Of a stretch of 36,947 bases of DNA, positions 1 to 36,947 are shown one piece after another. Under the pieces are notes generated by a model. That model was not told where the DNA came from. It ran no database searches and was given only the letters and a program-made list of their open reading frames with translations. How positions within the stretch are numbered: position 1 is the first letter of the stretch; the number at the start of each line of letters is the position of its first letter. The position numbers were made by a program, and so were the translations under genes. The stretch spans positions 1 to 36,947 of the IMG/VR virus record IMGVR_UViG_3300012346_000313; one strand, 5' to 3'. This stretch comes from a virus. Lineage: Duplodnaviria > Caudoviricetes.

Positions 1-55
1 GAAAAGAGAATAGGTATTTATGGGCGGCCTGAATATATTTGGGAAATTTGCTAAC
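1..55. repeat. Terminal direct repeat, left copy (circular overlap)
   Basis: 1-55 is identical to 36893-36947 (GAAAAGAGAATAGG...TTTGCTAAC). Confidence 0.97.
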
Positions 56-142
56 GTTTCGTGTATGAGCAGTGGCACTTGTACACACTTTCAAATTAGC
101 ACTAAACTATCCGTGCCATTGCTTATACACGGTGTTATACGC
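47..142 (-). mobile_element. attC-like recombination hairpin 1
   Basis: TTTGCTAAC (47-55), an 18-bp stem 61-78/113-130 with two G.T wobbles on the + strand, then GTTATACGC (134-142). This is the AAC...GTT architecture of integron attC sites. Confidence 0.75.
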
Positions 143-528
143 TTTTATATTTTAAATTATGGAATCAATTATAGAAAGACAAAAAATAGACTGCAATTGT
201 AATGACTGTAAGCACATGGTTAGAAATCAAGAAAAATTTAAACAATCACTTGAATTTCAACAAAAAATGCAGTTTGATTATTTTACAACCATAAAAAACA
301 AACTCATTAAAAAAGCAAATGAGTATAAAGATAGATGGTATGATTTAGAAAACTGGGATAGGCTTTTAACCAAAGCCGAAAATATGAAATTCCAATTTGA
401 TAAGTCAGCAGCAAGTATCAATTTTGGAACTTGCTCAAAACTTAGCAGAGAAGTATCATTTATCCCCAATATATGTCAATTAGAAACTCAGGAATGTTTT
501 TTGCATCGCAGGGACTAATTGCGTATAA
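55..528. mobile_element. Integron-like gene cassette 1 (474 bp)
   Basis: GTTATACGC (134-142) and GCGTATAAC (521-529) are exact reverse complements flanking a single ORF. The left junction is at the TAA|C stop of the upstream gene. Confidence 0.7.
159..518 (+). CDS. Cys-rich hypothetical protein (cassette 1 cargo)
   Basis: 119-aa ORF with CNCNDC near the N-terminus and three more Cys near the C-terminus; possible metal binding. Confidence 0.75.
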   Translation: MESIIERQKIDCNCNDCKHMVRNQEKFKQSLEFQQKMQFDYFTTIKNKLIKKANEYKDRWYDLENWDRLLTKAENMKFQFDKSAASINFGTCSKLSREVSFIPNICQLETQECFLHRRD

Positions 529-578
529 CTGAGAGATAAAATCCGTTTTTTTAATGGATTTTATCGGGAGTTAGCAAA
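521..578. other. Short attC-like/recipient hairpin
   Basis: AAC-tgaga-GATAAAATCC (535-544), loop, GGATTTTATC (556-565)-ggga-GTTAGCAAA (570-578). The last motif is complementary to TTTGCTAAC (47-55). Confidence 0.6.
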
Positions 579-588
579 ATTGAAAACA

Positions 589-1026
589 ATGAGGAAATTA
601 GAAACTTACGGCAAGGTGGAAAACGGTATCTTAAAAATAAGTTACCGGGATAAGTTCAAAGATGCTTTAAAACTCTTTCCAGATAGCCGTATTCTGCTCA
701 CAATCGAAAAGCTATACAAACATAACTCCAAAGAGCAAAGAGGCTACTATTGGGCTGTAATTGTTTATCTTTATAAATTGGGAGCTTGGGAAACTCAACA
801 GCGTCAAATTACAGCGGATCAAGCACACAACGAATTGAAATTAAATTGTAACTTTGACGAAAAGTACAACGAAAAGACGGGCGAAATGGCAAGGTTTATA
901 AACAGCTCAGAACAAACAACCGTTGAACGTGAGGAATATCACACAAGATGCAGGCAGTTTATTTTAGACTGGTTTGGGATTGATGTACCCCTCCCGAATA
1001 CTCAAATGAAATTATTTTTAAAATAA
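589..1026 (+). CDS. NinB/YbcN-like recombination-associated protein
   Basis: EQRGYYWAV and SSEQTTVEREEY...FGIDVPLP resemble NinB-like motifs. ATG 589 preferred over TTG 580. Confidence 0.55.
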   Translation: MRKLETYGKVENGILKISYRDKFKDALKLFPDSRILLTIEKLYKHNSKEQRGYYWAVIVYLYKLGAWETQQRQITADQAHNELKLNCNFDEKYNEKTGEMARFINSSEQTTVEREEYHTRCRQFILDWFGIDVPLPNTQMKLFLK

Positions 1027-1028
1027 AT

Positions 1029-1056
1029 TTGTATATTAAAAAATATATTATCTTTG
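1029..1056 (+). promoter_or_regulatory. Bacteroidota-type housekeeping promoter
   Basis: TTG (1029-1031)-N17-TATCTTTG (1049-1056) matches TTG/TAnnTTTG. Confidence 0.7.
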
Positions 1057-1163
1057 TAATGCAGTTCAGTAAAATGAAAAACATAAATCCATACTCATTA
1101 ACACTGCCAAATGATCAATACTGGTCAACTGGACTGCCTTTGTTTTTGGGTATGGTATTTTTT

Positions 1164-1739
1164 ATGGAAAATTTAAAAACTATTCCAGGGTTTAGCAATT
1201 ACAAAACAGATGAATTTGGTAATATTTATTCATATTATAAATTTAGACGGTTATCAAATGAATTGCGAAAAATAAAACACTCAATTAGGAAAAGAGATGG
1301 TAGATGTTACGTCACAATTAAAAGTGATTCAGGGAAAATGCTAACAAGACATACTCATAAATTAGTTGCTTTATCACATTTACCAAATCCAAATAATTTT
1401 AAGATAGTAATGCACCTTGATAACAACCCTCAAAATAATCATATTTCTAATTTGAAATGGGGTACATCGCATGAAAATAACTTACAAGCATATAGACAAT
1501 TCAGAAAAAAGCCAAATATTAAATTGGGTCTTGAAAATTATAATACTAAATTCGACATTGAAACTATAAAGGAAATTCTTTTGGATTACGTTTGCGGTAT
1601 TAAAAAGAAAGATATTAAGATGAAATATAAAATATCTAAGTCCACTTTATATAGAATGGTAAGAGGAAAATCATACTTATCAAAAGTAGCTATTAATGAA
1701 ATTAGAGAGCAAAGACAATTAAAAATATTTGAACCATGA
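1164..1739 (+). CDS. NUMOD4-HNH homing endonuclease
   Basis: KTIPGFSNYKTDEFGNIYS (NUMOD4-like); HKLVALSHL...VMHLDNNPQNNHISNLKWGT (HNH). ATG 1164 follows a structured leader. Confidence 0.88.
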   Translation: MENLKTIPGFSNYKTDEFGNIYSYYKFRRLSNELRKIKHSIRKRDGRCYVTIKSDSGKMLTRHTHKLVALSHLPNPNNFKIVMHLDNNPQNNHISNLKWGTSHENNLQAYRQFRKKPNIKLGLENYNTKFDIETIKEILLDYVCGIKKKDIKMKYKISKSTLYRMVRGKSYLSKVAINEIREQRQLKIFEP

Positions 1740-1921
1740 TTTATCAATGTATCTGGATATTGAACGCTTTATTTTGGTTGGTAGTGATATTTTGCTTACT
1801 TCCTGTTTTCGCTGCCATTTGGTTACTAAGGGCAGGCGGAGAATGGATAGACCCGAAAACAAAACAGGACATGAAAGAATGCGACCAATATACCTACGAC
1901 CATGAAGAGCCATTACAATGA
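1736..1921 (+). CDS. Small membrane protein
   Basis: Hydrophobic N-terminal half; ATGA overlap with the upstream stop. Confidence 0.55.
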   Translation: MIYQCIWILNALFWLVVIFCLLPVFAAIWLLRAGGEWIDPKTKQDMKECDQYTYDHEEPLQ

Positions 1922-2573
1922 TGAAATACCGGCTAAATGGATTGTGGAGTTTGATTTCTGGAATGAATTTTTTTATTATTTGATGTATGTACCGATTAAA
2001 TTAACACTTGAAATTATGAAACCAGGTTACTGTGAAGAGTCAACAATTTGGATTAAAGATGAAAAGTTTTTCAGGCAATATGTCGCTTTTATAGGTCACG
2101 GGCTACGGGGTACGATGGCCGACATTGGAAAACCCAACGCTAAAATGGAATATCTTAGTAAATCATTTTTATCATATATTAATCAGATTGATGAAGGTGA
2201 TTTTAATTTTGATCAAATTTGCGATATTAAAGGTAACGATATTAAATTTGATATTGTATTTTGTTTTGAGATTTTAGAACATTTACAAAATCCTTTATGG
2301 TTTGCGACACAGCTAAAAAGAACTATGGCAGAATGCGGCACGTTGTTTTTATCTTTACCGGGCCGGCCTAAATTACTATGGACCGAACATCATTTCAGGG
2401 AGTACACTCCGAAAGAGTTAAACAAATGGATTCTTGAGCCTTTAGGACTTGTGATAATACGCAAAAAGAAATTAAGGATAACCCGCCCATTCTGGTTTTA
2501 CCTGACCGGAATACGCCCATTTTTAAGGATATTTTTTGACTTTACATGGATTTACGAAATAAAATACAAATGA
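1902..2573 (+). CDS. Class I SAM-dependent methyltransferase (start may be ATG 2016)
   Basis: MADIG motif I; FDIVFCFEILEHLQNP and GTLFLSLP are typical of Methyltransf_11/23 glycan/small-molecule methyltransferases. Confidence 0.8.
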   Translation: MKSHYNDEIPAKWIVEFDFWNEFFYYLMYVPIKLTLEIMKPGYCEESTIWIKDEKFFRQYVAFIGHGLRGTMADIGKPNAKMEYLSKSFLSYINQIDEGDFNFDQICDIKGNDIKFDIVFCFEILEHLQNPLWFATQLKRTMAECGTLFLSLPGRPKLLWTEHHFREYTPKELNKWILEPLGLVIIRKKKLRITRPFWFYLTGIRPFLRIFFDFTWIYEIKYK

Positions 2574-3472
2574 AAAACTGTATTCACTTTATCAAAGAAT
2601 CAACTTTCATTGAACGTGACCGGGTTTTACTCAATGCCACGATGTTTAAATTCAGAGGCTTTGTAAATCAGTTACTCGATTTATTATTTACAGGCTTCGA
2701 TAATTACTTCATTTGGTTTGCTGATTACCATGCTTTATTACCGGTTCTATGGGCTAATTTCAGGCATAAAAAGAGCTTTATAATAGTTGGTGGCCATGAC
2801 GCTTACAACCTGCCTGAGTTAAAATATGGGCTTTGGTACGGCAAAGGAATAAAGAAACGGATCCGGCGGGCAATGGCAAAAATAGCCCTCCGGAAATGCA
2901 CTAAGATTTTCACCGTAGCTGATCACTTGCGGGATAACCTGATAGGATTTGGAATAAATGGAAGTAAAATTCACACTATTTTACAATCGGTTGACCCTGA
3001 TTTTTGGACACCAGAACCCATTGAAAGGACTATTGATTATTTAACCGTTGGTTATGTCAGTGATTTACAAAGTTATCACCGGAAAGGGATTGATAGATTT
3101 ATCGGAATGGCAATTAAAGAGCCAACAAAGATATTTTGGCTTGTAGGTTATACTTATGACAAAATTATCCTTCCTGGAAATGTAGAAGTTTTACCCTCAG
3201 GCAATATCAATGAACTGAAAAGGCTTTATAATATGAGTAAAAATTACTGCCAGTTTTCAAGAGCAGAAGGCGGAGCAAATACACTCGTTGAGGCTATGTT
3301 CATGGGCTGCATTCCTATTGTATCAAGTGACGTTCCTTTTATGACGTGGGTTACTTCCTTTCCGTTAGTTTACAATCTTTATGGCAAAAAGCAAATTGAC
3401 CGGGCAGCGTTAATAAGATACTTTGCACCCGAAAAAAGATTAAAGGATATTAAGTTTCAAATTAATAACTAA
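2570..3472 (+). CDS. GT-B glycosyltransferase (GT4-like)
   Basis: RKGIDRFI and SRAEGGANTLVEAMFMGCIPIVS (EX7E motif). Confidence 0.88.
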   Translation: MKNCIHFIKESTFIERDRVLLNATMFKFRGFVNQLLDLLFTGFDNYFIWFADYHALLPVLWANFRHKKSFIIVGGHDAYNLPELKYGLWYGKGIKKRIRRAMAKIALRKCTKIFTVADHLRDNLIGFGINGSKIHTILQSVDPDFWTPEPIERTIDYLTVGYVSDLQSYHRKGIDRFIGMAIKEPTKIFWLVGYTYDKIILPGNVEVLPSGNINELKRLYNMSKNYCQFSRAEGGANTLVEAMFMGCIPIVSSDVPFMTWVTSFPLVYNLYGKKQIDRAALIRYFAPEKRLKDIKFQINN

Positions 3473-3477
3473 ACAAA

Positions 3478-3741
3478 ATGAAAACATTAATTAAAATTTT
3501 AGCATTATTCATTGTATTAATTTCATGTAAAGACAATGAAGAAAATAACACCGTAATTGAAAGGAATTACACAGTTGTAATTTCCAGCTCTATTAATAAC
3601 CATTACTTTGAAAGATATGCCTGCGATACGGTTATATGGATAACTGACAGGCATTTCAAATTAAAGAATTTTGACAGTAAAGAGGCTTGGATTGAAATAA
3701 ATTTACCTGAAGCATTAATTATGAAAGTGATTCCTAATTAA
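3478..3741 (+). CDS. Small lipoprotein
   Basis: MKTLIKILALFIVLIS-C lipobox followed by acidic KDNEEN. Confidence 0.7.
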   Translation: MKTLIKILALFIVLISCKDNEENNTVIERNYTVVISSSINNHYFERYACDTVIWITDRHFKLKNFDSKEAWIEINLPEALIMKVIPN

Positions 3742-3813
3742 TAACTAACTTTGCCAAATGGAATACAGGAAAGTAAATTTTGAAATTATCAAAATAATTC
3801 AAAACTTTTCAAA

Positions 3814-4101
3814 ATGAAAGGCGTAGGCAAAGGACATACAAACAACCCAGCCGGTAAACCTAAAGGAACTATCACAAAAAAAACAGAGCAATGGGAGAAA
3901 TTTAGAGATTTAGTATTGAATGATTTAACAACGGATGTTATTAAGATAGTGGGTAAAATGACAGACGAGCAAAAAGTTGATTTTTATGTTACGATTCTGA
4001 AATACTTTAAACCTGTTCAGGCGCAGGCAAAGATTGAAATAGACAAGCCCAACATAACAGCGATTCAATTTAACGTGGTAAAGGATGGTAGCAAAGATTG
4101 A
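3814..4101 (+). CDS. terS: Terminase small subunit (putative)
   Basis: NNPAGKPKG N-terminal motif; directly upstream of and overlapping TerL. Confidence 0.7.
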   Translation: MKGVGKGHTNNPAGKPKGTITKKTEQWEKFRDLVLNDLTTDVIKIVGKMTDEQKVDFYVTILKYFKPVQAQAKIEIDKPNITAIQFNVVKDGSKD

Positions 4102-5293
4102 CATACTGCCAGCTCAATTAGAGTTCATCGAATCAAACGTAACCCATACGGCTTACATTGGAGGCTTTGGGAGCGGTAAGTCAACAGCAGGAATACTAAA
4201 GACCATCACAAAGAAACTTCAAAATCCTGGTATGTCAGTTGCTTATTACCTGCCAACATATCAACTGATCAAAGATATTGCCTTCCCTAAATTTCAACAA
4301 TACCTGGACCTGATCGGAATTAAATACGATTTGAACCTGAGCGACAAAGTTTATTCAACTGACTTTGGAAAGATCATTCTAAGGTCAATGGAAGAACCGC
4401 AAAGAATAATCGGTTATGAAGTTTGTTATTCTTGTATTGATGAGGTAGATGTTATCCCAATGGATAAAATGAAAGAATCCTTCGCCAAGATCATAGCCAG
4501 GAATAGGGCAATAACAAAAGACGGTTTTAACCTTACTGACATGGTGGGAACACCTGAGGGCTTCGGGTTCGCTTATAATTATTTTATCAAAGACCCGAAG
4601 CCAAACCGTAAGATCATCAAAGTAAAGACAAAAGAGAATCCATACTTACCGAAAGGCTACATTGAAACACTGGAAGAAACCTACACACCCGCCCAGCTTG
4701 AAGCCTACTTAAACGGAGAGTTCATAAATCTGACTTCGGGGCGGGTTTATTCTAATTTCAACAGGAAAGATAATCATTCTAACAGGCAGGTGCAACCCGG
4801 TGATGTACTTCATATCGGAATGGATTTCAATATTCAGAATATGGCAGCCGTTGTTCATGTGATCGACAACGGCATAGCGTATGCGGTTGGTGAACTTACA
4901 AAGATTTATGACACCTCAGCAATGGTGACAGCTATTAAAAGCCGTTATTCAGGTCACTCAATAGTTATCTATCCTGATGCAGCGGGTAAAGCACGCAATA
5001 CAGCCGGATTCAGTGATATTGATATTTTGATGAAGGAAAAGTTTTCAATAAGGATGGCAAATAAAAACCCGTTTGTAAGGGATAGGGTAAACGCTATGAA
5101 TTTGCGGTTTTTAAACAATAAGGGCGAACGTAGATACTTCGTTAATACTTTCCAGTGTCCGGAATACACAGAGGCATTAGAACAGATCGCATACAAGAAT
5201 AACGAACCTGACAAGGATAGCGGGTTGGACCATATTACCGATTCTGGAGGTTACTGCATTTATATGATTTCACAAGTACAATTTACGATATGA
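4085..5293 (+). CDS. terL: Terminase large subunit
   Basis: Walker A GGFGSGKS, Walker B CIDE, GTPEG motif III, nuclease IGMDFN and DHITD. Confidence 0.95.
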   Translation: MVAKIDILPAQLEFIESNVTHTAYIGGFGSGKSTAGILKTITKKLQNPGMSVAYYLPTYQLIKDIAFPKFQQYLDLIGIKYDLNLSDKVYSTDFGKIILRSMEEPQRIIGYEVCYSCIDEVDVIPMDKMKESFAKIIARNRAITKDGFNLTDMVGTPEGFGFAYNYFIKDPKPNRKIIKVKTKENPYLPKGYIETLEETYTPAQLEAYLNGEFINLTSGRVYSNFNRKDNHSNRQVQPGDVLHIGMDFNIQNMAAVVHVIDNGIAYAVGELTKIYDTSAMVTAIKSRYSGHSIVIYPDAAGKARNTAGFSDIDILMKEKFSIRMANKNPFVRDRVNAMNLRFLNNKGERRYFVNTFQCPEYTEALEQIAYKNNEPDKDSGLDHITDSGGYCIYMISQVQFTI

Positions 5294-5520
5294 TAACCAT
5301 AATTGACACCGAAACAAAGGAGGTATTTGTTTATCAGAGTTATACCGATGCTGCTAAAAAGGTTAGCGTACAACCTGCCACGCTCAGGAATTGGTGTAAA
5401 ACCAAGACTACAATGAAGCAACGTCCCTGGGAAGTGAAAGACGGCTTTGAAATATACTTCAAAACAGAGTTTGTTAAATCCAATACAGGCTTTTCAATTA
5501 ACCCGCTGGTCAAATTTTAA
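5290..5520 (+). CDS. NUMOD1-like/HTH DNA-binding protein
   Basis: VYQSYTDAAKKVSVQPATLRNWC. Confidence 0.6.
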   Translation: MITIIDTETKEVFVYQSYTDAAKKVSVQPATLRNWCKTKTTMKQRPWEVKDGFEIYFKTEFVKSNTGFSINPLVKF

Positions 5521-5562
5521 TCACTTTACGCCACACAGAGATACAAAAAAACAACCTACCTA

Positions 5563-5594
5563 TTGACAAACACACCTTCGTAATTGTAAATTTA
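5563..5594 (+). promoter_or_regulatory. Probable promoter for the head operon
   Basis: TTG-N21-TAAATTTA (one mismatch to TAnnTTTG) in the intergenic gap before the portal gene. Confidence 0.5.
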
Positions 5595-5616
5595 ACCCGT
5601 TTTAAAACACAACGGG

Positions 5617-6966
5617 GTGGCATTATTCAAATCAAAAGAGTTAGCAACTCTTAAAAAGGAAGTTGCTGAACTCAAAACATTACAGACAAAAGCTGTAAAA
5701 TTCTTTGCTGATAACATTCCTGTTAACACCAACGGCTTTTCAGGCTTCATAAGCAACTCCGACACCTCAAACTTAGGGCTTATAAGAACAGCCGAAAGCA
5801 CCCCTGACATTTTCCAGATTACTGACTACGTTGCAACGATCATCAGCAACCTACCGATTAAGATTATCAAACCCAACGGCGAACCCTCAAAGAACGTTGA
5901 ACTTGCAAGACTTGTAAAGCAACCAAATTACTATCAGAATTGGAATGAATTAATAAAACAGTTTGCAGCCTATTACGAGTTACTTGGTAACGGGTATCTG
6001 TATTCGATAACACCTGAAGGAATGCGAACGATAAGCTCGTTGTTTGTATTGCCAACTCAGGCCGTCGGGGTTGTGTTACTGATGGATAAGAGGCAACCTA
6101 ACTGGATGAATGAAGTTTACGGCTATCAGGTTGAAATTGGAGGCTATAAATACAACCTGCCAAAAGAATCCGTATTGCATAAGCGTTATTTTAACTATCA
6201 GTTTGAGGAAGGGGCTTACATCTATGGCATGAGTAAGTACATACCAGGTAACACCGTAGCAAACGAACTAAAAGCTATCTACGAAGCCAAGACAAGCATA
6301 ATCGGTAATCGAGGGATAATGGGAATACTAAGCAACGAAAGTAATGTCCCCGATCCTGAACAAACGGCACTAATTCAGGATAAGATTTATGAGTATGGAT
6401 TAGGAACCGGATTAAATAAGATTGCAGCCACCACGCAGAAGTTAAGCTATATTCAGTTAGCACTTGGACTGGATGAGTTGAAAATCATTGAAAACGCAAA
6501 GTATAGTTTTGAAACCCTTTGCAGGTTAAATGGATTTGACCCCGTTATCTTTTCAACAGAAGGAAGCACGTTTGCCAACAAAAAGGAAGCCCGTAAGGAT
6601 GCAATTAAAAATGTTATCAAACCAAAAGTAGATGACATTTACAATGATTTAAACGAGTGGTTAAGTCCTTTCTTTGGTGGTGACCGAATAGAGCCTGACT
6701 GGTCAATGGTAGAGGAATTACAAGCCGACATCAAAGCATTAACAGAAATTTGTAAGTTGCAATGGGAGTTTGGAGTTTTAACACCTAAAGAAGCTTATAA
6801 AATTATATGGAATAAAGAGCCTGAAAACCCTGAAATATCAGACGAATACAAAGGGCAAAAAGAAGAGCCGAAAGAGGAACCCAAACCCGAAGATGATTTA
6901 TTGAATGAACTATTAAAGACCCCGAAAAATGGAAATTCAACAAAAGCAATATCAGTCAAAAATTGA
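5617..6966 (+). CDS. Portal protein (HK97 family)
   Basis: IATIISNLPIK, QPNYYQ, ELLGNGY, YGMS motifs; position after TerL. Confidence 0.92.
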   Translation: MALFKSKELATLKKEVAELKTLQTKAVKFFADNIPVNTNGFSGFISNSDTSNLGLIRTAESTPDIFQITDYVATIISNLPIKIIKPNGEPSKNVELARLVKQPNYYQNWNELIKQFAAYYELLGNGYLYSITPEGMRTISSLFVLPTQAVGVVLLMDKRQPNWMNEVYGYQVEIGGYKYNLPKESVLHKRYFNYQFEEGAYIYGMSKYIPGNTVANELKAIYEAKTSIIGNRGIMGILSNESNVPDPEQTALIQDKIYEYGLGTGLNKIAATTQKLSYIQLALGLDELKIIENAKYSFETLCRLNGFDPVIFSTEGSTFANKKEARKDAIKNVIKPKVDDIYNDLNEWLSPFFGGDRIEPDWSMVEELQADIKALTEICKLQWEFGVLTPKEAYKIIWNKEPENPEISDEYKGQKEEPKEEPKPEDDLLNELLKTPKNGNSTKAISVKN

Positions 6967-7579
6967 CGGATTAACCGACAAAGGGCGGGTATTGATAGCC
7001 GTTAATGCCTTCGATAACGAAGATAGTGACAGGGATATATCGAAGCCAGGGAGTTATAAGAAAACCCTTAAAGAAAACTTCAATAGGGTTCGTTGGTTTC
7101 TGAACCATGACACAACTAAACTTTTAGGTGTACCTATTGAGGGTAAAGAAACCGGGCAATATTTACAGATGTTAGGGCAATTAAATCTTGAAAAACAGAT
7201 TGCAAGGGATACGTACGAGGATTATAAACTATATGCTGAACACGGCAAGACCTTAGAGCATTCAGTTGGGGTGCAGGCTGTAAAATTTAGCATTGATAAC
7301 GATTCAGGGATAAGGACAATAACCGAATGGAAGTTATGGGAGTTCTCTACGTTGACAAGTTGGGGAGCTAACGAAAATACGCCTTTACTTGGGATTAAAT
7401 CAATGGACGAACTCAAAGATTTGATTACAGAAATGAGCAATAATAGCCGCTATTCAGATGATCGAAAAAGAGCTATCGAAAATACACACAAAGCACTCAG
7501 TTTAGTTGAGCCGAGCAGAGTTTCACTCGATGACAGAGCCGCATTAAGGGACATTTACAAACTATTAAAAATTAATTAA
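6929..7579 (+). CDS. HK97-type prohead protease
   Basis: FDNEDSDRDI, FLNHD, HSVG, LWEFSTLTSWGAN. Confidence 0.93.
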   Translation: MEIQQKQYQSKIDGLTDKGRVLIAVNAFDNEDSDRDISKPGSYKKTLKENFNRVRWFLNHDTTKLLGVPIEGKETGQYLQMLGQLNLEKQIARDTYEDYKLYAEHGKTLEHSVGVQAVKFSIDNDSGIRTITEWKLWEFSTLTSWGANENTPLLGIKSMDELKDLITEMSNNSRYSDDRKRAIENTHKALSLVEPSRVSLDDRAALRDIYKLLKIN

Positions 7580-7591
7580 AAAACTAAACAA

Positions 7592-8932
7592 ATGGCAGAC
7601 GAAGTAAAGAAACTCACGGGCGAAGATATTACAACCCCTGAGATGTTGGCAGCGGAAATAAACAAGGCTTTTGCCAAGTATAACAGCTTGCTAACAAAGA
7701 CAGCAACCAGTCAGGAAGTGCGGGATATCCAGGCTACACTGATTGTAGAAAACAAAGAGCTTTTAACGAAGATTCAAAGCACTGGCGAACAAATGGATTT
7801 GCAAAAGAAAGAAGTTGAGAAACTTATTGACACTATCACAATCCAGGGCGACACGATTACAAAGATGAAAACAGCTTTCAATCCACGTGAAGAAAGTAAA
7901 ACATTTGGTTCGCAAGTATCCGAATGCGTGGCAACAAAGGACTTTCAGGATTTCATAGCAGGTAAAACATCAAAAGCAAAGTTTCAGATCGAAACAAAAG
8001 ACGTTGCTTTTACAGGAACTTATGGAGCAGGAGCAGCCGTGCAACCTTACCTTGCATTTCAAGCACCTCAACAGCCACCAATTGAGGCTTTTGATATTCG
8101 GTTATTGTTACCTACGGGTACGATTGACAGCTCTTCGCTTCAATTTCCGCAGGAATATGACCCGACAAATGCAAACGCAAATGTGATGCACCACGAAGCA
8201 GAAAACGGGGCAGCAAACGAAAACACTTTACAGTTCACAATGGGAACCGCTTATGCAACCCGTATAGCAGCATTTATTGAAGTAAGCCGTTCAGCCTTGC
8301 AAAATACAGCATGGTTAAACCAGTACATCACCAACCGGATGATGAGGACTTTCATAGGTGAACTAAACCAGCAGTCAATTTGCGGAGGTGGAAGTGCAGC
8401 AGGTATGGCAGGCGACAACGCCCTGAAAGGTCTGGTTGATTTTGCCAACACTTTTGCAGGTACTGAATTTTCGGCAAAGATTGCCAATGCTAATTACTTT
8501 GATGTATTGAATTGTGCTAAAGGTGAAATGAACGGACTTTACAGCATAGTTGCAAATACTTATCTTGTGAATCCTTACACCGGCACAATCTTAACAAGTT
8601 CAAAGAATACCATTTCGGACTTTGTAAGCCCGGCTACTTTCTTACAGCCTAATAACGCTGGTTATTCAGGAGCATTTGGAATGCGTCAGTATGAGGCTTC
8701 TGATATTGTCGCAGGTGAATATCTTGTGGCTTCAATCAGTCCTTCATTTATGCAATTACTCTTTAACGGGCCTATTGAAATTATGGCAACCGATGCACAC
8801 GCTTCTAACTTCATTGCTGACTTGGTTACGATTAAACTTGAAGCAAAGGTTTTACTTCCTGTTTACAACGCCAATGCTTTGATGAAAGGAACTTTTGAAA
8901 CCGATTATAACACAATTCTAAAGGGCGCATAA
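7592..8932 (+). CDS. Major capsid protein (HK97 fold with coiled-coil delta domain)
   Basis: Follows the protease; N-terminal coiled coil; EAENG, IAAFIEVSRSALQN, SNFIADLVTIKLE. Confidence 0.9.
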   Translation: MADEVKKLTGEDITTPEMLAAEINKAFAKYNSLLTKTATSQEVRDIQATLIVENKELLTKIQSTGEQMDLQKKEVEKLIDTITIQGDTITKMKTAFNPREESKTFGSQVSECVATKDFQDFIAGKTSKAKFQIETKDVAFTGTYGAGAAVQPYLAFQAPQQPPIEAFDIRLLLPTGTIDSSSLQFPQEYDPTNANANVMHHEAENGAANENTLQFTMGTAYATRIAAFIEVSRSALQNTAWLNQYITNRMMRTFIGELNQQSICGGGSAAGMAGDNALKGLVDFANTFAGTEFSAKIANANYFDVLNCAKGEMNGLYSIVANTYLVNPYTGTILTSSKNTISDFVSPATFLQPNNAGYSGAFGMRQYEASDIVAGEYLVASISPSFMQLLFNGPIEIMATDAHASNFIADLVTIKLEAKVLLPVYNANALMKGTFETDYNTILKGA

Positions 8933-9372
8933 TGAAAAAGCTATTAATCTTTTTAGCGTTATTCGCCATTGGAGTGATGGCGCACGCACAGAGCGATTAC
9001 ACGTACCCGATGACAATTAGCGGAACAGCGAGAGGTACATTCTGGAACTATACAGATACCCTGACCGACGGCCAAACACTTGACGCACTCATCAGAATAA
9101 AGAGTTCAACCGTTATGGATTTGACTTTCCAGGTTGTGTTCGATGAACTTACAGGAGCATCAACGGGAACGCTTACAATCTTAGGTTCAAACGATGGAGT
9201 GGTTTATTCGGCTGCTTATGTAGATGAAACAATCACAGCCGCATTAACAGCCGACGGCTGTATTTGGGGAACTGTTGATGATTTTAATTGCAGCTACATT
9301 AAAGTATTAATGACAACATCAGGAACTGAAACAAGTACAATGAAATGCTATTACTCAATACGAGAAGAATAA
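8932..9372 (+). CDS. Signal-peptide beta-rich protein, paralog 1 (putative capsid decoration)
   Basis: MKKLLIFLALFAIGVMAHA|Q. Shares GSNDGVxY, DDFNxSYxKV and YSIRxE with the next gene. Confidence 0.7.
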   Translation: MKKLLIFLALFAIGVMAHAQSDYTYPMTISGTARGTFWNYTDTLTDGQTLDALIRIKSSTVMDLTFQVVFDELTGASTGTLTILGSNDGVVYSAAYVDETITAALTADGCIWGTVDDFNCSYIKVLMTTSGTETSTMKCYYSIREE

Positions 9373-9374
9373 AA

Positions 9375-9827
9375 ATGAAAAACATAATTTTAATATTAGC
9401 TTTTTTAGTGATCGGGATGATCGCAGGAGCGCAAACAGTATGGACGCAAGCCACCTATCAGATTGACGAAAGCGGCAAGTCTGGTGAACTATGGGGCACG
9501 GGAACCCATGACACTATTTTAACTTCGACAACCGGAACTCAATACATCTTTGTTTTGAGAGGCCCTAAACCTTTTGACCTGTCTTTTTATAACGTGATTA
9601 CAAAGGTTTCCGGGACGGTCACAGCCTCTTATATTGAGTGGATGGGATCGAATGACGGGGTTACTTATGTTCAGGTTGACAGCGTAAAACTTGGCGGGGA
9701 TGCAACGGCTACAAAATGGAAGAACATTGACGATTTTAACTACTCTTATTTAAAAGTTAAGGGTGTTGGTGTCGGTTCGTCCGGGCTATGCAAACTCAGT
9801 TCTTTTTATTCGATTAGAAAAGAGTAG
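9375..9827 (+). CDS. Signal-peptide beta-rich protein, paralog 2
   Basis: MKNIILILAFLVIGMIAGA|Q from ATG 9375; paralog of the preceding gene. Confidence 0.7.
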   Translation: MKNIILILAFLVIGMIAGAQTVWTQATYQIDESGKSGELWGTGTHDTILTSTTGTQYIFVLRGPKPFDLSFYNVITKVSGTVTASYIEWMGSNDGVTYVQVDSVKLGGDATATKWKNIDDFNYSYLKVKGVGVGSSGLCKLSSFYSIRKE

Positions 9828-9829
9828 CC

Positions 9830-10048
9830 ATGTTAGTCAAGATAACAGAACAGAGGGGTGAAACCGGCTTGCGTAAAGCCGGCACCCTTTATTTAGTCGG
9901 TGATGATCTTGGAAAAGTTTGGATTGAGAAAAAATGGGCTGTTGAGTTTAAAGAAGAAAAAGCCACTATCGAAACCAAAGAGGAAAAGTTCAAAGTCAAG
10001 ACTAAAGAAACCAAACGGAAACGGGTAACGAAAACAAAAGTTAAATGA
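9830..10048 (+). CDS. Small Lys-rich head-module protein
   Basis: 72 aa with a basic C-terminus; a position often seen after capsid genes. Confidence 0.6.
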   Translation: MLVKITEQRGETGLRKAGTLYLVGDDLGKVWIEKKWAVEFKEEKATIETKEEKFKVKTKETKRKRVTKTKVK

Positions 10049-10533
10049 GTTTACTGTATTTAAGCAAGGATTTATTTCAACAGCACGGCGGGAGTTTACA
10101 AATTGACTTTGGTAACTATGACGACTTCGACCACTTTGCCTATGAAATTGAAATGAAATACCTCACTAAATTATACGGCGTACTCTATCGACTAACGAGA
10201 ACCGTCGGGGGGTTATCCTGGAACGATGGGACTACTTATTATGAAGTTCACGGCGAAGAGGCAATGTTAATGGCGTTCTTTTATTTTCATTACATAACTG
10301 AATGCCAGGGGGCTAAAGTCCTTTCAGGAAGTCCAGAAGAGGCTTATATGAAAGCAGTAAACGGAACTAAGGAAATGATTAAATCTAACATTGTCAAAGC
10401 GTATAATCAGGGAGTTGATTATTTTAATGAAATAGTTGATTATATTGACTATATGAACTCACAAGACCCGACAGCATACCCGGATTTTGACACAGTAAAA
10501 ATGACAGAAAAATTAAATGTATTCGGAATTTAA
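10045..10533 (+). CDS. Putative head-tail connector
   Basis: Position and size only. Confidence 0.45.
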   Translation: MSLLYLSKDLFQQHGGSLQIDFGNYDDFDHFAYEIEMKYLTKLYGVLYRLTRTVGGLSWNDGTTYYEVHGEEAMLMAFFYFHYITECQGAKVLSGSPEEAYMKAVNGTKEMIKSNIVKAYNQGVDYFNEIVDYIDYMNSQDPTAYPDFDTVKMTEKLNVFGI

Positions 10534-10545
10534 AAACAAAAAGAA

Positions 10546-11460
10546 ATGAATATTTTAAATGGTTTAACCAACACGGGAGGGAATCCCAAAAACAGAGCCT
10601 TTGACTTTAAGCAACTGCGGAGGATTATTTTAGTTCCGAAGTACAACAGTTCAGAGGTTTTGAATACACTGGCTAATGTAGCGGGTGTAACTAAGGCGGC
10701 TTTGCAGGCCAAATTTGATGCAGCAAATATCAATAACCGTTATTTTCCTTTGCCACCGATGAAAAATGTTGAGTTTGTCAGGGGTGAATCCACTAAATAT
10801 GCCTGGGCTGATGATTCGGTCACTTACATAAAACAAGGGATAAAGACCTTTAAAGCTATGTTTGACGTTAGCGACGTTGGCCCGGCTTTGCTCAAAAGAC
10901 TACAAAGCTGGCGGGCTTGTGACTTTGGTATGTTCATAGGTGACACAGAAGGCAATTTCGGTTATATTCTTGACAGCGCAGGAGTGATTGTAAAACCTTT
11001 GGAGATCGAAGGGCAGTCTTTTGATGTTCGCATGATCGGAGCTACCGACAAGGAACCGGCAATGATGGAAGTAACTTTCAACCTGGCACCCGAAATAAAT
11101 GACGGAGATTTCAGGTACATTCCTAAAGCTGATCTGGATTTTGACATCAGGAGTGATTCAGATGTTTATGCTTTGTGGTCGGTTGTGCTTGCTGAGGTAT
11201 CAAATACCTTAACACATATACTTTTCACAGCAAAAACAGATTACGGCGTTCCGATTTCCGGGCTTGTCAAGACTGAGATTTATCTTTATGATAATACGGG
11301 TAGCGCTGCGATTACATTAACGAGCTTAACCGAAACGGGAACAACCGGAGCTTATGATGCTTTAATTCCTGCTCAAACAGAGAATGACAGCTATACAATG
11401 AACATTTTAAAATCGAAGTACGCACCGGAGGACACTTTATCAGGTACATTAACAGCTTAA
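10546..11460 (+). CDS. Major tail tube protein, possible C-terminal Ig-like domain
   Basis: 304 aa, beta-rich, upstream of the tape measure gene; Thr-rich C-terminal ~90 aa. Confidence 0.7.
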   Translation: MNILNGLTNTGGNPKNRAFDFKQLRRIILVPKYNSSEVLNTLANVAGVTKAALQAKFDAANINNRYFPLPPMKNVEFVRGESTKYAWADDSVTYIKQGIKTFKAMFDVSDVGPALLKRLQSWRACDFGMFIGDTEGNFGYILDSAGVIVKPLEIEGQSFDVRMIGATDKEPAMMEVTFNLAPEINDGDFRYIPKADLDFDIRSDSDVYALWSVVLAEVSNTLTHILFTAKTDYGVPISGLVKTEIYLYDNTGSAAITLTSLTETGTTGAYDALIPAQTENDSYTMNILKSKYAPEDTLSGTLTA

Positions 11461-11462
11461 TT

Positions 11463-11666
11463 ATGAAACTCGGAAACACGGATTTTAACGAAGAAGTGGT
11501 CAGTAAAATGACTTTTGAAGAGTTTGAAGCTACTTACAAAGGACTTTTACAGGGGCATGACCTCGAAGATGCTTGGCGACTTTTAGCTGGCGATGCCCCT
11601 GTTTTTTCAAAGAAAAAGAAGAGTGGGAAAGTTAGCAAACCTGACGAAGTCACTGGAGAAATTTGA
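11463..11666 (+). CDS. Small tail-module protein (possible assembly chaperone)
   Basis: Position directly after the tube gene. Confidence 0.5.
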   Translation: MKLGNTDFNEEVVSKMTFEEFEATYKGLLQGHDLEDAWRLLAGDAPVFSKKKKSGKVSKPDEVTGEI

Positions 11667-12111
11667 CCCGGATGCGGTTTTGAATAAGGTTTTAAAGATC
11701 AAAGAAGTTGATAACTACATTAAAACCTTAATTCAGGATCGGCTCTGGCAACTTGGCGAAGATGCAAAAGGCAAAAAGATACGGACTTATTCAGCAATCG
11801 AACAAGGCGAGCCTGTTTATTCCTATAATACTGTATTCGGTACTAAGAAGTACAAAGGGAAGAAAGCAAAAGGCCAACCGTCGGACCGGGTCACCTTAAA
11901 AGATACCGGAAAGTTTTACAAAAGCTGGCAGTTGCAACTTTTAAAAGAGTTGTTTTATGTTCAAAGCATAACGGATAAAGGGGACGGGGATATTGAGGAC
12001 AATGTAAGTTTAACAAACGTGATAACACTTTCGGATGATGAAAAAAAGTATTTGGTTGATAAGATTCGCCCGTTCTATATTCAGGAAACCCGAAAAGTTA
12101 TCGGCTTATAA
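11623..12111 (+). CDS. Tail/neck morphogenesis protein (GTG start inferred)
   Basis: DRVTLKDTGKFYKS resembles the LxDTG motif of neck/tail-completion proteins. Confidence 0.55.
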   Translation: MGKLANLTKSLEKFDPDAVLNKVLKIKEVDNYIKTLIQDRLWQLGEDAKGKKIRTYSAIEQGEPVYSYNTVFGTKKYKGKKAKGQPSDRVTLKDTGKFYKSWQLQLLKELFYVQSITDKGDGDIEDNVSLTNVITLSDDEKKYLVDKIRPFYIQETRKVIGL

Positions 12112-12694
12112 ATTTCACCGTAGCCTGGAAACGTTACCTATTTGGAACTGGCATCAACTTCATAAGCACAATGACGTTAAATACCTTTTACAGGTCAATG
12201 ACTTTGAAGGTATCGAATTAACCAAAGATTTCAAAAAGACTTTACAGGGCTTTGCCGATGAAATGGTTTACGAGTTTGATGATCTGAACTTGGGGCTTAT
12301 CATTGCACAAAGGGATTACAAGATAAAACTACTTGAACTTATTGCTGACATTGCAAAGAACTCAAAAGACCCTGAAAAGTTAGATTTAGCCTTTCATATT
12401 ATTATCAATTTAGCCGTTACGGAAGATCCTGATGTAAATTGGTTATGGGAACAGAGTTTTACCGATACAGCAAGCCAAAGGGCAATGCTAACAGAAGCCA
12501 GTATAGCGATAATGCGCTACAAAGACAAACGGCCAAAGGGTGAAGAGCAATCATTAATCGAAAAGGCTACACGGGTGGAGGTTATTTTAGGTATTCCACC
12601 TATTGATTTGATGGTTTGTCCGGTCCTTAAATTCAAAGAGTACGAGAAACAGGCTATTGAAAAGATCAATGCCAGAAATAAATCACTCCAGTAA
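12035..12694 (+). CDS. Tail-module protein (possible tape-measure chaperone)
   Basis: Helical ORF immediately before the tape measure gene. Confidence 0.55.
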   Translation: MMKKSIWLIRFARSIFRKPEKLSAYKFHRSLETLPIWNWHQLHKHNDVKYLLQVNDFEGIELTKDFKKTLQGFADEMVYEFDDLNLGLIIAQRDYKIKLLELIADIAKNSKDPEKLDLAFHIIINLAVTEDPDVNWLWEQSFTDTASQRAMLTEASIAIMRYKDKRPKGEEQSLIEKATRVEVILGIPPIDLMVCPVLKFKEYEKQAIEKINARNKSLQ

Positions 12695-14913
12695 TGGCAA
12701 AAGGTGAAAAAATATTACATAGTGACCTGATTCAGGAAGGCGACCCATTTACCAAAATGTACGGTTATATTGACGGTATAACTAATAAATTTGTAGAGGC
12801 GAAAACTAAAATGGGCGGCGGTTTAATGGGTGGTGGAAAAGATGTAAAAGAATACATTAACAATACCAATAAAACCATTAAGGCGGTATCAGAATTAACC
12901 GAAGCCGAAAAGAAAATATTAAACCTAAGAATAAAACTCAAAGAGGCTGCCAGTTCACAAGCGGATGAAATTGCACAATTAAATGTTTTAAACCTTAAAC
13001 AAGCTCAGATAAATAAGAATTTAGCCACTATTGCACTTTCTCAGGCTGGTAGTTATGAACGTTTAAATCTTGAATACAGGGAAAATTTACGGCGGGTAAA
13101 AGAAATGAAAGCCGTAACCGATACAGAAAAGGCGGCACGTGAAAAGTTAATTAACACAACCAAACAACAGAATAACGAGCTAAAAAAGCTGGATAAACAG
13201 ATGGGAAACCATCAAAGGGAGGTAGGAAACTATAAATTAGCTTTACAGGGACTTGGAAACCAATTTGGGATTGTCGGGCAGGCAATGTCCCAGATGGGTA
13301 ATATAATTCAGATAGTAAAGAATGGATTTACTACATTAAAAGGTATAATGCTATCAACCGGAATCGGTGCGCTTGTGTTGGCAATCGGTTCAATGGCAGC
13401 ATATTTTAAAGAGGCCGGTGATAATGTATTATTGTTTAATTCCAGTTTGCAAAAGAGTAAAGCAATATGGAATACAGCAAGGGAAACGCTCGAAGGTATT
13501 GGTAAAGGGCTTTGGGATATTGTAACCGGAGGTCAGGCAGGATTAATAAGCGGGAGCGCAGAAATTGCAAAAACGATTAAGAATACAACAGCCGAATATG
13601 GCAAACAATATGATGTTCAGAAAGCACTTGCACAGCTTCAAAATGAATATAATAAACAACATATTGAAAACCTGACTAAAATAGCTGATTTAGAAACTAA
13701 AAGTTCAGAGGCTCAATTATTTGCTACTGAAAAGACAACAGAAACAGCAGCGGCAAGGCTCGAAGCTCAAACCAATGCAAAGAAATATACAGAGCAAATT
13801 TATGAGTTAAAAAAAGCCGAACAACAATTAACAGTCGCAATAGCGAATCAAAAATATATACAAGACCCACAAAATAAAACACTTAAAGCATTAGAAGAAG
13901 AAAAAAGAAATTTTATATTATTATCAAAAGAAGAAGCGGATTCATTAAAGGCGTTAAACAGGAGATATAATTCATTAACAGAGGAATTAAAAACACAGGG
14001 AGCGGAATATGAAAAGTTAAGACTTGAAAAAGAAGCGGCAGCGGCAAGGGATATTCCCATAACGAAAATGGAAACTGCCGACGCTGAAATTAAAATAGAC
14101 ACCGATTTAAAACAAGCACTTACAAGGAACAGCCAGGATTATTATGATCATATAAAACAACAGGATAAAGAGGCATATCAGGATTTCATTAACTCAGAAG
14201 AGGCCAAACGTCAGGCAATCCAAGACACTATAAACCTTGCTCAGGATGCCGGCAACATGATCTTTTCCATGAACCAGAACTCCATCAATGCTGAGATGGC
14301 AGACGCTGAAAGGTTAAGGGATTATCAGGTTGACATGGCGGGTGATAGCGTAAAGAAAAAGGCAAAAGCAGAAGCTGATTACAATAAGAAAATGAAGCAG
14401 TTGAAAACAGAACAGGCGAAGAATGATAAGAACGCAGCTATTTTCAACGCAACTATCAACTTAGCTCAGGCGATTGTAAGGTGCTTTTCAGATACCGGCC
14501 CGATAGGAGGTTTAATAACATCGGTTTTAGTTGCTGCAGTGGCAGGTTTTCAGTTAGCCTCTATAATTGCAACTCCTATTCCTAAGTTTAGGAAAGGAAC
14601 CGAAAGGCTGCAATCAGGATTAATGCGGGGCGAAGACAGCGACGGTTTTATAATTGAAGGACATAAGAACGAACGAATCTTAACAGCCGAGCAAAACAAG
14701 CCTTTGTTGGCACTTGGAATAGGAAATTCAGAACTTCCCGGGCTGGCTTACATAGGTAAAAAAATGGAAATGGAATATCCTTATTTAGCAATGATCGCAA
14801 ACCAGCAACTTGGCGAGCAAAAGGAAACAAACCGGATTTTAAAGAAATATAAATTTGTTGACAGGGATGGAAATATAGTAACTCTGGAGGGTAACGTGAT
14901 AAGATATGTATAG
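12694..14913 (+). CDS. Tape measure protein
   Basis: 739 aa Ala/Lys/Glu coiled coil; REVGNY, STGIGALVLAIG; C-terminal hydrophobic patch and PKFRKG...NERIL. Confidence 0.88.
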   Translation: MAKGEKILHSDLIQEGDPFTKMYGYIDGITNKFVEAKTKMGGGLMGGGKDVKEYINNTNKTIKAVSELTEAEKKILNLRIKLKEAASSQADEIAQLNVLNLKQAQINKNLATIALSQAGSYERLNLEYRENLRRVKEMKAVTDTEKAAREKLINTTKQQNNELKKLDKQMGNHQREVGNYKLALQGLGNQFGIVGQAMSQMGNIIQIVKNGFTTLKGIMLSTGIGALVLAIGSMAAYFKEAGDNVLLFNSSLQKSKAIWNTARETLEGIGKGLWDIVTGGQAGLISGSAEIAKTIKNTTAEYGKQYDVQKALAQLQNEYNKQHIENLTKIADLETKSSEAQLFATEKTTETAAARLEAQTNAKKYTEQIYELKKAEQQLTVAIANQKYIQDPQNKTLKALEEEKRNFILLSKEEADSLKALNRRYNSLTEELKTQGAEYEKLRLEKEAAAARDIPITKMETADAEIKIDTDLKQALTRNSQDYYDHIKQQDKEAYQDFINSEEAKRQAIQDTINLAQDAGNMIFSMNQNSINAEMADAERLRDYQVDMAGDSVKKKAKAEADYNKKMKQLKTEQAKNDKNAAIFNATINLAQAIVRCFSDTGPIGGLITSVLVAAVAGFQLASIIATPIPKFRKGTERLQSGLMRGEDSDGFIIEGHKNERILTAEQNKPLLALGIGNSELPGLAYIGKKMEMEYPYLAMIANQQLGEQKETNRILKKYKFVDRDGNIVTLEGNVIRYV

Positions 14914-16690
14914 TTTTGAGATTGACATAGGTGACTGGGGAACACCCGTAGCAGGTTCAGGGTACATTGAATGTAATCCTCTGTTCTCAAAGTGTGCTAT
15001 CCGCAGAAGTAACGAGGATTCGTTTCTGAGGGTACGGGATTACGTCGACGGGGAGTTAATGTTTTTAGGTTCGGAATATACAGCTTTAAAAACCCTTTTC
15101 GATTCTGATATAATTGTTTTGGGAATAAAGATTTATAAAGATGCTTTTCCTGCACCTGAATTGATTTTCACAGGCGAGTTAAATCTTTACGGAACCTGGC
15201 AAACGGATCAGAAAAGCTGCTCTTTGAAAGTTGAAACTGTTGACGCTTATAATAAGATACTGGCAGGGTTGGATTTGGAAAGATACGGAACGGAAACAGG
15301 AGGCATTGAGCATGACTACGATACTTGGGTTGATTTACAATGTTCAGCTTTTGATGACGGCACAGCACCGGGTTGGACTTTTGAAACACCTGAAAATTAT
15401 GGCATAGGGTCAACAGATTTCAATGATGTACCGTTATACGATGCAGGAGTAACTTATAGACTGGCAACGGCGAACGCTTACGGCAGGCATGATGGCGTTT
15501 TAGCTGATTGCTTTTGCAGAACAGTAGAAGGCGAATTTGGAGAAACTGTTAAAATTTGGACACCTGTAAATGATTTTACTTTTGACGTTGACCCGTTGAC
15601 TTATCCTTTGCAATGGCAGTTACTTGATATTGATATAGGAGTTGAAATATACGCACAAGAAAGAAGCTCGTTTCGCTGGGATCACGGGGACGACTGGACA
15701 ATGGAAGATGGGCTAAGCCTTTGGGATGAAGATGGGAAATATTGGTATTTAGAAACAACTTCATTAACAGGTAGTTCTTATACTAAAATATTTAACAGAT
15801 TAGTAAAGATTTACGATTTTATTCACGATACACTGGCAATTATTGACCCAACAATTAACATAGCAGAAACGGGTGAACATGGGTATTTTAGTTATTTTGA
15901 AGATACTTACATTAACAAATTCTATCTTTATGTTAAGTACGGCGACCCAGAAACATTAAGCAGTATTTTTGGAATATTCAAATTTTTGGGTTGTGACTGG
16001 TATTTGGATTCGAGTAATTATTTCCGCTTCGTTCACCGTTCGGAAATTGCAAAGACAGTCCCGTTAAAAGCGACTTATCCGCAATACCACCTTAACGATT
16101 ATCTTAGTAAAAACTGGACTACTTTCGACCTTAAATGTGCGGTTGATAAAGTAAAGGCTGAAACATGGGATATGGAAGCCCCTGACGAACAATATGCTAT
16201 TATTGACGGGAACAATACAGAGATAAATCAGGATTTCCGGCAACAAAAGATTGATTATAATAACCATTTTGAAACGGTTCGTAATAACAAATTGAGTTAT
16301 AATATTGACGTTCGGGAGTGGGATATTGCCGGCATGGGATCGGGTGGAAAATTCCTGATGGCAGCCGGTTCGGATAATTATTTATTCAATCAATTAGGAG
16401 TTATTAATACAAGTACAGTGCTTTTAAATGGTGGATTGGCTTGTTCAGTAATAGTATTTAATCATTTATTGCATTATAACCGTCCATTTGGTGCGGGAAC
16501 TTATTTAACAGTTTTACATTCAGATATTGAAAGAGTGAAAAAAATAGAAAATCAGGTACAGGTTCCTATTTTTGATCAGAGATTATACGATTTTAACAAC
16601 CTTGTGAGGACTGATTTAATGGACGGTGAATTGAAAAGTGTATCGGTAAAACTTGACGGTAGCGGAGCAGAAATAACATTATTAACATGA
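14906..16690 (+). CDS. Tail-tip/hub protein
   Basis: 594-aa acidic, aromatic-rich protein directly after the tape measure gene. Confidence 0.6.
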   Translation: MYSFEIDIGDWGTPVAGSGYIECNPLFSKCAIRRSNEDSFLRVRDYVDGELMFLGSEYTALKTLFDSDIIVLGIKIYKDAFPAPELIFTGELNLYGTWQTDQKSCSLKVETVDAYNKILAGLDLERYGTETGGIEHDYDTWVDLQCSAFDDGTAPGWTFETPENYGIGSTDFNDVPLYDAGVTYRLATANAYGRHDGVLADCFCRTVEGEFGETVKIWTPVNDFTFDVDPLTYPLQWQLLDIDIGVEIYAQERSSFRWDHGDDWTMEDGLSLWDEDGKYWYLETTSLTGSSYTKIFNRLVKIYDFIHDTLAIIDPTINIAETGEHGYFSYFEDTYINKFYLYVKYGDPETLSSIFGIFKFLGCDWYLDSSNYFRFVHRSEIAKTVPLKATYPQYHLNDYLSKNWTTFDLKCAVDKVKAETWDMEAPDEQYAIIDGNNTEINQDFRQQKIDYNNHFETVRNNKLSYNIDVREWDIAGMGSGGKFLMAAGSDNYLFNQLGVINTSTVLLNGGLACSVIVFNHLLHYNRPFGAGTYLTVLHSDIERVKKIENQVQVPIFDQRLYDFNNLVRTDLMDGELKSVSVKLDGSGAEITLLT

Positions 16691-17142
16691 GTAGTTTAAG
16701 AATATTCCGGGAAGGTGGATTGCATGACGCTGAAAAATCAGGGTACTTTAAGAACATAGTAACAGGATGCCCGATTGCGCCAGGTGTAGAGCTTTACCCT
16801 TTCTTTTTTACTATTATGCCTATCGGGATTCCTTGTATTCCTTTGACGGCTTTTAAATTAGAAGGTATCGGCGCAGGTGGCGAAGTGGTTGTCACTTATT
16901 CACTGGATACTGATTTAATTTCGATAACCTCAAACGGGACAAATTACATAGCTGAATACGATGCTACAACCGATGTATTGACGCCTTTAGGGAGTTATTC
17001 AAATGGAGTGTACCGTTATAAGATTGAATTTGGGACAACGATATTTTATAGTGAATATTATATAGTAAATTCACAACGCTATATTTCAGTGATCGGAGTT
17101 GGTGACTTTGACCTTGATGATTTTGACGAAGATTTTTATTGA
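16687..17142 (+). CDS. Tail-tip protein
   Basis: Coupled ORF in the tail operon; acidic C-terminus GDFDLDDFDEDFY. Confidence 0.55.
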   Translation: MSSLRIFREGGLHDAEKSGYFKNIVTGCPIAPGVELYPFFFTIMPIGIPCIPLTAFKLEGIGAGGEVVVTYSLDTDLISITSNGTNYIAEYDATTDVLTPLGSYSNGVYRYKIEFGTTIFYSEYYIVNSQRYISVIGVGDFDLDDFDEDFY

Positions 17143-18008
17143 TTATGATTGAAAAACAGGAATATATTTTAATTTCATTTCGGGACATAACAGGCGTTTA
17201 CCCGAAAAACTTTACCGATAAAATCTATATCGAAAAGCGACCTATTAAAGTGGGTTTGCATACTGATATGATTTTAACGGATGGCAAGTTTAGAACCGTT
17301 TATGATGATAACTGGGAAGAGCGGATAGTTCAGGCGACGGCTTACAATAAGTATAAAATCGAATTTATCAAAAATGAAAACTATAATGCTGAAATGCTTC
17401 AATTTGCAGATCAGATCAGGATTTATACTTTCGATGATAAGATTTTACACTATGGTAAAATTTTAGATGTTCAGGTAACTCAGGTAGGGAGTTCAGCATT
17501 TCAGGTAATAACTATCGAGTATTACGATAAGAACCCGGCAAACTATTATAATTCATATCCTGTTATTAATCATTTGCGGAGTGATTCACTGATTACAAGA
17601 TACCAGGATTCAGAGCTAACAAAAGTAAGTTTGACACCTTTAAACCATGATTCATGGGTTACTACTTATACTTTTTATTCAGCTTTCTACATGACCAAGT
17701 TCAACACAAGCGACAATAAACAGGAACACGAGCTTAACGGAGAGTTAATAAATACCCGGCTTACAATAAAAAGAAAGCGTGAAATTATTCTTTATTTAAA
17801 TGAGGAGGACGCTTACACGGTTGGTTATTATGGTTTACTTTGTAATTCATACACCGGAAGGATTGATATTCAAGAACCTGGCGAAGGTATTCCTATGATG
17901 TCTGAGCTGGCAGATGTAGAAATAGAACAAATTAAGGGGGTGGACCTGTATAAATGCACTATCAAAATAACAAATTCAGTTATAAATAATTTAACTTATT
18001 CAACATGA
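17139..18008 (+). CDS. Tail-tip protein
   Basis: Coupled beta-rich ORF in the tail operon. Confidence 0.55.
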   Translation: MIMIEKQEYILISFRDITGVYPKNFTDKIYIEKRPIKVGLHTDMILTDGKFRTVYDDNWEERIVQATAYNKYKIEFIKNENYNAEMLQFADQIRIYTFDDKILHYGKILDVQVTQVGSSAFQVITIEYYDKNPANYYNSYPVINHLRSDSLITRYQDSELTKVSLTPLNHDSWVTTYTFYSAFYMTKFNTSDNKQEHELNGELINTRLTIKRKREIILYLNEEDAYTVGYYGLLCNSYTGRIDIQEPGEGIPMMSELADVEIEQIKGVDLYKCTIKITNSVINNLTYST

Positions 18009-18385
18009 GTACAATTCCTGATTTTATTACTTGGATAAATACGAACATAAATACCAACGGCATTCGTGGAATTACAGGAGCTTTATTAAATACTGCTTTC
18101 ATTAATTTGATTGCTTTTGTGCGGGCTGAAAAGAGAACAGATAAAGGGATTGAGGTAATTGAAAGTGCAAGCAATGTGATTACTTTTTGCAACCGTTCAG
18201 ATGCAGCTGACCCGTTTCCAAATGACACTACTTACGGGTTAATTTTAAGATGTTACGATGCTGATGGAAACAATATTGACTATACTGTTTTTGATATGAC
18301 TGTTGACGGGTTTAAGATCACACCGGCAGCGGATGGATTTATAGATTATTTAGCTACTGAAAAAGTTCAAACGATACCAGAATGA
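18005..18385 (+). CDS. Tail fibre adaptor-like protein
   Basis: INTNINTNGIRGITGALLN N-terminus; lies just before the large fibre genes. Confidence 0.5.
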   Translation: MSTIPDFITWINTNINTNGIRGITGALLNTAFINLIAFVRAEKRTDKGIEVIESASNVITFCNRSDAADPFPNDTTYGLILRCYDADGNNIDYTVFDMTVDGFKITPAADGFIDYLATEKVQTIPE

Positions 18386-21144
18386 AAAGACTAATTTTAA
18401 TTTTATTATTGATTCCGCCTTTTGTTTTTAGCCAGACAACTACGTTTAAAAACATAAAAGCCGATACCATAAAAGCAAAAGGCACCAGGCTATATATGGA
18501 AGATACGACAGTATTCGGAACTCGTACACTGACCGGAAAACAGATTTTAAATGTTGACGGGGCTGTTAAAATAGGAGCGAGCGCAAAAATGACACCCGGA
18601 ACAATACAATATAAAAGCGGTTATTTTTGGGGGTATGGTTTATCGGATTCAACTCGTTTGGATTCACTTGGCGGAGCAAGTAGTTATCTTCGCAACGTAA
18701 AAGACTACGGAGCCACAGGCGACGGATCAACAGATGATTCCGATGCTATTCAGGCTTGCTTTGATGTAGGTAGTGGATATATTACAATAGGTGAAAGCAT
18801 TGCAGACACTTTTATTTTGAATAAATCTATTGAATATACAGGCGACAACTTGACTATCGAAATAAATGGAGTTGTTAAAATGATTCAATCCGATACCGTA
18901 TTGTTAAAAGCAGATGTTGATAGCTTAGATATGCGGGTTGTGGTAGCCAATGCAGGTAATTACTTTGAGGTAGGTCAACGTATTTCTGTATCTGATGACA
19001 ATATGGAGGAGGAGGCTTTAGGCAATGAAACAGAGGCAAGTTTTACTTATCGAAGAGCTGACCCTGCTAAGATTACAGCTATTGATACCGATACTATATT
19101 TTTAAACGATACCTTAAAGCATGATCTAAAGGTTGTGGACAATGCGATAATAGGATTAACACAACCTAACTTCATAATTAAGGGTAGAAATATTTCATTT
19201 TGCGGCAATGGTGTAGTTGATAACAACTGGAATGATAGCAGTTTTATGGTTTATCCTGTCAGGGTTCCAACAGATTTGGGGGACGGGGTTTTAACAAATT
19301 GTGTTATTTTCGGAAATAGGAATGATGAAACCTACTACGGCAATATATCATTTAGAGATTTGACATTTCAAAATGGTCATGTCGGGGGTATTTATATGTA
19401 CTATCCTGATACTGTTTCTTTCGATAATGTTAAATTTAACAATCACCTTGAAAAAGCGACATCATTCAGGTATGGGTTACATTTAAAATTCAATAATTGT
19501 ACATTTGATAATGTTCGCTATAATGACGGAATTGGACTTTATCTTGGTTGTGATAATACAGTAATTGACGGATGCAGGTTTACAGATTGTAACCGATCAG
19601 GAGTTAATGTTAATGCAACAGCCGACAGTGTAATAGTAAGAAATTCAGAGTTTATTGATTGCGGTAGAAGTGTGTGGGTTGTTGGTACGGCAGTAGATAG
19701 ACCTCACATGACACGAATGGAAAATTTAAGAGTAACCAATGTAAGGCAATTCATTGATAACGGCAGAAGTTATGGAATTTACTTATACTACGCAAACGAA
19801 GCAGTTGTTGATAATGTAATAGTTACAGGTAATACAGTAGCAGAGGGTGGTATTTTAATAGCCGGGCATAGTGAAAACATTACTATCAGAAATTCAACTA
19901 TTAGGGATTTTAACTATGTTTCCAATGGAGTTGGTATTTATATTCTTAATGTGACAACAGATGTACCTGATTCTATAAGGATTGAAAACACCCAAATTTT
20001 AAATAATAGATTACCTTTTAATGTAGCTACGGCAACTAATATCGAAGTAATTAATTGCGGATTCGATGGAAATACATTTGCACCCGATGGCAATTCAGAG
20101 ATAAACTATACAGGAAGCACAGGACTTGCAAACACTCCATTTGTTACAGATTCAACCGGAACGGTAACGCTCCCGGCAGTAGATTACGGAGTTTTTAATT
20201 ATGCTTCATTTGATTATATAGTTTTAAATCCGCAAGCAAGCCCGCCACCAGCCGCAAAAGGAACGATGTACACTAATAGCAATGGACTTCTTTTTCATCA
20301 TAACGGGCTGTATTATGACACACTAAGCCGTGATTTAAGCGACCCGTTTATGAGTGACGAAATGTGGGCTATCTATTCAGAATTTGACACCCGCCCAACC
20401 TATGAGGCTTCGTGGGGTATGGATACGCTACTTTATACTTTAGATACTGCGGGAATATGGGGACGGTTAGATTGCTTTTATCTTTTTGCAAACGCTTCAA
20501 GTGCAAACGCTATTGTGAACTGGAAAGACCCAACCGGAACAGATGCGACACTTTCAGCAACACCACCTACATTTACAGCTTATAAAGGATTTCAGGGTAA
20601 TGGCAATTCGAGTGCGGTTGGTACAATGTATATAAATACAAACTTTAATCCTAATACAGCAACACATTACCAAAAAGATAGTTGTGCGATTGGTATTGCT
20701 ATACAGACTAATTTAACTCAGGCTGTTTCAGGAAACTGTTTTGGATGTACAGATTCAACAGCATGGGTGCGGCTTATAAACAGAAACACAAGCAACCAGA
20801 CAACAGCGTCATGTAATAGCACAAACAACGCTCAGGTAGTTAGCAGTATAACTGATGGAGCAGGTTATTTTTCATTTGCGAGGATAGCAACGGCGACTTA
20901 CTACATTTACAATGACAAGTCTTCAACTACGGCGACAAGGAATAGTGTCGCTGACCCCAACGCTAATTTATATTTGTTGGCATTTAATACAGATGGACCA
21001 GCTTCAGCCGCCGCAACTACGCTTTATGATTCCGACCAGATAAGTTGTTTTTGGGCGGGAAGTTACATGAGTGCTGCACAAATTACGATAATAGTTGATG
21101 CGATTGAAAGATATTTAGATGCTGTTGGTTATGGACTTTTATAA
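18382..21144 (+). CDS. Tailspike-like right-handed beta-helix protein with Sec signal peptide and probable C-terminal lectin-like domain
   Basis: MKRLILILLLIPPFVFS|Q; NVKDYGATGDGSTDDSDAIQ (Pectate_lyase_3-like cap); Asn/Gly/Ile beta-helix repeats. Confidence 0.8.
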   Translation: MKRLILILLLIPPFVFSQTTTFKNIKADTIKAKGTRLYMEDTTVFGTRTLTGKQILNVDGAVKIGASAKMTPGTIQYKSGYFWGYGLSDSTRLDSLGGASSYLRNVKDYGATGDGSTDDSDAIQACFDVGSGYITIGESIADTFILNKSIEYTGDNLTIEINGVVKMIQSDTVLLKADVDSLDMRVVVANAGNYFEVGQRISVSDDNMEEEALGNETEASFTYRRADPAKITAIDTDTIFLNDTLKHDLKVVDNAIIGLTQPNFIIKGRNISFCGNGVVDNNWNDSSFMVYPVRVPTDLGDGVLTNCVIFGNRNDETYYGNISFRDLTFQNGHVGGIYMYYPDTVSFDNVKFNNHLEKATSFRYGLHLKFNNCTFDNVRYNDGIGLYLGCDNTVIDGCRFTDCNRSGVNVNATADSVIVRNSEFIDCGRSVWVVGTAVDRPHMTRMENLRVTNVRQFIDNGRSYGIYLYYANEAVVDNVIVTGNTVAEGGILIAGHSENITIRNSTIRDFNYVSNGVGIYILNVTTDVPDSIRIENTQILNNRLPFNVATATNIEVINCGFDGNTFAPDGNSEINYTGSTGLANTPFVTDSTGTVTLPAVDYGVFNYASFDYIVLNPQASPPPAAKGTMYTNSNGLLFHHNGLYYDTLSRDLSDPFMSDEMWAIYSEFDTRPTYEASWGMDTLLYTLDTAGIWGRLDCFYLFANASSANAIVNWKDPTGTDATLSATPPTFTAYKGFQGNGNSSAVGTMYINTNFNPNTATHYQKDSCAIGIAIQTNLTQAVSGNCFGCTDSTAWVRLINRNTSNQTTASCNSTNNAQVVSSITDGAGYFSFARIATATYYIYNDKSSTTATRNSVADPNANLYLLAFNTDGPASAAATTLYDSDQISCFWAGSYMSAAQITIIVDAIERYLDAVGYGLL

Positions 21145-21153
21145 TTATAAACT

Positions 21154-23355
21154 ATGAAAAAAACAATATTATTTTTATTTTTAGCCATGTCGCTTGTTTC
21201 ATATTCACAAACAAGAGGGCATTTCACTAAGGGATTAAATATAGAAGGTGGTAAGACATTTTTAAATGATGATGTATATATTGATAGTGCATTAATGGTA
21301 GGACAATCCATAACATCAGCTTTCATAATTGCTACAGAAGGACTTAGTAAGGGTGGCGATAGTTTACCAGAGTTTGCGGATACACTTAACAAGTTAGCGA
21401 CAAAATATGATGTGGCAAATCAATTAGTTGTTTCTGTCTTCTTTCCAACTACATTAACGGTTGCAACGGGAACGTTAGAGGCGGGTGTGGTAGGTGATCT
21501 CAATAACCTATATAATGATTCGATAACAATAGAGGAAGCATCTGGAGCAGACCCACTACGATTTACTTTAACATTTACAGATGTTGGTGATTTTGACAAG
21601 ATCGTGTTTTATGGTAAATATAGTGGAACAGCATCACATACCATTGCTATTGAAATGTATAATTATACACTGACAAGGTTTGATACTCTTTATACTATTA
21701 CAGATCAAGGATTAATGACGTGGACTGGTGTACCCGTATTTGATCCCAATAGTTATGTTAGCGCTGGTACTGCCGTGATTAAGTTTAAGCATAATCAATC
21801 TGGTAATACCTCTCACCATTATTATTTGGATTATATTTATTTAAGTAAGGGTGGAGCTGTATCTGGTGGTGCATCTGTACATAGTGGATTAGGTGGTGTG
21901 TTGGGTAGTGGTGAATATCATTTATCCGAAGCCGAGCAGATAGTTGCAACACAGGCAGCTACAACATCTTTAGATGGATACTTGACTGATACGGATTGGG
22001 ATACGTTTAATAATAAAGAAAATGCGCTTACATTTACAAGTCCTATAAATAGAGCTACGAATACTATTTCTTTGACTGGATTAACGGGATTTGGTACGTC
22101 GGGTCAGGTTATTGCTACCAATGCCACAACAAATGGTTTGGAATGGAAAGATGCGGGAGGTACGGCAGCAGATATAAGTGTTACAGATGAGTCCGGAGAA
22201 TTAGCCAGCTTTCCATTATTTGTAACAGCAGCAACAGGTGCTTTGGACGTTAAAACAAATGCAGGTTTAACATTTTTTCCAGCAACATCTAATCTTGGAG
22301 CAACTTTATTTACCGCAAATACAGCTTTTATTCCAGATGCTAATAATGGTGCAACATTGGGTGTAGCCGCTACTGGTGAATTTTCAGATATATTTATAGC
22401 TGATGGTGCTGTTATTAACTGGAATAATGGAGATGCCCTGCTTTATCAGGATAATGACACATTGTATGTATATGGTGCTGATTTCGATATTGGAGTAGGT
22501 AGTTTAAAAACAACAGGGTCTATTGCGTCAACTACGGATAGGGTGTTAAAGGGGTGGTTTACGGATATTGAGAGTACGAATTTACCCACAGTTAATGGTG
22601 GGTCATTAAAAACTGCGCTGGGCTTAACCGCTACCGATGTCGGGCTTGGTAATGTAACTAATGAATCAAAGGCGACTATGTTTACATCGCCAACATTTAC
22701 GGGTACTCCGGTATTGGGAGCTGCCACAGGAACAAGTCTTGATGTTAGTGGTGTATTGGAATCTGGTGCAAATAGTGGCACAAATGGACAGCTTAAATTA
22801 TATGGCTCAACCAGTGGCGATGTGACCATTAAGGCAGCAGCAGCGGCAGGTACGGCAACAGTGTTTCAATTACCAGCTACCAATGGATCAAATACAAATG
22901 TTTTACAGACCGATGGCACAGGAGTTACGTCATGGGTTGCTGCTGGCACTGTTGCGGAAAAGAGTTATGCCCTTACATTTGGTGCTTCAAGCCAATCAAC
23001 CACAACTGATGCTCAAACAATGTATTGGGGTAACATGCTTGTTGCACCATCGACAACAGCAAACCGCTGGCGGATTTATATTCCAAAAACAGGAACTATA
23101 AAAGCCTGTTATATTTATTCTTATGCGGGTACGGCAGGAACAAGTGAAAACTGGTCAATGTATATCAGAGTAAATAATACAACAGATAATTTAGTTCAAA
23201 CTTTGGGAGCAGCGACTAGTGACAGGATTTGGAGTAGTACGGGCTTGAGCATTGCAGTCACAGCTGGTAATTATATTGAAATTAAAGAAGTTCAACCAAC
23301 ATGGGCTACTAACCCGGCGACGGTAACAAGAAACGGAGTAATTTATATCGAATGA
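21154..23355 (+). CDS. Tail fibre-like protein with Sec signal peptide
   Basis: MKKTILFLFLAMSLVSYS|Q; Thr/Gly-rich; fibre motifs DVGLGNVTN, SPTFTGTP, VLQTDGTGVTSW. Confidence 0.78.
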   Translation: MKKTILFLFLAMSLVSYSQTRGHFTKGLNIEGGKTFLNDDVYIDSALMVGQSITSAFIIATEGLSKGGDSLPEFADTLNKLATKYDVANQLVVSVFFPTTLTVATGTLEAGVVGDLNNLYNDSITIEEASGADPLRFTLTFTDVGDFDKIVFYGKYSGTASHTIAIEMYNYTLTRFDTLYTITDQGLMTWTGVPVFDPNSYVSAGTAVIKFKHNQSGNTSHHYYLDYIYLSKGGAVSGGASVHSGLGGVLGSGEYHLSEAEQIVATQAATTSLDGYLTDTDWDTFNNKENALTFTSPINRATNTISLTGLTGFGTSGQVIATNATTNGLEWKDAGGTAADISVTDESGELASFPLFVTAATGALDVKTNAGLTFFPATSNLGATLFTANTAFIPDANNGATLGVAATGEFSDIFIADGAVINWNNGDALLYQDNDTLYVYGADFDIGVGSLKTTGSIASTTDRVLKGWFTDIESTNLPTVNGGSLKTALGLTATDVGLGNVTNESKATMFTSPTFTGTPVLGAATGTSLDVSGVLESGANSGTNGQLKLYGSTSGDVTIKAAAAAGTATVFQLPATNGSNTNVLQTDGTGVTSWVAAGTVAEKSYALTFGASSQSTTTDAQTMYWGNMLVAPSTTANRWRIYIPKTGTIKACYIYSYAGTAGTSENWSMYIRVNNTTDNLVQTLGAATSDRIWSSTGLSIAVTAGNYIEIKEVQPTWATNPATVTRNGVIYIE

Positions 23356-24143
23356 AAGAGATAGCGATTGTTTTAGGTTTAGGATTCCTTTTCACAGGAG
23401 CGTGGAAATGGGGTGAATCGAAATGGATAAGGATTTTTCAAGTTCTTCAGCTTTACAAACAAAAGGTTGATTCTTCATTTAGTAAAGAGATAGCCGAAAA
23501 GTACAATTATCAATATCATGAAGCGGTAATGGCACGAAAGAGCCGGCATAAGATGACCGGATTTATGATTGCTTTATTTGCTGTTTTTAGTTATTCATTT
23601 TTGGGTTTGACATGGACGGGCTTTTGGTGCTTTCTAATCAACTGGACGTTGTTTTGGGTAGGTGACATCCTTTTGAATGTTTTCATCAAGCAGAAGGCTT
23701 TATATCGAGGCACAACAGCAATCATGGATAAGATACCTTTTTTGGTTCGGTTTGTTTTGATTTTGGTATTCATTGCCGGGTTGGTTTTCCTTTCAGGTTG
23801 TTCAGTACCTACGGAAAATAAAATACCTATTGATGAATTAAAAAGTACGTCGGCAATGGAATCAAATTTCTTTTTATTTCGGATTCCTGCCAGTGACCCT
23901 GAAAACGATGTTTTGAAATACCAGATAATTTCACAGCCTTACAGGGGTATGTTTACGGTTAATTCAGTGGGTGATTTTATGATTTCACAGCGCGGATTAA
24001 ATCAACTTAAAGATATTGTTCGTAAAAAAATAGAAGTCATTGTTGAGGTAAGTGATGGCAAACTATCAACAAGAGGGAAATTTGTTTTCGAGGTTGAAAA
24101 GTCGCCGGACGGCAAACACTATTTAAAAACAGGAATAGTTTGA
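23352..24143 (+). CDS. Multi-pass membrane protein with C-terminal cadherin/Ig-like domain
   Basis: Several TM segments, internal LVFLSG-C lipobox-like motif, then ASDPENDVLKYQII...VEVSDG. Confidence 0.6.
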   Translation: MKEIAIVLGLGFLFTGAWKWGESKWIRIFQVLQLYKQKVDSSFSKEIAEKYNYQYHEAVMARKSRHKMTGFMIALFAVFSYSFLGLTWTGFWCFLINWTLFWVGDILLNVFIKQKALYRGTTAIMDKIPFLVRFVLILVFIAGLVFLSGCSVPTENKIPIDELKSTSAMESNFFLFRIPASDPENDVLKYQIISQPYRGMFTVNSVGDFMISQRGLNQLKDIVRKKIEVIVEVSDGKLSTRGKFVFEVEKSPDGKHYLKTGIV

Positions 24144-24286
24144 ATAAAAAGTTTACACCGGATGAGGTAAAAATGATTTTTAGATTTTTAAAAGAAGGTA
24201 AAACATACAGGCAATTAGCCTGGATATTTGACCGGCAGGAAGACACAATCAGGGCAAAGATTAAAACGTTAAAAACAGTTGGATAA
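24140..24286 (+). CDS. Small HTH protein (48 aa, not in ORF track)
   Basis: TTG start overlapping the previous stop; FTPDEVKMIFRFLKEGKTYRQLAWIFDRQEDTIRAKI. Confidence 0.55.
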   Translation: MNKKFTPDEVKMIFRFLKEGKTYRQLAWIFDRQEDTIRAKIKTLKTVG

Positions 24287-24518
24287 AAGATTTTCGATAA
24301 TAGGGTTTGGTATTACGGGCACGTTATTCATTGCAACGGTTATCGGGTGGGCTTATGATTCCGGTAGGAAAAGCAGCCGGATTGATTCACTTAAAAGCGA
24401 GATCGAAGTTTTGAAAAAAGATAATTGCGACGTGAAGGAATTTATTAAACAACAATCAGAATTAAATGGTAAAATGTTTTTTGTTATTGATAAGCTTAGT
24501 TTTCATTTATCCGATTGA
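24279..24518 (+). CDS. Single-TM coiled-coil protein
   Basis: N-terminal TM followed by heptad-like segment. Confidence 0.55.
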   Translation: MDKRFSIIGFGITGTLFIATVIGWAYDSGRKSSRIDSLKSEIEVLKKDNCDVKEFIKQQSELNGKMFFVIDKLSFHLSD

Positions 24519-24636
24519 TCAGGATACAACGAAAACGGATACTTTGAAGCTGAAAAAGTTTAACATTTATCAGGTGGAATTGAATTATAAAATGGATTCA
24601 TTAATATTGAAATTAGACACTTTAAAAACGAAATGA
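24466..24636 (+). CDS. Small exported/membrane peptide (56 aa, not in ORF track)
   Basis: MVKCFLLLISLVFIYPIDQDTTKTDTLK... fills the gap up to ATG 24638. Confidence 0.45.
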   Translation: MVKCFLLLISLVFIYPIDQDTTKTDTLKLKKFNIYQVELNYKMDSLILKLDTLKTK

Positions 24637-24637
24637 A

Positions 24638-24967
24638 ATGAAAAAAGCTAAAGACATTTTTATGTATGCACTTGGTGCAATCGTAGTGATCGGAGTTTTG
24701 TCACTTATTACATTGGTTATCCTTTACCGTCCTGAAATGAATGACGTGATTAATATTTCCGTTGGTGCGCTGTTGGCTGCCTTTGGTTCGGTAGTGGGTT
24801 ACTTTTACGGGAGTTCAAAAGGTTCAAGTGACAAAAACCAGCTACTTTTGGGAGCTGCTCCGCCTGTGTACGGATGTATGAACAAAGGGGCTTTGAATTA
24901 CAACCCGGACGCAACTATGGACGACGGAAGTTGTATTTTTGCAGCCGAGCCAAAACCAGGTGGATGA
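24638..24967 (+). CDS. Holin-like 2-TM protein with C-terminal GCxxxxAxNYNPxAxxDDGSC motif
   Basis: Two TMs; VVGYFYGSSKGSSDKN; YGCMNKGALNYNPDATMDDGSC. Confidence 0.6.
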   Translation: MKKAKDIFMYALGAIVVIGVLSLITLVILYRPEMNDVINISVGALLAAFGSVVGYFYGSSKGSSDKNQLLLGAAPPVYGCMNKGALNYNPDATMDDGSCIFAAEPKPGG

Positions 24968-25191
24968 TGGCAGAGGTTGACTGGAAAAAGTACGTTGATA
25001 TGCGGTTTTGTGAGCTGCAAAAGAGGATAGATATAACTTTTAACTCACACGAAAAAGCATTGATCTTGGCTGCTCAGGAGGAGGTTGATAAGCGGATAGC
25101 ACGGCAGCGTTCTAATTTGATTGTGGTAGGGTTTGTGATTGCAATGGTTGCTGGTATTTTAGGCGGAATTGTCGGACATATACTAAAATAA
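24964..25191 (+). CDS. Small protein with C-terminal TM
   Basis: ATG 24964 overlaps the upstream stop; hydrophobic C-terminus. Confidence 0.55.
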   Translation: MMAEVDWKKYVDMRFCELQKRIDITFNSHEKALILAAQEEVDKRIARQRSNLIVVGFVIAMVAGILGGIVGHILK

Positions 25192-25194
25192 TTA

Positions 25195-25542
25195 ATGTGC
25201 AAATATATGACTAAACAGGATGTATTAACAGGTTACCACGTCAAGATAATGATTTGGTTTTTATCAACTCTTTTTTTAATCGGGAGCGGTTTAATAGTAT
25301 ATATTTGGCAGGATCAGAAAGCCGATAACATGGCCAGAATGGATTTAATCCAGAAAACCTTAGACGAAATAATTCAAACTAATACAGCCCAAGATAAAGA
25401 CATTTCAGCAATAAAGGAATGGCAGCGGCTTTGGGAAAAGGCAAAAGAAAAAGGTAACACAAGAGGTGGAAGCCAGACACCCAACCAACTAATAAACTCC
25501 ATTCAATACGTACCTGATGAAGTTCAGGTTGCTGACCGGTGA
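25195..25542 (+). CDS. Single-TM coiled-coil protein
   Basis: TM IMIWFLSTLFLIGSGLIVYIW followed by heptads. Confidence 0.6.
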   Translation: MCKYMTKQDVLTGYHVKIMIWFLSTLFLIGSGLIVYIWQDQKADNMARMDLIQKTLDEIIQTNTAQDKDISAIKEWQRLWEKAKEKGNTRGGSQTPNQLINSIQYVPDEVQVADR

Positions 25543-25569
25543 TCATTTTGCCGACATCGGGAAAATGAT
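25542..25569. repeat. Imperfect palindrome
   Basis: ATCATTTT-g-CCGA-ca-TCGG-g-AAAATGAT. Confidence 0.8.
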
Positions 25570-25585
25570 AATTCTCAAAACTTTT

Positions 25586-25699
25586 CGTGCCAAACTATGA
25601 AAGTTGTCGGTGATATATTCCCACCTTTTCAAGTATATGTATCATCGGTAAAAACTTGCGCAATCCGAAAACCCGATGTATCTTTGTATCGTAAACATT
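25586..25699 (+). promoter_or_regulatory. Promoter module A
   Basis: CGTGCCAAAnTATGAAA-N7-GTGATAT-N23-TATCATCGGT, then TTG (25656)-N20-TATCTTTG (25679)-N4-GTAAACATT. Confidence 0.8.
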
Positions 25700-25715
25700 T
25701 AAAAAACGAGAAAAA

Positions 25716-25883
25716 ATGAAAAATCGAAATTTACCCACCTGTATAAAGTGCGGCAAGGAATTTAAACCAGAGATTCACAGAATATTCCATTGTGAAGAAT
25801 GTTTCAAAGCGAATTTAAAAAAGATAGCTAAAATGCCGCTTGATAAATTTATGAATCTAACTGCTAAATCTATTGGGTTATGA
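25716..25883 (+). CDS. Small zinc-finger protein (55 aa, not in ORF track)
   Basis: CIKC...CEEC; first ORF after module A; ATGA-coupled to the next gene. Confidence 0.65.
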   Translation: MKNRNLPTCIKCGKEFKPEIHRIFHCEECFKANLKKIAKMPLDKFMNLTAKSIGL

Positions 25884-26140
25884 ATAATAAAAATGATGAA
25901 TATTACAATAAAGAGTTTCCAAATTCTTTTAATGATTTTCTTTATTTAGCAAGACCATTTACAGAAGAAGAAATAATGCTTGCAGAAAAAGAGGCATTAA
26001 TTAAATTATGTGTAGTTTTAAAACAAAAAGAACTTGAGTATTATAACGAAAGGAATCAATTAAGAATTAAATACGATGATGTTCTTGATAGATTAACTTC
26101 ACTTGTCGCAAAAATGAATAATTTTAAAAATTCAGATTAG
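25880..26140 (+). CDS. Hypothetical coiled-coil protein
   Basis: 86-aa coupled ORF. Confidence 0.6.
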   Translation: MNNKNDEYYNKEFPNSFNDFLYLARPFTEEEIMLAEKEALIKLCVVLKQKELEYYNERNQLRIKYDDVLDRLTSLVAKMNNFKNSD

Positions 26141-26167
26141 TTTAGATACGTTATAAACTAAACCGTT

Positions 26168-26188
26168 GCCGGACGTAAACCGGCTTTT
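26168..26188 (+). terminator. Possible intrinsic terminator
   Basis: GCCGG-acgtaaa-CCGGC-TTTT. Confidence 0.5.
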
Positions 26189-26215
26189 CATAATACTTAA
26201 TTTTTAGGTTAGATT

Positions 26216-26273
26216 CCAGTCTGGTTCGTTCTTTTCAATATTCTCAAATTTAAACTGCCAGACTGGTTTTTTT
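26216..26273 (+). terminator. Large-loop hairpin with T7 run
   Basis: CCAGTCTGG (26216-26224) / CCAGACTGG (26258-26266) followed by TTTTTTT. Confidence 0.45.
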
Positions 26274-26292
26274 ATTCATTAAAAACAATAAC

Positions 26293-26523
26293 ATGAACTT
26301 TACAAAAAAAGAACTAAAAACCCTCGAAATTGATGTTACTAAAACTGGTTTTACAGTTTGGATAAAAGAACTACATGAAGGTAAAATCAGAAGGCATTGG
26401 CTTCTTGATGGCAGTTGCATAAAAGAAGATGGTATGGTTAGGATTACCAATCCTAATATTTGGAAATTTAATGCTAAATATTTTCCAGTAGAAAACACTA
26501 TTCATTTAATTAAAAACGTGTAA
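26293..26523 (+). CDS. Hypothetical protein
   Basis: 76-aa ORF with A-rich upstream context. Confidence 0.6.
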   Translation: MNFTKKELKTLEIDVTKTGFTVWIKELHEGKIRRHWLLDGSCIKEDGMVRITNPNIWKFNAKYFPVENTIHLIKNV

Positions 26524-26524
26524 C

Positions 26525-27157
26525 ATGAAAAAAATTTTATTAATTTCTTTGGCTATCCTGTTAATTGCAGGGGCTTACGTCGGTGGCTGCTCACGTGGCG
26601 GTTACAAACAAGGGTTAAAAGACGGCAAACTTATCGAGCGGTTGAAACTCGGTAAAGTATGGGATTCGATCCAGTTTGCCGAAACGAAGAAAAAGATGGA
26701 CGGGTTCAAACTTACAAACGACGCTTTACAGCGTGAAATAAGCACGTATAACAAAGCCATTAACGAAACAAGGGTATACTACCAAAAGAAGTACAACGAC
26801 CTTAAAAACATGACCGGAAGGGATATAGACAGCATTTACAGATTATATGCTGGTGATTCTTTGCAAGCGGTTCAAAACTTTGTCAGTTTGGATGAATGTA
26901 AACAGGTTTCACGGATGCAGGACTTGGAAATAAATACTCTAAAGAAAAAAGACCTGAACAGCCAGCAAATAATTAATGATTTATACGCTTCGATTGAAAA
27001 GGATAAAAACGAAACTATTGAACTTCGTGACCAGGTTTCACAGTTAACAACAGATTTAACAGCGACAACGGAAAAGATGAAACGTAGAACTAAGCAAAGA
27101 AACATAACTTGGCTCGGGGTTGGGGTTTTGGTGGCTGGGTTTATTTTATTGCGTTAA
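26525..27157 (+). CDS. Spanin-like protein (signal/lipobox, coiled coil, C-terminal TM)
   Basis: MKKILLISLAILLIAGAYVGG-C; long heptads; WLGVGVLVAGFILLR C-terminus. Confidence 0.6.
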   Translation: MKKILLISLAILLIAGAYVGGCSRGGYKQGLKDGKLIERLKLGKVWDSIQFAETKKKMDGFKLTNDALQREISTYNKAINETRVYYQKKYNDLKNMTGRDIDSIYRLYAGDSLQAVQNFVSLDECKQVSRMQDLEINTLKKKDLNSQQIINDLYASIEKDKNETIELRDQVSQLTTDLTATTEKMKRRTKQRNITWLGVGVLVAGFILLR

Positions 27158-27254
27158 CGGCTGGCGGTATGGTTTAGTAAAGCCTGACCACTACCGCCAG
27201 ATTGAAACACAAAAGTTAATTCAGGCTTTATTAACTATACCGTTTGTTAGCGTT
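27151..27254 (-). mobile_element. attC-like recombination hairpin 2
   Basis: GCGTTAAC (27151-27158), stem 27164-27187/27221-27243 with G.T wobbles and one bulged T on the + strand, then GTTAGCGTT (27246-27254). Confidence 0.75.
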
Positions 27255-27487
27255 TCGTTTTGAGCGTTGGCGGTACAAAATTCAAACAAAATGGCAGTAG
27301 TAAAAGCAGTATTTAAAGCAGGAGCAAAATTAGAGGAATGTAGATTTGCCCCTTACGAAGGTGATATTGTATTTATAATTGATGATGACATTCTTATACA
27401 TGAATATGAAATAATTGAGGACTTCGATGTCGAATATTATAAAGAAATATTTGAAATTATTGAGAGCGTTGGCTAAATGAACGCTAA
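27158..27487. mobile_element. Integron-like gene cassette 2 (330 bp)
   Basis: GTTAGCGTT (27246-27254) and AACGCTAAC (27480-27488) are exact reverse complements around one ORF. The left junction is at the TAA|C stop of the spanin-like gene. Confidence 0.7.
27291..27476 (+). CDS. Small acidic protein (cassette 2 cargo)
   Basis: 61 aa from ATG 27291; 16 Asp/Glu versus 5 Lys/Arg. Confidence 0.65.
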   Translation: MAVVKAVFKAGAKLEECRFAPYEGDIVFIIDDDILIHEYEIIEDFDVEYYKEIFEIIESVG

Positions 27488-27516
27488 CTATATTATAACA
27501 GTAATTTGTACGGCAC

Positions 27517-27684
27517 ATGAAAACATTTAAACCAGTGATCAGAATAAGAATAAGCCAGAAAATGAAGTTAAAACTTTTGGAGATAAAAAACAATACAGGT
27601 CAATCGGTTAATTCTGTTATTCGGGTGGCTATTGAAAAAGAATTAGTAAGGCGAAAAGGGATGTATAATTTAACACCATTTTAA
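27517..27684 (+). CDS. Ribbon-helix-helix (Arc/CopG-like) regulator (55 aa, not in ORF track)
   Basis: KPVIRIRISQKMKLKLLEIKNNTGQSVNSVIRVAIEKEL fits the strand-helix-GxS-helix pattern. Confidence 0.75.
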   Translation: MKTFKPVIRIRISQKMKLKLLEIKNNTGQSVNSVIRVAIEKELVRRKGMYNLTPF

Positions 27685-27687
27685 AAC

Positions 27688-27801
27688 CGTGCCAAAGTAT
27701 GAAAAATAAAAGTGATATGTGTATTTAAAAATGTGGGAATATATCATCGGTTCAAAAGAATTTCGTATTATTATAAAGTCTAATTTTGGCGGGTAAACAT
27801 T
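27688..27801 (+). promoter_or_regulatory. Promoter module B
   Basis: Same boxes and spacing as module A; TAATTTTG at 27781; central core inverted. Confidence 0.8.
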
Positions 27802-27807
27802 AAAGAT

Positions 27808-28101
27808 ATGAAACACTCAACAGGAAACCATGTAGCAAACTTCGATACGGATGATCCGTATTTTGACGACGACCACAAAGGCGTTATTAACCTAAAACGC
27901 TGCGACTTTTGCGGCGAAATGGAAAACGAGTTTGAAATTAACTTCGATGTTAAAGACGGTAAAAATACAGGCGTTGTTTATTGTGATGATTGCAAAGAAG
28001 TTTATTTGCAGGAAACAAAAGAACATAAAAACGACGACCAGGCAAATGACCCGCTGGCTAACTTTGGAAAATTCACAGATAAATTATGTAACAATGAATA
28101 G
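27808..28101 (+). CDS. Zinc-ribbon hypothetical protein
   Basis: CDFC...CDDC; first ORF after module B. Confidence 0.65.
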   Translation: MKHSTGNHVANFDTDDPYFDDDHKGVINLKRCDFCGEMENEFEINFDVKDGKNTGVVYCDDCKEVYLQETKEHKNDDQANDPLANFGKFTDKLCNNE

Positions 28102-28531
28102 AGAAATTAAATTCAGAGGTAAAAGAAAATTAAACGGCGAATGGATTTATGGATATTTTGTAATTGATCCGTTCGGTAATTATAGAATTTATTTAAAACC
28201 ATTTGATGAATGTACAAGCAATTCACATTATTTTGTCATTCCTGAAACCGTAGGACAATACACCGGATTAAAAGACAAGAACGGAAAAGAGATTTATGAG
28301 GGCGATATTGTTGATATTAAGAACAATTCATTAGTTGACACAAAGTCAATAATTGAATTTCGTGATGGTTGTTTTTTTGCAAATACAAGAAAGTTTTTAC
28401 CAATGTTTTCAGGTGGATTTTTCTTAAATAAATTACATAGTGATGAACCACACTTTTATGTTCCTGAGCATTATAATAATTATAGTTTTGAAGTTATCGG
28501 AAACATTTACGAAAATGAGTTACAAGGATAA
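28094..28531 (+). CDS. YopX family protein
   Basis: MNREIKFRG, GQYTGLKDKNGKEIYEGDIV, EVIGNIYEN. Confidence 0.93.
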   Translation: MNREIKFRGKRKLNGEWIYGYFVIDPFGNYRIYLKPFDECTSNSHYFVIPETVGQYTGLKDKNGKEIYEGDIVDIKNNSLVDTKSIIEFRDGCFFANTRKFLPMFSGGFFLNKLHSDEPHFYVPEHYNNYSFEVIGNIYENELQG

Positions 28532-28748
28532 GACCGATCAGGAAGTTGATTATAAAAAACTTTCACTCGAAGAGTTAATTGCTGAGTGCAAACGGCAGCG
28601 TAAAATATCTGAGGACACGTCCAAAAGAGATAGAGTGTTGGTTGAAATTGACGAGCGACTAAAGGAAATTTACTTATTATTCAAACGTATAAAAATTACA
28701 GAAAATGAGAGCAGTAATAACAGGCGCAAAGTGGATAAAGGAATTTGA
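28515..28748 (+). CDS. Hypothetical helical protein
   Basis: Charged helical ORF from ATG 28515. Confidence 0.5.
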   Translation: MSYKDKTDQEVDYKKLSLEELIAECKRQRKISEDTSKRDRVLVEIDERLKEIYLLFKRIKITENESSNNRRKVDKGI

Positions 28749-29106
28749 ATCCAAGTTCGGGCCGCTTCATCAGCACAAAATCGAATACGCTGGCAAAGTA
28801 GCATGGTATTCAAGCAAAGTAAAAGACCAGAAACACTTCATTGTCGGGCAGGAAGTAGAGTTTACCGAAACTGAACACGAAGGTAAAAATGGAAAGTACA
28901 CCGTAATTAAACCAATCCAACAGAGTTTTAATAGCGGATTTGGCAGGCAGTTAAAAAAGGAGCAGTCAAAGTATTCAGGCTTTGCGGTCAGTTATGCTAA
29001 GGACTTGTGTATAGCTGGCAAAATTGACTTTAAAGATATTTCGACATATTCGACAGTATTATTTGAGTTAATGGTACAACTTGATAAATCCATTCAAAAT
29101 GATTAA
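28705..29106 (+). CDS. Hypothetical protein, possible ssDNA-binding/annealing partner
   Basis: Beta-rich N-terminal half; directly upstream of the exonuclease. Confidence 0.5.
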   Translation: MRAVITGAKWIKEFESKFGPLHQHKIEYAGKVAWYSSKVKDQKHFIVGQEVEFTETEHEGKNGKYTVIKPIQQSFNSGFGRQLKKEQSKYSGFAVSYAKDLCIAGKIDFKDISTYSTVLFELMVQLDKSIQND

Positions 29107-29713
29107 GGTAAACATAGAGCAAGGCAGTGAGGCATGGTTCCAACAGCGTTGCGGGCGTATTACCGGGACACGGTTTAAGGTTTTGATGTCCGGGCAATCT
29201 ACACAAGGTTATAAGGATTTGATAACCGAAATTGCGGGTGAACTGATCACCGGCGAAATTGAGGAAACGTACTCAAATGATAATATGGAAAGGGGTAAAG
29301 AGTTAGAAGTTGATGCAAGATCAATGTATAAATTTGATAGACCCTTTTCAGATATTGATGAAATCGGATTTTGTTTACCGGACGAAGACAACGAATTTAA
29401 TGACTGGATCGGAGTTTCACCTGATGGAATTAGCGATGATGGTTTGATTGAAATTAAATGTCCTTTGCGGAAAACCCATTTAAACTATATTGAATCCGGC
29501 AAACTCCCTACTGAATATTGGTGGCAGGTGCAGGGGCAATTATACGTCACAGGTTTAGCCTGGTGCGATTTCGTAAGCTACTACCCTAATATGAAAATGT
29601 TCGTTGTTAGGGTATTTCCAGACGTGACGGCCTTTAAGGAAATAACCGAAAGGTTACGAATTACAATTCCATTGATCAAAGCGAAATTAGAAATTTACAA
29701 TAATTACAAATGA
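29099..29713 (+). CDS. YqaJ/lambda-type exonuclease
   Basis: EQGSEAWFQQRCGRITGT, GVSPDG, IEIKCP, YWWQVQGQL. Confidence 0.93.
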   Translation: MIKVNIEQGSEAWFQQRCGRITGTRFKVLMSGQSTQGYKDLITEIAGELITGEIEETYSNDNMERGKELEVDARSMYKFDRPFSDIDEIGFCLPDEDNEFNDWIGVSPDGISDDGLIEIKCPLRKTHLNYIESGKLPTEYWWQVQGQLYVTGLAWCDFVSYYPNMKMFVVRVFPDVTAFKEITERLRITIPLIKAKLEIYNNYK

Positions 29714-29883
29714 AAACACTCAAAGAAATTTATGCTGAAGCGGATAAAGAATTGGAAGGTAAAAATTTTAACTTCGGACTTAAAAGAATTATCCGGGCTT
29801 GGTATGTCAGGGGGTGGTTAAATGGCAGGATAGAAGGATTTGAAGATTCAAAGAAAATAATTAATAATACATTGGAAAAGTGA
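29710..29883 (+). CDS. Hypothetical protein (57 aa, not in ORF track)
   Basis: ATGA-coupled ORF MKTLKEIYAEADKEL... Confidence 0.55.
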   Translation: MKTLKEIYAEADKELEGKNFNFGLKRIIRAWYVRGWLNGRIEGFEDSKKIINNTLEK

Positions 29884-29917
29884 CCCGGTCTTTCATAAAT
29901 TCTCGAATGTTTACAAC

Positions 29918-29957
29918 AGCGGCAGCACTCAAAGCCGGGCACTTGCTGCCGCTTTTT
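29918..29957 (+). terminator. Terminator/attenuator hairpin
   Basis: AGCGGCAGCA / TGCTGCCGCT perfect 10-bp stem followed by a T run. Confidence 0.65.
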
Positions 29958-29969
29958 AAAATCTAAATT

Positions 29970-31361
29970 ATGACAAAACAAGCAAGTTTATTTCAGGATA
30001 AAGTTGAATTTATCTATGTAGAATCGGTTATTGGTTCAGGTTACGAAAATCAGGTTGCTGAATTAGCAATAATTGATAAGGTGGCTTACAGAGCAGCCCG
30101 TAAAAATATGCAAATTCATTCGGCTATAATTCTAAAAATTAACGATGAGTTTAGCGGGTTTTTTACCTTCCAGGTTAATCACGAAGTTGGCGAATTTTGC
30201 CTTTTACAATCGGCAATGAGTTTGGATAAAAAAGACAAGGAAATTTATAGTAAAATGGTGGGTAAAATAATTGAACAAAACACCTTTGGTTATCCTATGA
30301 TAATGACCGTATCAACTAAACATGATTTGGAAAATCCAAAAGTTTTCGAGGCAATCGGTTTTAAAACTTACTTAAATCTTAGTGGTTTTGCTTACATGGT
30401 TTACGGCAAATTAGAGGATGTTAGAATGAAAATTCTGGCTCATATCACAATGACAAACGTCTGGAATACAACTAAAGGTGATTGGTTACGATTAAAAGCT
30501 GAATGGAATGATAAAATAGAGGCTGCGGGTGAAAAGTACAATATTGCTAATCCTAAATTTGCATCACGTGAAGGATGTTGGCAGGGTGAAAGCGGTTTTT
30601 CAAACGTTGTTTTAACCGAAAGAAGTATTGAGGCTGGCGAAATAAAAGTTGATAAAGGGCGGTCACACAATGGCAATGCGTCGGTACTTGATCCGGTGGC
30701 TTGTGAGGTTATATTAAGATTCTTTATGCCAACTGAAGGAAAACGGGTTTACAATCCTTTCGGGGGTGGAGTCCAGTTTGGATTTATAACTGGTGCTTAT
30801 GGTTATGAATATATTTCAAGCGAAATAAGGCAAAATCAATGCGACGTTAATAATGCACTTTGCCAGGATTTCGGGAGTGCTAAATGGATTAAAAGCGATT
30901 CGGCAACCTATGAACCTGATGGAATGTTTGACCTTGTGTTTACTTGTCCACCTTATTACAGAGTTGAAAAGTACATTGATTATGATGGAATTATTCCGGC
31001 GGGTGAAATTAACTCTTTATCGACGTACGAACAATTTCGTGATACTTTATTTGCAGGCTATAAAATTGCATTAAATCATTTAAACGATAATTGTTTTTTT
31101 GTTGTAATGACAGGTGATAGTAGGGATAAAAACGGTTCTTATTATTGTTCTGAAAGTGAAACGGAGTTGTTTTTTAAAGAGCAAGGATTATCGGTTTATA
31201 ATAAGATAATTTATTTAGAGTGCGAATTTACAAGGCTTGCTCAGGCAAAAAAAACACTTAACTATCGTAAATTTCCTAAACGTGAGCAAAAAATAATAGT
31301 TGCTTATAAGGGTAAAATTGATAAAATAAAGGAGTTATACAAGTCAGTTGGGCGGTTGTAA
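29970..31361 (+). CDS. DNA amino-methyltransferase with N-terminal GNAT-like domain
   Basis: Motif I YNPFGGG, motif IV TCPPYY. The N-terminal ~150 aa has a GNAT-like pattern (DEFSGFFTF...VFEAIGF). Confidence 0.78.
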   Translation: MTKQASLFQDKVEFIYVESVIGSGYENQVAELAIIDKVAYRAARKNMQIHSAIILKINDEFSGFFTFQVNHEVGEFCLLQSAMSLDKKDKEIYSKMVGKIIEQNTFGYPMIMTVSTKHDLENPKVFEAIGFKTYLNLSGFAYMVYGKLEDVRMKILAHITMTNVWNTTKGDWLRLKAEWNDKIEAAGEKYNIANPKFASREGCWQGESGFSNVVLTERSIEAGEIKVDKGRSHNGNASVLDPVACEVILRFFMPTEGKRVYNPFGGGVQFGFITGAYGYEYISSEIRQNQCDVNNALCQDFGSAKWIKSDSATYEPDGMFDLVFTCPPYYRVEKYIDYDGIIPAGEINSLSTYEQFRDTLFAGYKIALNHLNDNCFFVVMTGDSRDKNGSYYCSESETELFFKEQGLSVYNKIIYLECEFTRLAQAKKTLNYRKFPKREQKIIVAYKGKIDKIKELYKSVGRL

Positions 31362-32239
31362 TGGAATTTAAGTCAGCATATAAACAACTCAATCGGAAAG
31401 TTAATACATGGTGTAAATATACCAAGCGGTTAGATACTTATGGAATGGGTTGCCAACACGGTTGTAAATATTGCTACGCTAAAGGGTTGTTAAATTTCAG
31501 AGGAAAGTGGAATGAATACGAACCTTTAAAATCTAATTTAATGGACATTGTAAAAAAGATTAAATTACTTCATTCGGGTTGTGTTGTTCGGATGGGTTCA
31601 ATGACTGATTGTTTTCAACCAATGGAAATTGAAAACAGGATAACTTATCAAACCATAAAATTATTGAATCATTACAAAATACATTATTTAATTATTACTA
31701 AAAGTAACCTTGTTTCAAAAGATGAATACCTGCAAATTTATGATAAAAATTTAGCACACTTTCAAATTTCAATTACTTCAACGGATAATGAAATTTCATC
31801 AAAATATGAAAAAGCGTCACAACCAAGTGAACGAATAAAATCAGTTGAAAAACTCTTTTCACTTGGATTTGATGTTTCAATAAGATTAAGTCCTTTTATC
31901 GAGCAGTTTATTGACTTTGACATACTTAATAATATCAGTTGCGATAAGATACTAATTGAGTTTTTAAAGGTTAATTACTTTGTTAAAAATTCATTCGATA
32001 TTGACTATTCAGATTGTATGGTTAATTGCGGTGGATATAAGCATTTGCCACTATTTAAGAAGTTGCAATTAATCAAAAAGGTTAATGGATTTAAAGAGGT
32101 TTCGGTGGGTGAATATGTCAAAGAACATCACGAATATTTTAAACAAAATATTAATTACAATAAAAATGACTGTTGTAATTTAAAACTAAATTTTCGACCA
32201 ATTTATAAACAATTAGAGTTATGGAATCAATCGAATTAA
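31361..32239 (+). CDS. Radical SAM protein (SplB-like)
   Basis: GCQHGCKYCYA (CxxxCxxC), GSMTDCFQP, IITKS, IRLSPFI. Confidence 0.9.
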   Translation: MEFKSAYKQLNRKVNTWCKYTKRLDTYGMGCQHGCKYCYAKGLLNFRGKWNEYEPLKSNLMDIVKKIKLLHSGCVVRMGSMTDCFQPMEIENRITYQTIKLLNHYKIHYLIITKSNLVSKDEYLQIYDKNLAHFQISITSTDNEISSKYEKASQPSERIKSVEKLFSLGFDVSIRLSPFIEQFIDFDILNNISCDKILIEFLKVNYFVKNSFDIDYSDCMVNCGGYKHLPLFKKLQLIKKVNGFKEVSVGEYVKEHHEYFKQNINYNKNDCCNLKLNFRPIYKQLELWNQSN

Positions 32240-32475
32240 TCAAAAAAGAATACCAGGATTCTTTAATTAAGTTTCCTAATTTCAACTCACCTCACGAAGG
32301 TTATGCGGTCATTTTAGAGGAACTGGACGAACTCTGGGAACAGGTTAAAAAGGTCAAATACCCGGTCATTGATCGGGAGTGCGAAGCAATGAAAAAAGAG
32401 GCTATACAGGTGGGTGCAATGGCTGTAAAGTTCATTGAAAGTTTAGAACATTTCAAAGAGTGGAAAAGCAGTTGA
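32221..32475 (+). CDS. MazG-like NTP pyrophosphohydrolase
   Basis: HEGYAVILEELDELW...KEAIQVGAMA. Confidence 0.7.
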   Translation: MESIELIKKEYQDSLIKFPNFNSPHEGYAVILEELDELWEQVKKVKYPVIDRECEAMKKEAIQVGAMAVKFIESLEHFKEWKSS

Positions 32476-32515
32476 AACTATTTTAATTTAGACTAATTAT
32501 TTATAACGAAAAAAC

Positions 32516-32546
32516 TTGCATATTAATAATATTAATACTAATTTAG
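32516..32546 (+). promoter_or_regulatory. Probable promoter
   Basis: TTG-N20-TAATTTAG. Confidence 0.55.
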
Positions 32547-32561
32547 CAAAAAATTAATATT

Positions 32562-33071
32562 ATGAAAAAGTGTTCAAAGTGTAACCAAATTAAAGAAAGG
32601 ACGGACTTTTATAACTATGATAAAAGTAGGGATGGTGTTGGATATTATTGTAAAGAATGCCATAAAGAAATTACTAAAAATAATTATGTAAAACATCCAA
32701 GAATATTACTATCTCCAGAACAAAAATTAAAAAGGAAAAGAGAATATGATAAAGCCTATAATAAAAAATGTGATTGGTCTAAATATTATGGTAAAAGAAA
32801 TATTTATAGGTTAAAATTTCCTGAAATTGTTTTAGCTGAACAAGCTACATCTAAAATAAAACCGAAAAAGGGATTAGATAAACATCACTGGAGTTATAAT
32901 AAAGAACATTGGATGGATATTATTTTCTTGGGTAAATCCATTCACAGAATTGCACACAGAAATATGATTTACGATCAGGAACGAATGATGTTTAGGACAA
33001 CGGCGGGTATTTTATTAGATTCTAAAATTGACCATTTAAATTTTATTGATGGATTAAATAAGTTAGAATGA
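32562..33071 (+). CDS. Zinc-finger/HNH-like endonuclease
   Basis: CSKC...CKEC N-terminus; HHWSY...HRIAH C-terminus. Confidence 0.65.
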   Translation: MKKCSKCNQIKERTDFYNYDKSRDGVGYYCKECHKEITKNNYVKHPRILLSPEQKLKRKREYDKAYNKKCDWSKYYGKRNIYRLKFPEIVLAEQATSKIKPKKGLDKHHWSYNKEHWMDIIFLGKSIHRIAHRNMIYDQERMMFRTTAGILLDSKIDHLNFIDGLNKLE

Positions 33072-33091
33072 ATATAAATTACGTTCATCTA

Positions 33092-33123
33092 TTGACTTTC
33101 TAATAAACTATTTTGTAATTTAG
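33092..33123 (+). promoter_or_regulatory. Probable promoter for the replication operon
   Basis: TTG-N21-TAATTTAG. Confidence 0.55.
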
Positions 33124-33241
33124 CAGCGTCAAAAATTCAACACATGAGTAATAACTCAAAAAATAAGTCCAACAGTTCAGCTCCCGAAAGGGCGGGTTTC
33201 CATGTGTTATCCGTGACAACTGACTGTTGGCTTTTTTTATT

Positions 33242-33913
33242 ATGAGCAAGGATTTACCATATTTCCGGTTTTATCCTTCAGAATGGTTTGAAGGTGAAAT
33301 AAGTTTACACGATATGCAAACGCAAGGATTATTTATAAATATCTGCGGTTGGTACTGGAAAAAAGATTCAAATATTACTATTTCAGAAATAAGGCTTCGC
33401 TTAATCAAAGGTCAAGCACCGCTTGAGCAAAGCCTAAATAATCTAATTAAGGCTAAAATAATAAAACCTACAAATGAGGATTACTTTTCTATTGACTTTT
33501 TAGATGAACAGTACGGTACTCTAAGGAGAGAGCATGAAAATAAAGTTAAATCAGGTAGGGCGGGTGGTCAAGCATCGGTTAAGCAACGCTCAAGCAACGC
33601 TCAAGGTATAGATAGATTAAAGATAGATAATTATAAAGATATATTAAAGAAGGAAGGAGAACACCTTAACTCTTTGATGATAACTTTTAAAATTGATCAG
33701 CAATATTTATTTCAATTAATAGATAAATTTGATTTAATGAACAGCCAACATGAAAATTACTTGGATTTTAGAGATCATTTTGGAAGTTGGCTTAATAAAC
33801 AAGACTTAAAAACACCTTTGAATCACAAACCCATGCGAACAATGAAGCAAATAGAGCAGGAAATTGAGGAAATGGATAAAAAAATAAAACAAAATGCAAC
33901 TAAAACTAATTGA
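33242..33913 (+). CDS. Replication initiator (DUF1376/YdaU-like)
   Basis: LPYFRFYPSEW...GLFINICGWYW, SGRAGG, internal iterons, HFGSWL C-terminal domain. Confidence 0.75.
   Translation: MSKDLPYFRFYPSEWFEGEISLHDMQTQGLFINICGWYWKKDSNITISEIRLRLIKGQAPLEQSLNNLIKAKIIKPTNEDYFSIDFLDEQYGTLRREHENKVKSGRAGGQASVKQRSSNAQGIDRLKIDNYKDILKKEGEHLNSLMITFKIDQQYLFQLIDKFDLMNSQHENYLDFRDHFGSWLNKQDLKTPLNHKPMRTMKQIEQEIEEMDKKIKQNATKTN
33401..33606 (+). repeat. 11-bp iterons, putative origin of replication
   Basis: TTAATCAAAGG/TCAAGCACCGC/TTGAGCAAAGC (33401-33433) and TCAAGCATCGG/TTAAGCAACGC/TCAAGCAACGC/TCAAGG (33568-33606), followed by an AT-rich tract. Confidence 0.65.
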
Positions 33914-34502
33914 CAAAGCTCAAATTACGGAATATCTTTACAATTTCTGTATAAAAACAGGTATTCATAATTCGGATGATATGCAAATGATAACCGATAC
34001 TCTGGTTGAAATGAAGCCCTATCTTTATTTTGAAACTTTAAAGATAACACTTTCTGAGTATATTGACGGCTTGTTGGATGTGAAAGCACCGTATAAACTG
34101 AATAATATGTTTATTTCGGTACTAATAAACAAACATTTCGAGTTAAAAAGATCTGGCAGCCGGCAGTTTGAACAGGATCAACCCGACCCGACACCCCCTA
34201 TTGAGGAAATTAATAAGATATTTGAGGCCGGAATTATCGAAAGCAAAGCACGGTTAAAATCCTGGTTACGCAAAGAAGACAAATATTTTGATCCGTTTTT
34301 CCTTTTCAATGAATATCAGTGGTTAATTGACAACAAAGGAATGAACCCAAACGATTATACGGATGAACAAATTAACGAACTTTCGACGGCTTTTCAGAAG
34401 TATGACAAGCAAATGGCAGAAAAGCCCGGGCACTTATTCACACCTGTAATGACATTAACAGAGTATCAAAAAGCGGCAGTAGTAGGACTTTATTTAAAAT
34501 AA
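33894..34502 (+). CDS. Hypothetical replication-associated protein
   Basis: Follows the initiator, in the usual helicase-loader position; no motif recognised. Confidence 0.5.
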   Translation: MQLKLIDKAQITEYLYNFCIKTGIHNSDDMQMITDTLVEMKPYLYFETLKITLSEYIDGLLDVKAPYKLNNMFISVLINKHFELKRSGSRQFEQDQPDPTPPIEEINKIFEAGIIESKARLKSWLRKEDKYFDPFFLFNEYQWLIDNKGMNPNDYTDEQINELSTAFQKYDKQMAEKPGHLFTPVMTLTEYQKAAVVGLYLK

Positions 34503-34504
34503 CT

Positions 34505-34771
34505 ATGAATTACGAAATTGAAAAAAATATTCCTTTTCCAAAGGGCAAATACTCAAAGACGTTTAATAACTATCCATTTGCAGATATGGAAATCGGTGAC
34601 AGTTTTTTTGTTTTAAATGACAAAAATAAAGGACTGCAAAATTTACAGTCTCAAGTAATGAGCCTTGCAAAATCATTTATTTATCATAATAATAAAACTG
34701 GTTGGAAATTTAAATCACATCAGGAAAAGAAAGATAATTTTAATGGTATTAGAATTTGGAGATTAGAGTAA
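34505..34771 (+). CDS. Small phage protein, likely DNA-binding
   Basis: IEKNIPFP, YPFADMEIGDSFFV, GIRIWR form a pattern common in small phage proteins. Confidence 0.6.
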   Translation: MNYEIEKNIPFPKGKYSKTFNNYPFADMEIGDSFFVLNDKNKGLQNLQSQVMSLAKSFIYHNNKTGWKFKSHQEKKDNFNGIRIWRLE

Positions 34772-34772
34772 A

Positions 34773-35231
34773 ATGAATTGCAAATTTTGTAATAAAGAGT
34801 TTGAGCCTGACAGATTTTATATTAAATACTGTTCATTCATTTGCCGAATGAAAGCCAGAGGAAATAAACTTAAATACCTCAATAAAAACATAAGGCAATG
34901 TATTATTTGCGGTTTAGATTTTAAACTAAAAACAGCCAACCAGATTACTTGCTCAGATAAGTGCAGGTTTAAACGTGAATCAAATATTAATCGTATTAAA
35001 TACAACCTAAAAAAGCCGGTGCAGGTAATCAAAAGCATAAATATTAAGGCTGCGAAAATAGATAGAAAAGAGATCGAAATGGATAGAAAAAGGGAAAGAG
35101 CTTTAAAAATGTCACCTGATATTGACAAATTAACTCCAGTAATAATTGATAAAAGGACTGTTATTTATATAAAGAGTTGGCAGAACCCAGAAGAGGTAAG
35201 GAATAATTTTATGTTAAGGTATAAATATTAA
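34773..35231 (+). CDS. Tandem zinc-finger protein
   Basis: Two CxxC...CSxxC units. Confidence 0.65.
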   Translation: MNCKFCNKEFEPDRFYIKYCSFICRMKARGNKLKYLNKNIRQCIICGLDFKLKTANQITCSDKCRFKRESNINRIKYNLKKPVQVIKSINIKAAKIDRKEIEMDRKRERALKMSPDIDKLTPVIIDKRTVIYIKSWQNPEEVRNNFMLRYKY

Positions 35232-35291
35232 ATAAAAGCAAGGCAATGAAAAAGCAAGCCTCAATTAAAACGCTTTTAAAGCACGCTACGG

Positions 35292-35615
35292 ATGAGTAGT
35301 TCAAACGATCTAACAAAGGCAATAATAAGGGTGCTGCAATACAACGGACACCATGCAGAAAGGGTTAATAACATTGCCCGTCAAATTAACGGTCACTTTG
35401 TTAAGAGTGGAAATACTAAAGGAACTGCCGACATTCACGCCTGTATTTATGGGTATTTCGTCGCTATTGAGGTGAAAATAGGAAAAGACAGGCAAAGTTT
35501 ATGGCAAAAAGAATATCAAAAATCAGTACAAAAGGCAAGAGGTTATTACTGGATAGTAAATTGTTTTGATGATTTTGAAAATAATTTTAATGATTTTGTA
35601 AAAGATATTATTTAA
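35292..35615 (+). CDS. VRR-NUC domain nuclease (putative resolvase)
   Basis: GTADI, AIEVK, QSLWQ, GYYWIV (PD-(D/E)xK fold). Confidence 0.85.
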   Translation: MSSSNDLTKAIIRVLQYNGHHAERVNNIARQINGHFVKSGNTKGTADIHACIYGYFVAIEVKIGKDRQSLWQKEYQKSVQKARGYYWIVNCFDDFENNFNDFVKDII

Positions 35616-35644
35616 ATGTTTAATATTGCACAAATTGATGTAAT

Positions 35645-36280
35645 ATGAAACGAAGGTTAAAATTAGAAAACGGTCAAAGGGTTGGTAAATTTACAGTGCT
35701 TTATGAGGTTGAAAGGCTTTCACTTCCTTGTGGTCAAAAAAACAGGGCTTTTCGTTGCCTTTGTGATTGTGGAAATGAAAAAATAGTCAGATTATCGCAC
35801 TTAACGAGGGGTAAAATACAAAGTTGCGGACACTGTAACGGAATAAATGGATTCGTAGGAACAAAAATTCACAACGTATGGCGGGGTATGTTGAACAGAG
35901 TAAAAGATTCTTATTTTCAATCACACCTTTACAACCAAAAAGGAATAATAGTTTGCCCTGAATGGAAATCATTTAAAGTATTCAAGGAATGGGCTTATAA
36001 CAATGGATTTAATGATTCTTTATTTATCGATAGAATTGATAACTTAAAAGGTTATTATCCTGAAAATTGCAGGTTTACAACTTCGCAAATAAACTGTTCA
36101 AATAGGGATAATACTTTTATGGTTAATTTCAATAATGAATTGATACCATTTACGATTTTGTTAGATAAATTGGATAAAAGAAAACACGCCGGAGCTATAA
36201 GAGGAAGAATAAAAAGAGGGTGGAATCATCAATTAGCTGTTATGTTACCGATTAGGGAAGGAAACTATTACAGGAAATAA
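35645..36280 (+). CDS. HNH-type homing endonuclease
   Basis: CLCDCG, SCGHC, GIIVCPEW, IDRIDNLKGYYPENCRF. Confidence 0.85.
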   Translation: MKRRLKLENGQRVGKFTVLYEVERLSLPCGQKNRAFRCLCDCGNEKIVRLSHLTRGKIQSCGHCNGINGFVGTKIHNVWRGMLNRVKDSYFQSHLYNQKGIIVCPEWKSFKVFKEWAYNNGFNDSLFIDRIDNLKGYYPENCRFTTSQINCSNRDNTFMVNFNNELIPFTILLDKLDKRKHAGAIRGRIKRGWNHQLAVMLPIREGNYYRK

Positions 36281-36298
36281 TCAATAAATACAAATAGC

Positions 36299-36460
36299 AT
36301 GAAAGAAATAATTAGGACAATAACATATTTTGTAATACTTGTACTGTTTGTAATTGATTATTTTATAACAAAAAATAAGATGGAAACTTGCATATTTTGG
36401 ATTGTTATAATAGGTTTTAATATTTGGTATGAGATTCAAATTTTAAATAAATACAAATGA
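36299..36460 (+). CDS. Small 2-TM protein (53 aa, not in ORF track)
   Basis: MKEIIRTITYFVILVLFVIDYF...IFWIVIIGFNIWY. Confidence 0.5.
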   Translation: MKEIIRTITYFVILVLFVIDYFITKNKMETCIFWIVIIGFNIWYEIQILNKYK

Positions 36461-36461
36461 C

Positions 36462-36620
36462 ATGGAAGAGCAATATTCAGCCGAATGGAAAAAGGAATTA
36501 ATGAGAATTAGTTTTAATGATTTAGAAAAGATTTTTACCCCGATGAAAAAGGAAAAAGGCGAGTTAAAAAAAGACTTCATTGAAAGGATTGAAAAACATT
36601 TACGGACTAAAAATAAATAG
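36462..36620 (+). CDS. Small charged protein (52 aa, not in ORF track)
   Basis: MEEQYSAEWKKELMR... fills the gap between neighbours. Confidence 0.45.
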   Translation: MEEQYSAEWKKELMRISFNDLEKIFTPMKKEKGELKKDFIERIEKHLRTKNK

Positions 36621-36622
36621 CC

Positions 36623-36946
36623 ATGTACGATTTATTCACTAATGCAGAAGGAGCTTTTTCAGATCAAAGTTTTTATAACACCACGCACGAAAAAGGCGAA
36701 ACGCTTGAGGTATTCCACCGGAAAGCGGACAGGCAAGATATGAAAGTATTAAATGCTTTTTCAATTTTTTTAAAATTATCACCAGAAGAATGTTGGAAAC
36801 TATTTTATTTTCAGGAAAAAGGAGTTCCATTAACAAGTATTCGCCGGTCAATAACGAACCTAACAAAAGCCGGTAAGCTGGTTAAGACCAACGAAAAGAG
36901 AATAGGTATTTATGGGCGGCCTGAATATATTTGGGAAATTTGCTAA
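36623..36946 (+). CDS. Winged-helix-like DNA-binding protein
   Basis: LTSIRRSITNLTKAGKLVKT...GRPEYIW. Confidence 0.6.
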   Translation: MYDLFTNAEGAFSDQSFYNTTHEKGETLEVFHRKADRQDMKVLNAFSIFLKLSPEECWKLFYFQEKGVPLTSIRRSITNLTKAGKLVKTNEKRIGIYGRPEYIWEIC

Positions 36947-36947
36947 C
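36893..36947. repeat. Terminal direct repeat, right copy
   Basis: Identical to 1-55. Confidence 0.97.

Follow-up and report, generated by a model that had tools for sequence, protein, structure and literature searches.

An integron-like gene cassette in a phage without a recombinase, and its relatives in Bacteroidota and their viruses

How does a phage that encodes no recombinase come to carry a gene that is bracketed like an integron cassette? The question is raised by the beginning of a 36,947-nt contig of a tailed phage (IMG/VR record IMGVR_UViG_3300012346_000313; hereafter, the window, by which we mean the whole stretch of DNA analysed). Recombination of folded single strands has been tied to extrahelical bases in the site and to the IntI insertion, which IntI uses to read single-stranded attC. 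Integrons are reported to be rare in Bacteroidota, and the IntegronFinder 2.0 paper names one complete Bacteroidetes integron, in Salinibacter ruber. Here we argue, at a probability of about 0.6, that positions 55-528 of the window are a cassette belonging to an integron-like system shared by Bacteroidota and their phages, likely inserted at AA|C on the folded + strand by a recombinase supplied in trans, which would also excise it there. If so, this would be a second cassette system, missed by IntI and attC profiles; it would be a site-specific source of phage mosaicism, working even in phages that lack the enzyme, and would offer a small recombinase-hairpin pair usable like synthetic attC sites. 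The window adds the case of a phage that has no such enzyme yet holds two cassettes, both sited at native stop codons. Its contig breaks on the crossover base, and the acceptor has an arm that matches a resident gene.

The phage and the anatomy of its first cassette

The window codes for terminase, portal, protease, capsid, tape measure and tail spike; no endolysin was recognised among the 48 ORFs scanned; all its long ORFs lie on the + strand. A 55-nt terminal repeat (1-55 and 36893-36947) yields a circle of 36,892 nt; CheckV puts the completeness of the contig at 50%, and a second assembly carries the identical cargo protein on a contig of 36,922 nt, that is, the 36,892-nt circle plus 30. 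The original prediction spoke of a phage without an integrase, and this is what the searches returned: no tyrosine or serine recombinase was detected among the 48 ORFs or in six-frame searches for PF00589 and PF00239, and tblastn of the window with the cassette recombinase described below gave matches at E>=0.5 only. The host is probably a member of the Bacteroidota, because all eight genome stretches that were found to contain the hairpin arm belong to this phylum. The features around the first cassette, all on the + strand, are as follows.

47..55, +: left R-like box TTTGCTAA|C, with the putative crossover between 54 and 55; it doubles as the end of the terminal repeat
53..136, +: long attC-like hairpin, 84 nt, with AACG, a 5' bulge, a 19-bp stem, two family G·T pairs and a closing TGTT
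55..528, +: cassette 1, the putative mobile unit of 474 nt, comprising the long hairpin, a leader, the cargo ORF and the end of the bracket; the unit is judged from relatives, by their array polarity and by pairs with a shared cargo
134..142, +: GTTATACGC, which opens the cargo bracket and is the complement of 521-529
159..518, +: cargo ORF, coding for a Cys-rich protein of 119 aa (CNCNDC...C...C..HR) whose family is widespread in phages
521..529, +: end of the bracket, GCGTATAAC, also GCGTATAA|C, with the putative right crossover between 528 and 529
527..578, +: short resident site and candidate acceptor; it measures 46 nt from its AAC to its GTT, behind which AGCAAA matches 47-52
589..1026, +: NinB/Orf-like gene (phrog_72, E 9e-6) downstream of cassette 1, with an ATG at 589 (the ORF list starts it at TTG 580)
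36623..36946, +: HTH-like gene, 107 aa (phrog_9069), upstream of cassette 1, wrapping through the 55-nt terminal repeat

Everything that had been read from the letters is present in the sequence, namely, the hairpin, the ORF 159-518, the complementary bracket, and the restoration of a hairpin upon removal of 55-528 with the upstream TAA kept. The brackets GTTATACGC and GCGTATAAC each occur once in the window genome. The long hairpin, spanning AAC 53-55 to GTT 134-136, folds as DNA at -16.2 kcal/mol on the + strand (z -3.06; 1 of 200 shuffles equally good) and at -14.0 kcal/mol on the - strand (z -1.84). Excision of 55-528 leaves a closed hairpin of -16.9 kcal/mol and retains the TAA at 52-54. 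The arrangement, which can be written as x'-AAC hairpin GTT-y ... y'-AAC hairpin GTT-x, permits two excisions, however: 55-528, with AA|C on +, and 135-570, with G|TT on +, the latter also leaving a closed hairpin, of -23.3 kcal/mol, with complementary ends. Since both removals restore complementary ends, complementarity alone does not define the mobile unit. The second removal would correspond to a canonical cassette, in which the ORF travels with the short hairpin downstream of it, crosses over at G|TT on + and leaves the long hairpin behind, in line with the textbook order of gene, then attC. The choice between the two units comes from the relatives.

A family of hairpins and the piece that moves

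A 25-nt pattern from the arm of the window hairpin was found in 2 IMG/VR contigs and in 8 Bacteroidota genome stretches. Hairpins that match 76-82 of the 84 bases of the window hairpin and stand ahead of other cargo occur in five phage or phage-like loci, and the host copies, 123-127 nt long, have the same arms. The phage contig L033 contains at least 11 cassettes in an array that ends at a 267-aa tyrosine recombinase. Among the best 80 of the 228 relatives of this recombinase, near-duplicates included, hairpins lie upstream of the gene in 68 loci and downstream in 13; 11 of the 12 loci without upstream hairpins have less than 400 nt of flank. In cultured phages (INPHARED), there was no hairpin match at E<=1 and no match of the 267-aa recombinase at E<=1e-40.

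A consensus was built from 48 of 71 hairpins of 80-92 nt, with those near the window's left out. In this consensus both partners have changed in 18 of 25 pairs, a count that is inflated by the choice of hairpins with a stem detector, and the stem has no bulged bases. One G·T pair is invariant (48/48), a second is found in 46 hairpins and a third in 29; here, the detector leaves the skew unaffected, as it scores G·T and A·C alike. Both the window hairpin and the 48-sequence consensus have a continuous stem of 19-20 bp and no extrahelical bases near the L box. Scored with a covariance model made solely from other phages' hairpins, window positions 50-139 reach 79.1 bits on + and 26.1 bits on -. 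Some hairpins of 120-200 nt (L069, L082, L110, L134) seem to hold a short ORF or an ORF start in their loop.

Could the hairpins be, instead, RNA elements, such as a terminator or a Flavo-1-like motif, or MITE-like repeats, with the brackets being incidental? There is a T-rich run behind the long hairpin, and MITEs are reported to be common to Bacteroidota and their viruses (PMC11602168), so that some of these could be the hairpins described here. The RNA-element reading meets, however, with the finding of no intrinsic terminator (short GC stem, 3-8-nt loop, direct T-run) in 1-1200, with the lack of any Rfam match at E<=1, both for the window and for three related loci, and with the fact that the matches of Flavo-1 are different sequences; identity with the Flavo-1 RNA (RF01705) was itself rejected, as its covariance model was not matched. 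As for MITEs, no target duplication surrounds 55-528 beyond the shared TAAC, and the boundaries in relatives lie at AA|C. Either version has to cope with the opposite orientation of the hairpins to the genes in phages and hosts and with the linkage of the arrays to a recombinase, and we regard both as very improbable. A literature search, with subscription journals mostly outside its reach, found no description of this cassette system, and the supplements of the MITE paper may list the hairpins.

The piece that moves can be judged from pairs of loci that share a cargo. Sixty such pairs were found, 49 of them clonal and 11 with a differing flank. The upstream hairpin is kept in all 11 informative pairs (0.98-1.00 in 10 of them; 0.75 in a pair with 86% identity), whereas the downstream site differs in 9 of the 11, with the divergence setting in within a few bases after AAC; these pairs represent some 6-7 independent events, several of them with a near-invariant 46-nt hairpin. 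In L078, L090, L091 and L112, identical cassettes appear in differing order. As these comparisons indicate, cassettes in the relatives move as units that consist of a hairpin and the cargo downstream of it and are bounded at AA|C.

The contig break of the window has a bearing on the same choice. The terminal repeat ends on base 55, which is the last base common to filled and empty alleles if the crossover is at AA|C; an excision of 135-570 at G|TT would put this end at 137. Where paths branch, assembly programs often leave a loop open. Among 37 related contigs, 4 (two of them near-identical) start within 8 nt of such a junction and 2 more do so by eye, with 0.3-1 expected. The break on the crossover base may hint at a second allele in the sample, a post hoc argument resting on assembler behaviour. 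The predicted unit 55-528 with its AA|C crossover on + is, thus, backed by the shared-cargo pairs, the array ends and the contig break. The canonical unit 135-570 is already largely refuted and would be a most improbable choice: besides the behaviour of the shared-cargo pairs and the position of the break, it faces last cassettes that end at hairpin-less sites and a second cassette of the window that has no hairpin downstream.

This second cassette and the site that ends it are placed as follows.

27158..27487, +: cassette 2, 330 nt; hairpin 27156-27248, ORF 27291-27476, bracket GTTAGCGTT/AACGCTAAC
27485..27504, +: hairpin-less attI-like docking site TAA|C TATATTATA, which ends cassette 2

Cassette 2 starts at the stop TAA of its upstream gene, ORF 26525-27157; its hairpin scores 39 bits on + with the covariance model, a search with the same model found no hairpin downstream of it, and its ORF codes for 61 aa with no family match. 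On a profile of 41 phage docking sites, the site at 27485 ranks first among the 417 TAAC sites of the genome, although no recombinase stands behind this orphan attI-like site. Of the 55 distinct last brackets in the phage relatives, 44 terminate no further than 70 nt from the recombinase, at an unfolded TAA|C site of the TAT-ATATA type. None of the 55 phage docking sites folds, whereas in 11 of 25 host loci the 52 nt that follow the first candidate site do fold (z<=-2.5); these 25 come from 30 loci examined, 5 of which had no candidate, and some candidates are not the true site. In four loci (L063, L068, L087, L109), the last cassette before the recombinase is empty, its 23 nt of cargo being the loop motif of the 46-nt hairpins, a motif hinting that the loop and cargo positions may be homologous.

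Strand polarity and the linked recombinases

With loci oriented by the recombinase, G·T pairs mark the recombinase strand in 250 of 272 phage hairpins and the opposite strand in 9; an alternative count of 232:8 is partly built in, since there the majority skew had itself set the orientation of the loci. Among 255 phage cassettes of at least 150 nt (including three phage-like contigs from MAGs, judged to be phage), 200 have the ORF on the G·T strand, 7 on the other strand and 48 on neither. The host hairpins (n=22) show the reverse, with the ORF on the non-G·T strand in 14, on the G·T strand in 0, and no near ORF in 8. Classical attC sites have 1.24 G:T pairs on the bottom strand versus 0.39 on the top (PMC5027507). 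By analogy with these sites, it holds that the + strand would be bottom-like and the phage cargo reversed, as had been proposed; the skew in relatives agrees with the first claim, and the opposite placement of cargo in phages and hosts with the second. Given that the cargo lies on the phage coding strand and that the site is a native stop, early-operon transcription would read the cargo without disrupting a gene.

The recombinases beside the arrays have 267 aa in phages and about 377 aa in hosts, with about 345-380 aa in the host loci that were examined. In the class to which Gelidibacter belongs, 67 of the 201 genomes drawn hold a relative at E<=1e-50, a tally that includes the unpublished G099. 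Hairpins were found near the host recombinase in 7 of 10 wider regions, and in Gelidibacter maritimus the hairpin that closes the first cassette, next to a 376-aa recombinase, has the 24-nt arm of the window hairpin. In the host loci that were examined, the recombinase has the direction of the cassette genes and precedes the array; in L173, L175, L177, L179, L180, L181 and L053 it is, accordingly, inverted relative to classical intI, and palindromic docking sites often lie behind it. The phage recombinases stand downstream of the array, on the G·T strand.

The trans-acting enzyme had been predicted to be IntI-like, and this part did not withstand the comparison. The linked enzymes score 154.7-204.8 against a TIGR02249 cut-off of 265, and they lack the IntI insertion: 35 residues, versus 83, separate the blocks matched to IntI4. 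Both the phage and the host enzymes align collinearly and without a gap to archaeal XerA and are split against IntI4 at its insertion; their best profile and PDB matches are XerA-like (NF040815). The phage enzyme consists of SAM_4 and integrase domains, which are also given for the host enzyme, and the linked gene is separate from XerC/XerD of the same genomes. The short phage-encoded recombinase is as good a candidate for the enzyme as the host one.

These features invite the suggestion that the enzyme acts in the Xer/dif fashion on double-stranded or cruciform sites, the strand skew being a by-product of transcription or replication. The collinearity with archaeal XerA, the missing IntI insertion and the sites without extrahelical bases would suit this suggestion. 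It does not sit well, however, with stems that vary freely in sequence while pairing is kept, nor with G·T pairs fixed on one folded strand only; furthermore, the G·T strand is coding for the phage cargo but template in hosts, and therefore transcription cannot account for the skew. Action on double-stranded DNA thus appears improbable.

In the folded-strand scenario that we prefer, the + strand would extrude as a hairpin, and the recombinase would recognise the AAC/GTT box together with a stem that is distinguished by the fixed G·T pairs and the 5' bulge rather than by flipped-out bases. One strand would be exchanged between A and C, with a 474-nt circle released or taken up and the short site 527-578 serving as the acceptor. 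The enzyme would come from the host chromosome (about 377 aa) or from a co-infecting phage (267 aa), acting in trans.

Such a system works like an integron but is not one. It shares with integrons, such as those of class 1 and the sedentary ones of Vibrio, the AAC/GTT core, the complementary cassette ends, the folded site with a G·T-richer strand and the AA|C crossover on that strand, as well as, in relatives, arrays that end at an unfolded docking site beside a tyrosine recombinase; the phage recombinase is coded on the G·T strand, like intI, which in integrons is coded on the bottom strand. In altered form, the unpaired central spacer is found as the 5' bulge, and the G·T skew marks the recombinase strand. 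The correspondence fails on the enzyme, which lacks the IntI insertion, on the extrahelical bases, in place of which there are fixed G·T pairs and the 5' bulge, and on the orientation of phage cargo, while host arrays keep the integron orientation. As to an attI beside the integrase, it is seen in the relatives and, as an orphan, at 27485, whereas the cassette-1 acceptor is a hybrid (see below) with no enzyme adjacent.

Cassettes on a replicon without the enzyme are also a feature of CALINs, clusters of attC sites that lack an integrase. Xer-exploiting elements such as CTXphi have their folded single-stranded phage DNA recombined in trans by a tyrosine recombinase of the host, but here there is a dedicated gene beside the cassette array, and single genes move rather than the phage genome. 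Finally, the opposite-strand reading of TAA|C agrees with the GWT consensus given for attG (bioRxiv 2022.09.11.507474). Unlike CALIN and attG insertions, however, both window cassettes end at recognisable resident sites (a short hairpin and an attI-like site, respectively) and not at bare genomic triplets, and neither the sites nor the enzyme are the same.

The acceptor site and the arrival of the cassette

The stop TAA of the HTH-like gene (36944-36946, equal to 52-54) is the TAA of the left crossover. Among the 15 homologues of this gene that were listed, 3 share its W/Y-x-I-x-stop end position and a fourth has WELK as its last residues; going by these homologues, TAA 52-54 would be the native stop position of the family.

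The short hairpin at 521-578 has a z of -4.81, with 0 of 200 shuffles as good, and the short site scores 21.7 bits (E 0.006) on a short-hairpin model, a score that an unrelated AT-rich stretch equals (22.1 bits). The latter, at 36364-36409 on the - strand inside a 53-aa ORF, may be a chance match or a decayed site. Like the short attC of the family, the site has 46 nt from AAC to GTT and a CGTTTT..AATG loop; in common with the host docking sites, its AAC is followed by a T and, five or six bases further along, ATA...TATC delimits a stem. It begins with AACT and ends with AGTT, whereas family hairpins have a G after AAC in 241 of 254 cases and a T before GTT in 245 of 254. On the phage docking profile it ranks 61 of 417 TAAC sites. 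In its sequence features, then, the short site reads as a hybrid between an attC and a host docking site. Two pattern scans found 0 copies of it in IMG/VR. The formal possibility that it is the attP of the phage, with the whole genome as one giant cassette, was rejected: the outer bracket fits formally, but the site lies mid-operon, and the idea is unsupported and of negligible probability.

The right arm of the short site pairs with the end of the HTH-like gene by 6 pairs beyond the AAC/GTT core, a match reached by 1.85% of unrelated cassette ends and, in linear arrays, by 3 of 275 hairpins. The arm may have been copied from the HTH-like gene or selected for its match to it; alternatively, a circular cassette carrying that gene may have recombined into the phage.

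An empty allele with the short hairpin had been predicted, and a precise one was not found among the IMG/VR relatives; in IMG/VR, the downstream gene has no relative and the upstream gene a single distant one. In the nearest relative, L030, both flanking genes (88% nucleotide identity in the downstream gene, 79% in the upstream one) are joined directly, with neither hairpin, and in L029 the upstream gene is a different one and the region is mosaic. As L030 lacks both hairpins, the cassette entered a resident docking hairpin and not a bare stop codon, or else the whole block arrived together. The notion of an insertion at a stop codon therefore stands in so far as the native stop of the HTH-like gene is concerned, and has to be given up as to a bare stop.

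The arrival of the whole block deserves to be taken seriously, even if we consider it unlikely: the cassette would be genuine, but a block of about 45-588, consisting of the cassette and the short site, would have come from another phage by homologous or micro-homology recombination and would now be a passenger. In line with this, the whole block is missing from L030, the region is mosaic in L029, and the phage encodes a YqaJ exonuclease together with the NinB-like protein. There is also a precedent: L027 is without a 1.49-kb block of cassettes, docking site included, that L025 and L026 carry, with an 8-nt overlap at the ends. The match between the right arm of the short site and the end of the native HTH-like gene, in contrast, suggests that the site formed with that gene, and the contig break at the crossover base also speaks against a passenger. 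In the L025/L027 comparison (L025:2744-4233 versus L027:2736-2743), the missing block starts at AA|C and the 8-nt repeat lies at its flanks.

The cargo itself bears on how cassettes are made. Its family comprises 139 homologues, the alignment of which shows six nearly fixed cysteines and a C-terminal HR, and the protein, modelled with a pLDDT of 87.9, is probably metal-binding, with a variable coiled-coil insert; it had no match in Pfam, PHROGs, the ESM Atlas, or in Foldseek searches against PDB and BFVD at E<=0.001. Of 27 IMG/VR loci of the family, 2 (one sequence) lie between hairpins, 3 just upstream of an array, and 22 have no adjacent hairpin by eye. The 119-aa cargo is, on this distribution, an ordinary phage gene that is sometimes packaged as a cassette, and the family is found mostly outside cassettes.

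It can be envisaged, as a rather speculative extension to which we give a low probability, that cassettes are manufactured in place: the arm of a live docking hairpin would be copied from a phage gene, and an IntI-independent single-strand system would make circular cassettes that are traded among phages, with the enzyme in trans. If true, this would provide a testable route by which integron-type cassettes acquire cargo-matched ends.

Elsewhere in the window, methyltransferase-like, glycosyltransferase, DNA methyltransferase and radical SAM genes are found at 1902-3472 and 29970-32239, and there are several HNH-type nucleases. Promoter-like regions around early genes (25586-25644 and 27688-27749) are linked by a 31-nt direct and a 37-nt inverted repeat (81%). 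Short repeats of the form AAATA-AAAT-GCATG lie at gene starts (36275-36306, 36438-36469 and 36608-36625), and two small ORFs at 36299-36620, between the first and the last copy, are absent from L029 and L030, which suggests that modules may be exchanged at the boundaries of these repeats.

Follow-up and report, generated by a model that had tools for sequence, protein, structure and literature searches.

Genes with export leaders in the window

The window, meaning the whole 36,947 nt stretch of DNA analysed, is the complete genome of an HK97-type siphophage, a tailed phage. Four of its 52 genes, all on the plus strand and named here by their start coordinates (8932, 9375, 18382 and 21154), encode a Sec-type leader followed by Gln. 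They lie among the following features.

7592..8932 (+): HK97-type major capsid protein, without a leader (PF05065, E 7e-9; tblastn matches to HK97-like capsids)
8932-9372 (+): putatively exported jelly-roll protein 1, likely capsid cement or decoration (AF2 model; hhalign to Pan5 gp7)
8932..8988 (+): predicted Sec/SPI-type leader of 8932, residues 1-19, AHA/Q20 (sequence, filter, alignment)
9375-9827 (+): second putatively exported jelly-roll protein, in tandem with its paralogue 8932 (30% identity; family HMM)
9375-9431 (+): predicted leader of 9375, AGA/Q20 (sequence, filter)
14906..18008 (+): three genes without leaders following the tape measure (594, 151 and ~288 aa), likely tail tip (position; syntenic L041 homologues)
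18005..18385 (+): short leaderless protein (position; Atlas structure look-alike)
18382-21144 (+): putatively exported tailspike-type protein with 16 O-glycosylation motifs (beta-helix, PHROG, homologue comparison)
18382-18432 (+): predicted leader of 18382, VFS/Q18 (sequence, filter)
21154-23355 (+): putatively exported 733-aa protein, likely fibre (filter; short tail-fibre matches)
21154-21207 (+): predicted leader of 21154, SYS/Q19 (sequence, filter)
23352..27157 (+): block of membrane proteins in the lysis position, comprising small TM proteins, holin-like 24638 and spanin-like 26525 (labels by anatomy only)

Leaders were recognised with a rule-based filter of our own, distinct from SignalP and written after the four had been seen, which classed these four genes as SPI+Gln and two further genes (3478 and 26525) as lipoprotein-like. 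By the same filter all four (4/4) have the Q-rule features, namely a basic n-region, a hydrophobic h-region, a small residue at -1 and Gln at +1. It accepted 8 of 104,000 residue-shuffled proteins, equivalent to 0.004 expected per genome against the four observed, and none of 7,350 internal windows. The initial annotation, which had reported these four ORFs with their leaders, is upheld by the sequence and by this comparison. Its placing of them also stands, 8932 following the capsid gene and the junctions being tight, but its names 'decoration' and 'fibre' were positional labels, with family support for 18382 only; 8932, 9375 and 21154 matched nothing in Pfam, PHROG or NCBIfam at E <= 0.01.

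A start-codon artefact behind the leaders was ruled out, because the gene junctions are tight and homologues start at the same Met. 8932 begins on the final base of the stop codon of the capsid gene, the start of 18382 shares an ATGA with the stop of 18005, and 9 nt separate 18382 from 21154; the ORF caller places a longer start of 9375 at 9345, overlapping 8932, and homologues favour 9375.

Neither a type IX C-terminal sorting domain (Pfam and NCBIfam at E <= 0.01, which divergent signals may escape) nor a lipobox (by the filter) was found in the four proteins, which would thus remain in the periplasm until lysis; the earlier alternative that they are secreted depolymerases is correspondingly weakened. 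No endolysin was recognised in the lysis-position block, and tblastn with eight proteins that hold the endolysin position in relatives and cultured phages produced nothing below E 0.02. The host, judging from the Q-rule leaders only, would belong to the Bacteroidota; a search of 185,579 genomes returned no informative prophage or host, the sole match being a contig of 1.2 kb belonging to a Clostridia MAG. A promoter and terminator scan was uninformative, the sigma-70 consensus used being a misfit for this host group.

The jelly-roll family behind the capsid gene

8932 and 9375 encode paralogous proteins (30% identical, E 1e-16; 9375 against the family HMM, E 2.6e-48), and an AF2 model of 8932 (mean pLDDT 88.7) has an all-beta mature part. 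Their family comprises 366 clusters at 50% identity. The survey of signal peptides among homologues that the initial annotation had called for came out in its favour, with the leader and Gln kept in 156 of 183 family matches, down to ~25% identity. A19 and Q20 are nearly invariant in 35 aligned sequences, and Q20 is invariant in a 97-row alignment whose rows were chosen from leader-bearing matches.

This conservation of the small -1 residue and the +1 Gln, across both alignments, argues against the least probable of the readings weighed here, that the leaders are uncleaved anchors which hold particles, complete or still in assembly, at the inner membrane up to lysis. Hydrophobic N-termini could serve in this way, and membrane-associated assembly is known for some phages, but the N-termini are basic, meaning that the mature part would face the periplasm.

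In 65 of the 67 loci that could be tested, the family gene lies within 500 nt after an ORF at least 340 aa long, and 10 of the 15 such upstream ORFs scanned passed the Pfam capsid cut-off; its post-capsid place is fixed across unrelated head modules. One member is gp7 of the cultured phage Pan5 (ON968456), likewise post-capsid, with leader and Gln, and labelled 'cement'. Reached by way of P0058, the link is supported by hhalign of the 8932 family to gp7 (95.4% with a close alignment, 99.7% with a wide one) and by an HMM of the mature part only (E 1e-32). Pan5 also resembles the window in carrying, by eye, leader+Gln genes gp18 and gp19 after its tail genes, and differs in that its core genes are distant. 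The available portion of the Pan5 paper (PMC9837993) makes no mention of the gp7 leader, and there the 'cement' label derives from cryo-EM or AlphaFold, which of the two being unstated; a footnote suggests that it may be an AlphaFold guess. No solved relative of gp7 was found by sequence, and searching cultured phages by tblastn with the mature part of 8932, the tube gene and P0134 gave no match.

The fold itself is generic. VIA ranks domains of proteases and collagen-binding domains highest (Z 10.5) and also finds PliG, a periplasmic inhibitor of lysozyme (Z 9.2); no known cement stands among the top matches listed by VIA or Foldseek. Bbp16 of BPP-1 (PDB 3j4u, PF21190) is a small capsid-surface protein, as 8932 would be, and is itself leaderless and cytoplasmic; 3j4u is absent from the structure matches listed. 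The family profile matches this cement weakly over GSxDG...Y (E 0.12, not significant), and PF21190 matches occur in 2 of 97 family members (best E 0.0012), as against F5/8-type carbohydrate-binding module matches in 17 of 97; the ties to BPP-1 cement are weak, and no better than those to the carbohydrate-binding modules.

Resemblance to such modules and to PliG suits a different reading, unlikely in our estimation, in which the four products, though exported, are at no stage stoichiometric components of the virion; in the periplasm, or once the cell has lysed, they would mask receptors, block superinfection, serve as decoys or degrade capsule. Q-rule genes of Porphyromonas gingivalis prophages have been interpreted in a similar vein, as envelope modifiers (PMC10367356). 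The fixed post-capsid position of the family gene across unrelated head modules argues against a non-virion role, and 8932 and 9375 are likely to act as cement or decoration, with the capsid protein as their likely docking partner.

Tailspike-type protein, likely fibre and analogues in cultured phages

The product of 18382 consists of its leader, Gln18, a conserved N-terminal domain (residues 18-98), a right-handed beta-helix (PF13229, E 2.3e-23) and a swappable C-terminal domain, and matches PHROG 2234 (tail spike; E 4.3e-6). Tailspikes of the P22 gp9 type similarly combine a conserved N-terminal domain, which in them binds the particle, with a beta-helix and a variable C-terminal domain; they lack a leader, and their folding takes place in the cytoplasm. 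Between 18382 and its homologue P0205, whose contig was searched for and not found, 77 of 81 residues are identical in positions 18-98, compared with 39% over a 684-column alignment, and the C-termini do not align. A near-unchanged segment beside a diverging remainder is the pattern expected of a particle-binding domain, which would be at odds with a non-virion role, although with one homologue only recent recombination would look alike. The C-terminal domain recurs in YapH of the elemo phages; these were rejected as leader-bearing parallels, since they have the domain in common with 18382 but no leaders.

The product of 21154 shows brief similarity to proteins annotated as tail fibres (E 1e-6 and 4e-2); no family match and no reliable fold were obtained for it. 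Its last 136 aa, folded as a single sequence, gave pLDDT 53 and no Foldseek match at E <= 0.001, and no relatives of residues 19-140 were found among 301 candidates. Nowhere in the window was a long fibre gene without a leader recognised (ORF list, Pfam, PHROG), a further point against a non-virion role for the exported proteins.

The three probable tail-tip genes have no family matches (Pfam, PHROG, NCBIfam). The product of 18005 is a candidate adaptor joining the tail tip to the exported spike; its Atlas look-alike, a viral H-type-lectin-like domain, falls below our naming bar (TM 0.59), and no relatives were found in viral contigs. In L041 a leaderless 516-aa protein occupies the position of 18005, and such a leaderless appendage in kin favours a non-virion role for the four. 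An anchor motif common to this protein and 18005 was an impression only, the blastp match not being significant. Two other relatives (G001 and G003) carry three and four leader+Gln genes, respectively, directly after their tail-tip genes.

Cultured Cellulophaga phages offer analogues. In the siphophage phi39:1 (KC821626) gp25-26, and in the podophage phi18:3 (KC821620) gp85-87, have leader and Gln and carry GenBank notes of MS/MS detection in virions; one such protein is of pectate-lyase type. Tabulation of 87 genes from four cultured phages gave five filter-positive proteins, four of which have an MS virion note. This speaks against a non-virion role, although these notes could reflect co-purification; the leader+Gln protein gp32 of phi39:1, by contrast, has no such note and fits that role. 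No SPI+Gln genes were found among the tabulated genes of phi18:1 and phi46:1. As in the window, a short leaderless protein (gp24) precedes the leader+Gln proteins of phi39:1, in the position of 18005 and with no sequence homology established between the two. Unlike the window, neither phi39:1 nor phi18:3 shows a post-capsid jelly-roll, and phi39:1 has no blastp homology to the window at E <= 1e-4.

Glycosylation motifs and a proposed periplasmic route

The Bacteroidota O-glycosylation motif D-(S/T)-(A/L/V/I/M/T), in the form given in PMC8550257, was counted against 1000 shuffles, a test picked after the motif had been noticed and made without a host-secretome control. The four mature proteins contain 25 motifs against 11.3 expected (0/1000 shuffles), eight fibres of relatives 47 against 22.8 (0/1000) and three Pan5 proteins 20 against 5.4 (0/1000), whereas 12 leaderless structural proteins are not enriched (13 against 11.8). 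E- and N-control motifs were not enriched in these protein sets; the reversed motif was mildly raised in the relatives' fibres (33 against 22.8, 16/1000). Significance is confined to 18382 (16 motifs) and the pooled four. Since 8932 (1 against 1.3, no enrichment), 9375 (2 against 0.7, 148/1000) and 21154 (6 against 4.3, 259/1000) are singly non-significant, the window total is driven by 18382. In the leader proteins of the cultured Cellulophaga phages, unlike those of the window, the motif is depleted (phi39:1, 1 against 5.6; phi18:3, 3 against 9.7). Enrichment in putatively exported, but not leaderless, virion-module proteins appears to be new here. Together with leader conservation, this motif of periplasmic modification strongly supports the earlier prediction of Sec export with a Q-rule N-terminus.

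The enrichment in 18382 fits periplasmic passage, and so counts against a very improbable reading in which the leader belongs to a separate exported isoform and the virion form is cytoplasmic, translated from an internal Met (Met16 for 8932 and 9375) or left behind when export fails. A Met lies inside the leader in 28 of 30 close homologues, mostly five residues before Gln, but in only 60 of 129 distant ones, and in both 18382 and P0205 the stretch from residue 1 to the mature domain contains no further Met.

We consider it probable that the four products are exported, matured in the periplasm and docked at lysis. Their virion membership is supported indirectly, by gene position, tailspike anatomy, the Pan5 'cement' relative and the MS-annotated analogues. 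The conserved leaders, in their late-operon position, would direct the four via Sec into the periplasm of a Bacteroidota host, where signal peptidase I would cleave them and a periplasm-facing host glutaminyl cyclase would cyclise the Gln, as in known pathways (PMC5837995). The mature proteins would stay soluble there and, as the motif enrichment suggests, may be decorated by the host's export-dependent O-glycosylation system (PMC8550257), access to which is a likely reason for the periplasmic detour. Portal, capsid, tube, tape measure and tip, all leaderless, would assemble in the cytoplasm as usual. Only after the inner membrane is breached at lysis would the exported parts attach to completed capsids and tail tips: 8932 and 9375 to expanded capsids, as cement or decoration, 18382 by its conserved N-terminal domain, possibly onto leaderless 18005, and 21154 as a fibre. 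The P22 tailspike, T4 Hoc and Soc, and lambda gpD are able to attach to finished particles in vitro. More tentatively, and with less confidence than for the window itself, a broad group of Bacteroidota tailed phages may combine a cytoplasmic core with periplasmic, pyroglutamate-capped and O-glycosylated cement, tailspike and fibres, such that their virions wear host glycan.

On the usual view, assembly of tailed-phage particles takes place entirely in the cytoplasm. The coat proteins of the filamentous phage M13 are virion proteins with Sec leaders cut by signal peptidase I; they remain in the inner membrane and are put together as the particle is extruded, whereas in the window, a tailed HK97-type virus, the mature parts have no anchor. 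The four proteins resemble Bacteroidota Q-rule and O-glycosylation substrates (PMC5837995, PMC8550257) in their leader and Gln and their D-(S/T)-hydrophobic motifs, but those cases, like that of PMC10367356, concern cell-envelope proteins or genes of unknown function rather than proposed virion parts. No paper on Sec-exported virion parts of tailed phages was found in the literature searched, which lacks most subscription papers. If the proposed route is correct, the final assembly step would be coupled to lysis, and host modifications (pyroglutamate, O-glycans, disulphides) would become available to receptor-binding and surface proteins, affecting particle stability, host range and recognition. 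A signal peptide has been taken in annotation as the mark of a non-virion gene (PMC6199706), a practice that would then need correction. Cultured systems for testing the route exist in phi39:1, phi18:3 and Pan5.

Leader-bearing genes in a long-tailed phage genome

The window virus is a long-tailed phage in which nearly all genes lie on the plus strand, and the following core virion genes are recognised by Pfam or PHROGs:

4085: terminase
5617: portal
6929: prohead protease
7592-8932: HK97-type capsid protein
11593: tail protein
12694: tape measure

The window is a whole virus record whose ends share 55 nt; it is classed in IMG/VR as having direct terminal repeats, with a CheckV completeness of only 50%; no close cultured relative was found. 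In eight aligned capsid proteins, an invariant Lys-Asp pair (residues 136-137) follows a coiled N-terminal segment, and is likely to be the delta-domain cleavage site. A relative of the capsid gene sits on a 1.2-kb contig (L029) within a Clostridia MAG, where it has probably been mis-binned.

The initial annotation had assigned Sec leaders with Gln at +1 to the capsid-adjacent genes 8932 and 9375, the tailspike-type gene 18382 and the likely fibre gene 21154, and all four were found as described. A rule-based filter of our own design, composed after these leaders were known, scored a leader plus Gln in four of the 52 window genes, in 8/104,000 shuffles and in 0/7,350 internal windows; the core structural genes are all without a leader. 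The four genes lack a lipobox, and no type IX signal was recognised in them by Pfam or NCBIfam.

A jelly-roll family beside the capsid gene

Genes 8932 and 9375 are paralogues. In the 35 proteins of an initial homologue search for 8932 (query counted), the letters of the leader vary, but Ala19 and Gln20 hardly change; alongside this pattern, retention of the leaders as uncleaved anchors is improbable. A family profile search returned 366 clusters at E<=0.001, of which the best 150 were listed. A survey of signal peptides among homologues, proposed with the initial annotation, bears the leaders out: the filter was passed by 156 of the 183 listed proteins (query excluded), in a search whose profile included the leader and therefore favoured leader-bearing matches. 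In a further three the leader is not followed by Gln. The remaining 24 failed the filter, mostly short gene calls in which the end of the leader is still visible by eye. Isoforms made from internal starts, another reading of these genes, appear improbable. Rescoring by a mature-only model retained the top matches and weakened the lowest.

A mature-only HMM matched 75 loci beyond the window's own two, of which eight had too little upstream DNA, leaving 67 for a test of position. In 65 of these (49/51 distinct proteins), an ORF of at least 340 aa ends no more than 500 nt upstream of the family gene, with the preceding gene at one of the 65, L091, being fibre-like rather than capsid. Ten of 15 upstream ORFs scanned passed a Pfam capsid cut-off and five had no match, although the records of two of these five name the product as a capsid or virion protein. 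The only leaderless full-length matches (L089-L091) are the weakest of all and lie in other gene contexts, inside other phage structural regions, hinting at a virion domain that was cytoplasmic at first and gained its leader later. Elsewhere (L048-L066, L070-L074), two jelly-rolls are either fused in tandem behind a single leader (~255 aa) or encoded by neighbouring genes, as with 8932 and 9375; the arrangement suggests a pair of binding sites or a heteromer.

In the AlphaFold model, the leader helix precedes a confidently predicted, all-beta jelly-roll. Structure searches with it gave generic matches (collagen-binding domains, Z 10.5; XepA, Z 10.1, rmsd 2.9, 106 aligned; microvirus spike G, Z 8.9), and the viral models and Atlas clusters closest to it are phage proteins that are uncharacterised.

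One family member, P0058, matches gp7 of the cultured phage Pan5 (ON968456), which is labelled cement, lies directly 3' of the capsid gene, aligns to the family over its full length and has a leader followed by Gln21; the cement label offers a lead rather than proof. A second record, OP947161, is alike (gene 76), this Q-rule gene again being post-capsid in what is named a Rhodobacteraceae phage. Pan5 (L094) is described as a cyanophage, carries three Q-rule leaders and is enriched in Bacteroidota glycosylation motifs; its host culture is mixed, with 70.1% of 16S reads from Pseudanabaena, and the phage may in fact infect a Bacteroidota companion.

Tail genes, virion detection and lysis

Gene 18382 contains a beta-helix. 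Of 7,990 candidates scored, only P0205 is related to it over the full length; P0205 shares the type of leader and 77/81 residues in 18-98, beyond which the helix has diverged and the C-terminus is unrelated, while the C-terminal domain of 18382 is found again in leaderless Flavobacterium phage elemo proteins; from this one comparison, its modularity appears tailspike-like. Gene 21154 has short matches only, to annotated fibres. Between tail tip and lysis block, leader plus Gln genes number three in the relative G001 and four in G003, with one in G002 before its contig ends.

Virion data are available for Cellulophaga phages, of which four records with 87 tabulated late-region genes were compared. 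Five genes passed the filter, and GenBank carries MS/MS virion-detection notes on four of these (phi18:3 gp85-87 and phi39:1 gp26), the fifth, phi39:1 gp32, being without one. Similarly MS-noted is phi39:1 gp25, which has a leader plus Gln by eye and failed the filter over one Glu; none of the tabulated genes of phi18:1 and phi46:1 passed. These notes, which could reflect co-purification, bear on the reading that leader proteins are exported yet do not belong to the virion, which we regard as unlikely. phi39:1 is an HK97-head siphophage whose 107-aa leaderless gene precedes gp25-26 much as the short leaderless gene 18005 precedes 18382, although blastp shows no homology between the two sets. 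Small leader plus Gln genes also follow spanin-like genes in lysis blocks, at L046:21711-21995 (phi39:1 gp32) and L027:11085-11453 (phi18:3 gp95, likewise lacking an MS note), and are possibly soluble spanin partners.

By reading, endolysin-like genes are present in the lysis blocks of both G001 and G003, so the leader trait coexists with ordinary lysis. By contrast, no endolysin was recognised at 23352-27157 or anywhere else in the window; the genome may be without one, may encode one that escapes recognition, or may be missing a piece (CheckV 50%). In the ORF at 23352-24143, several TM segments are followed by an internal leader like that of a lipoprotein (lipobox Cys150, possible start near 23724) and a small beta domain; the ORF may be a fusion, or a lipoprotein gene may be nested within it.

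Glycosylation motifs and a proposed assembly route

The triplet D-S/T-hydrophobic is the motif of a Bacteroidota O-glycosylation system that requires export, according to the available text of PMC8550257. In a test devised after such triplets had been noticed, with composition shuffles rather than the host secretome as reference, the four mature window proteins contain 25 motifs against 11.3 (0/1000 shuffles), an excess driven by 18382 (16 vs 5.0); counts in 8932 (1 vs 1.3), 9375 (2 vs 0.7) and 21154 (6 vs 4.3) are not significant alone. The 12 leaderless structural proteins have 13 vs 11.8, and 19 other proteins 5 vs 7.0. Among relatives, eight fibres have 47 vs 22.8 and the leaderless structural proteins 12 vs 18.2; in Pan5 the counts are 20 vs 5.4 for three proteins, against 15 vs 11.4. 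The 128 distant jelly-rolls, related sequences whose counts are not independent, have 298 vs 91.6, with at least one motif in 126, and seven leaderless fibres 17 vs 13.1. The motif is depleted in the leader proteins of phi39:1 (1 vs 5.6) and phi18:3 (3 vs 9.7); one reading is that proteins meeting the periplasmic enzyme would be expected to show either enrichment or avoidance. The motif is a second signal, independent of the leaders.

A number of decoration proteins and tailspikes attach to completed particles in vitro, making late attachment feasible. Starting from the established leaders, gene positions, conservation, folds and motif counts, the four proteins would be exported by Sec, their leaders cleaved and the exposed Gln converted to pyroglutamate (as in the accessible part of PMC5837995). 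They would then be retained and glycosylated in the periplasm, and would dock on particles once a holin-type breach has opened the inner membrane, or else in the lysate. This sequence of export, periplasmic maturation and late docking is, on balance, the probable explanation.

In the available text of PMC10367356, five Q-rule genes whose function is unknown are described in prophages of P. gingivalis and read as envelope modifiers, and in that of PMC5723332 signal peptides in two Bacteroides phages are noted and left unassigned. 'Signal' has no occurrence in the accessible part of PMC10172136, and those of PMC6199706 and PMC8143477 add nothing on virion leaders. A literature search found no description of an export route for virion parts, although subscription papers, figures or supplements could contain one. 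The leader phenomenon is real and conserved, and probably represents a new variant of tailed-phage assembly, to which the window genome contributes a capsid-adjacent family member from a cultured phage and a possible explanation of why such proteins would be exported.

Just upstream of the terminase genes (1902-3741) are a methyltransferase-like gene (1902), a GT4 glycosyltransferase (2546) and a lipoprotein-like gene (3478, Cys17). The glycosyltransferase could act on surface glycans of the host or of the phage. At 29970-32239, a DNA methyltransferase-like gene with an additional N-terminal domain adjoins a radical SAM gene, forming a possible DNA modification module.

Follow-up and report, generated by a model that had tools for sequence, protein, structure and literature searches.

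The window, the whole stretch of DNA analysed, comprises an entire 36.9-kb phage record (36,947 nt) with direct terminal repeats. Between a resident gene and a ribbon-helix-helix gene it carries a short unit, cassette B, and a second unit of the same design, cassette A, lies at its start (Table 1). An earlier note on this DNA had described a hairpin, a cargo ORF, complementary ends and a TAA-C junction at cassette B, with AAC-N7/8-GTATG on the left and TATAC-N5-GTT on the right common to both hairpins, and all of these features are present in the sequence. Following the convention for integrons, we set the ends of cassette B at AA|C; what the data themselves show is an exchange somewhere within TAAC. 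The cores are complementary at 9/9 nt in each of the two cassettes and bound a single gene, which supports the proposal that these are attC-type cassettes. The gene upstream of cassette A connects to it across the 55-nt terminal overlap.

Table 1. Features of sites A and B in the window.
Feature	Position	Strand	Remarks
Resident gene at site B, 210 aa	26525..27157	+	Its TAA stop doubles as the TAA of the left AAC core; followed by C
Cassette B, 330-bp mobile unit	27158..27487	+	Hairpin, 61-aa gene, complementary ends
attC-like hairpin B	27156..27248	+	AAC-N8-GTATG (27167-27171)...TATAC (27236-27240)-N5-GTT; bottom-strand geometry on the + strand
Cassette B 5' core	27246..27254	+	GTTAGCGTT
Cargo gene B	27291..27476	+	61-aa acidic protein, family-less
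Cassette B 3' core	27480..27488	+	AACGCTAAC; exact complement of the 5' core GTTAGCGTT
attI-like right half-site	27486..27499	+	AAC-TATAT-TATAAC; found behind other DNA in an independent contig
Ribbon-helix-helix (Arc-like) gene	27517..27684	+	After the half-site; weak PHROG and Pfam matches
Cassette A, 474-bp unit	55..528	+	Same design as cassette B
Hairpin A	53..136	+
Cassette A 5' core	134..142	+
Cargo gene A	159..518	+
Cassette A 3' core	521..529	+
Resident gene at site A (phrog_9069)	36623..36946	+	Supplies the left core of cassette A with its TAA, across the circular junction

Cargo B had no match in PHROG or Pfam and none at >=0.9 in the Atlas, and two homologues of 90% and 75% identity were found. 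Scans of viral contigs with the upstream gene, cargo B or the repressor as queries returned no relatives, nor did a metagenome scan with cargo B. By blastn, positions 27140-27500 gave only short matches to cultured phages, and scans for promoters and terminators near site B yielded hits at chance level only. Elsewhere in the window, a large DNA methyltransferase (phrog_498) is followed by a cysteine-motif protein that by eye resembles a radical SAM enzyme (29970-32239); the two may form a DNA modification pair. There are also three HNH or endonuclease-VII-like genes (1029-1739, 32562-33071, 35645-36280); in contigs of an independent sequencing run, X1, the stretch 32468-33091 is missing, as would be expected if relatives lack a mobile endonuclease.

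A geometric detector found exactly two hairpins in the window, both on the + strand and none on the - strand. Their profile-plus-pairing scores are 91 and 71, against a maximum of 28 in 300 kb of Markov-shuffled DNA, and an Rfam search of the window returned no family. The hairpins display the hallmarks of attC sites, namely R and L boxes, an unpaired spacer and a bias in the folding strand. The predicted minimum-energy fold of 27151-27254 has a z of -3.2; in the predicted fold of hairpin B, the left arm pairs with an internal repeat rather than with the right arm; this fold is not the att-type stem, a point against the cassette reading. On the strand carrying AAC-N7/8, G-T pairs outnumber A-C pairs by 35 to 6 (99 of 119 pattern matches, strand-neutral filter). 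These figures were used instead of a count of 274 G-T against 31 A-C, which was set aside because it was biased by the scoring. The excess of G-T pairs therefore equates the AAC-N7/8 strand with the bottom strand of attC. In attC itself, IntI reads extrahelical G and T bases and its I2 region contacts the extrahelical G (accessible text of PMC3053210); in our hairpin alignment (A1) no conserved bulge was apparent by eye in the L box.

Six loci related to site B were fetched, of which four reached the stop codon of the upstream gene. Two of these four (L375 and L377) are empty, TAAC being followed directly by TCTTT-TATATC without a cassette, so that the absence of empty sites, which the earlier note had named as grounds for refutation, does not apply. 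The other two, L376 with at least 3 cassettes and L378, carry cassettes different from that of the window, which bears out repeated capture at one site. Thus site B holds 0, 1 or at least 3 cassettes across relatives. The suggestion that the resident gene is left intact was likewise borne out, the 5-6 orthologues of the upstream gene being 210 aa long in every case. In run X1, one contig matches 27320-27488 (169 nt of cargo B, 3 differences) and departs from the window sequence after 27488, whilst another contains 27484-27523 behind different DNA; the exchange point therefore falls within TAAC. Run X1 contains just 6% of the words and so reveals relatives rather than the window phage; a joint that bypasses the cassette did not turn up in it.

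The empty alleles have a different right half-site, lack a 254-bp repressor segment and rejoin the window at 27743; the window allele may therefore be a chimera made at the att site, and its own exact empty form was not seen among the site B loci reached, nor was a cassette circle observed. The Arc-like repressor segment (27489-27742) may itself be mobile as a module with its hinge at the docking site, since L375 and L377 lack it here and in X1 it is preceded by other DNA. An exact 17-nt search with the site-B half-site gave 47 viral matches, and a hairpin lay upstream in none of 25 distinct contexts; these matches look unrelated and were set aside. At site A, the one relative (L381, 40% identity) of the upstream gene ends without TAAC and without a cassette and was rejected as an empty site because it is too distant to count. 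From the alleles at site B, the 330-bp unit is, as far as sequence comparison can establish, a real, exchangeable gene cassette in a reusable orphan docking site.

Differences of the same kind separate isolates of a cultured phage. Seven of ten records of Polaribacter phage Freya were compared, with Freya_10 as the reference, and all six other isolates differ from it by whole units with junctions at AAC. Isolates 1, 2, 5 and 9 lack blocks ending at the docking-site AAC, and the block missing from isolate 8 is bounded by two hairpin AACs. Isolate 6 carries an extra unit of 472 bp next to the docking site, absent from Freya_10. The junctions lie at record ends in isolates 1, 2 and 8 and are internal in 5, 6 and 9; identity outside these units is 99.99-100% in the three isolates checked. 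The isolation paper gives genome sizes of 44.0-48.9 kb and lists an integrase, and the words 'integron' and 'cassette' are absent from its main text (PMC8776804). In the Freya_6 unit (L442, 462-934), an entire 70-aa ORF lies inside the hairpin loop. Polaribacter phage P12002L carries the hairpin family in two arrays with methyltransferase cassettes; methyltransferase and Mom-like genes lie in both (L435, 30900-32900 and 37300-40950), and its hairpins are more numerous than the accessible part of the published description highlights.

Close homologues of hairpin B occur in five loci (L069, L072, L086, L112 and L119), and those of hairpin A are up to 97% identical. For one strict pattern, we estimate matches in ~440 viral stretches. 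The hairpin test was passed by 94 of 126 loci, and these 94 yielded 124 distinct cassettes with near-perfect 9-nt complementary ends. Phage arrays reach 21 hairpins (scored scan of 53 regions of 20 kb from 50 records). The system had been presented as one of phages; this did not hold, as long arrays of the same hairpins are also found on Bacteroidota chromosomes. A bacterial-genome scan pattern was rejected as mostly chance: even under a loose pairing test, only 19 matches in 121 stretches held up. We infer the host of the window phage from its hairpin family only. Among host cassettes, L294 (G002:C2) and L198 (9381-10725) contain, from their translations, what look like toxin-antitoxin pairs, each bounded by hairpins of its own as in sedentary integrons. 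In two bacterial genomes (G098:C33:372900-387800 and G110:C10:30500-34600), hairpins and a short recombinase share a strand with phage-type polarity, and these may be prophages.

A search of the window record for a tyrosine recombinase (PF00589) gave no match, and the enzyme would therefore act in trans. Among the 50 phage records, 15 encode a 265-300-aa Xer-like recombinase with same-strand hairpins just upstream (two of the 15 are near-identical, their gene broken), and cultured phages encoding the enzyme are Polaribacter phage Freya, Cellulophaga phage Ingeline and Polaribacter phage Leef. Phage loci have cassettes, a hairpin-less site and the recombinase in that order on a single strand, and in 9 of them a hairpin-less AAC-N5-TATATA closes the array ~40-130 nt before the recombinase, as expected of an attI. 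Just upstream of the recombinase, L262 and L263 contain tiny cassettes in which hardly any sequence separates the cores. The earlier note had proposed a search for the cognate integrase in the host; across 61 sampled genomes of the host phylum, hairpins were found in 21, the recombinase family in 20 and both in 11. The hairpin count is a lower bound, 66 candidates having been scored per genome, and a recombinase match at E 1e-60 is absent in 10 of the 21 hairpin-positive genomes. All five host genomes first tested contain the family, and in three of these it was directly seen next to arrays, which it precedes, or at contig ends. Where host loci were read closely, the enzyme is directed towards its array, and phage and host copies unite in one alignment (A4). 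Five host recombinases (L248, L249, L250, L251, L253) have 1-2 extra N-terminal segments of ~90 aa with a W...W.IP motif, which phage copies lack. The segment is reminiscent of a HARP-like strand-annealing domain; Pfam gave no match to that domain in L248.

The consensus AAC-N5-TATATA comes from 31 hairpin-less array ends. By the half-site matrix, site B ranks first of 208 TAAC sites on the + strand with a score of 7.2, the runner-up reaching 2.2. The empty alleles obtain 6.3; site A, a weak attI match, comes 22nd (-2.4). Were the enzyme instead a classical IntI of some host, complete with its I2 helix and acting at non-specific attG sites, the window units would be ordinary SALINs. Such integrases do insert cassettes at GWT sites and SALINs are common (accessible text of 10.1101/2022.09.11.507474), IntI1 recombined one of two tested P12002L sites (PMC9892861, in part), and the target at site A matches attI weakly. 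However, the P12002L site that best fits the hairpin geometry, attC1, was not recombined by IntI1 according to the same source, and site B is the top attI-like site in the genome. Moreover, none of the enzymes in the 50 phage records or 5 host genomes reached the integron-integrase cut-off (TIGR02249, 265 bits). The model was matched below it in 18 of the 50 phage records, and array-linked enzymes score ~100-120 bits per segment with the middle of the model skipped (~186-236 in hosts). Against VchIntIA (2A3V), query residues 179-213 span 180-261 and the alignment breaks across the I2 region, so the array-adjacent enzyme lacks it; its closest solved structures are archaeal XerA, and its sequence resembles XerA and XerD. 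We consider the involvement of a classical IntI very improbable.

Gene orientation distinguishes phage from host arrays. In 120 of 124 phage cassettes the AAC-N7/8 (folding) strand carries the longer ORF, whereas in 35 of 36 host-array cassettes the ORF is on the opposite strand. With the AAC-N7/8 strand as the bottom-strand equivalent, host cassettes are thus classical, 35/36 obeying the attC rule of a gene on the top strand with attC behind it, whilst phage cassettes do not obey it and are reversed, with the hairpin before the gene. The better-folding strand in phages is the mRNA strand. This, together with the start of the next ORF inside some long hairpins and the missing recombinase of the window phage, could be read as a sign that the hairpins are RNA elements (for processing, stability or translation) and that the modules are shuffled by homologous or illegitimate recombination at short conserved boxes. 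However, the same hairpins accompany genes on the opposite strand in host arrays, junctions at AAC share only 3-4 bases in several cases, the cassette ends are complementary across the gene, which matters only in a circle, and the Rfam search gave no match. An RNA role with passive shuffling is thus very unlikely to account for the data.

The cargo of cassette A was also found outside cassettes. An adjacent hairpin is absent in 22 of its 27 homologues (32-68% identity), lies after the gene only in 3 and flanks it on both sides in two near-duplicate loci. Cargo homologues without the boundaries had been put forward as evidence against the system; for cassette A they exist in the letter, and the allele evidence at site B stands. 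The pattern suggests that the cargo shifts between resident and cassette states.

We also examined where arrays begin, using the 45 array starts away from region edges; these starts are uncertain, some perhaps being decayed cassette ends. Exact in-frame stops were found at 9 of the 45 against a background of 2.9% (7-fold), and 24 of the 45 lay within 15 nt of a stop against 6.4% (8-fold). Of the 65 window ORFs, 4 end in TAA-C, two with cassettes and two empty, the empty ones having low half-site scores. The proposed AACT-N5-ATAA target is present at both downstream junctions, and its overall frequency is near chance (7 occurrences in the window where 3.8 are expected, and at least 7 in 9 of 100 shuffles). 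Hence the earlier claim that TAAC stop codons are targeted as a rule fails; enrichment at gene ends is seen, but a stop codon is neither needed nor sufficient. A very improbable reading, that the system recognises TAAC stop codons (AACT-N5-ATAA) as such and so spares resident genes, takes in the exact stops at both window cassettes and the enrichment at array starts, but 36 of the 45 starts, which may be degenerate cassette ends, are not exact stops, empty TAA-C stops with low half-site scores persist in the window, its motif is near chance, and what is conserved is a signal beyond the gene, downstream of AAC. The target is better described as an attI-like half-site, AAC-N5-TATATA, and the link with stop codons most likely reflects selection for gene-sparing insertions together with attI-like sites at gene ends rather than stop recognition.

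Taken together, these data make it probable that the 330-bp unit belongs, as an exchangeable cassette, to an integron-like system shared by Bacteroidota and their phages, and that an external Xer-like tyrosine recombinase placed it at an orphan attI-like site. The sense strand would fold as single-stranded DNA, the two cores of the cassette closing the hairpin. Integron integrases cut at AA|C; the same cut is predicted here, after which the enzyme would fuse the circle with the double-stranded half-site AAC-N5-TATATA. Its donor could be a host chromosomal copy or a co-infecting phage. The cargo would be transcribed from the phage's own operon, because the hairpin precedes the gene and the gene is on the folding strand. 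A more tentative idea, which we regard as conceivable but rather unlikely, is that cassettes are born in phages when hairpin sites landing at AAC on either side of an ordinary gene make a cassette. This would account for the reversal of the cargo, for genes that start within hairpins, for the clustering near the ends of genes and for the mostly cassette-free homologues of cargo A, and, if true, would mean a second, IntI-independent integron lineage and a cassette origin that can be watched in a cultured phage.

If the assignment of the enzyme holds, IntI-based surveys miss a cassette system that operates in about a third of the genomes sampled from the host phylum and in many of their phages; the accessible text of IntegronFinder 2 names Salinibacter ruber alone as having a complete integron in Bacteroidetes proper (PMC9024848). 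The I2 helix would then be dispensable for the recombination of folded hairpins, and phages would gain a fast shuffler of accessory genes, with methyltransferases among the cargo. Freya on Polaribacter offers a cultured phage-host pair in which the mechanism, and possibly the origin of cassettes, is directly testable. What the window adds is that recombinase-less phages retain reusable docking sites.

The earlier note had put the system forward as a candidate for an undescribed one; one phage example proves to be in print as a CALIN: Qi et al. (2023) report CALINs in phages, including Polaribacter phage P12002L (PMC9892861, in part). The bottom strand of its attC1 has the AAC-N7...N5-GTT geometry and is the gene strand, as here; the accessible text of that paper differs in presenting the sites in one Polaribacter phage and without the enzyme. 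In the literature searched, with most subscription papers outside reach, we did not find an I2-less recombinase described with these arrays. SALINs, inserted at attG (Loot et al., 10.1101/2022.09.11.507474, in part), share with the window units solitary cassettes far from an integrase, an enzyme acting in trans and a double-stranded site; they use IntI and a 3-nt GWT motif. Site A fits them well, a single attC cassette without a nearby integrase being the case of the window. Unlike SALINs, site B strongly matches the hairpin family's own attI and is reused by different cassettes. The 'reverse integrons' of Treponema reportedly have IntI, the integrase lying upstream of classical cassettes and co-oriented with the cassette genes. 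In that orientation they are said to resemble the Bacteroidota host arrays, whereas the phages have their integrase downstream, with cargo that is reversed with respect to the hairpin.

Integrons themselves (IntI, attI and attC; class 1 and sedentary chromosomal) are also close: they likewise have a tyrosine recombinase next to a hairpin-less docking site and a row of single-gene cassettes, complementary AAC/GTT cores and one strand that folds better; the classical gene orientation is common to them and to the Bacteroidota host arrays. They differ in that IntI has the I2 insertion, which the recombinase of this hairpin family lacks, in that the family's spacers are 7-9 and 5 nt with no conserved extrahelical G (by eye), and in that phage genes lie on the folding strand, running towards attI and the recombinase. 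Judged by these sequence features, the system works like an integron, while its enzyme falls outside the IntI family.
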